Assembly (NCBI RefSeq): GCF_964204645.1
Contig: NC_134027.1
Coordinates: forward strand, 25,444,560-25,508,559
Direction: 5' to 3'
DNA: 64,000 nucleotides
DNA from: Tubulanus polymorphus
Lineage: Eukaryota; Animalia; Nemertea
Under the pieces are notes generated by a model. The model did no database searches. It was not told the DNA's origin and saw nothing but the letters and a program-made list of their open reading frames with translations. The translations under genes and the position numbers were made by a program. This document shows positions 1-64,000 of this stretch, in pieces (position 1 is the stretch's first letter; the number at the start of each line of letters is the position of its first letter).

Positions 1-2
1 GC

Positions 3-308
3 AATTCGGATGATCTAAAACAAGATTTGATGAGTATCCGATTTCAGATGTTAAATCAGTACTCGGAGCAGTCCACTGTCATCAAATTACTGCAGGAAAA
101 CGTCATCTATTTGAAATCGATGATGAACGAAAATCAAGTAAAAGTGAAAGAACTGAGCGCCAGAGTCGGCGAAATACCCGAGGCGATATCGCAACTGCGA
201 CTAGTCGCTGGAAAACCGAGGACTAGAGAAATCGGAACGCAGGCTCCGTCGTGGCATCGCACCCCGCTGAATAAACATACGTTACCACCCGAAAAAACTC
301 AACTGTAG
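3..308 (+). CDS. 3' terminal coding exon of a gene entering from the left; coiled-coil C-terminus, possibly a TRPC-type channel
   Basis: Frame is open from the window edge (NSDDLKQDLMSIRFQMLNQY...) to TAG at 308, with AATAAA at ~1414 downstream. DLKQDLMSIRFQML resembles the TRPC C-terminal coiled coil (ELKQDISSFRYEVL). The family identity is a weak inference. Confidence 0.4.
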   Translation, partial: NSDDLKQDLMSIRFQMLNQYSEQSTVIKLLQENVIYLKSMMNENQVKVKELSARVGEIPEAISQLRLVAGKPRTREIGTQAPSWHRTPLNKHTLPPEKTQL

Positions 309-2419
309 ACGTTAAGGGTGTCGTCGTTTCTAATAGAGGTCTTACACGTGACGTCATTGTTAGATTGCCAACCAATGCTGGAGATTTGCTGCTACATAAC
401 ACAAGATAATCAGGATTCAGTTCTTTTTGTGAGTTCGAACTGACCATCTAGTTGAAAGTAGTTCATTTTCAATGATTTAACTTGATTCACTTGGAACTGG
501 GACCAGACAGTCGTCCGAGATTACACACTTCGATATAATTAGTTCAGTTTCATTGAGTTAACTTAGTCAAATCTTAACTCGCACAGTAGATCTTGGGCCT
601 GAGAATTTAAAACTTCGAGACGTCCGCAACTTATTGTGTCTGACCAGCAATATCTATATGGTGTGCTGTCACGTGAAAAAAGGACCTCTAACAATGAACT
701 CTGTGATTGATAATTCAGGACTGTAAATATTTTATTCAGAACATAGTGACATTTAAATCGCCTTTAGAAAATTACACGTTGATTAAGATAAGCATGGAAC
801 TTCTCTGGGTTCGATTTTATTAAAATGACCCTTGTATGGTAATTACATGTATATTGTGTGGTAATTTTTACACCGTCAAAAATGTAGATATCTATATTAA
901 AAATGTACGCATTCACTGTTTTATTTTCATTATATCAAATGATATCTTAGTTGGTTGAAAAGATCCTTCATTTGGCTCAATAATTTATGAATGTCCTTTT
1001 ATGGCAGGAACACACGAATTCCTGGGGAATGGATGTTTTCCAACAGTGGGAAATTCCACAATAAGTCCAGAAATGTTCAGTTGTAAGTGAATATATTAAC
1101 TAACGGCATCGTCTTGCTATAATATTATATTCACTTATTTTCTGGACCTTATATCTGGTATCTATATTCCTTGCACGGGAATAGCGTATTTTTACCTCGA
1201 CCCATTATGTTTTCCATCTTCTTAAAATTGTTCGTAAAGCTACACTGTACAAAGATTTTAGTGAATAGAGTTCGAGGACTAAAGAAGTGACCGTAGACTT
1301 GGATTTTACCTTGTGTATTTCTTCATTTGATCAAGATATAAAATAATATCACTGTCTCAATGTATTATAAATAACCCTTTTATATTATCTCACGTGCTAC
1401 TCTGAAAATATGAATAAAGTTTATGTAATTGTTGTATATTATGAATGTAAGTTTTCATCGGTTTGAAAAGATGTCGTGGAGACAAATCGGACAAAATTGC
1501 TGCTCAGCCATCGCCAACAAAATCCCTTCATCCAGTCCCGAGTGACCGGTTCACGGCGCTCCGTATACCGCGTCAGGTACTATCAGCTCGCGTGAACTAC
1601 TGTTCCGACGCTGGCATGCATTGATTACAGTTTTGACTGCCAATTTAGAGAATCTAAGAAATAAGTTCCGCAACCGTTATTAGAATCAAAAATAAGGAAA
1701 CTCGCTGATTCGAATCAATTTAATTATTTATTCGCTAAGACCAACGAATCGTCTGTATAAAATGTTACAATATATATATATTATATACAAAATATCGCAA
1801 TTCACATGAAAATTCAACCATTCTTGAGCAGCAACATCTTCGAAACAATGGAATCTTGATTATGAAAAACTAATCGTTGGCTCAAATCAAAAGGAACATA
1901 CAAAACCGAATCATACAAAATAACGAAAAATTAACATACAGAAGAGGTTCATTACACGAATCTCCAACATCTCACGTGATGCTTACAGATATTCTAGAAA
2001 TGCATGCTTTTTCAAGCTGAATTTTTTCCGATGCAGTTTATAAATTCCAGCCCCGAAATTGCACATAATAAATGCTTATTACAACATATTTACAAACAGT
2101 CGTCGTGAAAGTTCGATTTAACGAATTAATCCGAACACACCGGTCACGCTGTTCTCAATGAAGAGCGATAGCTCATTTTTCAATTACCAGAAGTTAACCC
2201 TCTCAAAAATATATTCCGGAAAATGCTGTTGGATAATGGGCACACTGCTATAATGCGTCTACACTGCGGTGCAGTGCATCGTAAGTTACTAACGTATTGT
2301 CCTATGATTAACTTCAACTTTAGATAACACATCGGAACAATTTTGCCAGTCGCAGTTTTTCCGCAGGTTTACTGTACATCAGTAAAACTCTTCTCTGAAC
2401 CCTAGTTTCTATCAGTGCT

Positions 2420-5400
2420 CTACTCGTTCGTTATCTGTGGATGTTCTAGAAAATTAACGATCCGTCGTCTCAGATCCGCTTCGAGGAATCTCTGAAAATA
2501 TTCATCGCACGAGAAAATATTAGAAATTTCATTTCAAATCCACTCCAGACCCTCTTCTCTGTCTTCTCCTACCCTTCTGGTATTCAAAATAAACAATAAT
2601 AGGATAACATTAATGGTTCCTGATCACAAACTGGACACATCAAAATAAAATTCTTAAAATGTGATACAGTTGCATGATAATTGCATGATAAGTGACTAAT
2701 ATATCAAATATCATCCCTTCCCAAAGTATACCTACCCATCACGAATTTCAATGAAAAATGGCAAACCATAAGAAAGCTACAGGTTTTGGAATTCAGAAAA
2801 TGAGGCCATCTTGTGTCAGATGGACACGATTTTTTTCATGCTGATTGGCTCTTGGGGGATAGGAATATATATGAAAAATCAAAATAATTGATTGAGGCAT
2901 CTACAATATTTCCCTTGAAAGCATTAAAATGCATAAAAAGTGCTGATTTTCTGGAATATCAATGGCTCCCTGTTGGGCATTTTGATTCTGATCGGACCAG
3001 TTTTTTGGCCAAATTATGAGTCTAGGGTAGATACATATGAACCAATTATCATGACAATCCCTTGATGCGTTTTCAAAATTTCCCAAAATAACTGGAATTC
3101 ATCTATGAATGAATGAATAAATGGATGAAAAGTGAACGCAATAGCCCATAAAAATACACGAATTACGGATAACTTTCAAATAATTACTGGTTAGGGAAGT
3201 TATAGTTATGAAATTAAACACTGACCTGGGTGGGATCATCAACATTCTCTTCCGCCAGTTCACTCTCTTCACTACCGCTCGGCGGACTAACATCGAATCT
3301 GGCAGTTTCATTGCTATCAACATTGCTTTGACCGCTGCGAGAATCATCATCAGAAACCGTCGATTCCGACGAGACGTCCGCCTTGCGACACTTCGACATT
3401 TGTAATCTCACGACTTTCCGACGTTTTTTCCGTTTCGGTTTTTTCGGCGGTTTTTTCTTTGTTCTTCTCGCCACGTCGATGGCTTGCGAGAAGTCGGAGA
3501 CATCCGCGTCTTGACTGAGCGGTTGCTCCCATGTTGCCACCACTGGGCTCTGAATGGTTTGGAATTTCTCGTCGATTTCGTCACCGTCCGGTTGGGTAAG
3601 TAGAGTTTGCGATAAACTGGAGACATCAGCGTCCTGACTCAAGGGTTGCTCAGCAACAAGACTTAATGAAAAAACGCTGGATATCATCAAAGATGACTCG
3701 TTCAGCGTGTTATCGATCAGTTTGTGATGTTCCGGGGAAACATGTGGCGCAGATTTTCTTTTCAGAATACTTGTGCTATGTTCACTATTCGCGGCGCTAC
3801 TCGAGCTAAAACAGGATACGTACTCCTCCGTCGAGCTAGCAGATGGTGCTGGTTTTGAGTTAGCAGATGGCGCTGGTGTCGAGCTAGCAGACGGTACCGG
3901 TGTCAAGCCAGCAGACAGCGCTGGTGTCGGGCTAGCAGACAGCGCTTGCTTCGAGCTAGCAGACGGTGCCGGTGTCGAGCTAGCAGACAGTGCTTGTGTC
4001 AAGCCAGCAGACAGCGCTGGCGTCGAGCTAGCAGACAGCCCCGGTGTCGAGCTAGCAGATGGTGCTGGTGTTGAGCTAGCAGACAGTGCTGGTATCTGTT
4101 CTTCTGTTATTTCTGAAATTTGAGCGAGCGTATCTTGCGTCGACCGCGACGGCTGCGATTCAACAATCACTGGGTCGAGGTCGTTCGAATTTGTCTCATC
4201 CCTCGACGATGAAAACAATGGACGACTTCCGCAAGTCGAAACCGTCGTTTTCGTTACCGTTGACGACTTTGAGTTTTCGGGAGTGGTCAGTTTTTCAGTA
4301 TGTGCCGTACAGAATTCCTCCTCGTGCATTTTACTATCGCTATCAGTAGATTTTGCGATTTCCTCCAAATTTACATCTTTCGGGTCATCATTCTCCGTGC
4401 TGGTTATACTATCAACTACCAGGTCGGTTTGAGGTACAATAACTATAGGAACTTTACCGCTAATATTATCGCTTTTCGAGGCGGTGTATTTCTTTTCAGT
4501 CGGCGACGTCTTCCAGATTTTATTCTTCAGCGTTTCTAACCCGTGACCGACGCGACTCAAAAAACTCAAATTGCCGACCGATTCCACCACGGATTCTTCA
4601 ATTTCGTTGGCGCTTTCAGCTTCGTCCTCGGTTATCAACGAATCGATTGAGATATTCATTGCGTCTTGCTGTCCACAGTTTTCATCAGGACTTGATTGAG
4701 TTAAATCCTCAGTCATAATACTAAAAGGCTGGGTTTCTGTGGTCACAGCACTAGATGGTCGAGTTTCTTCAGTCATGATGCTAGAAGGCAGGGACTCCTC
4801 CGTCACAGCGCTAGACCGTTGAGTTTCCTCAGTTACAATGCTAGACGCCTGAGACTCCTCAGTCATAATACTAAAAGGCTGAGTTTGCTCAGTCATAATG
4901 CTAGAAGGCAGGGACTCCTCAGTCACAACGCTAGAAGGCTGAGTTTGCTCAGTCATGATGCTAGAAGGCAGGGACTCTTCAGTCACAACCCTAGAAGGCT
5001 GAGTTTCCTCAGTCATAATGCTAGAAGGCAGGGACTCTTCAGTCAAAACCCTAGAAGGCTGAGTTTCCTCAGTCCTGACACTAGAGGACTGGGTTTTCTC
5101 AGTTATAATGCTAAACAGCTGGGTTCCTTCAGTTGGTGTCTGGGAATCTTCAGAAACCAGATTTTCTGATAACCCACTTCCTCTTCCACTGGTCTGCTGC
5201 TGCAGCTGCTGCGGTTGTAAATCATCCTTATTTCGATCTGAAATTTGTTTCGACGAATTTCCCGAATTTTCATCCACAGCAGACGGATATTGATCATCAC
5301 GAATCGGCGACGTCTGCTGAGCGCTTACCGCTGAAGAATAATGATCGCTTTCGATTGTTCGTTGTTGTTGCGCGATATCGTCCATCGATTGCGACCTAGT

Positions 5401-8400
5401 CAACGTCTGATTCTGTGAACCGGTATTCTCCGGTGAATCGTTCGATGAATCGGTTCTCGAATGACTACACGTGCTACTCTGACGACTCAATCGCCGCCTT
5501 TTCGGACTGTTTTCTTCGACGCATTCGAGCACAGTTTTATAGTTGAATAGTTTACGCTTTCGTTTCGCCTGACCCGGCGACGGAGTCGGCGTCCGACAAG
5601 TAGCGAACAGAGCGTCCGGTGTGGGCACTTTTACCGATCCCGGAGTAGAACGCAATCGAGCTCGTTCCGGAGAAACTAATCCATCAAACTGAGTTTCAAT
5701 CTCCATTTGTTCGCCCCTCAATTCCATTTGACCAGTGCTCGATTGTGCTTCTCCAGCACTAGATTGCACTTGACCAATGCTCGATTCCAATTTACCACTC
5801 TTTGACTCCGTTTGGCCCCTGATCGATTTCATTTCACCACTGCTTGTTTGAGTTTGACCACTGCTCAATTCAGTGTGCCCGCTCCTCGATTCAGTTTGAC
5901 CACTCCTTGATTCAGTTTGACCACTCCTTGATTCAGTTTGACCACTCCTTGATTCATTTTGACCACTGCTCGATTCAGTTTGACCACTCCTCGATTCAGT
6001 TTGACCACTCCTCGATTCAGTGTGACCACTGCTTGATTCAGTTTGACCACTGCTTGATTCAGTTTGACCACTGCTCGATTCAGTGTGACAACCCCTCGCC
6101 TGACTACGTAATACACGAGTGGTCTGTTCAGGTAAATGACTTAATTTCCTATTCTTACTCAAAGGGGTCGATTTAGAACATTTATTCGTCGTAGGTTTAT
6201 TATCGGTTCTCTTTCGGAATTCATCCACTGCTCCTAATTTGCGTATATCCCACAGTTTTACAGATAACGACCGGTTATTCAATGTTTGTGCATCGTAGAT
6301 CGACTTGCCCTCTTTCTGTTTCGATAGTTCGTTCAAACGTTGTAATTCGGATTCGCCGTTTTCGTGAGGTAAACTCGCGAGGTTTTTCAGTCGACGTTCT
6401 TCGACGCTGTTTTCGACGCGATTTATTTGCGAAAATTCCATCGCGAATTTCGTCGGAACGCTAGCGCCGTCTATCTGCGTTGAATGGAACACGGCATGGT
6501 TATCCTGACTGAAAACTGGACCGTTATCCTGACTGAACATCGGGCCGTTATCCTGCGCGATGACTTGACTCGCGGGTAGCACGTCCGAGGGTGTACAGCA
6601 CGTCAGGTCCAACGACACGTTCTGCGCGTTGTTGTTGTTAAGATTTGGTGGTTTCTAAGAGGAAAAGAAAACAATAATCAACATATTCAGAATCATAGGA
6701 AACTGAGTGCAAGAATTGAGTGTCTTACTATGAAAGGTTGAAATGCTAGTTAATCTGGTTTAAAATGTTAGAGGTCAGTTGATTTAAAGTTTAAGTTAAC
6801 CTGTGGATAACTAGTGCAGTGATAATTACAGCATTCTTCGCATATTTCTCTAATATTTTACTTTGACCAACCTTCGAGCGACTGCCCCTATTGAAAATTG
6901 CCATTTTTGAATTGCATTTTCTAAAATAAGACAGAGCCGAAGTTAGTGCCTTACCGCTGTTGGTGGTGGCAATGTTTTTGATGAAGATTTCTTGAATTGT
7001 CCAGATTTCTTCAATGGCAACTTCCCCTTGGTGCTGGTGCTTGGAGCAGCAGGAGCATCAGCAGCAGCTGCATCTGAATAACCATTTGCTGGAATTAGAT
7101 AGCTAACTTAATAATTTGAAAAGTTTTACCAAACCCAAACAACTGTTTACTGGGTCCAGAATCAAATTAAACCTGCACAACTGTGGAACAGTAACCAGAG
7201 TGAGTTCTGGTTTCACTCTAATTTTCCAAACTAAATCCTTCTCCGGCGAATGATACCTTCGCATCAACAAATAGGTTTTCATAACCAGTAATAGAATTCA
7301 AGTCAATTCAAGTAACAGCCTGCAATACGCACCTGTTTCTGCGCGTTTCGTCGAATCAATTTCGAGTTCCGGAAATTTCTTCGACAATATTTGTTTCGCC
7401 TGCTCTACAGCGTGTTTCCCCCTTCTTTTTATTTCCTGGATGATCACCTCGATCGGAATGTCCTTCTTACTCTTTTCGACCCAACGATTGACGTTGCTCT
7501 GAAAGAACAAAAAAAAAAACAAATCAGTTTTCAAATTTGGAAGAGCCGTATAAACCTGGTGTTGATTGAATAAACGTAAGGACTAATAGTGTATTGAAGG
7601 TAAACTTGGTTTATTTGAAGTAAAAGCTTTTGCTATTAGAGAGTATAGTAGGCTCAGATGAGCTACAATACCTATAAGTCAGGAAAGCTTGTACTTCGAA
7701 ATAAATCTATTTACCCTTCAACAGGGCGGCCACTTTTGCTTCCTTTTGACTTGCTTTTACCCTGCCTATTCCCTGACATGTACCAGTGCGTTGATTCCTT
7801 CGCTCGATCTGCTAAGAATCTGATCAATTAACACAGTCAAATAGGCCTACGTAAGACCTAAATAGAAACTGTTTGATTTTAAGTTCGATCTAGCAATCTC
7901 AACGAATTTTCCTGATTTTCAGCTTTTTTACTAAATTCCCTGACTTTTTTTTAAAGAAAAGAAAATTCGCTGAAGTACTATCTGTAACTAACTAGTAATA
8001 ATAGAATAGTGAGTGCGCACACGTACCGGGTTTTTTTGTTCGGGCCAGAATAATTCGATCCAAACTTGTTCTTCTTTCGAGCGTAGTTCGCGCGGTCGCC
8101 CGCTGACGTTCAGACACATGTTCCAGTAGGCGTCGTACTCGTCGAACTGACCGTTATAACCGGTGAACGCTCGACTACCGCGCGTTCTCTTCAACATGTC
8201 CGACATCCGATACGCTTCGTCGCACAGCCGTCGTTTCTCTTCGTAACTCATCGGAACATTCGAGTTCTCATAATCATTGTTATCATTACCGGTATTGGTT
8301 GGAACGCCATGACCAACGCTTCTATCCTAAAATAGATCAAATACATGTATGCAAACAGTTTCTAACAAACTTAGATTTTCTCCATTCAATTTCTAATGTC

Positions 8401-10681
8401 CTAATTTAACAATAGAAATTTTAAAATTCTGGTAACTAATTTTCACTTAAAGCAGGGTTCCTACAAATCAGGGAATCCCTCAACTCTGATTGAATTGTAA
8501 GATATGCTCAGTGGAGGAGGGGGGGCTGTTTTTTCTCAAGCAGTTTCTTGTGCCACTTGTCACCAACAAAAACAACTGGACACTGAAAAATTCAAATTCC
8601 CAGACTAATTCTGGATTTTCAAGACAGGTCAAAATTTCCGGAATCGTCCTGCAGGGACAAATATATCCAGAATGCCCTGATTTTCCCTGATCTGTAAGAA
8701 ACCTGTTAAAACTTTGTTATACGTGATAGTTGAATTAACCCAGTTCAAGTTAAAACTTGTCCATCACGTTCTCCTAATTACCTGTTCTGCAATTTTAAAC
8801 GTGACCCTCTGCTGCTGGTTTGAATTCGTAGATACAAATAGCGTCGGCTGCCGTGATTGTTGACAAGCAGACGTCTGCTGTGGTGGTTGCAAAGGTTGAC
8901 AGGCAGACGTCGGCTGCGGTTGTTGTGAAGGTTGACATGCAGACGTCGGCTGCGGTTGTTGTGAAGGTTGACATGCAGACATCGGCTGTGGTTGTTGTGA
9001 AGGTTGACATGCAGGCGTCTGCTGCGGTTGTTGTGAAGGTTGACAAGCAGACGTCCGCTGCGGTTGTTGTGAAGGTTGCGGGAGTTGATTTTCCGTCAGT
9101 TCGTTCAAAGCGTTTAACATCGTTTGTGACGTAGCAGTCGATCCGTCGTCGTCTGCGTAGAGTTTGTGTAAATTCTGGAAATCTTTCGGCTCAAAACGAT
9201 TGTCAATCCTGAATAAAAATATAGTACGATCTCCCAGATCTACAACGTACGTAATAAAGGAATGACGCATTGATTTTTACCCCTTTCACACAGTTGGACT
9301 AATTTATAAGGGTACTCGAAAGTGATGGATATAATTTGAAAATTTATAAAGATGTAGAATGGGCCCAGTATGTAGAATAATAGAAATACCGCTATAGTGC
9401 ATCTACACCGCAGTGCGGTGTATTGTTAGTAACTAATATTACACTATGTTTGACAGGTGCTGCCATCTTTCATGAGACAAAAACTAATTACTGATAACAT
9501 CAGATGCACTGTGATGCCGTGTACTAGCAAAGTCCAACACCAACTAATACTCCGCACTGCGGTGAAAACGCACTGAGATGGCCTCATAAGTGAATCATTG
9601 ATTAGCATCTCAATTAATCATTTAAATTGCGACATAAACCTTCACCCCAAGAACTCATAACTTACTCAATTAAATCGTCATCATCCCAGTGATTTAATCC
9701 ATATTTTAACAATGTGTAACTCTTGATTAGGAAACATATGCGTTTTTTCCCCTGAAAACAGATCAATATACATCAGTATTTAGGCATCAATAAACCGCCA
9801 CCGCTGACTAACGCATGGTTTTTTCAGAGAATGGAACATCTGTAGTATGCAGCACCAATGTTAAAAAGATGTATTCTGGGGTCACAGCAATTGGAATAGG
9901 GTCTGATTTTAATGATATGATGTATAAATTGAGGGGAACTTACAAAGTTTTCTTTCACTTGTAAGCGGTAGTCTTGTATTTTGACGAGAGCTCCTTCTGG
10001 TGCCGAGCATAACGTGTCATTAAATCCCCTGAAAATAATTCAACAATTTCATGTGCATTTCCGCGACTGTATTTCACTCCCAGTAACTTTGATAAGTAAT
10101 TCTTACTGTGAATCAGGTTCGCACGCTAGGACTGCCTGAATAGCACAAACTCCATCGCTAATCCATAATACATCATCACCCAATTCAGTTCTACCGCTGC
10201 CCTGCAATTACAGAAAATCATCTTGATATAGGGGCTTAATGTTGAAAACAAGATCATATGAATAGAATACTAACATATGATCATACAAGCATTTTGGCCC
10301 GGCCAAATTCATATCCACATTTCAAATTAATTCAAAAATTCCACCCCAGTGTGATATGTAAAGAAAAGATAACTGATGTAAAATTGCGGATGCGGATCCC
10401 AAATCAATGACCCCCTGAAGATATTTCCGACTGTCTCTTACCGTCGTAAAATGACAGATATGCGGTTTTAGTAACGGTTTGTGTTTAGTGAAACCATCGA
10501 TGAATTCAGTAACCGCCGTCAGATACCCGAGAATCCACGGCTCTTTCACCGGTAATCCCGTTGTTATTCCGTACGTTTTCGGCGCCACCGCATCAACTAC
10601 TGATTCCAGATTCAACACCGAGGACTGCCGGAGTGGGGAATCGCTCCGCTGCGACTCCAGTGGCTGGTCGGAATGCTCCAT
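2420..10681 (-). CDS. Putative shelterin TPP1/ACD (Est3/Tpz1-like) homolog, ~1670 aa, 10 exons
   Basis: Phase-consistent GT-AG exons: 10681-10442, 10201-10107, 10028-9944, 9751-9666, 9208-8782, 8326-8027, 7498-7333, 7073-6955, 6654-3226, 2491-2420. The N-terminus has EPWI...LWISDGVCAIQAVL...EGALVKIQDY...ICFLIKSYTLL, matching TPP1 OB-fold motifs (RPWI...LLVSDGTHSVRCLV...EGRLLLLQD...FYLQVDRFSLL). The last exon encodes RFLEADLRRRIVNFLEHPQITNE*. Minus-strand AATAAA at ~1727. Without the last splice the CDS would stop at 3214. Confidence 0.7.
3830..4095 (-). repeat. Coding 24-bp tandem repeat (SASSTPAP/L octapeptide)
   Basis: GTCGAGCTAGCAGA-containing units recur every 24 nt and translate as SASSTPAx. 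Confidence 0.9.
4700..5115 (-). repeat. Coding 30-bp tandem repeat (TEE(S/T)xPSxxx decapeptide)
   Basis: AGTCA...CTAGAAGGC units recur every 30 nt. Confidence 0.9.
5840..6090 (-). repeat. Coding 21-bp tandem repeat (TES(S/R)SGQ heptapeptide)
   Basis: GATTCAGTTTGACCACT(C/G)CT units recur every 21 nt. Confidence 0.9.
8453..8705. mobile_element. Non-autonomous DNA element (MITE, CAGGG-ended, hAT-like)
   Basis: Imperfect TIRs CAGGGTTCCTACA ... TGTAAGAAACCTG in an intron. A related end (CAAGGTTCCTACA) lies at ~45241. No clear TSD. Confidence 0.5.
8855..9080 (-). repeat. Coding 36-bp tandem repeat (ACQPSQQPQPTS)
   Basis: About six copies of a GGTTGTTGTGAAGGTTGACA... unit within exon 5 of the TPP1-like gene. 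Confidence 0.9.
9277..9580. mobile_element. Degenerate copy of the TTAA/piggyBac-like MITE family
   Basis: Shares CTACACCGCAGTGCGGTGTA and TGTTTGACAGGTGCTGCCAT with the intact copy at 28030-28303, in inverted orientation. Confidence 0.65.
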
Positions 10682-12004
10682 CGACGCGAGGTTGTTGCTC
10701 CGGGGAAAACGAAATTGAAACGACGTGAGCAAAAGGGGGGTCAGTTATCAGTCGCGATCAGTATCGAGTCTTCATTCTTTAACTTTTGATTTAAGATTTG
10801 GACTACCCCGGTACGTCATCTGTCAACGTAAATAGTAGGTCGAGGTCGAGGACGACAGTAAGTCGTAAAAAAATGTCAGCAACCAAGTCCAAGAGAATAA
10901 TGTTTTTAAGCTGTTTACGGGCTTCAATTCAAACTAAGACAAATAAACAAGATTATTCTTGACATCCTGGAAACGTTCGCTGCAATGTGATTCAGCATCG
11001 AGTGATGACACACCCGACCGATCTAGTAGTAGAGAGAATTTTTATCCCTTTCTTTCTAAAATTCAAAACCATGGACGCCGCCATTTTTGTTCGCGATGAT
11101 GATGACGACGGTTCGAATCCCAATTTGATGATTTATTTTAAGATGCGAAAATGCAATTATCATTAAACGTAAGCTTATGTATTTATATGATAATTAGTAT
11201 AATCGCACATATGCCGGTGGCCTGTACTTAAATCAAGGATTTGAGCCCAGATTATTCAAACCGGGCATTCATTCATTGCATTCAATGCGTATCAGACATT
11301 CTCTGTGGGGCTAGCGAGGGAAGGCTCCGGATTGCTTCGCGGGCTTGTTTTGAATCTGAATAATACGTGTCTATATCACACTGTGGCATATTGCCTTGGA
11401 AAATGAGGGAAGTAGCTCCCAAATATCCACAGTGCACCCTCGGTGCATGTAGCAATCATAAACAGTTCTGCAATCTATTTGAAAAAGGCTCGGCAACGTG
11501 AGGAATAAATGAGTTCAAAATGTGTTGCTTTTTCTCTTTGGCACGGCGACCACGCCGGGAAAAGCCCAGATCCCGTACAGGATACGAAGCTCGTAACAGG
11601 GCGTTCAGTTAGAAGTTGAAAACGTATTAGAACAGTAAGTCGTTGATTCCAGCCACATCACTCGTTGTCCGGCGATTGAACTCTCCCAAAATTGAAAAAA
11701 GAGGATTTATTTCCCTTGCGAAGAAACAGTTCAATAATCCGCCGGTTTACGACGATCATACGTCTATCTTCTACGTTGCTAGCGAACACAGATATTGAAC
11801 ACGGTCATTATTATACGAACTGGACAATAACAAAGAGATACCGGCGGAAATCAATTGTTCGATATTCATTAGATATGCGCTCAATCGAATAAACAAGGAA
11901 TGACGTATTATTAATAGGTGAGGTGATACTGAATAACAAAGTCATATCGCGCAAGACGCTCATCCGCCGAATTCATTAGTTCCAGCACGACCGGAGTCAT
12001 CGAG

Positions 12005-14868
12005 ATGAACATCGCCGTTGTCGAAGAAATATTCAATTCAGCCAATCTGGCCGGGTTGGACCTCGTCGCTCAGCAGTTAGCCGAGGATAGGGGTTATTTA
12101 GAGCAGTCACACGGCTCATCTCAATCATTATCAGGTATAGTTGTAATTTTTGACGTCGAAATACTAGATTTTCTCGACTGAATATAGGGTTGGAAAATGA
12201 ACAAGTCGTGTCGTCGGTCGCCTAAAAGCTTTCGGGATACCCACTAGGCTCGCATTGTTAAATTTTGATTCCCTCCGTGTATTTTTCCAATTTAATCTTT
12301 TATTTCGTTTACCTTGATTGGATGACGAAGGAAAAACGTCATAACTTACGGAGCCCCGCGTATAGGTGACATGGTGAAAAATAAACAGTACCGGTAATAT
12401 TAGTTTCTCACCGTGTCACCTGCGGGGCCCCGTAATGGTTAGAAAGTGATAGTTTTGTAAGTTCATTATCATTTGTGAACACCTTTTCAACTATAAACAT
12501 AAGTTTAAAACCCGCTATATAAACATTTTAAGAGATTAAAAACGAATTATATGTATCGAGAATTGAAAATAAAACGACGTTTTGAATTCTCACAAAATAG
12601 CAGTCTGTATGTATTGCGGGTTTTAAACTTATGATCTGTTCAGTCCACGCCAGAGTGTACGGGCAATATAAAACAACGTAGTTATATGATCTTTCGACAG
12701 GAATGGACCGCACTCATCAAAGATACCTGTTGGGATGTTTATACTACGCCGTTTTGAAGAATGACGTCTTGTTATCTCGTCAACTAATGGTCCACGGAGT
12801 CGACATCACTCAGACTTTGTATCAGGGCTGCCGAGACGTGCTGTTCTACGCCGTCGAGAAGAACAACCCGGCGTTAGTTTCCATGTTCGTCAAAGTGGGC
12901 GGCGATTCGTTAGGTTTAAAGGGAACGAAAGGAATAAGTCTTTTAGCCACGGGTATGAGAGCGTGCAATCTACAGATTCTGAAAATACTCATCGAAAGCG
13001 GTTGTCGCAGCCCGATCGGAGTGATATTCGAACCGAAATCGAATGTGCTGGACGACGACGAACGCCAGATTCTCGAACTATTCGCGAAACACGGTATCAA
13101 ACTGAAGTTTTATCATACTCTAAAACGCGCGCAGGCCAGAGGCAATTTCGAAACGGTTTCGATCTTATTAGATCAAGAATCTCAATACGAAACCAAGTCG
13201 AAACAGTTGATCGATAACGATCTCACCAGGGAGATGACGAGTTCGGGAAACTTCGATATTTTTCGAGCGTTGTACGAAAGCGAATTGATCCGACCTCTTT
13301 TGAATACTAACGTCGTTTTCGCGGCCGCTTACAACTCCGGCCATTCTCACATAGCCAAATACATCTACGATCAGGGAGAGAGGTGGGACATCGTGTCGGA
13401 ATATCACCAAGCGTGTTTCATGGGGCACATCGATACCGTACAAGAACTTATGAACGACGACGTCGAGCTAAACGCGCTTCTCGATGTCGACCAACTCTTG
13501 CACTTCGCGGCCAAAGGCGGACACGCCGACGTTTGTCAACTTCTTCATCGAAACTCTTTCGATATCAATCACATCGTTGCTAAGATGTCGTGCGAGTACA
13601 CGTACCAGTGCACGCCGCTGCACATAGCCACGAAATACGGTCACAAACATGTGGTGGGGAAACTTCTCGAGTTGAACGCCGATGTGAACCTGATGACAAC
13701 CGAGGGTCGCGGCTACACGCCTTTACATTACGCGTGCCGAAACGGATATCCGGAAATAGTGAAGATGTTACTAGAAGCTGGTAGTACAGTAGAAGCCGAA
13801 TCGCTCGTTACTCCGCTCATTAAAGCCTGTCAATCACCCGTCGACTGTCCTCAAATTATAGAACAGTTGATCGAATACGGGACGGACGTGAATGAATCGG
13901 ACGGCTCGACGTCACCGCTGATGGTTTGTTGCGCGCACGGGAAACCGAAATCGCTGCGAGTTCTACTAGACCACGGGGCCAGCGTCACTAAAGACGCGCT
14001 TCGTCCGCACAGTATGTCATCGGAAGAGTTACGCTGGCCTCTCGCCTGTCTGGCCAGTAGATGGACGAAAAAAGATCCGGAAACTCAGATACAGATGGCG
14101 GAGATGATATTCGCGACTGTGACATCAGTAGACGTGAAAAATCAATTCGTAGCAGCTTTAAACCATACGATCGTAGATTCTAATTTACCCCTATTCGAAT
14201 ACCTGATGGACAAAGCGCCGGTTCATGCCATCGCTGAGGATTGGATCCGCAAGGACTGCCCCCTATTGTCGCACGGAAACACCGATCCCATACATAAAAC
14301 CGTTAGCGAGACGCACACGTTGCTGGTGATGTGGGAACGGTTGATCGATGTGGCCAATAGGTGTCGCTTTACGTCCCCGGGCCTTTTAGCATTCGTATAC
14401 CACAGGGCGATGTCTCGTATGAACTACTGGTACACGATCAACCCGTTTATGATAACGTACATGCTTCAAGCCATGCACGGTCGCGTTCAATTTCTCGAGA
14501 AAGAATTCATTATCAATTTACTCGGAGTTGCAGATTTAGACAATTTGAAGCTCATTCTAAAGTGTGGTTATATGGCACAGGACGATATGGGTCGATTTCA
14601 TACAATATTTTCTACGATTTCTAATTATATCTCGCTGAATTTTTGCGTTCAAATCGAATCGTCCGTATTCCCGCCTTCAATGCCGTATCTAGCCGCTGTC
14701 AAGAAGTATATTTTGAACCCGCTCACTTTGCAAGAACTGAGTCGAGCATTCTTGCGGCGGTTCCTCGGAAACAATGCTTTATCAATCAGTGATTCAGCGC
14801 ATCATCTCATGTTACCAAAATACACGCGTCAGTTCCTGACATTTGAAGGCGCCTGTCGGATTGAATAG
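12005..14868 (+). CDS. Ankyrin repeat and SOCS-box protein (ASB-like Elongin BC-Cullin5 substrate adaptor)
   Basis: Exon 12005-12134 splices in frame to 12701-14868. Ankyrin repeats include TPLHIATKYGH, TPLHYACRNGY and SPLMVCCAHGK. C-terminal SOCS box: PLTLQELSRAFLRRFLG...LMLPKYTRQFL. Confidence 0.85.
12346..12435. mobile_element. Short hairpin MITE
   Basis: TTACGGAGCCCCGC..AGGTGACATGGTGA / TCACCGTGTCACCTGCGGGGCCCCGTAA inverted termini in the ASB intron. Confidence 0.6.
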
Positions 14869-15132
14869 GTTCGTAAACCGTCGTCGATTTCTAGAAATTC
14901 TGGCTTTCGCAAATCACCCGATACAATTCCTCAACCTGGATGGTTTACAAAAATTTTCGTCCGGTAACCGATAGCAACTAAATGAAAAATGTTCTCCAAA
15001 AACAACCCCTTAAATTTGTGAATGCCTCGTTAGGATCGGAAACTGGGGCCAAAATTCAGATTTTCAGAAAAGAAAGAAACCAGTTCTACATGACACGGTG
15101 AAGTTAAATATAATTTCGAATATGAAATGATT

Positions 15133-16257
15133 TTAATATTTCAGACGAGTCAAACATTTGATGACAATTTGTTTAGCGGCGAGTCTGAATTTATCATTAG
15201 TAAAACAATAAACTACAAAGTTTAAACACGAATCGACGACCGTCAGAGCAATGGCTATTTTTCGGTATATAAGTGATGATTCACGAAAACTCAAACCTGG
15301 AAAATGAAAACGGATGAGCGGAAATAGGGAGTAGGTAATTCTTTCCAATGTAATCAACGATTCACAAGTAACGTAAACAGCGATTACAGCAAACGTCATT
15401 CGTAAAACTCTCATTTCTACATTTCTACTGCTGCTGGTGGTAGCGCCGCTCTTATTCAATTCCTTACCTATTGAAATCCTATTAACTGTCAAACTGATAA
15501 TCAAAATAAGATTTATAACAATCAGTAAAAACATCGGAACAACCATACTCGATATTGTACCATCCCAATCAGTCGAATGATATTCCCATTTATGTAACAG
15601 CTCTTTTATGGTTGTGGAGAAGCGATAAGGCAAGCCTGGACCCCGTGCTAGCGTTACCCCAGGATCCCCATCGACACAAGCTATCAATCGAAGCTTACGC
15701 TTGGGCAAAAACAACGGGAAAAAGCAAAGAAAACCATAAATCGTGATAAGAAATATGAGAAAATTCATTACTTTCCGAGTCCAGAACAATCGCGATTTTA
15801 GCGGGAAAAGTGTTATGATAAGTCTTTCTAAACCAATAAGGATAACGCACCAGTTTCGAATTTGCTGAAACATGTAAAACGGTCCTAAACTCACTTGTAT
15901 AAATTCCCAACCGTAATTCCAGTCATCTCTATAGAATACGACATTACCTAAATGTATATAGATGTGAATAACTCGTAGAGGGTACATGATGAAAACACTT
16001 ATCGAGTAAGATAAATCGTAGATAACTAAAACTTCGATCAAATAATAAACTTCATTTTTCATCCTCTTCAATACGATAATTGTGAAAATGTTTAAAGCGA
16101 TGCCGAGTATCGTGACGGGTCCGTAGCAGAAAATATACATGTAAACACTAAATTTCAGTTCCCAGCGGTATGGTTTAGTATTCAATACTCGTTCACACCA
16201 TCCAGACCAGGTTTTTACAGTCGGTTCTAAAGTCGTTGAAATGTTTTTTGCATCCAT
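15133..16257 (-). CDS. Intronless class A (rhodopsin-like) GPCR, FMRFamide/myosuppressin-receptor-like or chemoreceptor-like, copy 1
   Basis: 374 aa with seven hydrophobic segments. Motifs: TM1 GIALN, TM3 end LERL, FPLK in ICL2, TM7 DSCLNFVVY and helix 8 NDKFR. Confidence 0.9.
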   Translation of the reverse strand: MDAKNISTTLEPTVKTWSGWCERVLNTKPYRWELKFSVYMYIFCYGPVTILGIALNIFTIIVLKRMKNEVYYLIEVLVIYDLSYSISVFIMYPLRVIHIYIHLGNVVFYRDDWNYGWEFIQVSLGPFYMFQQIRNWCVILIGLERLIITLFPLKSRLFWTRKVMNFLIFLITIYGFLCFFPLFLPKRKLRLIACVDGDPGVTLARGPGLPYRFSTTIKELLHKWEYHSTDWDGTISSMVVPMFLLIVINLILIISLTVNRISIGKELNKSGATTSSSRNVEMRVLRMTFAVIAVYVTCESLITLERITYSLFPLIRFHFPGLSFRESSLIYRKIAIALTVVDSCLNFVVYCFTNDKFRLAAKQIVIKCLTRLKY

Positions 16258-17131
16258 ATTTTATTGTCTGATGATCGAAACCTTCCTCGAGTCTAGTGAC
16301 GTTTGTTTCAGACGCGCGTGTGTTCAGTAACCTGCTCAGACAGCAGCATCAGACTGTGTCCTCTCAGCTCTGATGATCCCTCACCGTGTGTGATGACGTC
16401 TTCAATGTTCTACGTCCCCGATTTGAAAAAGATATATTTCACATATGTCTAAATTATAGCCTCACAGTTAATGCACACGATTCTAGTTGAGCAGATCCAG
16501 AGTAGTAATCACAGTAGAAATCTGAAATGTTTGATGAATTTTCACGATACAATATCTGATAGTAATCTAACCGCGCGGCTCAAACAACAGAAAGAAAACT
16601 ATTTTATCAATACATCGATTATAAAACGTATTCGTGATCAGTTCTCAAATCAGCCCATACAACCTTCAATATTAGACCCTTCTTTTAAATACATATGTAT
16701 TGTGTCTTTTTTCACAAAATCTCAATTTCTTTTGCTCTCCGGCAAATGAATATGTGTCAGAAACTATGAAATTAGTATATACTGCCGTAATTTCAGTTTC
16801 TGACTATATACTGCGCCAACATCGGTGAAGAATGATTTTGGCGATATAAAGAGAATGGTGGTATTACGGGGGTGTTTTACTATGTATTTGTATAAAGACG
16901 TACATTGAGATAACCAGGCGGTAGGCTGGGTGGCGGTAAATGGGAGGGCGGTATATCGGGGATTCAGTGTACATGTAAAGCCTAACTCTCATCTCGTTAC
17001 ATTCAGCGTCATAAAATGCGATTTCTTTGAGCGAAAACGGACGAATAACTTGGATCTTGTTACTTGTTGACCAGACTTCGAACAGATTTTTAGCGGTGGT
17101 TGAACTGCGATGAAGTTTCGGACGTTTTTGT

Positions 17132-18277
17132 TTAGACGAATTTAGAGTTTAGACGTTTCAGACGAATCAAAGATTTGATGACAATTTGTTTAGCGATGAG
17201 TCTGAATTTATCATTAGTAAAACAATAAACTACGAAGTTTAAACACGAATCGACGACCGTCAAAGCAATGGCTATTTTTCGGTATGCAAATGATGATTGG
17301 TGAAAGTCCAAACCTGGAAAATGAAACCTGATGAATGGAAAACTGTAGTGAATTTTTTCGATTGTAATTAACGATTCACAAGTAACGTAAACAGCGATTA
17401 CAGCAAACGTCATTCGTAAAACTCTCATTTCTACATTTCTACTGCTGCTGGTGGTGGCGGCGCTCTTATTCAATTCCTTACCGCTTGATATTCTAGAAAT
17501 TATCAAACTGATAATCAAAATCAGGTTTATAACAATCAGTGAAAACATAGGTACAACTATACTGGATAGTGTACCTTTCCAAACAGTCGAATGCAGCTCC
17601 TCCCAGCCATAGAATAGTCTTTTTACGGTTAATATGGAGTAGCGATAAGAAAGGCGTGGACCTTCTGCTAGTGTTACCCCAGGATCTCCATCGATACAAG
17701 CGACTGGCCGGAGCTTATGTTTGGGCAAAAACAATGGGAAAAAGCAAAGAAAACCATAAATTGTGATAAGAAATATGAAAAAATTTACCACTTTCCGAGA
17801 CCAGAACATTCGTGATTTTAACGGGAAAAGTATAATGACAAGTCTTTCTAAACTTACTAGAATGACGCCCCAGTTTCGAATTTGTTGAAACATGTAATAT
17901 GGTCCTACAGCCACTTGTATAAATTCCTTACCTACATTCCAGTCATCGACATGGAATAGAACTTTACCTAAATGTATATAGAGGTGAATAACTCGTAGAG
18001 GGTACATGATGAATACACTTATCGAGTAAGATAAATCATAAATAGCTAAAACTTTGATCAAATAATAAACTTCCTTTTTCATCCTCTTCAATACGATAAT
18101 TGTGAAAACGTTTAAAGCGATGCCGAGTATCGTGACGGGTCCGTAACAGAATATATACATGTAAACACTAAATTTCAGTTCCCAGCGGTATGGTTTAGTA
18201 TTCAATACTCGTTCACACCATCCAGACCAGGTTTTTACAGTCGGTTCTAAAGTCGTTGAAATATTGTTTGCATCCAT
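17132..18277 (-). CDS. Intronless class A GPCR, tandem paralog copy 2
   Basis: 381 aa, with N-terminus and TM6-7 nearly identical to copy 1. About 500 bp of upstream DNA is also duplicated (16257-16720 vs 18277-18805). Confidence 0.9.
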   Translation of the reverse strand: MDANNISTTLEPTVKTWSGWCERVLNTKPYRWELKFSVYMYIFCYGPVTILGIALNVFTIIVLKRMKKEVYYLIKVLAIYDLSYSISVFIMYPLRVIHLYIHLGKVLFHVDDWNVGKEFIQVAVGPYYMFQQIRNWGVILVSLERLVIILFPLKSRMFWSRKVVNFFIFLITIYGFLCFFPLFLPKHKLRPVACIDGDPGVTLAEGPRLSYRYSILTVKRLFYGWEELHSTVWKGTLSSIVVPMFSLIVINLILIISLIISRISSGKELNKSAATTSSSRNVEMRVLRMTFAVIAVYVTCESLITIEKIHYSFPFIRFHFPGLDFHQSSFAYRKIAIALTVVDSCLNFVVYCFTNDKFRLIAKQIVIKSLIRLKRLNSKFV

Positions 18278-19599
18278 ATATTTTATCGTCTGATGATCGA
18301 AACGTTTCTCGAGTCAGAAACGTTCGTTTCAGACGAGAGCGTGTTCAGTCTCAGCTGCGTCAGACAGAATAGATCCCTCTCAGCTCTGATGATCCCTCAC
18401 CGTATGTGATGACGTCTTTAATGTTCTATGTCTCCGATTTAAAAAGAATATATTTCGCATATGTTTGAATTATAGCCTTACAGTTGACACGCGATTTTAG
18501 AATAGCAGATCCAGAGTCTCTACGTTGTAATCACAGTTTGACACACCCGATTCTAGTTTAGCGGATCCGGAGTCCTATATCTGCATAGTTATATATGTGG
18601 AATGCTCGATGAATTTTCACGATTCAATATCTGATAGCAATCTAACCGCTCGTCTCAAACAGCAGTTAGAAAACTACATGTATTTTCTTACGGAACTAGT
18701 CTATCGATTAAAAACTTATTTGTGATTTAGTTTTTAAAATCAGCCGAAACTATTCAATTTAAGACCTTAAACCCATCTCATACATATTGTGTCCATTTTC
18801 ACAATTTCAACGAGTACACATCCTATCAGCTGTAGACGCGCTCGTCGCTGCAACTGGCAAAAAACCAGTCACAGTTGTAGTTGCAGTTATAAGGGCGAGA
18901 ACCTGTGCCCTTTATTGAATCAAGAACTATAATTTTTGATTGAAATCATTGTTTCTGTCAGAACCTTTACAACTTTGGAAAGTAAGGATTTCCGCTTTAC
19001 CAGCGATCAAAGCTTCGCGATTTGTTGAAATGTTGATTTTGTGTTGGTGTTTTTTTTGTTATTTCAATAAAAAAAAATCATTGTGAGATTTAAAAATTGC
19101 TTTTTTTCGTTAGGATTTGGGAAAAGATTCAGTAAAATCGATCGAACATCGCGCGTTATTTTTTTTAAGGAAAAATGTATTGATCGTTCAATTGTTTGAA
19201 TATGAGTTTTTCTTCAACATGTCGGCGATTTTGACATAAAAGACGAACCGCAGATTTGATGACAAGTGTAGTGGAGGAACTTTTTCCTGTGTAATCAAAT
19301 AACGATTTACAAATAATGTAAACAGCGATTCAGTGAAAAAACTTCATTCGTAAAACTCTCATTTTTGCATTTCTACTGCTGGTGGTGGTGCTATTATTCA
19401 ATTCCTTACCTCTTGATATTCCTTACCTCTAAAAATTATCAAACTGATAATCAAAATGAAATTCATCAAAACACCAGTGAAAACCTGGGTACAACTACAA
19501 TATTGTCGAAATGACGCTCGCCAGGGATATAATTGTGTATGATATAAATTTGTATTCCAGTGCACACCCGACCGACGATGCGTTTTTACAGTCTGAGAT

Positions 19600-19849
19600 T
19601 AGTTGTCGAATAAACACTATAATCCGTGTAAACTGTAGATAAATGAAGTAATCCCACACTTCGAATTTGAAATTATACTATCAAATTTATTATTACGAAA
19701 CCACAACGTTTCGGCTGTTGACTAACAGCCATCTGATTCCACCTGATGATGGCTGTTAGTCAACAGCCGAAACGTTGTGGTTTCGTAATAATAAATTTGA
19801 TAGTATAATTTCAAATTCGAAGTGTGGGATTACTTCATTTATCTACAGT
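19600..19849. mobile_element. Penelope-like pLTR fragment forming a perfect palindrome, flanked by a 13-bp direct repeat
   Basis: Arms 19632-19733 and 19748-19849 are reverse complements around a 14-nt loop. TACAGTCTGAGAT occurs at 19587-19599 and 19844-19856. The insert contains a hammerhead core followed by AATAAA. Confidence 0.75.
19739..19780 (+). ncRNA. Minimal type-I hammerhead ribozyme motif
   Basis: CCAC-CTGATGA-T-GGCTGTT(AGTC)AACAGCC-GAAACGTT-GTGG gives stem I CCAC/GTGG, an intact core, a 7-bp stem II and a palindromic ACGU stem III. Confidence 0.8.
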
Positions 19850-20466
19850 CTGAGATGTTTTATCGACTGATGAAAGAAACAGTCAGTGACAATTGAATCT
19901 CGAATTGTCGTTTCTTTATATATCTATTTACCAAGACGTAGAATCAACAACCAATCGAGTAGAATCGACAATACATACCATAGAACTCATATAGCTGACG
20001 CGGGCACGCTTCATCTGTATATGTTTCGCCATTGAATTTCTGTTCAATTTTTATTGCTTAGAACGTTAAACTAAGTATCTAATGGGTAGTGCCGCGTGGT
20101 TTAGAATAACCAATTCTCAATCAAGTGGCTCTAAACGCATGGTTAGCGAGCTACGTCTCAAACACGTACCTGCGGTTTGCAGCCCATACCATATAAAGCC
20201 TAACTTAAATTCCGAAACGTTTAATATAATAATCTATCTAGTTATAGTTAGAAAAAAGAGATAAAGCTTTATTGTGACTAGATCTATTTACGCGAATATA
20301 TTTATGCGTTGAGAAATATATCGATCGCTTGATATATTGTGGGATTCGAACCCCGGGAACCGTGACGTCAGTGACTTTATGTAGTAGTGTTGACAGGTGG
20401 CTGGAAGAAACTTGTCTCGTCGAATTAATCAGATTATAAATGTTTTGAACGCTGCTCGGATTAATA

Positions 20467-23400
20467 ATGACGACTGATAGTGTCGAGATGAATCTCGGCT
20501 CGTCAAATGGCGGTAGTGGTCGAGCTGTGATCAACAGTGATAATAACTGTAGAATAGAAATTAAAAGCAAGGTAGGTGCGAGGTTTCCAATCAAATCATC
20601 AATCAAAATTTATTCATTGGAAATTCAGTAGTAGGTAGGCCTACTCATCATTGACAAATAAATGAAATCGTGGTTGGCTTTATAACCTTAATTAGCTATT
20701 TAGAATACAAACCCGTGGCCTACCATCAATGTTTTACAGGCTATGACCATGGCATGGGTAGGTAGGGCCAGGCCATGCAATGATTGTTTGGGCCCACCCA
20801 GCAGAGAGAGGGTGAGCGGGGCAAAGCGTTTAGACATTGTGTAAGAATATTAGTCTAAGTTCATATTAGTCTAAGTTTTAAGATTGGCTAGACTGGTCTT
20901 AACTCAAGCCCTTTAAGTAATGACAATAATACCGGCCGCTTGGGTTAGAATTTACTGGGGCAGCTTCTCTATGCGTTGATTCTAATCCGTTTGAAATTAT
21001 ATTACTGAAAATGATTGTTTCATCTGTTTGTAGTTCGACGCGGAATTTCGCCGGTTCAGTTCGCATCGACAGCAGTTGAAATCGTTTCAGGAATTCAGCG
21101 ATATTTTAGAGAATTTACACGGATTACGAGAGATACCGTTTATAGTGTGTTACACGGACATTCACGGAGATCTGTTGCCCGTCAATAACGACGATAACTT
21201 CGCGAAGGCGTTGTCGACGGCGACGCCGTTACTGCGTATATTCATACAACGAAAAGGTAAGAGAACTACGTACGGGCCCGGTCGCCAGCAGGGGGCACAA
21301 TTCAACTGATTGGATGGCATTGTGAGAATCACTTCCCTACATGACACATCCTCCCTCGCAGGGATTTCAACCTGACAGTGAGTGACTGCCTCAGAATCCT
21401 GTTCATCCTCATCAGGGATTATTTGAACGTGATGGTTTCATCAGACTCTGCAACATTCCTCCCTCAGCAGGGGTTTGAACCTGATGACATTGTGAGACTC
21501 TCACAGTACGCAAACCACTTAGGGCAATCTCCCTATCAGGCTCAGCCCCTAGGGGTTGGGGTTGTCATTCCTATATATGTCTATTTATCTATGCAGTTAT
21601 AGTCAAAGAAATTATGTTTATAATCTTGTACATATCGTAAGTAAATAAATCATTCAAATTCAAATTCACTGCCTGCCCTAGCAGACACATCCTCCCTCAG
21701 CCGGGATTCGAAACCTGATGACATCTAGTGATTTTGTCCCTGGACTCCTACCCTATTGGACACTTCCATCAGCAGGGATTTGAACCTGATGTCATTGTAG
21801 AGACTGTCGCATAATACAAATCCCTGTCCTAGCAGACACATCCTACCTCAGCAGAGATTCAAACCCCTTAATGACATCTTGAGACTGTAACAGTACAAAC
21901 CCATGCCCTATTAGACATTTCTTCCCTCGGCAGGGGTTTGAATCTGATGACATCTTGAGACTCAGCCACAGTTTACAAACCCCTGCCCTAATAGACACAT
22001 CCTCCCTCAGCAGAGATTCAAACATCTTGAGACTCTGTCACAGTACAAACCCGTGCCCTATTAGACATTTCTTCCCTCGGCAGGGGTTTGAATCTGATGA
22101 CATCTTGAGACTCGGCCACAGTTTACAAACCCCTGCCCTAGTAGACACATCCTCCCTCAGCAGAGATTCAAACCCCTGCCCTAATAGACACATCCTCCCT
22201 CAGCAGAGATTCAAACATCTTGAGACTCTGTCACAGTACAAACCCGTGCCCTATTAGACATTTCTTCCCTCGGCAGGGGTTTGAATCTGATGACATCTTG
22301 AGACTCGGCCACAGTTTTCAAACTCCCTGCCCTAGTAGACACATCCTCCCTCGGCAGAGATTCAAACCTGATGGCATTGCACCTGGGACTCTACCATGTT
22401 CTACCCTCACAGGAGTTCGGGACTGCGCTATAGTCTCACACGGATTTAAACCCGATGAAAACCCCTAGAATTGATCAACGTTTGAGAAACTATCGTGAAA
22501 GCGTTTAGAGTTGGTGTTGTTATTTCTTTCTCTCGGTCACTGATAATAATGTGTTCAAATGATTGGTAATCATTTAGCAATCAGTTCAATTATGTCCTAC
22601 ATTGTATTCACCGTGACACAAGTCAATTACCTATCATTACTCTAATACTGTAGTAGCATGTGATCAACTTATCAACAATAGAACAAACTGTTGTTTTTAG
22701 TTCTGCTGATTTCGCGAAAAAATATTCTATTCGTCTTCGGTAAATGATTCAGTCAATGAATATCAATTAACACGATTCTGCTTCACACGGTTGTGAGTCA
22801 TTATTTGAATTATTCATTTCTGTTATAAAATGATTACTTAATATTCAGCGTTGAAATAAAGATATGTAAGAAATCGATGTGATATATACCCCAGCGTTTA
22901 ACGTTACGATATACTTCGAGCTTCAATGAATTTGCGTTGTGGATTGGGACGAGGGCCGCGGTCTTTAATGACGATAAGCGAATTGTCACTTTTGCCTTAC
23001 GCAAGTGCTTGAAAAGTACATCTGTTGGTCTCGGCATTACTACTATCTTTGAGTAATCACCGAATGATTATTCCAAGCTACTATGAACCCTATGTATAGT
23101 GAATCTCGCACTAATATAGGCCTAACCCTGTCTATGGTAAATTGAAAATGAACCGATTCGTAGCAAAACTCAAAATAGCTGAGGAATCAGCTGGAAAATT
23201 GGTAGCTGCCTATATAGTTTGGTCAGAGTTTTAAGATTTCTTGCTTGTCCATAGTAGTAAACAACTAGTTGAACTTTAACTTAAGGGTATTGTGTTATTT
23301 GAAGTCCACGTGCGTTAATATTGAGTACTTCATATGACGTATAGCCTACTTATAAAACTCTATCAAATCAGACAAAATCTACGAATTAAATGAATAACAG

Positions 23401-25511
23401 GGTCACTCCCTACTTTAGGATAAAGATAAACTCTTTGAGAGTTTTTGAAATATGGGAAATGTAAAGCTGGGGAAAATAACGTTTCTTCTTGCGTTTGGAC
23501 AATAGACGGACAGAACTCTTGCTCGTACTGGCAGACAGACAGACAGAACTCTTGCTCATACTGGTAGACAGACAGATGGACAGACAGGACTCATGTTTGC
23601 ATTGACAGACAGATGGACAGGACTCATCCTCATACTGGTAGACAGACAGATGGACAGACAGGACTCATGTTTGCATTGACAGACAGATGGACAGGACTCA
23701 TCCTCATACTGGTAGACAGACAGATGGACAGACAGGACTCATGTTTGCATTGACAGACAGATGGACAGGACTCATCCTCATACTGGTAGATAGACAGATG
23801 GACAGACAGAACTCTTGCTCATACTGGTAGACAGACAGATGGACAGACAGGACTCATGTTTGCATTGACAGACAGATGGACAGGATTCATCCTGATACTG
23901 GTAGATAGACAGATGGACAGACAGAACTCTTGCTCATACGGGTAGACAGACAGATGGACAGGTAGGACTCATGTTTGCATTGACAGACAGATGGACAGGA
24001 CTCATGTTCTCGCAGACGGATACTCTATATATTCACTGTACATACAGCTGATCACTGATCGATTGTTATTCTTGTTCCTCGTTAAAATTCCAAGAATTTT
24101 CAACGTGTTGACGTTTGTTTGAAACCGATTCAGTTTTACATTGTGGTATATGAGGGCGAGGGCGCGTTCCGCTGCACAGCAGGACACTCACTCATTCACT
24201 AGTGGCAGTGACTCCTTCATCAAACATTTCAATTTACTCCTATTATGATAAGTGCAGTGATTAATAATGTGGTTACTAGAAATATCAAAAATTGGCGGAA
24301 TCCGGAATGTTGTTAGTTTTGACATGAGAAATAATAGAATTATGAGTGAAAATGTTTTAGATTTGAATGGAAGAATTAAAGTAGCCTAACCATATTATAG
24401 AGTCCAATTATCCACCACACCTGAATGTTGTAATCATTCCATCAAAACAAGGGATGGATTTAGGGTCTTATTCAGGGAGGGGCGCACCCCAAAATAAGGC
24501 GCGTCATATAATCAAAAGGGCACCCCGAAAGAAAGCTCATCGGAAAACATTTTTTTTTTTGGAAATACAGAGCAAGCTTATGAATTAAAGCTTTTTTAGG
24601 TATTGGTTCGATATTTTTCATTTTCCCAAAATGGGTTACTTGAAATTAGGGGTAGTGTGCACCCCTGCACCTTCTCTTGGATTTACCCCCTGAAAGATTT
24701 TCACCGTTTCTAATTGTTCTATATTTCAGGAGAAAGTTACGGTGAACTGAACGGATACGGCTTTTACAACGTGCGAAAACGCAACCCGATAATCAGCAAG
24801 TTGATCTCATCGTCGGGCGACGTGCGGCCGGCGCGACCGATCGCGATCAGTCTGCCCGAGGACTTCCGTCGCGTGTCGGCGATCATCGACGTCGACGTCG
24901 TGCCCGAGACGTGTCGCCGCGTGCGACTGATGAAAAACGGCTCCGATAAACCGCTCGGGTTCTACATCCGCGACGGCACGAGCGTCCGCGTCACCGAGGA
25001 CGGACTCGAGAAGGTCGCCGGTATATTCATATCGCGGCTCGTGCCCGGCGGACTCGCCGAGAGCACCGGCCTGATCGCCGTCAACGACGAGGTCCTCGAG
25101 GTCAACGGTATCGAGGTCGCCGGGAAAACCCTCGATCAGGTCACCGATATGATGGTCGCGAACAGCGCGAATTTGATCATCACCGTTAAACCGATGAACC
25201 AACGGAACACGCTCGCCGGTCCGCATCGTCGCGCCGCGCAAAATAGACAATCGACGATCTCGCAATTGTCGTCGAATTCGCAACAATCGAAACAATCGCT
25301 GGACAGCGATGAGATAAACGACTACACAGAACAGCCGCAGCAGCAGCAGCAGCGGGCGGAAAATACTGATGGCGGAGAAGATGAAGTAGATGATACTACA
25401 GCTGCTGCTGTTGCTGCTGTTACCGTATCGACGGATAAAGCGAATGATGATGCGAATGATGATAATGTTGAAGATGAAGGTGATAAGGATAGTGCGGTAG
25501 TGACGTTATAA
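20467..25511 (+). CDS. par-6: Partitioning defective 6 (PB1, semi-CRIB, PDZ)
   Basis: Exons 20467-20571, 21034-21256 and 24730-25511. Motifs: [68 protein letters not shown], and a C-terminal VVTL. Confidence 0.97.
21340..22400. repeat. Satellite-like array of ~70-80-bp units with pol III B-box-like motif, in par-6 intron 2
   Basis: Recurrent ACACATCCTCCCTCAGCAG(G/A)GATTC(G/A)AAC and CTGATGACATCTTGAGACT...ACAAACCC, with alternating A/B unit variants. Confidence 0.85.
23503..24008. repeat. GACA/GATG-rich compound minisatellite
   Basis: Repeated GACAGACAGATGGACAG...GACTCAT units. Confidence 0.9.
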
Positions 25512-26796
25512 AACCTCGACCAATATTGTTTATTCATGGATTCCGTTCGTGCAAGTGTTGGATTTATATTGAATTTGTGCTGATTCATGTTGCGGCGGCC
25601 ATATTGCTCAATTTCAATGAATTATTTGCCGACTTTGTGTCAGTAGAAACTGTGGGAAGCAGCCTGTCGTCTAATTGGCTCAGATTAGAGCAAACTAGAG
25701 CTATGATTGGCTGTTAGCTATGTTCTTATGGCTCGAATTAGCGAGGCAGAACTGTGATTGGCTCAAATAAGCAGACCAGAGCAATGATTGGCTATTTAAG
25801 CTTCGTTCTAAGTGGCTCAACAATTAAGCTCAGTAGATTGGCTTTTCGTAATGGCTCTAAGCAATCTAGAGCTATGATTGGCTGAAATAAGTTGCCGTGC
25901 TCAGAATGGACAAAATGAGCAAATAAGAAGATTTCTTATTGGTCGAAATAAGTGTTTATATTCCACCATCATTGGTCATGAATTTATGTACAAAATCAAT
26001 GAATCAGTTGTTCCAAAATATTAAATTCGCACAAATATCAATTGAAAAATTTGATTTCTCTGTGTTTGAGAAACGGGTGAACTTACCACAAAGAATACTG
26101 TGAATTCACTATTATAAACATATCAAATAGTTAATTATTATCATCATATTAATTGATTATTCATTAGCATTCCTTAATTTATATCTAATAATCTCATCTC
26201 ATCTATGAATCGCATTTGATCATATGATGATATTTCGATGATGTTTTATTCAGAAAATCGATTTTTATATTTTCTGAAAAAATGTTCAGCAATAAGGTTG
26301 TCAGAGACGCTCAGAACAAGACTTACTACTTACACTCAGTTTGTGATCTTAGGTCCTGTCCGATTGCCCGGGACAAGTATATTCTCATTTGGACAAGTAG
26401 GTTATCATCATTACTCGTCAGCCTGGCTGTTATAAAACATTTTCATGTCTGAAAGTCAATCGGAGTGCCTGTGTAGGGCAAGTTGAATTTTGAGGGGGCA
26501 AGTGAAATTTCAGATATGCTTGCCTCTGGGCAAGTGGCTGGGCAGTGGGCAAGCATCCTCTTAGACATTTGATACTTTATCACAATTCTTCCAATATCAT
26601 CGTCTACATTTCACGAGTGTTCAAGACTTCACCAAACCTGAGACATTTTTGATTGAAAATGAACAAACACCAGACATCAGACATTTTATCAGCACACTTT
26701 CAACTGATCATCTACAGTTGAATGAATGTCTGGGGAGGGTGGTTTCAGGCTGCAGGTTAAGATACTTACAATATTGATTTGAGCAAAATGATATAC

Positions 26797-26890
26797 GGTA
26801 GGCAATTCCCGCAAAATTCAAAAATGATTCATGGTAGGCAATTCCCGTAAAATTCAAAAATGATTCATGGTAGGCAATTCCCGTAAAATT
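26797..26890. repeat. 36-bp tandem repeat, ~2.5 copies
   Basis: GGTAGGCAATTCCCGTAAAATTCAAAAATGATTCAT repeated. Confidence 0.85.
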
Positions 26891-28029
26891 TCACGAGTGT
26901 AAATAGCTATATTTTCGAAACGACGCCAGATCTAGACCTGCCTTTCGTATAAAGTAGTACTTAGAGAATATACGATGTATTGCAGTATTATTAAAATCAC
27001 CGAAAGGCTGCTGGTTCTGCTTTTCGATGTATGTTTATATAGTGTATACCGACATGTATTTGAATATTGTATGAAATGATTTTAACAAATAGATGAAAAC
27101 GATGATGATACTGTAGTGAGAATGAGAGTTGTTGAGATGACTCCGCCCGCCTGCACGCACGTCTGCCCATATTGACAGACGGAAGGAGAGTTTAATTGTG
27201 TATATATTTGATAAGCTCAGCTCATTCCATCCAGTAATTTATTATTCTAGATTAGGTGTATTCGATATCGTACATATGATAACCGAGTTAAAAGGCACAG
27301 TGATTAGGCTAAGATAAAATGATACCTTGTTTCTCTAATCAGTCATCGCAATGATATTTGTAATTAGGTGGTCAATGAATTAGAAACCAAGTTTAGTTAG
27401 TGTCGAGGATAAAAATTTGCTTACAAAACCACAGATTTAATGGTTTACCGAGATAAACGGTACCGATTTAGGAGGAGTCTACAGTAATTGGGATTTGAAA
27501 GTGATGCAAATGCTTCCTTGAAATTTTCTCCTTTCAAAATCCTTGAAAACTTGTTATATATCGATGAATAATTGATTTTTAGGGACCGTGATATAGAGAA
27601 TGTATTTTCTAAAGTCTATGGTTTCCGAGGATTTATATCTAAATCAAACAAACTAATTTGACAAGCCCCTGAAGGGGGTCCTGAAACTAGGTGACCCCCT
27701 GTTCGTAGTTTGATTGTAATAAGCTCATTGTCTACGGCTATGTTATTGTTATGTATGGTGTATTGTATTTCTCTTACACGGAGCTGGTATTTCTGATGAC
27801 TAACTGATTGTTAATCAAATTCCACGGCGCTTTACCCTCGAGCGAGGAGCTCCGGTGGTCGTCGTTCAATTATAGTAATCCAATCTGACTACTATCGGAA
27901 AGAAATTTATATGTATGTGTTCGCACATACGACTGTACAATAGGCACGTTCATAGATAATGAAACGTTGGATATGCGTTTAACTTGCGAAGTCCCTGAAT
28001 CCTGGTAACCCAGCAAATAAAGGGTTTAA

Positions 28030-28303
28030 CCCTTTCAGCGCGTCTACACCGCAGTGCAGTGTATAAATCAGTGATAGATTTTGCTAGTTCACCGCACTGC
28101 AGTGTATTGATGTAATTAGTAATTATGAAAAATGGCAGCACCTGTCAAACATAGTGAAATATTAGTAACTAACGATACACCGCGCCGCAGTGTAGATGCA
28201 CTATAGTGCTATTCCTGTTATTCAACACACTAGGGTGGAATTTTTTAGAATTTTCAAATAATCTCCGGCACTAAAGGGTATTAATTAGTCAGCACTGAAA
28301 GGG
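28030..28303. mobile_element. Intact piggyBac-like MITE with TTAA target-site duplication
   Basis: TTAA|CCCTTTCAG ... CTGAAAGGG|TTAA, with internal TACACCGCAGTGC(A/G)GTGTA palindromes. Related copies lie at ~2195-2295, 9277-9580, 36671-36920 and ~58170-58320. Confidence 0.85.
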
Positions 28304-29929
28304 TTAAGCCCTATGCAGTACAGTCAGACTCCGGTATTTAATTTCCCGGCGCAAGGGGCGCAGGTTTCATGCACATAGTACAATAAATCCTCCCGTTTGC
28401 CTCGAGTGAAAACTTCTTTTGAATTGCGTTGTTGTTTGTTTACCTTTGCTCTGGTTCGTTGTGTGTTTAATTCATGAAAGTAGATTTAAGCTTTGAAGTT
28501 TTTTAAGCCTTTAAAGTAAACCTCTGGTTGCACGCCAGTTCCACAACTATGATTTAAGATATGGCACTGGTTGAAAATGAACAAGTCAGTAATTGCGTCA
28601 GTTGGAAAAGTTGGGATCAGCTGATTTTTTCTTGCAGAAGATTTTATATAAAAATCTGTGTATTTCTAAGATTCTGCTAAATGTACTTGTTTAGCGTATT
28701 CTTGGTAGTTGTATTTGAAAAAAAACCTGTAATCGTTAAATTAAAATCCAGCTATATTTTGTGCTTGTATATTTGAAATTGATTCTATTTATGAAAAATC
28801 GAATTCCTAACGCAGATAACCATTCAAATCGAATATATTTCCTACTTGGATATCGCTCTCAAAAGATCCGACTTGAGCGAAGTCTTCTGTCCTATTCAAC
28901 TCAGATATCACTCTCAAGTCGGATTTTTTTCCCATAAGATCCGACTTGAGGGCAGTGTGATGTAGAATATAAAAACCATGCTCCGACGTTTATACTGTGA
29001 TTAAAATCTAAAATCGATTCTGTCCACAGAAGAAATGTTTGCCATTTGTAAATACGAAATATGTATTGCTATTTTAAATATATATTTATCGCCGCATGAT
29101 TTATTGTAAATATACACGACATAAAACTTACAAAAAATAACTATTCAAATTTTTATATTCACTATTGAATTATACAAATATTTACGTCTACGATATACAC
29201 TTCAAAGCGACCAATCTTCAAACCAGGGTCCGCAGTTGCTCAAAAGTTGAAGATAACCAGTGGATAGTTGACATAATGACAAGCCGGTGCTTGTTTCGTG
29301 AAAAAAAAAACGTTTTTCTGTTCGGCATTTTTTGTGTTTTGACTTCAAACCAAGACGGCAAAACAAAACACATCGAAAACGTTTTTCACGAGGAAATAAC
29401 ATTTTTTCCGGGGCCGTGTGCGTCGGGCTTTGCTATGGTATTTATCAACCATTTACTAACTTTTGAGCAACTGTAGCCCCAGAATTATCAATTACTGCTC
29501 TACATACAATTATGCACCGCTTTCTTGACTCAGTTTCGGAGACGACAGTTTCAGAAACGCTCTGGATTTTTTTACCGGGGGAATTTTATTCTCTGCAGTG
29601 AAAATATTTTATATTTTGTCGCCGTTTAAAAACTTCGTATACGACACATTTGTGCACTTTGTAAATATAACTGCAAATACAGATTTAATAAAATGATGCA
29701 ATGATGAATGATAATTTGAGGCTTGTTTTTGTGGCTGGTCTTTGAATATTGATAATTCAGTGAAGGAAAATGGAGGATTGAGGTTTGATGAATCAGTCTG
29801 TGTTAGAATTGAGGAATTGGGTCTACACAAGTCTGTGGCTTCGGTCGGTGAGTAAGGTGAGGCGAGTCTCAGTTAGTGAGGTTCTGAGATAGAAGAAGCG
29901 AGTCTTGGATGGGTTGAGAGTCACTTGAG

Positions 29930-30020
29930 GATGGATCATCAACTCTCTGGGATGAATCAGCGAGTCTCTGGGATGGATCAGCGAGTCTCTGGGATGGATC
30001 AGTGAGTCTCTATGGATCAT
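29930..30020. repeat. 21-bp tandem repeat
   Basis: TCTCTGGGATGGATCAGCGAG, about four copies. Confidence 0.85.
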
Positions 30021-31119
30021 TTGTCTCTAGAGATGTGCTAGTGAAAGTCTCAAGTGGTTTATAAGTTTTCTTCTCTGGCCACTCTTCCTCCATTGGGATA
30101 AAAGAAACATTGAACCTGCTTGTAACAACCTCTATGGTGCAAGTCAAGAGTAGCTAAACAAAAATTGAAACTTATACCTAAATCATCCAACAAATAATTG
30201 GAAATGAAATGCATGTAAACATATATTTGAAATATTTTTTATTCTACTATTTCGTTGTAGTATAAATATCACATTTGTTCTATAATATTGTGAATAGAAA
30301 AATGTACACCTTAAACCATACTACTCTAGCTGAAAACAGTCAAAAGTTCCAGGTACGTGACAAAATGTCCAAACCTTTTACTCAATTCCAGTGTCAAATT
30401 TCCCCGTCAATTGGATACTGGGTCTACTGTCCATATATAGTAAAAGCTTAAACGAACTGGAACAAATCTCTATTGACTAAACATATATATCTATTCCCTA
30501 TAACTTAAATAAATCAGAATAAAACATTTAATCGTATAAAAATAATAACTATCATCGTAAATTATCATACTATCTTTAAGCAGTATCCGTTTCAATATTA
30601 ACCCGCAACCATCACAAAAATAATAGTGACAACAACTAGAGTAAAGTAAATAAATAGATTTTTGATTTAAGAATATATTGCTAGTGAGTCAAAGCGACCA
30701 CTATTCAAACCCTTCATTCACTGTAAAAGCCTTCAATATACATATTTATATCTACGTTGTTTCTACGCAGAAACATCATGGACGGAATAATTATCAACAC
30801 TTACATTATGCATGTGATATTTCAACATATCGTGTATCGTTTTTCACCATAACAACGGCAGAATGCAGACGATCCATTCCATAGTTATCTATGATGAAGT
30901 AACTGGTAAACTAGGGGCGACTCCAGGAGTTTCATCAATTTGTGGAACTGTGATCTTCTGAACCCACAGAACTATAGAACTGGTTCAGAGTTAAAATAAG
31001 CCTACACAACTGTGGAACTGAGTTCAGTTACACCCACACAACCATGGAACTGGATCCACAGTCAAATTAAACCCGCACAACTGTCGGCTGGACAAATTCT
31101 GATCAGAACTCTATGAATT

Positions 31120-34100
31120 CTAGAATGTGTAAATATCTTTCTTTCCTTGTCGAATTCGATCTAATTGATCGAGTTCTTTTTTCATCAGCCATTCCTCGTA
31201 GGGAGTTTTCTGTTTATCGGCGTGTGTTTTCAGTAGCGTTCTGATTCTCGATTTCACGTCCTGTTCGTCATCCGGTTGGTCACCGGCAGACGTACCTCCG
31301 CCGTCCTTGAATCGTGTCACGGCGACCTTCGACGATGATTCTTTCTCTTGTTGTTGATTCATCCATGATTCGTAGGAATTTTTCTTCGCCAACTCAACGC
31401 GTTTTCTAAAAAATAATCAATCGCAGAGATGAATAAATTCTGACTTCTCATTCTACACAAGCCGGCAGCTTGTAGACACTTAAGGCTCCCTGGTCAACCT
31501 TACATATTTAGACTGGTTTCAAGATTCAGAACCAATAAATGGACTCAACATGTTCACTGCCAATGTGTTTCTTTCCAGTCACTACTACAAGTGATCTGGT
31601 TGGCAAAAGAGCTATTACAGAATCAGCGTTCGTCCAAATACTGACCAATTCCTATTGCTGGCCAATCAGGAAGAACTGTGTCATTTCAATTGTCAGAGTG
31701 CAGATATCAAACAGCGAATAAGATTAAGAAGGATCAGCCACTAGATACTAGTAGTGTTCCTGGTTCTAAAGTTGCTCAGTCAATTTCCATAAATGGTCCT
31801 GAATCTTAATATCTATCTTTGTTAGGTCGCAAGTCTTTCCTATGCCAAATTCAGTTAGTTTAGGACTGACAAAAGCAGTCAGCTGTAGTTAATTGGTAAT
31901 GCATAACCGATATGATGAGAAGTTTCCAGCATTTGGGTTACATTCATAGCACCATTGGCTCTTCAAGGCAGAATTAGTAGACTACATGTCATAGGCTCTT
32001 GTGTGCCTAAAACTTTGGTACAATCAGCTGAGGCTAGGATGAGATACCAGTGCCCACTGCAAAAGGAGTGTAACATCTAGAGCGAATAAAAGCAGCTATA
32101 TATATTCATCAATAATGTTTTGCCTATAAGCAGCGCCACCTATACAACTTACGGTGGCGGCGGCGGCGGCTCATTCTCTGCAGTTGGTTCTTCGGGTTTT
32201 TCAACTACTTCTCTGAAAGTGACACCAACCACGACCGATCAATTCATATACATACCGGTATACCAGACAAGTATTTCATAAGATTATAAAACCAGTTTTA
32301 TAGACTGGTATTACCTTTAACCCGGGGGCTAACTTAATTGAAAATGAATTGAGTTAGCCCCTGGGTTGAAGGTAATACCAGTCTATAAAACCGGATCGAG
32401 CATTTTATGTACCCTTTCTTCACAAAACCTGGACATGGTCCAAAGAATATAGAAATTGAATTTTCTATCGCTGTGCTAAAATGCTATAAGGAAAGTGCAA
32501 CTGAGCAGAAAGAAACAAACTCGAAATTTACATTGAATTTCAAACACTTCCGTTTGAAAGCACGATATTTAAAAATTCATACACAACAAATAGAAAATCC
32601 ACTGAAAAATCAACGATGAGGGATTAATATGAACAAGAATGTTATAGCCTGCTTGAGCTGTGAGTGGCCTCGGTACATATTGTAGATCCATCTCCGTTGA
32701 ATAAAATTTACATCATATTATCTAAAATACATCAAGAATTCTCTTCATGTATTTTTTGATACTGAAATGAAAAAGAAAAACAAAATTGGAGACCAATGAC
32801 ACTTTGGGTAAAAATAAGAAACATTCAACGTACATTTATTGGCTATTATCGATGAAATAGGGCGGGTTCATGGTAGAGTATGCGTATTAGTCTGATCTTC
32901 TTGTAGAGCATTTCCTAACTAAGGAAAAACCTGAATCATACTTCGTGAAGATGAGAAGTGACAATAAATGTCAAAAATAGACGTGCAGCCTGTTGCCATG
33001 CCAATGTAAGATTGAGGCCCAATTTAGGCAGTTTTAATTGGTTTCTACTGTTTCTGGAATTCTGACGCGTCCGTTTTTACCAGAATACACACTCTACCTA
33101 TTCTGGAATAGTATAATCTGTAAACCTGATAATAGCGTCCATTAGATAGTATGAAATCTGGAATTGATACTCCTAAACTGAAATACTTTCAATTGAGACA
33201 TGCTGTAGTTAAAGTCTCCCTTCTGAATTTTAAGCATCTGATTATCTCACGCAAATTCTACAAACTGAATCTACAGTACATGAAACACTTAACAGCGAAT
33301 AAAAGCTACGATTATTTAAAGCCTATCAAAGCAGCGCCACCTATATTCAACTTACTGCTCTCTATCGACAGCTGCTTCTTCGGTTTTTTCAACCTTTTTC
33401 CTGAAAATTTCCGATTAATTCTACAGTGTTTTTTTGGAGAATTTACAAAAACTGAAGATGAAAGTTCTGCACGTTGTCCATCATGAATAGCCTTCACACA
33501 CAGCATGATCCTATGGGCAACAACAACACCAGATGGCGTGATGAGCACTCTGTCTGGCGTCAAGCTTTAAACTGAATCTTTAGGCTATTGAAACAAAACA
33601 TTATCACAGGATCCTCCAAATAATATACAATAAATTCATTTTTTACGCGGTAATTGGTAAAGTTTTCATCGATGATTGATTTATTTCATAGAAAAGCTTG
33701 TTTGATTTTAAGTGGAGTAATTGAACGCAGAATACCTAGTAACTACTATAGCTAATTACTATAGCAACACCAGGTGGATCCTTGCTTGCCATAATTGGAA
33801 TCCTCCATTGCCACAGTAACATTGGAGGTTCCCGATTCAGTTTTCCCAAACCCACTCAGAGAACCGTTTCAAAACCGAAATACAAACCTTTCTTCGTTGA
33901 TTTTACATTTCTCTTCTAAAATCGCTTTTTCCTGCATCATTCGTTGTTTCTCCTCGCGTCGTTTTACTGTCAGCCATTCTCGATACGTCTTCGGCGGGTT
34001 CTTCCTCTGAAACCCGTAAACCCTGAAACAAACAACAGCATGACATACTAAATACTAACTTTCGTCTGATTATCAAGGAATGATGATAATAGTTTTAAGT

Positions 34101-37100
34101 GGATAACCAAAAATTCTGATTTTCAAAAATAAATTTCGACATTTAGATATTTCAACTTCTTCGCTTCATGATTGTGGACTTAAATATAAACGTACGAAGT
34201 CAAATAAAACGCTTTAATTTGTTTCAACTGAAGATAGATAAAATTCCCACATTTAAAAATTTATGAGATTAAATTTTGTAGATTTAGTAAAATGAAACCA
34301 CAACATTTCATCACTTACTCATCAAAAACAAATCTCCTGAGACGATTGCTTTTAGCGGATCCGTCGTTCAACTGAGAAAGAACCTCCTCGGCTTTCTCCG
34401 AGAGATCCTCGATATCGACGGGTAACGGTTCTAAACCCGCTAGCGTCCTACCGGTCACGCCGTCGACGCCACCTCCGACGCCCTCGCCATCTCCTGAACC
34501 GAGCGTTTCGTCGTCGTCGATATTCACTCTCGATCCACTTCGTTTTTCTACAACATCAAGAAACATCCCTATAATATATGACTTCAGTGTCTGTCAACCA
34601 GTCACACCATTATAGCTTATTTCCGAATGGTTTTTTATATTAAGACTGGTAGTTATGTTGAAAATTTAACAAATGAACCAAAATGAGCTTAGACTGGTTT
34701 TATGTTATCAGATTGGGTATAGAACCAAAATCAGCTTAGATTATCCCAGTTGTTTGGTTATAGGACCAGAATCAGTCATTTAGTAAGATTGGCAATAGAA
34801 GAACCAAAATCAGCTTAGACTTTCCTAGTTTGATTGGTTGTAAGAATGATCATAAATCTTAACCCCTGACTGTACAGCTTGAAATAATCAGAATGAAGAA
34901 TATTCTAGCAAGAAATAACGGTTCAAGGACTTGGGATCATAGACAAATATTTCTAGAGTTTTAGTTCATCTTGCAAAAAAGTTCTGGCACCCCTTGCCAA
35001 AGTGTAAACTTACCATTATTCTAAGAGATGAGTAAAAAAAACCCAGAAATGATTGCTCTTAATAAACTGTTTACTAGGTTTTTGGATCAAAATTAGCCCA
35101 GTCCGTGCTCATTCCAAGTCTCGATCTAACCCTGACATCAAATAAAAATATTGTGAACCAATCAACAAATATTAGACTTACTCGGAGGTGACTTCGCAAG
35201 CAACGACTTCAAATAATTTTTATGTTGATTTGCTTCGAGCTCTTGCAGACGAACTTCTTTCAACGCGTGTAACATCGTCTCGCGACCTATTTGAACTTGC
35301 ACGTTGAAATCGACCGTTTTCTTCGCATTTTCGCGTTTGTCCTTTTTGCGTTCGATCGGCGCCGAACTCGGGCGCGGGCCGCGTTGATAGCCGGGTTTAC
35401 GCGGCGCGTTCAGGGCGCCGCTTTCGAATTCGGACGGCGGTAGAATGTGCGAATAGTAAACCTGCGCTTGTGGTCCTTGAAGCCAGACGGGCGTCGACGA
35501 ATCGAAGTACTGATGCGCCAACAGCGGCGGGTTTAGAAACTCGGGCGTTAAATTCGACGCGCGTTTTTGCCATTGAAATAGAAATAAATGTCGTTCGCAG
35601 CCTTTATGACCGTATTTACCGGCGATATTCAACGCGGTGTTCCCGTCATTGTCGACTTCATTTATGTTTGCGCCTGAAAAACAGCGGAATTCACATAGAA
35701 AACAGGGGTCAGAAATGTCAAATTTGTTTTTGATTGCATCTGCAAAACAGTGGTAGATATTAGATAGAAATCAGGCAGGGATTACTTCACATTGTCAATG
35801 AGGACAATAATTCAAACTTAATTGATTTAAGCTTTAAACTTTCTCATCAATCCAGAAAGCGGGAATTTCCATTCTGCAGATTCCTACCTTTTTCTAGTAA
35901 ATAAGTGATGACTTTGCCGTGACCTTGCGACGCCGCTACGTGTAACGCCGTCCGACCGAGTGGAGTTTTTGCATCCAAATTCACACCTGAAATAATTTTT
36001 CAAGACGGTTCAAGTTCAAGGATCAAAATTATCGAAATGAAAGGAATACCCTGGATCCATTTTGTGCTTAAAAGTCAGTTGAAGTTAACCCGTAGTGATA
36101 ACTGACTGATACAGTGATTATTAAAACTGTATTTGTAAAAGTGTTATTTCTGGACCCAGTTCCATTGAATGTAAATAGGCCTAGTTAAAATTAGCTCATT
36201 GACCCTCAAGTCAAATCTCAAATGATATCTGTGAAACTGTGTCACAGTGCCTACTTAACTTAACCAACAATTTAGTAATTCTAGGGTCAAATGATCGGAA
36301 ATGAACTCGATGCCAGTTTTGAGTTAAAAGTTTGACTCTTAAGATGAACTGATTCAAACTGGATCCATAGATTCAAAATCGCATTAAAAAGGTGGCAGGA
36401 TAAAAGCGTTTACCGGCGATAACGAGTTTGCTGACCATTTTCATATTCCCGCGATGAGACGCCATGAATAACGCGATGAACGCTCTTTCGGCTAACCACG
36501 CGTCGCGCGATCGCTGACTCATATAATCCAACGTCGGCGTTTTATAATCCGTATCTTTAGTGACACCCAGTTTAAACAACTATTCATACAAAACAAAATA
36601 GAATTCAAATCTAAATTCAAACATCAATTAGGTAACTTTTTTTCTTTTCAATTTTTCAACAACCGACATTTTAACCCTTGCAGTGCATCTACACCGCAGT
36701 GCGGTGTATAAACTGGTGATTGACATTGCTAGTACACCGCACTGCGGTGTATTGATGTAATTAGTAATCATTTTATATTTATATTGAAAGATGACAGCGA
36801 TGGTTAAATATAAGTAACTAACGATACACCGCACTGCGGTGTAGACACATTGTAGCACTATGCCTGTTATACAACACACTAGGGTGGAATTTTCAAATTA
36901 TATCCAGCACTCAAGGATAAAAGCATGATGTGTTTAGTCTTCAGAAAGGCTCAATATAGTATTTTATGATGTCGTAGGGGGATTATGGTAGTAGCTATCT
37001 CTTCAGAAATTACGGCACCTCATAACCTATGATTTGATTCAAATAATTTATTTCTATTAATGATAACGTACCCAATCACTATCACCAATAGCAACAGCTT

Positions 37101-37935
37101 CGACGAGATTGCGCCACATCGACCAGACCTCTAGGTGTAATATCGCACCAGGTACTATATCATTCTGTTTCAGATCCATGTGATCCAATAAATCAGCTAA
37201 AATCGAAATAATTTCAACCATCCCCTTAAAAAATTCCAGCTTAAAAGTGTCTCAAATTAAGAGATGAATCGAGTTTAGATAAATGCTTCCACAATAGTTA
37301 GCTCCGTCCTTAATCACCTAGGTCTATAGGCTTACTAGTTCAGGAGCCATTTTCTGAAAGAGTCTATAGATCTAGAGGCCATTTTAATGATGATGTCATA
37401 GGGTGATTTAGGAGGCACTATGGGTAGAGGATGAATAAGTTAGTTGGCCGGTAACTGAACTAATGAGGATTCAAATCTTGAATTAATCATTTATAAATTC
37501 TATGGATCAAACTATAAATTCACGATTGATAGAACACTATATCCGTGTTGACGCGATGTAGAGAGAATCCCACAATGACAAGGAAAAGTACGAAAATGTA
37601 GTTTATTTCAAATAAACTACTATCTCGAATTTACATTTTTGGACTTTTTCGTTATAATTGTGGGATTCTCTCTACATAAACTATAAATTATTTGACAAAA
37701 TTTCTACATTACCTTCATCTAAATAATGCAGTTTTTGTAAATGATACGGAATTCCGGCGGCGAATTCGATCAAACTTTTCAATCGTCGGATTTTCAGATC
37801 GCCGGTTACTTCTTTAATGTGGAAGATTTCATCGGTGAATAGTTTTATTCGCACGTTAAACGGGCGATCGATTTTACGAGCTCCCGCCGCGTAATGTTTT
37901 CGCGCCAACGCGAGATTCGGTGCCGATTTTGACAT
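31120..37935 (-). CDS. Ubiquitin-like plus ankyrin-repeat protein, ANKRD60-like, with a long charged C-terminal extension
   Basis: Exons ~37935-37713, 37196-37072, ~36580-36414, ~35986-35888, ~35672-35182, 34547-34319, 34022-33888, 33400-33356, 32212-32153, 31405-31120. GIPYHLQKLHYLDE, RAFIALFMASHRG and TPLGRTALHVAA match vertebrate ANKRD60 (GIPFNLQRLQYLDE, RAFVALYVASHRG, SPLGRTPLHVAA). ANKUB1 is the alternative assignment. Confidence 0.8.
32292..32394. mobile_element. Palindromic hairpin element (MITE-like)
   Basis: GTTTTATAGACTGGTATTACCTT...GGGCTAACT / AGTTAGCCC...AAGGTAATACCAGTCTATAAAAC. Confidence 0.7.
36671..36920. mobile_element. Second near-complete copy of the TTAA MITE
   Basis: Begins TTAACCCTTGCAGTGCATCTACACCGCAGTGCGGTGTA and is colinear with 28030-28303; right end degenerate. 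Confidence 0.8.
37556..37677. mobile_element. Hairpin element with perfect terminal inverted repeats
   Basis: ATGTAGAGAGAATCCCACAAT ... ATTGTGGGATTCTCTCTACAT. Confidence 0.7.
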
Positions 37936-38182
37936 GATACTAAATATTTTCGATGCCGGTCCCTCCGTCTATCGCAGCTAGAAATTAGGACGTTTTTAAA
38001 TTGATCATTGTTGAAAAACTGAAATGAAAAATTGGACGTTGCTTCAAACATTTTGATGAAACGTAAAATCCTAAAATTGTTGCAAGACTATAAAAATTTT
38101 ACTAGAAATATAAGAAATATTTTGGTAGTTTCTCCACTTCTTCACTATTATTATTCAGTTTAAAATGTCAACAGACAGATAT

Positions 38183-38229
38183 CTTAAGACTGAGGAAGGG
38201 TGTCGGAACCACTCGAAATTTTTCTAAGA
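38183..38229 (+). ncRNA. Degenerate minimal hammerhead motif (Penelope-like pLTR remnant)
   Basis: CTTAAGA-CTGAGGA-A-GGGTG(TCGGAAC)CACTC-GAAATTTT-TCTAAG gives a CUGAGGA/GAAA core, stem II with a G-U pair and an imperfect stem I. Confidence 0.55.
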
Positions 38230-38739
38230 GTTTAGAATTTTGAAAGAAGTTTTTAGACTTTTAACAATTGTGAGACTTAACAGTTATTGCTTCATCACGG
38301 ATATTGTGTGATTAAACATTTTTTCATTGATTGGAAGAATCGAATGAAACCGAAGAAAGCGTCCGTGGCAACGGTGTTTTTAATTGCTTCTAGACGCTCT
38401 CTACGTGAATCTTACCGACAAAAATTATCGCCACTTAATGAATCAATTAATGTTTTAGCATAAAATTAAGAAACAGCATCGAAATCATTTCAGAACTAGC
38501 CACAAATTATCGAAAATACGCGAAATATTTACCAGTTTTGAAGCGACGTGAGGTCCGCCATTTTGAACTATATCTCAGTATTTTCAGGATTCGAACTGAT
38601 TTTAGGAATTATTCACAAATTCAATTCAATTCAAAACTACTGCAGTCCGGTTCCACGTTTTACGCTAAACCATCAAAAATTATTTCTGCAAAAAAGTACT
38701 TTTCTTGTCAAATTCCGTGAAAATAAGACGCGTTAGAAG

Positions 38740-41855
<3,116 letters not shown>

Positions 41856-43590
41856 ACTATTTTTACAAGCGCCCGCAGTTTCACTGATAGAACTTACGAT
41901 AGATTGTCGATGAATTAAATTATTTGTTTCGCGCAACTCTCGAAATTCATTTTCGAATGAATATGATTCGTGTTTACATCGTAGATTAGTTAAATGTACA
42001 TAAAAACTGGAAAAATAAAATATTGTTTATTAGAATGAAATCAGGCTTCAGTTTGAATTGTTAAACTCCAGTTCCTCAGAATTGTGGACGATCAGGTTTT
42101 GGAGGTGTCTGATTTTAGTTCAATTTCAATTAAAAGATGAGACTGAACACACGTGAAGTGTGGACAATCAGTTGGTGACAGGGTGCTAACAAAATGTCTG
42201 GTGTTTATAGGCAATTTTTAATCGAAAATGTCTCTGGTGAAATTCTGAACACACGTGAAGTGTGGACAGTTTTAGAAAGCGTGCCAAGATTGTCTAACGT
42301 TTGTAGTTCATTTTCAATGTCTCGAACGAATTACACATCGTGAAGTGTGGACAATAAAGAATTGGAACAGTAATGATATAACTATTAAGAGTCTGAAGCA
42401 GGATCCAGGTAAAGGTAGGGGGGAGTGCGAGGTCCAGTCAGCAGATAGATACATGCATGGAACTGTGAGAACAAGTATCACCACAGATTTAAGTCGACTT
42501 AAATTTGTTAATTCAAAAGTCAATTTATTATTTTATGTAAGTAAGTTTTACACACACCAACAGAAACTTGCTATATTTGGTCCAAACAACTGAACAAACG
42601 GTGAATAATAATAATTTAAACACCAAAACATCATGCAACATGACCGAATGTTATTATCACTAATAAAACTAGCAAATTAGTTCATCTTTATTCCTGAAAA
42701 TTTACGTAAATATTGGGAGGGTTGATTATACGAAATAAAACCAAGTTGTTTTCGATTATTATCATTCTGCGGTTAAAATCTTGCTTATTTTTCTAGTACA
42801 AACACGGTATAGGAATGAAAATAACGGATATGTACAAAGTCGTCCTTTCTACTTTAATCTACACACATTGAAATCCGAATTTAAAATTTCTATCATTAGT
42901 AGTTAGTATTCAAAATTACGTAAGCTATTTCACGTACACTCGAGTCTAAAGAATGTCTAATCACTGATAACAAATTCGAAACAAAACGATGGGAGGCTAT
43001 TTGAGCTGATTTCACGTTAACCGAGGGCGGGTTTCATAGACTGAGTTGAAATTCTACTCTGAATACAACATTACTTATGTTTCTGTGAATAGGAGATCCA
43101 GGTTTGACTCGAAAATTAAAACGCAATTAACAATCTTATTTAAACTCTTTGAGTCGAACTACCGTGAAACTGGATCCAGAGGTTAATGATTTCCCCGTAG
43201 AGACAACTCTGATACCATGTCTTAATAAAAGTAAGCAGCAGACTTCAAGAGCGGATATTTCGATGAAAAAAAGAAAAGAACCCGGCCTATGAAACACTGG
43301 ACCCGGACTTACACTCTTCAAAACCTGAGTTGTGTTATAATCTAGATCTAGGACGTACACAGAAAGAGGTATAACTAATTTACAGAGAAATTCAGTTCGG
43401 AATACATAGCATCGAGAGACTGAAGAAGTGACATCTAGTTTTTAATTTCGAAGAAGCTGGTGACTTTTAGGACACCGTTTAAAATTCACTAAATTTCGTA
43501 AACATCGTTTCGGTTTTTTTTTTTTTTCTTTTCTAATTATAAATTATTCTCCTATGTTTTTATTGATTTAATTTCCTACGCGAACTCGCA

Positions 43591-46500
43591 TTATCTCCTA
43601 CGCGGTACGCGGGCTATTTTACGGCTCTTCAACACCATCCACTTGTGACGTTTAACGTAGTAACTTCCCAGTATGAGAAACGGGAAAACCAACAGGAGCT
43701 ACAAAAAAAAAAAAGGAAAAATATTCACAATTCATTACCAGACGTCGTAATAACAACTTTTCATTTCCAACTTGTAAATTCCTGATCAAAAAGATCTGTT
43801 TTTCTGAAACTGACCTATACTGATTTTTCGAGACAAAATTATACTCTTTTTGATATCGAGCGCCTTTGAATAAATGGGGTTATCTATATTTTTAGGATTT
43901 TGCCAAATTCTCATGAGACCCTTTGATCCACAACAGGAAGCTGACATTACCCCAGATAAACCCAGAGAGTATTGGGCTCCAAGGAGCTGAAAGGGGTATA
44001 CCTAATCATATGCTTAATGCATCTAAGAAGACCCTCTTTAGAGTCTAAAATAACAGAACAGTTTGATATATTCTGAGATTCTGTTTAACCCAGACGATAC
44101 TGGAAAACTGGTCAATTAAAAACAAGACTATCATCCTTACCTTGATTGCCATTCGCTTCCTGACATCGTGTTCCGGTTCCGAGGCCCAACTCAAAAATGT
44201 CGACACGTCTTTCGCAAGCTGGGACAAGGTCGCCGGTGTACCTATAAAATAACGTCGCGCATTATAATTTCGAAAACATCTCTCACAAATTCCAATAGTT
44301 CCCTAAACAGCAAACACTTACCATCTTCGTATTCGATGATCTCGTTATAAAGAGCTTGCGCCATACCGATAGCGCCACCTGGGAAGTAAGGGTTGTAATG
44401 TTGTCCGTCTGCCAGGGAGACACCCGCCGGTGGATCCTCCACGTAACCAGTCAACAACGCGAACAGATAATCCTTCAAATACAGATGACATCACGAGTAA
44501 AGATTTGCTCGATGTTTAATGATATAACAATAGTAATATAGAGCAGGTGTCCTAACCATAGCGAGTTCAGATGCGCCCAAAATTTGGTATCATTACCCCC
44601 AGCCTATAACTCTATTCCATATATCAGTCATCTCTCCCTGGGGAGACGTAACATCCGAGCAGCTACAGGGAGTCATCTACGTGATTAGAACTAACAACCT
44701 GGCTTCCCACAGTCGAACGCTCTAACCACTTGCCCGAACCACTCGCTCAAATGTTTGACAGCATTAAGGGTGAACTGAGTCTTTAAATGTCTACACTTGT
44801 CTTGAATTGCACGGGACTGACAAATATTGTCCGAGGTAAGGGAAATCCGGAACTTCACTTTTAAACGACTTACCTCACCGCCGTGACGAGCTAACGTAAT
44901 ATAACTCAAATCGGGAGGTAGAGCTCCGTTATTAGCAGCACGAGCTGCCTCGTCGTTAGCGTACGGCGCCGGGAATCCATCCGCTAGTTTACCCGGCCGT
45001 TCAAACATATTCCCTTCTTCATCGGGACCGTCTTTGATCATTACCTACAGAAAATACGTATATCAAATCAGTTAAACTCTCGGGCATTTCACTCATGTTT
45101 CAAGCGCCTCCTATTTTGCCTATTGTATACCATAGCGACCAATATTTCGGTTGGCTATGTATGGCCTGGAGAGGTGTACAGCACACTACTGTTTAGCAGA
45201 AGACTTGTCTTCTTTCATTATAGTTCCTTTCAACCATATACAAGGTTCCTACAATTCCTGGTATCCAGAATTCAAGGACTTTTTAAGGAGTAATTTTCAA
45301 AATTCAAGGAGGTTTTCGCGGTCATATATAAGGAAAAAAGTCGAAAATTCAAAAACAAAATCCCCGTTTTTCTCAAATTTTGGTCAGTTGTTGCGTGTGC
45401 AGTTTTGGTTTCACTGTAAATCTCAAAGTGAAACAACTTTCATTCACAAGTCACACAGTGAAGAATAATAGAATACCATGTCTTCTGAAAAGGACCTTTT
45501 GAAAATTTTTAATAGGACTATCCCAGAATTTAAGGAGTTTCAAGGAGTTTATGGATATTTCTCGAAATTTAAGGATTTTCATTACAGCATCATCAAAATT
45601 ACACTAATACCATCTGGGCGTGCACAATTATCAAGTAGCGAAAGGGTTAAGGAATCAACAAGTCATAAGGAATGAATGCCTCACTTACCTCAGCTGCCTC
45701 CGCTTTGGCCTCATCCTCCGTGTGAGAAACGCCGACTAAATTACGATAGTGTAGATATTGCATACTGTGGCAAGCGGCGCACACCTGCTTATAAACCTCA
45801 TAACCGCGACGTATACTGAAAATAAACAAACCGGGGGCGGAGCTTGTCACTTTGATTGACAGTTACAGAGAGTCTGAAGCTGTAACTCAAAACAGAATCA
45901 TGGATTGCACAGTTTTGAGTCATGTTATTTTCATATCACTTTGATGGCAGTATACAGAGTATGGTTCCTAGTTATAGATAAAATACAGTGGTTCCATGAT
46001 TCTCAGATGTTCCAAAACTCGGCGTTAGGCGAGTTTGACTTCTGAATGAATTAATTGAAAAATGAACTAATTTCACTCTCTTGAGTCAAACTCAAACTCA
46101 CCTCGCGTGATCGAAAGATTGGAAAAGTCCGTTGTGGCTCCACGGTAACTTTGGCGGGTGCAAAGTTAATTCGGCCGCATGCACAGCTTGGTTTAAAGCG
46201 AGGGCTACTCCGGCGCCTCCGACTGCGGTAGCTCCGGCTACTCCGAGCAACTGAAACACATTTTACAAATCATCAATAATGGTAAGAAAATTATGAGATT
46301 TGCTCCGAGGTCAATCGTTCGGTGGTCGCTCGTTCACTGTCTTTACCTTTCATTAAAACCAGTTCCACAGTTCACTGTCTTTTATTATACATTTTTACAA
46401 TGTTTCAGAATCAAAATTTACTTATAACTGAATCAACTGTGGAGTTTTCAGGCAGAATTTGAGACGCAGATCTTAATTTGATTTATCTTCAAATATTCTA

Positions 46501-48117
46501 AAATAATTCAAAATCAGTCCTCTAAATCAAACTGCGGAACTGGGTTCAGAAATCGATAGACTTTTCAGACACTATATTGATGAACCCACAGAACAATCAG
46601 AAATTTGAATATTTAAGGCAGGTTTTGATTGGTCTCTACCGATTCAGGAATTCTCTTCTGGGGAGTTCATTTTAACCAGAATACTCTCTACCTATTCCAA
46701 AATGGCGTAATCTGTAAACCTGATAGAAGCGGCCGGTAGAGAGTTTGTAATCCATGAATAGATATTCCTAAACCCAGAACACGTTCAATCGAAAAAACCT
46801 GCCTTAACTATATTTTACCATTTTGACCAGCATCACTAAACAGTAACTTCACATAAAATGACAATCGAAACAAATAGTTAAATAAACAGATAGAAAGACC
46901 AAGGGATCGATGGGAAACCCCGGATAAACTTCTTTATTGCGCCCGAGATTCAGTCAAATATTGACTGAGTTAAACAATGACAGGTGTGTGAATGATGTAT
47001 TTGCATAAGATGATACCAAGTAGAATATAAAGTAAATGTATAATAAAGTTGTCAGTTGAAACATATCAGGAATCATTCAAAGAATTGCGATTAAATCAAA
47101 CAATAATCTTCACGATGATCCTGGCCAGGAATGGTAAATTCAACAAGGGGGTTGTGTAAGGCTGTGTTTAAAATACTGTGTTAAAAAGTTAATTTTGTTG
47201 ATCGTTTCTTAGAAAATTATTCAAAAACGATAAAAAACAAAATTAATCATTAAAAAAAGGTTTTTCAATTACTAATTTTCTAAACACTGAAATTAATCAA
47301 TGTGTTTATAATTTTTTACTAATCAACGTAAGTAAATATTAACCAAATGAGACTTGGGAGTTTCTGACTTTCGCGTTAACTACGCGAATCCTAGCAACAC
47401 AAATGAGAAACATCGAGAAGGATAACATATCCACAACCTATCACAGATCCTTTAAAAATGATGATGATGATGATGACGATGACGATGAAGGCCTCTATTC
47501 TGTATGCCAAAATACTCACCAATTTTTTTCCTTTTGATAAATTTCTAAATGTTGACATTTTTGCCTGAAATGGAGAGAGATATATTGTTACAGAAACATG
47601 ACAGGGCCAACAGTTTAGGCTACACAGTTTTATTAAAGGTCTTGATTGCGCCAAGTGGTAATTATGACAACATTCCTTTTTTTTGACAAGTCAGTCAAGA
47701 GTCAACCAGTGAAGTAGTCATGTGAAAAAAGGCCAAGTTTCTAATGAAGAAGGTAACAAGAATTTGGCAGCCACCATTATCTTGATCAAACTGAAGCATA
47801 GATCCATGTTAATAGATAGAGCCACGATTGTGAACCGTGCAGGTTGAATTCATGATGGGAGCCGGACAGCGGGCACCTGGCTGGCTGGCAGTTTTTTTAA
47901 TGCACTCCGATGACTCCCCTGCTGGCTCAGCGGCGTTACTACGCGGTTTTAAACGCGATTAACGGCTCCAAATTTTCCAATCTCTCACTGATCAATAATC
48001 ATTGCCATCGTCTTAATGATAAGACTCCGATAGATTACTTACATGACCGGTAATTAAGTGGTTAGATGTCTTTAAAACTGCTTGTTTCAGCGAGGGCTGC
48101 GCGAGGATCGACGCCAT
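43591..48117 (-). CDS. CYC1: Cytochrome c1, heme protein of complex III
   Basis: Exons ~48117-48043, ~47564-47520, 46250-46102, 45815-45689, 45044-44874, 44472-44322, 44241-44141, 43698-43591. Motifs: [62 protein letters not shown]. Confidence 0.98.
44560..44748 (-). mobile_element. Degenerate tRNA-derived SINE
   Basis: Minus strand reads GGGCAAGTGGTTAGAGCGTTCGACTGTGG...GTTCTAATC, a tRNA-like head with decayed boxes, inside a CYC1 intron. Confidence 0.5.
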
Positions 48118-48872
48118 TTTGTTCCTATATTACATATCCGACCTTCTGACGTCATCCACTCAATCGGGTTCGAAACCCAGCTACGTGGGACTTATGCAAT
48201 TTATGTGATTAATTCTAAATAAATGTAACTCAGATAAAATTTGATACAAGCTTGTACGGGTAGTAAAATTTGATATCAACATAAATAATGATAAATAATT
48301 TTTGATATTTGTTTGACATCAAGATGAGAAAATTCACTCAAAATAGCTTGAGGGCTTTCACGTAAACTCTACCAAAACCATTTCTTTACACGATTATCTT
48401 TTTTTATGCTAAAATATATTATGGATCGCATGTAGCATTTAAAAGACCAATAAATACTATTGAATTTGAATTTGTTCCTCTGATTTTGTCGCTTCGACAT
48501 CCTCCAAAATCTGACAATCTGAAAACCGAGAAGAAAGCTATTTCCAATCGCCTCTAAATTATCCGTTTGTTTAAGGTGACTTAGTTTATTGCCGAATTAT
48601 CGTAGATTTATTTATTTCTCAACGGAATGAAACAAAATTTTGTCGTTAAAGTTTATTTTCCCGTCTAAAAAGACATTTATTTCTAGAAATTTTGTTCTTA
48701 AAAAAGTGGTCAATGTTGAAGAAGTGTAATCAATTAAATATCAATTTATTTCAGGAAAATCTATATTTGGCATTTGAGCACCGGAATCGTGAGAGAAAGG
48801 TTGATGAGTTAAAACCGGTTTTCCCAGTTCTCACAACTGATATCTTTCATTCAGATTTTGGACCGTTTAACC

Positions 48873-51800
48873 ATGGAGACATTACCGGAAAGCGAAATCC
48901 TCGCCAACTTACTTCCGAAGTTCAACGAAATGCGGCTGAACGGAAAATTCTGCGACATCGAGCTAACGGCCAACGGACTAGTCGTGCCGGCTCACCGAGC
49001 ATTTGTAGCCGCTTCGAGCGGTTCGCTGATGTCGATATTCTCGAACGAGTCCGCCGACGAGGCCCGGCTCGGAAAATACGAAATGCTCGGACTGACACAA
49101 GTCCAGCTTTTAGACATCGTCGATTTCATCTACACGGGTTCGATGACGCGTATGAACCTCGAGAACGTGGCGGCGTATCGCGAAATCGCCGTCCAACTCG
49201 ACATTCCGAATTTGATCGCGTTTTGTGACCGTATTCGAAAACCGACCGCCACCGACGACGACGAATCGGAGGACGCGAACATCGCGGAAAGCATCGTCGA
49301 AAAAGTGATGGCGAAAATCAATCTCGCGAATAACGACTCGAACTCCGCGGGAAACGAGCGACGAACTCATTTGGTCGTCAACGATTTCTTAAAAACGGAC
49401 TATCTATCGTCATCGGTCGTTTCGTTACCGCCGGCGACCGTATCGGCGATTAAAATAGAAAAATTTGTCGACGACAACGGCAGCGGTTTGATTGAAGCGC
49501 CATCTATATCGATACTCGATAACGACGATCTTCTCGATCAGTTGGTTGAGACCGGCGATAAAAAAGCGGACGAAGAAAGCGACGAAAATTCGATCGATCG
49601 CGAATTTAAAGTTTTCCCCGAAGTCGAAACTGGGGGCAACGTCGAAGATTTTTGGGAATTCCGGGAAACCCCGGCGAAACAAACGCCGTTCAAGCTAAAA
49701 GTGAAAAAGCGTTTTTCGTGCGTGGTTTGTGAATATGCTACGTTCACCAGCGCTCGACTAGAGGAGCACTCGTTCGCTGTTCATAACGTCACTCGCGGCG
49801 CCACCTATACCTGTTCGCTGTGTTCGTTTTCGACCGTTTCCGCGTCGCGGTTGAGCGGGCATCGTTACGCGAAACACCCGACGACCTTGGGACACGCGTG
49901 CGCCAAGTGCGCGCGGACGTTTGAAACGCGGCGCGATTTACGCGCGCACGTTAAATCACGGCACACGGCGTTCTTGACGCTCGTGTGCACGCGATGTCGC
50001 AAAGCTTTCCGATCTCAGGTCGCGTGGAGGCTTCACGCGAACCGGGGATGCGGTAATTGTCGACGAATTTCGGATCACGCGCAGAAAAAAGCGATCGTAA
50101 AATATACGCGCACGCATACGAACTCTGATCGAGAACCGGTTGTGAACAAGGTTTGTTCTCGTTGCTCGTCTCTGTTCAGCGTTGGCGAGACGAGGTTTCT
50201 ATTGTGTAATATCACGCGGTGTCGTCGTAGCGCTCGTTATTACTGCGCGGAATGCGACCGCAGCTCCGCGTCGCTCGAGCAGATGCGCGAACATTTCCAC
50301 GGTCGGCACCTGCGCGACATAGCGTCGTGCCGAACGTGCGAGCGCGATTTCGAGTTCGTCGACGCGTACGCCGATCACGTGTTCGAAACGCACGCGAAGA
50401 AGATCGAATCCGATTCGCCGCTGTCCGCGTTGAAGATGCGCAGCTGCGGGCAATGCGGGTTCACGCGGTACCGGTGCCGACTGGTGCAGGCTCACATGAA
50501 CGATTCACACAAAACGAAAGACGGCGTCGATTTGCAGAAACCGTCACAGCTACAGCAGGTGCGGAGGAAAGACGAACGCGCGGCGGAGAAGTGTCACATC
50601 TGCGCGTACGTGAGCAGCAGTCGTTTCGCGTTGTCCAATCACATGTTCGCGAAGCACGGTTTCGTCGAGCCGGGGAAAACCGTTTACAAATGTGAACATT
50701 GTTCGTACACGTCGCTGGCGAAGAACGTCATCGCCGTTCACGTGCAGACGATACATCTGAACGAGCGTCCGCACGTCTGCTCGACGTGCGGCAAAGCGTA
50801 CAAGACGTCGACGATGCTACGCGGACACATGGAGACGCACACGCCGGGCACGCACCGGTGCACGCGGTGCGCGTACGAGACGAACACGTCGATGAATCTA
50901 CGGCGTCACGAGCGTCGCAAACACCCGAAGGGTCAGGCGTATAAGTGTCACTTGTGTCCGTTTCAGACGGGGTTTCTGTGCGAACTCAATAAACATCATC
51001 GCGTCGTGCAGCATAAAATGGTGCATCAGAAATATAAGCAAGAAGCGGCTGCCGTCGGTTCAGCTATTAGTACAACTAAGGTAAATCACTGATGATGATC
51101 TCAATATTTCAGAGTTAATCAGCAAAATCCGCAGTTGATGATTTTACAAGTTATTTTCTAACAGTTTTGAAGTTTTGACGAATTTTCATCATCAAAAAAA
51201 CCGAAATGCAAAATTGGTTCTCAGGAGCCGGTTGCACAGTCATGGATTAGACATAAGACCAGTCTAAGACCAACTTAGTTCTAAAGCCAATCTTACAACT
51301 TAAGACCGGTTTTAAGATTTAAGACCACTTTTGGACTTAAGTCACAACTGTGCGATTGGGTATTCAAACTCGTGATATTCAATTGTAATAATGATGATGA
51401 GTTTAGTTAAAAATTCGAAACCGTCAGAAAATAATTAGTAAAATCATCAACCCACTGTGGGTTTTGCTCATTAACATTGGAAAGTTGCTGACATTGAAAA
51501 AAAAAACAGATTTTAATTTTTTCGTCGTTTCGATTTTTCAGAACAATACGGTGACCGTATTGGACCCGAAGCACAAGTGCCCGGCGTGCCCGTACGTGAC
51601 GTCGAACAGTCGACATTTACGCATGCACGTACGTCGCATGCACCTGGGCACGCCGTATACGTGCCCGCATTGCCCGTACCGCGGCGCGACGCAAGCGACG
51701 CTCGATTCGCATCTGAGAAACGTCAAACACGTTCAACGTCACAATAAATACCTGCGCGAGGAGCAGACGGATAAACTACCGGACGGTGTGTCGTACGAAC

Positions 51801-51994
51801 AGTTACTGCAATTAGGGAATACCCCGCAACAGCAGCCGGACCGCGCTGCGTCCGCCGCCCAGACGAAGAGTCCGCGCAAGAAAAAGTCGAAACCGGCGAC
51901 GACGATTAAAAAGACGGAAGATTTCACCGATTGGAATCGGTTTCTGCAGGTGACAGACGACGGAACTATGGTTACTATGGTTACAATGGAATAA
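48873..51994 (+). CDS. BTB/POZ and multiple C2H2 zinc-finger transcription factor (ZBTB-like)
   Basis: Exons 48873-51080 and 51542-51994. BTB motifs FNEMRLNGKFCDIEL...PAHRAFVAAS...IVDFIYTG are followed by many CxxC...HxxxH fingers, including the linker NERPHVC. Confidence 0.92.
51223..51361. mobile_element. MITE of the GGGCCAGTTGCACA-TIR family
   Basis: Shares AAGACCAGTCTAAGACCAACTTAG with 63510-63614; termini degenerate. Confidence 0.65.
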
Positions 51995-52987
51995 TTGATT
52001 ATCGAACTATCAAGCGGCCCTTCTTCCTGCCAAAAAGTGTTTGCCTATTTATTCCTAATTTTAGGTAAAAAGTTTATATTCCCTTTTTTATAGAAAATTG
52101 CCCGTGTTTGATGCCCTTTCCTGCCATCTAATATCCGTACTTACGCCTTGCCAAATTGAAAATTTGATCGAAGCCTTCCCCCTAGTGGTAACTTTGGGAC
52201 CACTTGACGGCCTGCTCATTATCATCATCATCATCACCATCATCATCATTTGTGAACAGGATTCTTACGATATTTGAAAAGTTTTGGATAATGGGAATTT
52301 TTTTCAGGCCCTGGTAAAGCTATGATGGAAATTATTATTTATTTATTCTCTGTGGGCATGGGAAAGGTATAGAAAATGGTATCGATACTTTATTGACATC
52401 GATTTACTTTGAATGGGCTTCTTTATGAAAAAGTGTAACTCTGGGTATGGAAAATTCATAGGGTATGGATAATAAAAAAGGGTTAATCGCAAGAACCTTG
52501 CGTGGAGGATCTGTGATAGGCTCCTGGGAATCTGTGGTTGTCCTTATCTGTTTCTCATTTGTGTTGCTAGATTTTCGCATAGTTTGTTATCATGCTAAGA
52601 AAATCCACGCTCAAGGAATTAAATGATTAAATTGATCTAGTGTAATTTGTTGAATCTATTATTTAATTTAAGCACTTTTCTAATGAAATAAATTTTTTCT
52701 GAAAATGATATCCAAATTTTTTTTTTAATGAATTTTAGTACATAGTCATCGGCGATGGAAATGGGTATCTGATTATCTACACTGAATTCGTTGGTTGCGC
52801 GTCATTATTTCAGATATTTTTTCCTAGGCGAGAAAAGGTCTTCTGCGAATATAATCGAATTGAATTTGATTAAGCTGCTTGCCACGGCGTGCAAACTCTG
52901 AACTCGTCCTATCTACGCGTCATCGATAAGGTGCATTCATTAGTTGTCGACTCATTATTTTTTTCTCGCTTGAAAACACTTGTTAAC

Positions 52988-53889
52988 ATGTCTGGACGAG
53001 AAGGTAAGAGTAACTCAGAAACCCCAAATGTCGGGAACAAACATTTGAATTACTATCGGGTGAAATAATGGTGATCGAAGGGTATTTAGGGGCGAGGGAA
53101 TCTCGAATCTCGTGTTTTGAAGAGATTTTGTTCTTGAATCCGCGGAGACGAGCCGCGTTACGACTTAAATATACTAATATAAAAGAAATAAATATTTTTT
53201 TCAATTAAATATATTTAATCCTCAGACATTCCTTTGAAACGATTCTAACAAACCATTGAAATTGAAAATAAGTTTGTCTACTTCAATTTAAGAAGTGTAA
53301 TATTCATTTTTGTGCCGTCTTTGTCCTTTTTAGGTGGAAAGAAAAAGCCATTGAAGGCACCAAAAAAAGAAAAGAGAGAGATGGACGATGTAAGAGAAGA
53401 AAGGATACCTTCGAAAACGTTTAGAATTTTTTTTTAGTTTTAAAACTGAATCCTTTTTATTGTGATTTAGGACGAAATTGCTGCCAAACAAAAACAAAAA
53501 GAAGAACAGAAAAAATTAAACGAAATGAAGGCAAAAGCTGCGAAAGGAGGACCTTTAAGTAAGTTAAGAAGGGGGTTACATTTACTAATTCAAGGGGTAC
53601 TCTTGATAAGTATCTTAGTTCATGTCTCATAAACTGCCTATCACCTGCTCAATATATTTCATTTCAAATCATTTTAGTTTTGAGAATTAAAATTTAAAGA
53701 CTTAAGATTCGATTTGACTGTTTATATCATAAATTTCTCTTTATTTTTTTTTAAATTAACATTACAAGCACGATCAATTATAAGTATATTAGTTGCGCTT
53801 AAAATGTACATACAGTAGACATATCGCCTTAACTCTAAAAACAAACTTTCATTTCAGCTGGAGGAGGTATAAAAAAGTCGAAGAAATGA
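52988..53889 (+). CDS. TMA7: Translation machinery-associated protein 7
   Basis: Exons 52988-53003, 53334-53389, 53471-53558 and 53858-53889 give [63 protein letters not shown]. This gene is absent from the ORF track. Confidence 0.97.
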
Positions 53890-55049
53890 TGAAAAGTCGC
53901 CCTGAGCGGTTCAATGAGTGACAATTTTTTCCGATATTTTCTCGTCTCTTAATAAATCATTGTATTAAAACATCATCAACGATTTAATAATGTAAATAAA
54001 GATATGATAATTATGAAAAAGACTTTTGTGTATTTTTTTTTTTCGATTCATAATTTCGTTTTTGGCGTATGGCGGTTGTTGCATCTATGGGCACCACGAT
54101 CTCTGAAATGAACTGGCCTTAGAATTTAACAAAGACTGGTGGATATGGTCAAAGGTTTTGAAAATTGATTCAAAGTTATAAGGTATCTAGAATGATTTAT
54201 TTCATTGAATAAAAAGATATTTTACGTTAAAATTAAATTGTGAATATGCAAGCTAATTAGATGAAATAAGTTGTATATTCACAATTTGGTTTTAACGTAA
54301 AATATCATTTTATTCAATAACAGTGCAAAAAATACACATTAAAAACCACTAAAAAATTTATAATAAATTTGAATCGAGTGATACCGAATCCAGTGCCCAC
54401 TTCAAGACGGTAATTTATTGCTAAACAGTCGAACTCGGTCGGTTTTTGTCGGTAGTTAGTTGGACCGATTGACAGAGTGCAATCGGTTGGCCTGATCATG
54501 AAATCAAACTAAAACAGTTATAAATTGAATCGCAAAATATCTCTTTAGTCCATGATGAACCTCAGTCGAAAAATGAATTTATACTTTACAATATGTCTTA
54601 AATGATAATTGACTCATATTTTTGGAAATTGGTCAGATTTGATACCAGTCGTGGTTATGGATTAGGTGCATAAAATGCGACGCTATTAAAAACTTCCAAG
54701 GACTCGCGATGTATTTTAACATTCCCGCTGTAATCATCTACTGCAATTACTGCAATGTGTCTTTCAGCAATAAATAAACGAAACGGGGTATGTTATTCTA
54801 TGAAATATTGTGTGTTTAGCAGACTCAATAACCATATTGGACACTTTTTGCTAGTGAAGTTGAAGGCCTCCAACCCAAATTGGAATTGGAATTATCATAT
54901 CACCTGGCTTCGGCTTCTTGCTAATTTAAATTCTCATCGCAAGCCGGTTTTCCTTTACTTCCGCAAGTCTCTGTACAAGGGAGTGGGTTGTCACCAGTCT
55001 GTATTTTAGTTAGACAATCGGATATTTTCTCAAACATGTCATCCCACCA

Positions 55050-55178
55050 AGGGGCTCGTAATCAGAGTTGTAGGTAATGTAAAAACGATAATCTGTTAAT
55101 CCAATGTATATAGTATTATATACATTGGATTAACAGATTATCGTTTTTACATTACCTACAACTCTGATTCGAGCCCCT
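55050..55178. repeat. Near-perfect ~129-bp palindrome
   Basis: AGGGGCTCG(T)AATCAGAGTTGTAGG...CAATGTATATA / TATATACATTG...CCTACAACTCTGATTCGAGCCCCT. Confidence 0.9.
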
Positions 55179-55407
55179 GTGGTCAAACCAGGTGGTTGGT
55201 TAAGTAGAGTAGGCTAATAATAGGCTATATGCCCATCCAATTATAAAAGCTTACCACTAACGATTAGTAACTTGGTTAACTTTGGCCCAACACCTTTGCC
55301 CAGTGACGTGACATTACAGATATTATATAATGACTTCAGTGCAGTAAATATGTGACCAGACAGTGCAATGATTAATTTGATGTATTATTTGTTTAGGGTT
55401 ATTTAGA

Positions 55408-58400
55408 ATGGGATGTCGTCCCAGTAAAGCTGATTTCATCGGCGACAGTTACTGCGAGGGAAGCCGCGACCTAGATAATATCAGTCGACGCGGATATCGC
55501 CATGGCAACTGCGTTATGCGTAAGTGTCATTGCGGGACGTGTCGATCTCGGCGGATGCTGCCGCACACGAACTCGTTCCCGGTCGACGCTCACAATCGTA
55601 TCGTCACGTCCGATAACTGGATCGATTCGCGCTGGCAATCGGGAATAGGGACGGCGTCGTCGTCAGCGGCGGCGAGGAGCTCCGGTAGTTCGCTGTCGTA
55701 TACGCGTGATTTCTCCACGGTTACGAGCGTCTCCGGGCGGTCGACAATACGCGTCACATTGCTACGCGACGGGTCGATGATCGAAGTTGAGAAATACGAA
55801 ACTCCCGAAACCGATCCGGACGATATCGATCTAAGTAATTCGGCCGAGTCTCCGCTGATCGGCGGTTCGTGCCACGGGGCGGCTGGTACCTCCCCCGGGG
55901 CGGCCGGGGCCATCGCGATCTGTCGCGCGCGTCATCATGATATAAATACTCACTATTCTCTACCAAACTTGAAATTAGTCGATGAAAGCAGCCCGCGGAA
56001 TTGTACGGGCACTGACGAGCCCGTCGCGGTTAGCCGCGAAACTGACCCGTTACTGTCGAGCGAGGACTCAGGCGTCGAGGACGCAGTCGTCGACGGCAAC
56101 GGTTGCGACAGCGGTAGAAATCGAGATCGCGAACGTCGACAAGCAGCGCCACCTATGAGAAAATTGCAGAAAAGCCGAGCCATCTGCTGCGAAACGGTTG
56201 TCCACGGTTACCACAACGAGCAGACGCAATTGTTGCTGCCGCGCGTTGACGTAAACGGTGAGTGCTCAAATTCAATGCTCAGTCCGCAATCGGATAGCCA
56301 GCAACAATCTCACTATTCCGCAAACTGTCAGCCGGACGACCAGTTTCCCGATTCGACGGACCAGCCACCGTCTGGCCATCTAGATTATCACAACGCGTTG
56401 AAGCAGCCGCAATTTCTCAAATCGGAGGACCAGTCGCATTTCCACAATCCGGACGACCCGTCGCGATCTCACGATCCGGACGACCAGCCACAATCTCATG
56501 ACAAACGAAACGGTTGTTCGTTGATCGTCGTCGAATCGAATCCGGGCAACGACGACGTCGATCGGCCGTTATTTACGATTCAAACCCCCGAATTATCGCG
56601 AGCTTCGTCGAACGCGACTCCGACGAAATTACCGCCGATTAAATCGACGTCGAAATTGAAAGGTACGTTCTCGTCGCCGTCGTTCGTACGAGATTTACTA
56701 CAGCTGAACGGGGGCGGGGCCGGGGGCGGGGCTAGCGGCAGCAGCAGCGCGGCGTCGTCGAACGTTTCCAGCGCGGCGAACACGCCGAAATTAAAGTGCA
56801 AGAAAGGCTTCGACAAGTGTAAACATTCGAGTTTGGACCTACCCGGCGAGAAATCTCGTAAGAAAACGCCGCAGAAGAGCAACTCGTCGGGCTGGCTGTC
56901 GAAACTGAATAAAGATAAAGACGCGGACGGCGTTAAAACCGGTTCGAAGTCAAACGGAACGCCGAAAACCCCGAAGAAAAGTCTGTCGAGCGATTGGCTG
57001 AGCCGATTGACCTCGATGGATCGCGGCCGCAATAAGAGCGCCGATAGCGCGAAGAGTAAGAAACGACCGTTCGTTAAAGCTATGAGCGATGAAGGTGGCG
57101 CCACCGGTGGTAGTAGTGATTATCATTACACCGATGCGATCGGTGTGAATGATTCGAACGCAGCAGAAAACGTCGTCGATGTTCATTTACATGAGGAATT
57201 TTTCAGAGGTTTGTAATTCAGTTTATTTCCATATATAATTTACAGTACGAGGTCAACTCTGGGGTCTCCTTACCATTATTTACAGTCAACATATGCATGA
57301 ATGTACATTCAAAGTCGTAGTGAATGTAGTCATAATGCTGCCTTTTTATTGCCACTTCTCACTGAACGCAAACTTTTTTCAGAAAATAAAATTTGCTCTT
57401 TCCCAACTTAAATTCGATGAAAATATCATTCTTTATATATCATTCCATGTTTTCCATTGGTTCCAACAGTGGCACTATAATAGACTTTGATTGTTTGTGA
57501 AATATGCTGTTTAATCCTGAGTTTCATCAACCGACTTAAATTTTCATTGGCCCCAAAATGAACCACGTAACAGTAGACTGTTTACCCCGCACCCAATTAC
57601 CTTGGATTATCGTGTGCCCATCAGACACTCCCAATTTATTGTGATGACGACCAATTCCTGTTCAGACTGCCCCAGTATTCTCGTGCCTCAAGAGAGAATA
57701 GGCCGGTCCCGCAAGATCCGAGTCTTCTGTATCTCGGCAAGTTGAGGCCTCTGCATTCATATCCTTGGTATCTATGTTTGTACACTGGCAGCAGGAACCA
57801 GTGTTGTTAATTTGTTTTGGGGTTCAATTCAAATGTGTGGACAATTTTCTGATTTTTATGTAAATGCTCCTCAGTGGTATCTTAGAGTTAAACCAATACA
57901 TAAAGTATGTTTTAACCCCCCCCCCCCCCTTAGAAATGTGTACTTACAAATTGAATCCTCCCCTCAAGGTTTTAGGGTTTTATTGATTGAAAACTATTTT
58001 GAAACAAGGATGAAATTTCCAAAGATTTTCTAGTTTTGTTTTGACAAGTTAAAGCTATTTTTTGCAGATTTTGGAGATATTTTTGATGATGAGGCCGATT
58101 TTGCCTGTTGATACTGTGCCAGTAACTTTGTAAATTTTATGGTAAGTTTTAGAAAATTAGGGGAAATCCCGTTCCAGTGCGTTGTATAACTCATAGACCG
58201 CTGTATTGCCTCTACCCTGCAGTGCGATGTACAATAGACTTGCCAATATATTGCATTTGCCATATAGCGTTGAGTCACTTATATTTATGTTTGACAGGTG
58301 CTACCAGCTTCCAATAGATTGCAACTAATCAACAATTAGCGGGTACACGTTACTGATAAGTTTCCCTATCTGGTTTTGATCTGCTAATAATAAATGATAA

Positions 58401-58607
58401 ATTTTTTCGATATATGTATTTAGGTGGTGTTAATCCAGATATAAAAGGATTTACTTCGGGCGGGGGGGGGGGGCAATTGTCCTAGAATCATAAGTTTCAA
58501 CACGTAAACTGCATCTTCTTCATTTTGATATTTCAGGTGTTGATGTTGCGTATAATTTGTGTGTATTGTGCGTGAAAACAAACTTTCTACTGTATTCAAC
58601 GATTTAG
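55408..58607 (+). CDS. Uncharacterised low-complexity protein with N-terminal MGC acylation motif
   Basis: A 602-codon ORF (55408-57216) with the same GC/CpG-rich coding composition as neighbouring genes and a splice acceptor just upstream of the ATG. A likely donor after 57208 splices to 58537-58607 (GVDVAYNLCVLCVKTNFLLYSTI*); AATAAA at ~58795. Confidence 0.7.
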
Positions 58608-59328
58608 ACGCTATTTATATTAGTTAAACGAGGATGTGAAGATTCTTTTTCCGGGCGCGACAGAAAACCTTCCTCACTATTTAAACAACCTAGTCATCAT
58701 CAAGCACCTAGTCCAAAGTCTCTTTGATTTTGAATCATATTTATTGTTGTGCTATATTTCTAAAATGTTAACAATGCAAAAAAAACTTGTTACAAATAAA
58801 TAGATTTTAAGTATAATGTACAGTTTTGATGATCGGATTTTGTTCGAAAAACTCGGACGGAAGTCTTTTTAAGGGGTCATTCATGTATTACATATACTAT
58901 AAGTCTGGTTCACCCAATGCATGCAACAGAAAAGGTTAGTTCAAACTTCTGATCTTAATTCATAAGATTGGTTAAAGTTTAAAGAGAGGTGATTGCCTTT
59001 GCTTGAACTCTGCTTGCTATGGAGTGAGATTTGTATTGGAGAAAATTAAGTGGTCCCGTTGAGATCTGAGGCAAATGCAGTCTTATGTTGGTAGTCTAGA
59101 ATCTATCTAAGTTCCCAAAGAACTAGGGTCATCCGGAAGACCGTCTAGTGATGGACTAAGCCTGATTTTATTTTTTTGGAATAGTTTATCCACTTAATAT
59201 AGTAATATTCAAAACCATCCTTGAAACTCGCGCAGATGGGGTTAAATTTAAGTTGTATACGTAATAAATGAATGATCCCAGTAGCTAAGAGATGGAACGA
59301 CAATGAAGACACGAGCAGACGGATAGAT

Positions 59329-62300
59329 TTAATCTTCGGTGGACGTTCGACAGAACGGACAATAACCTTTCTGTAACGACAGCAGTTCATAATCATCTGT
59401 ATGAAACATCTGAAAATACATCATTAATATAACATTCAGTCAGTGAGCCTGTCGATGATTGAACTTGAGAAATTAAACTTGCATAACTGTGGAACTGGAT
59501 TCAGAGTCAAATTAAGCCCACAACTGTGGAATTGGATTCAGAATCAAGTTAAACCCACATAACTGTGGAACTGGGTTCAGAGTCGAATTAAACCCACAAC
59601 TATGGAATTGGATTCAGAATCAAGTTAAACCCACATAACTGTGGAACTGGGTTCAGAGTCGAATTAAACCCACAACTATGGAATTGGATTCAGAATCAAT
59701 TAAACCCACACAAATGTGGAACTGGGTCCAGAGTCAAACCCACATAACAGTGTGGAACCAGGATCAGAGTCAAATAAAACCTAAACAATGTGGAATTGGT
59801 TACAGAGTCAAATTAAAACCACATAACCGTGGACCTCAGCCCAGAGACAAAACAAATCCACAATCCCAGCTGTGGAATTGTGGATCATAATTCGTACGTA
59901 CCTTGTTACAGTTAGGACACAATGTAATCGAGACATCAGGCATCAATGATTTATAATATCTGAATCGTAGCGGTTTCTTCAGCCTCTGGATCAAAACTTC
60001 GTGACGTTTGAGACTTTTCAAAATGGTCCGATTGACGACGACGGGAACGAACTCGTTACGATCGTGCTACAAAAATACATCAAATATTCAATACAAGTAA
60101 TAATCAAAGCATCAATTCTCAGCTCTCAATGGGCCCCTTTGAAAGTAGGGATCAGATTTCTTTTCGTAGAAAATAGGGAAAAGCCCCATTTTCACCTAAA
60201 AATAAGAATCAGTGGGTAAGACACTATTTGACAGGGAAAGGTTGGGCCACTTGACAGCCTGCATTTATGATTTATTCAATGACCAGGAAGGGAGCGTGCT
60301 GTTTCATGGAATTAATTTCACCCAGTCCTGGCAGTGGTTGTCTCCACAGAGATCTCTGTCACTCTGAGATCCTAGTGTAACCACTCTGGTATATCAGACA
60401 CTAAGGTTCTTGGTGAAGGCATTACTTTACTTTGAGACAGAGAAAAGTAGGGCCATTTGACAGCCTGCATTAATGATTTATTCAATGACAGGGAAGGGGG
60501 CGTGGCTGTTTCATGGAATGAGTTTACTTTGAGGTTATATTAGTATTGTGTTATTTTGACTAACTATTTCGAGTGACGAGCTGCGGGTTGCAGGTTTTTT
60601 ACCTCGTAAGAGAGAAGTTTAGCGGTGAAGGCGTCCTCTTCTTCCTCGGGAGTATCATCCATTCTCAATGACTGTACATCTAATAATACAGAGTCAAGGG
60701 CCACAGTTTTGTCCAAGGGCTACGAAAGATTTAAATACCGTCCAGCCAAAATAACTGAATGCTGCATTTACTGCAATTGGTACTCAATAGTTGTTTTGAT
60801 AATATCATTAACATCATCCTATAACCAGTCACTCCATTGACTGTAATCATTAGCCAGAGCCAGTTCACTGTAATCATTTCATTTTCGCTGTAAAATCATT
60901 AATTCTATCCATTCTAAACAAATGAAGATTCTAGGATTTATACCAATATTTTACAAGACTTAAAAGTCTAAACTATGGAATTAGTTCAGACGAGGGACTC
61001 AAACTTCTGATTTCAGGGGTGGATACAGATCATGTTTCCTTAACTTTGTTTGAAAGCATGTCATGTCAAAAGGGGCAAAATGATGAACGCAATTTTCACA
61101 TTCTGGAAAAGTGTATTTCATCAAGAGGCCTGGGGGCACTGTAAAAATTACCGTTTCTAATCGATTTGCCCCCATTTTGACGCTAGCTCTATAGATATCA
61201 AATAATGTATTAATTGATTAATGGTCATGGAGTAGTAATGAAAGGATACTGCCTCCTCTTGATTCCTGCCAGTTGTCCTCTTTGATCGGAGTCGGCGCTT
61301 CGTAATCGATGAGTTGAATCGCCTCTTCATCTATGATATCATCTTCCAATATGAACTCAACCAACGGTAAAACCTCTGTAATATAGAAATAGCAACAACA
61401 TTGAATATACCGGTGACCCTCTTAGATTTAACCACGCAGTTCATCAATGGTGCCAGCCACTTAGCTGAAAATCAGGGAAATTTTGTTTTCTTGAAAAAAT
61501 AAGGGAATTTTGTTAATCAGCTAAAAGTCAGGGAAAAGTCCAAGAAATTTGTTGAGATTGCTAGATCGCGCGTAAAATCAAACAGTTTCTGTCTATGTCT
61601 TACGTATTTGACTGTTTTATTCGATTGGAGTCAAACATAAGTGGTCACCCTGTAATATTTCTTCATTTCATATTTGAGATCTTTCACTGACTTACCGAAC
61701 GAGACAAATGAATGTACGAATGGTTGACGACAATTCGTGCATTGATTCCCGAGATTATTCAACAATAGATTCGTCGTTGAACATCTATAGCACATCGGTA
61801 ATACCTCCTACAAATATACAATACCGGTACGTATACAATCGAAGTACTCGGTATCAGTGGAAAATACTGTTCATTTCATCTTAACATAGGCATATACAGG
61901 GGGTATCTGTGGGTGTCCCCCCCCCCAAAAAAAAAATTTTGAGGTCCCTTAAAAACCTCAATCCCCAAGAATTTCGGACTGAATATTTTCAGAAGAAAGG
62001 TCAAAATTAAGCTTGAACAACTAACTGGAAGATGTATAAAAATTCTGTAGCAGTGGCAATTAGCTGTCCAGGTTTTTAATTCTAAGAACTAGGTCCGAAC
62101 TAGTGACCTTTGACCAACTCCAATAACCGAAGTCTTCCAGGGTAGTCTACAATAAAGTTTTCAAGTTGATAATAATTTCGTCACACGTACCTCAGCGTCG
62201 TGGAATGGTTTTGATCGTATCGTCACGCTACCGAGATCGATTGTCTCCTGAAACCTACTGGGTACTCGTAAAGCTTGTAGTTTCTCGAACGCGTAACGAG

Positions 62301-63788
62301 CTAGTTTATACGCTCCGAGATTCTTACTCTGTTTCGCTAACGCGTACAGAGTAGCTCTGTTTACAACCGAGTTAAGATCAAACGATGATTTCAGTGAAAA
62401 ACGTTTTATTTACGATCACGCCAATTTGCAAGCCCAACATTACAATACCTGGTCTAAAATAAGTAACGAGACGAGTAGTATTGTATAGGTTAACTATTTA
62501 TTTGACGCGCGAGCTTTCGCTACTAATGTATAGAAGCTTCATCAGGTGAATGAGTCATAGTTAAGCTATGTTTTTAATCCTACAATCCTAGAATAATAGG
62601 TTTCATCCGGTGAGGTTTTAAAACAGCAAAAACAAACTATAAACTCGAGGAGTGACTCATTGAATACATATATTTCACTCGTCTGAAATTGGCGACGTTT
62701 TTTCCCCTGATAAATGATAGTTGCGAGGCCCGCGCGTGAATGTTTGTTTGTTTTTGACGAGTTGGACTCTAATCTGCATGCCTCGGCGACTGTCAGCAAT
62801 TTAAAACTAATTCTAATTATGCCTAAGTAACGAGACGAGTAGTACTGTATAGTTAAACTATTTATTTGACGCACGAGCTTTCGCTTCTAATGAATAGAAG
62901 CTTCATCGTGTGAATGAGTAAAGTCAATAGAAAAACAACAGTATTTATAGGTAGACTGACACTAAACACAGAGAACTGAGTGAGAAGAGTAATTACAAAT
63001 AAATGATGAGTGACATGATAATAAATAACTAAGTGAGTGAGTAGATAATTGATTAATTAAGGAACAACAAACTAAAAGAGAAATAAATCAAAATGACAGT
63101 CTACCTATAAACACTGTTGTTTTTCCATTGACTATACTCATTCACCTCATGAAGCTTCTATTCATTAGAAGCGAAAGCTCGTGCGTCAAATAGATAGTTA
63201 ACCTACACAGCACTACTCGTCTCGTTTCTTATTTTAAACCTGGTTAACACGGCTACTCTACGAATACCTGGTCTGAAAGATAAACTACTGGTCCAGTCAA
63301 ACAATATTTGAGATGTTGAAATATTTGAAAAGGATACACTTTAGAAAGACCATGCGTATGAACTCCGCGTTGAGTATCCTGTATCATACAATGAAGCAAG
63401 TATCTCGACATGTTGAACAAAGCTTCCGGTAAATGAGATGTGAACGGCTCGTCCTGAAAAATAAAGAATTCATTAAAACCATCCCTAAACAACAGAGATC
63501 CAGTCTCTGGGGGCCAGTTGCATAGTCATGACTTCAAGACCAGTCTAAGACCAACTTAGCAATCTAACAACTTAAGACCAGTCTTTAGAAAATGTGTAAT
63601 GTGCAACTGGCCCCAGCAAACTATGATATGACCTCTTTAACCTACACAATAAACAGAGTCAGATTGAAATATCATAAAACTTACTGTATAACGCTGTATA
63701 GAATGATACACGTAATACATATCGGCTCTTCTCTGGAAATCATGAAACTTCGCTAACATTTCATCGCGTTTTGCGTTGTCTTCTTCCT
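59329..63788 (-). CDS. IFT122: Intraflagellar transport protein 122, 3' part (gene continues beyond the window)
   Basis: Exons ~63788-63685, ~63453-63338, 62356-~62192, ~61807-61696, ~61375-61250, 60679-60603, ~60066-59902, 59409-59329. Motifs: [68 protein letters not shown]. Confidence 0.96.
59484..59886. repeat. ~38-bp minisatellite of the dispersed AACTGTGGAACTGG family
   Basis: About ten copies of AACTGTGGAA(C/T)TGG(A/G)TTCAGAGTC..ATTAAACCCAC. Related arrays lie at ~7140-7200, ~30940-31085 and, inverted, ~41365-41480. Confidence 0.9.
60680..61249 (-). other. U12-type (minor spliceosome) GT-AG intron in IFT122
   Basis: 5' splice site GTATCCTTT; branch site CCCTTGAC about 13 nt upstream of the exon; reading frame preserved. 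Confidence 0.85.
61448..61652. mobile_element. CAGGGTGACCACT-ended MITE
   Basis: Right end AGTGGTCACCCTG. The interior is the reverse complement of ~7722-7970 (CAGGGCGGCCACT...CTAGCAATCTCAAC). Confidence 0.6.
62508..62548 (-). ncRNA. Minimal type-I hammerhead motif with intact catalytic core
   Basis: CAC-CTGATGA-A-GCTTCTA(TACAT)TAGTAGC-GAAAGCTC-GCG, with one mismatch each in stems I and II. Confidence 0.7.
62872..62912 (-). ncRNA. Hammerhead motif copy with mutated core (ACGATGA)
   Basis: Perfect stems CAC/GTG and GCTTCTA/TAGAAGC plus GAAAGCTC, but CUGAUGA is altered. Confidence 0.55.
63143..63183 (+). ncRNA. Hammerhead motif copy with mutated core (CTCATGA)
   Basis: CAC-CTCATGA-A-GCTTCTA(TTCAT)TAGAAGC-GAAAGCTC-GTG. 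Confidence 0.55.
63510..63614. mobile_element. MITE with 13-bp perfect TIRs
   Basis: GGGGCCAGTTGCA ... TGCAACTGGCCCC. Confidence 0.75.
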
Positions 63789-64000
63789 CTACAAAATTAA
63801 CAACATTTCACATTCAAAACATTGTCAGTTGAGGAGTGATGTTGTCCCATTCATTCTCAGTGCAAATGCAGGTTCAAGTCCTGTTGGAAACGCTTCAAAG
63901 GCTGTGGTACCCGTCATGAGGTTGAACAATCCAATAAAATAAAGTTTTGGCAAACCATGATCCGAAGCAAGTAGTGAAGCAAGATTAGCAAAACAATACT

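What the first reader, a model, noticed from the sequence alone, without database searches (positions are those of the whole stretch)
9666..10681. Hidden Est3/TPP1-type telomeric OB fold spread over four small exons
Seen: four phase-consistent exons, three of them absent from the ORF track, translate to ...VKEPWILGYL...LWISDGVCAIQAVL...EGALVKIQDYRLQV...ICFLIKSYTLL. Known: the human TPP1/ACD OB fold has the ordered motifs RPWI, LLVSDG, EGRLLLLQD and FYLQVDRFSLL, and TPP1 diverges so fast that invertebrate orthologs are often missed. Inference: the apparently featureless 1134-aa ORF is the tail of an invertebrate telomerase-recruiting shelterin subunit.
Basis: partly seen in the sequence, partly recalled or inferred. 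Interest (0 to 1): 0.85.

Follow-up and report, generated by a model that had tools for sequence, protein, structure and literature searches.

The report
Ribbon worm TPP1-like telomere protein
A spliced ribbon-worm gene listed as 'uncharacterized' likely encodes this animal's TPP1, the chromosome-end adaptor already known from molluscs, corals and starfish, here with an unusually long, likely floppy linker, while any role in recruiting telomerase is untested.

Summary
The four exons are real. They are the first four of a ten-exon minus-strand gene (10681 to 2420) already in RefSeq as an uncharacterized 1677-aa Tubulanus polymorphus protein. Contigs of one RNA-like run cross 6 of 9 introns; exon 1-2, 5-6 and 9-10 joints were not listed. 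Residues 40-210 return TPP1/Est3/TEBP-beta clusters first in a language-model search (0.93, 0.93, 0.92), with the RPA70 N-terminal domain close behind (0.90). Pfam, PDB-sequence and OB-domain homolog searches found no relative. No structure model was obtained, so the fold is untested by structure. The layout (OB-like head, helical block, Ser/Thr-rich linker, short end segment) matches TPP1. Best reading, about 0.75: the nemertean TPP1/ACD ortholog. Invertebrate TPP1s are known (14 of 43 in PMC8653790's list, none nemertean). Unusual: a linker of about 1190 aa against a published 50-700, and an extra helical block. 'Telomerase-recruiting' is not supported: that paper calls it open outside mammals. 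The scan noted a similar candidate in a diatom. New member of a known kind.

The parts
10682..11093 (-). likely 5' untranslated leader
   Evidence: X3 contigs cover 10441-10913 and 10922-11093; contigs cannot show the start site
10442..10681 (-). exon 1, residues 1-80: about 40 polar residues, then the start of the OB-like domain (P48-W49-I50)
   Evidence: X3 contig record 5 stops matching at 10441 with 6 letters left over
10107..10201 (-). exon 2, residues 81-112, holds D96 (by motif order the counterpart of human D148 in loop L23; inferred)
   Evidence: joint to exon 3 in X3, 51 letters on the short side
9944..10028 (-). exon 3, residues 112-140
   Evidence: joints on both sides in X3
9666..9751 (-). 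exon 4, residues 141-169
   Evidence: joints in X3 with 22 and 25 letters on the short side
8782..9208 (-). exon 5, residues 169-311: end of the OB-like region, then a Gln/Pro-rich 12-residue repeat (36 nt x 6.1 copies, 8859-9078)
   Evidence: joint to exon 6 not seen or 13
8027..8326 (-). exon 6, residues 312-411: hydrophobic, helix-prone block; candidate POT1-binding (recruitment) domain, inferred
   Evidence: joint to exon 7 in X3, 84 letters on the short side
7333..7498 (-). exon 7, residues 412-467: further amphipathic block of unknown role
   Evidence: no atlas hit for residues 330-468
6955..7088 (-). exon 8, residues 467-511, start of the linker
   Evidence: record 18
3226..6654 (-). 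exon 9, residues 512-1654: the large ORF; Ser/Thr/Glu/Gln-rich linker with four tandem arrays
   Evidence: X3 contigs records 17 and 18
2420..2491 (-). exon 10, residues 1655-1677 and stop: short end segment, candidate TIN2-binding motif (weak, inferred)
   Evidence: X3 record 17 stops matching at 3226 with 334 letters going on, and this exon lay outside the laid stretch

Best explanation
The gene likely encodes the ribbon worm's TPP1/ACD, a shelterin adaptor predicted to have an N-terminal OB fold, a likely POT1-binding block and a long, likely disordered linker. Shown: the ten-exon model exists in RefSeq, part of it is spliced in an RNA-like run, and the composition is ordered head, polar linker. 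Predicted: residues 40-210 are an OB fold of the TPP1/Est3/TEBP-beta group. Inferred from human TPP1: residues ~340-410 would bind POT1 on the single-stranded telomere end; the ~1190-residue linker would act as a flexible tether; the last ~23 residues might bind TIN2 and so tie POT1 to the TRF protein on double-stranded repeats. The OB surface may contact telomerase, but through residues unlike the human TEL patch; this step has no support from my calls.
For: Language-model search of residues 40-210: ranks 1-3 are TPP1/TEBP-beta clusters (0.93, 0.93, 0.92; PF10341 on 60%, 21% and 24% of members, PF07404 on 28%, 34% and 92%), a mostly chordate PF10341 cluster comes at rank 14 (0.85), and 10 of the 10 best family-bearing hits share a family or clan. 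The four motifs are in order, each once in the protein. Order-promoting residues make up 0.35-0.42 of 40-residue windows starting at 21-141 and 0.30-0.35 at 341-421, against 0.00-0.33 in windows starting at 461-1621; the linker is 18% Ser. PMC8653790 describes TPP1 as OB fold, adjacent recruitment domain, variable linker, C-terminal TIN2 site. In exon 6 the window of highest helical moment in the protein (343-356, rank 1 of 1664) precedes W379, with V399 twenty residues on; human TPP1 has helix H1 (266-278), W293 and L313 (PMC5394241). That spacing match is by eye. Pfam finds none of the extra OB domains that RPA1 or POT1 would carry.
Against: No Pfam hit to PF10341 even at E up to 10, on single exons, the whole protein or the domain. 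phmmer found only the protein itself among 1.84 billion representatives, no TPP1 or Est3 chain in the PDB, and 0 of 240 and 0 of 109 candidates passed E 10. The RPA70 N-terminal family scores 0.90 with 186 shared features, close to the top hits; shuffled proteins reach 0.9 in 4-10 of 100 cases, and the calibration was not measured for parts of proteins. Residues 330-468 give no atlas hit. The end segment has no Trp, whereas human W527 contacts TIN2 (PMC8262337); its helical moment ranks 90 of 1664. The linker is well beyond the published 50-700 aa. No contig joined exon 5 to exon 6.
Confidence: 0.75

Rival explanations
1. The head is an OB fold of the RPA70 N-terminal type, a protein-docking domain, on a large disordered DNA-repair or replication scaffold that is not part of shelterin.
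For: A Rep-A_N cluster scores 0.90 with 186 shared features, nine hits with that family set. An earlier scan note on a diatom candidate reports the same near-tie (unchecked). The linker has 30 Ser/Thr-Gln sites and basic clusters.
Against: TPP1/TEBP-beta clusters rank higher. The protein has no Pfam match to any RPA1 domain. The Ser/Thr-Gln count is near the 22.9 expected from composition. I know of no animal protein with a lone RPA70N domain and such a tail (own knowledge, not searched).
Confidence: 0.12
2. It is a TPP1-derived paralog that has drifted and does another or a germline-restricted job, while a more typical ACD gene elsewhere in the genome serves shelterin.
For: Extreme divergence: no relative found at any threshold tried, although PMC8653790 found other invertebrate TPP1s by BLASTp and PSI-BLAST. 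Length is far outside the published range.
Against: No second copy is known to me; the genome was not available to search. The candidate POT1-binding block seems kept (by eye).
Confidence: 0.07
3. The domain is some other beta-rich fold and the resemblance is chance, or the OB-encoding exons and the large exon belong to two adjacent genes fused by the annotation.
For: All alignment-based tests are blank. The exon 5-6 joint was not seen.
Against: All ten best family-bearing atlas hits share a family or clan. Exon 5 ends in a GT donor without a stop, in phase with exon 6, and RefSeq joins them.
Confidence: 0.06

Closest known systems
Metazoan TPP1/ACD (Pfam PF10341; invertebrate orthologs listed in PMC8653790, e.g. 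Lottia, Crassostrea, Mytilus, Acanthaster, Nematostella, Trichoplax)
   Same: Predicted N-terminal OB domain of this group, motif order, hydrophobic block after it, long Ser-rich linker, short end segment.
   Different: Below Pfam detection; 1677 aa with a linker of about 1190 aa against 50-700; a Gln/Pro repeat between OB domain and the candidate POT1-binding block; an extra amphipathic block at 412-467; no Trp in the end segment; the acidic TEL-patch cluster is not evident.
Budding-yeast Est3 and ciliate TEBP-beta (PF07404)
   Same: Top-ranked atlas clusters; same OB group (PMC7338525 passages).
   Different: The matching clusters are of 204-235 aa proteins; this protein is eight times longer and has the animal TPP1 layout.
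RPA70 N-terminal domain (PF04057)
   Same: Related OB fold; atlas score 0.90.
   Different: No Pfam match to RPA1's DNA-binding domains anywhere in the protein; ranks below the TPP1 group.

Membership tests
TPP1/ACD | Match to Pfam PF10341 at the curated cut-off | tested here: not met
   No hit at E up to 10 on exons, whole protein or domain; HMMER filters drop most matches above about 0.1. PF10341 is also carried by only 55-60% of members of the two TPP1 atlas clusters richest in it, so a miss is common in the family.
TPP1/ACD | N-terminal OB fold of the TPP1/Est3/TEBP-beta group, by language-model features | tested here: met
   Ranks 1-3 of 30 hits, 0.92-0.93, 189-195 shared features; one source, with RPA70N at 0.90
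TPP1/ACD | OB fold by structure model and fold comparison with human TPP1 and Est3 | not tested
TPP1/ACD | Sequence similarity to known TPP1 orthologs (reciprocal hit) | tested here: not met
   Single-sequence searches only: self alone; none. Searches covered only proteins of 30-921 aa that share short words.
TPP1/ACD | POT1-binding recruitment domain after the OB fold (helix, conserved Trp, hydrophobic strand) | tested here: inconclusive
   Amphipathic window 343-356, W379, V399 fit the human H1/W293/L313 spacing by eye; no atlas or homolog hit
TPP1/ACD | Long Ser-rich, low-complexity linker of variable length | tested here: met
   Residues 468-1654: 18.4% Ser, 9.4% Thr, 0.3% Trp; not specific to TPP1
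TPP1/ACD | C-terminal TIN2-binding helix | tested here: inconclusive
   A separate last exon gives 23 residues with spaced hydrophobic residues but no Trp; moment rank 90 of 1664. PMC8653790 found the motif absent from most invertebrates.
TPP1/ACD | TEL patch and NOB residues that bind TERT in mammals | tested here: inconclusive
No alignment to a fetched human sequence was made. These residues are not conserved outside mammals.
TPP1/ACD | Binds POT1 and TIN2 and localizes to telomeres | not testable with these tools
   Needs the partner sequences of this species and bench work; genome not held
RPA1 (RPA70) | Three further DNA-binding OB folds after the N-terminal domain | tested here: not met
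   No Pfam match in the whole protein; remainder mostly polar and repetitive

The most novel reading that the evidence does not exclude
This is the most extended TPP1 on record, a 1677-residue shelterin adaptor from a phylum not yet sampled, with a ~1190-residue tether and a new helical module (412-467) beside the POT1-binding block. The module stands in for the missing TEL patch or TIN2 motif, giving spiralians a different way to link POT1 to telomerase or to the shelterin core. It would also mean that the TPP1s missing from the published list for brachiopod and annelid are similar, too-divergent proteins.
Probability: 0.15. Interest if true: 0.55.

Novelty: new member of a known kind. Interest (0 to 1): 0.3.

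Why it matters
It would give a name to an uncharacterized RefSeq gene and add a nemertean to the known metazoan TPP1 set. The TPP1 list of PMC8653790 has 14 invertebrates among 43 entries, with five molluscs as its only spiralians; Lingula and Capitella appear there for POT1 but not for TPP1. A divergent seed like this could help find those. It stretches the known linker range from 700 to about 1190 residues. [quoted passage not shown] It does not change the picture of shelterin.

Tried and rejected
Pfam on single exons, the whole protein and the two ordered regions: no relevant family; only FAD_syn (E 0.2-0.49) and LbR_Ice_bind (E 2.7) on linker repeats, far below cut-off. PDB sequence search: 1 match at E 6.3, kinesin, chance. 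phmmer against 1.84 billion representatives: self only. Word-indexed homolog searches: 1 of 535 candidates (the RefSeq protein itself), 0 of 240, 0 of 109; proteins of 922 aa or more were not searched for the two ordered regions in that database. Atlas search of residues 330-468: no usable hit. Whole-genome search: no genome held. A 36-nt exon that I first placed at 7819-7784 was dropped: X3 joins 8027 to 7498 directly and RefSeq lacks it. No listed run is on record as RNA; I read X3 as RNA because its contigs skip GT-AG introns, while X1, X2 and X4 run through them. Run X5 gave nothing laid, which proves nothing. Natural differences in the large exon: 8 synonymous of 20 listed, against 22.7% expected, p = 0.06; the table was cut (40 of 140 rows shown, none for exons 1-7), so constraint on the OB exons was not measured. 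Ser/Thr-Gln enrichment in the linker: 30 against 22.9 expected, not notable. Literature searches for a nemertean shelterin or TPP1 found none: 19 papers name the species, 15 listed, none on telomeres by title; 0; 0; 6, none on nemerteans by title; the library lacks most subscription papers. Earlier scan notes for this genome or this sequence: none.

Full report
Observation. The minus strand of 10681-9666 holds four exons: 10681-10442, 10201-10107, 10028-9944 and 9751-9666. They have GT donors and, for exons 2-4, AG acceptors, and their phases chain without a stop. Only exon 1 falls in an ORF of 120 aa or more. Reading on, I found further in-phase exons at 9208-8782, 8326-8027, 7498-7333 and 7088-6955 before the large ORF at 6654. 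A search with the start of the large ORF returned 1 protein among 535 candidates, at 100% identity: a 1677-aa RefSeq protein, 'uncharacterized protein LOC141902243 [Tubulanus polymorphus]', a cluster of one. It begins at the ATG at 10681, holds all four exons, and matches my model except for the last 3 residues, where it splices from 3226 to a tenth exon at 2491-2420. So the exons are real and already annotated; what is missing is a name.

Splicing. No listed run is on record as RNA. Of four runs laid, X1, X2 and X4 have contigs that run through introns; X3 has contigs that skip them. In X3 the joints exon 2-3, 3-4, 4-5 and 6-7 are listed with GT-AG ends (short sides 51, 22, 25 and 84 letters), and one contig spans exons 7, 8 and 9 (record 18). 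That is 6 of 9 introns, 4 of them with 31 or more letters on both sides. For exon 1-2, a contig stops matching at 10441 with 6 letters over. For exon 9-10, a contig stops matching at 3226 with 334 letters over, and exon 10 lay outside the laid stretch. Exon 5-6 was not seen. This is one run of one study, and the RefSeq model may rest on the same data. The link from the OB-encoding exons to the large exon therefore rests on phase and on RefSeq at one joint.

What the N-terminal domain is. Alignment-based tests are blank. Pfam gives no TPP1 hit at E up to 10. The PDB sequence search gives one chance match. phmmer over 1.84 billion representatives finds only the protein itself. Word-indexed searches pass 0 of 240 and 0 of 109 candidates. 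The language-model search is positive: for residues 40-210, ranks 1-3 of 30 are an Est3/TPP1 cluster (0.93, 195 of 256 features), a TEBP-beta/TPP1 cluster (0.93, 190) and a TEBP-beta cluster (0.92, 189). The RPA70 N-terminal cluster is rank 5 (0.90, 186) and a mostly chordate TPP1 cluster rank 14 (0.85). By the tool's calibration 9 in 10 true family hits share 170 or more features against 1-2 in 10 chance hits, but shuffled proteins reach 0.9 in 4-10 of 100 cases and parts of proteins were not calibrated. D96 would be the counterpart of human D148 in loop L23, a loop described as highly conserved with Est3 (PMC5137443, passages). No structure model was obtained, so OB fold and TPP1-versus-RPA70N remain untested by structure.

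The rest of the protein. After the domain come a Gln/Pro-rich 12-residue repeat, a second ordered region at about 340-465, and a linker of 1187 residues that is 18% Ser and carries four tandem arrays. In the second region the most amphipathic 14-residue window of the protein (343-356) precedes W379 and V399. Human TPP1 binds POT1 with helix H1 (266-278), W293 and a segment that includes L313 (PMC5394241, passages). The spacing fits by eye; no tool confirmed it. Residues 412-467 form a further amphipathic block with no match. The last exon gives 23 residues with spaced hydrophobic positions but no Trp, whereas human W527 contacts TIN2 (PMC8262337, passages); its helical moment ranks only 90 of 1664.

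How it most likely works. Shown: gene structure, partial splicing, composition. Predicted: a TPP1-group OB fold. Inferred from human TPP1: the second region grips POT1 on the single-stranded telomere overhang, the linker is a flexible tether, and the end segment may hold TIN2 and so the TRF protein. I put 0.75 on this being the species' TPP1/ACD. Rivals: an RPA70N-type docking domain on a non-telomeric scaffold (0.12), a drifted TPP1 paralog (0.07), a chance resemblance or fused gene model (0.06). Telomerase recruitment is the weakest step.

Comparison with what is known. From PMC8653790 I read the outline, passages, sections 5, 10 and 15, and part 2 of 3 of supplement file 2; its alignment figures are pictures that I could not see, and they bear on how divergent invertebrate TPP1s are. 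It reports the TPP1 OB fold as highly conserved in all metazoans, linkers of 50-700 aa, the TIN2 motif absent from most invertebrates, and the TERT-binding residues not conserved outside mammals. Its TPP1 list has 43 entries, 14 of them invertebrates, none nemertean, annelid or brachiopod. From PMC7338525 I saw passages only. Searches for a nemertean TPP1 or shelterin paper found none. It works like TPP1 by layout; formal membership fails on Pfam and on single-sequence similarity, passes on language-model features, and is open on structure and binding. An earlier scan note (e1-7547639) describes a diatom candidate with the same near-tie to RPA70N; I did not check it.

Verdict. A sharp reading by eye that probably names an uncharacterized gene correctly, but a new member of a known family, with an unusually long linker and one unexplained helical block. 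Interest 0.3.

Noticed in passing
window 9396-9574: Intron 4 holds an element with 29-nt inverted arms, 86% complementary, 121 nt apart; summed contig depth there is about 39000 in run X1 against 25-35 on single-copy exons. Likely a high-copy miniature inverted-repeat transposable element.
   Followed up: partly
window 12682-14868 (+): Long single ORF with seven ankyrin-repeat matches and a weak C-terminal SOCS box (E 0.0027, below cut-off): an ASB-like gene pointing away from the TPP1-like gene.
   Followed up: partly
window 11084-10992 (-): A short upstream ORF of about 30 codons lies in the likely 5' leader, starting in a sequence that resembles a YY1/initiator motif (motif name recalled).
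   Followed up: no
window 15133-16260 and 17132-18313 (-): Two tandem long ORFs with rhodopsin-family receptor matches (7tm_1, E 1.6e-4 and 2.9e-7), likely a local duplication.
   Followed up: no
window 24714-25511 (+): ORF with a PDZ domain (E 2.2e-11). Human ACD neighbours the PDZ gene PARD6A (recalled); whether this is a Par-6 ortholog and so conserved synteny was not tested.
   Followed up: no
window 48813-51994 (+): BTB domain plus many C2H2 zinc fingers over two ORFs, a ZBTB-like gene.
   Followed up: no
window 55381-57216 (+): 611-aa stop-to-stop ORF with no Pfam match at E 0.01.
   Followed up: no
window 3830-6089: Three tandem arrays (24, 30/60 and 21 nt units) inside the large exon keep the reading frame; the linker seems to have grown by repeat expansion.
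   Followed up: partly
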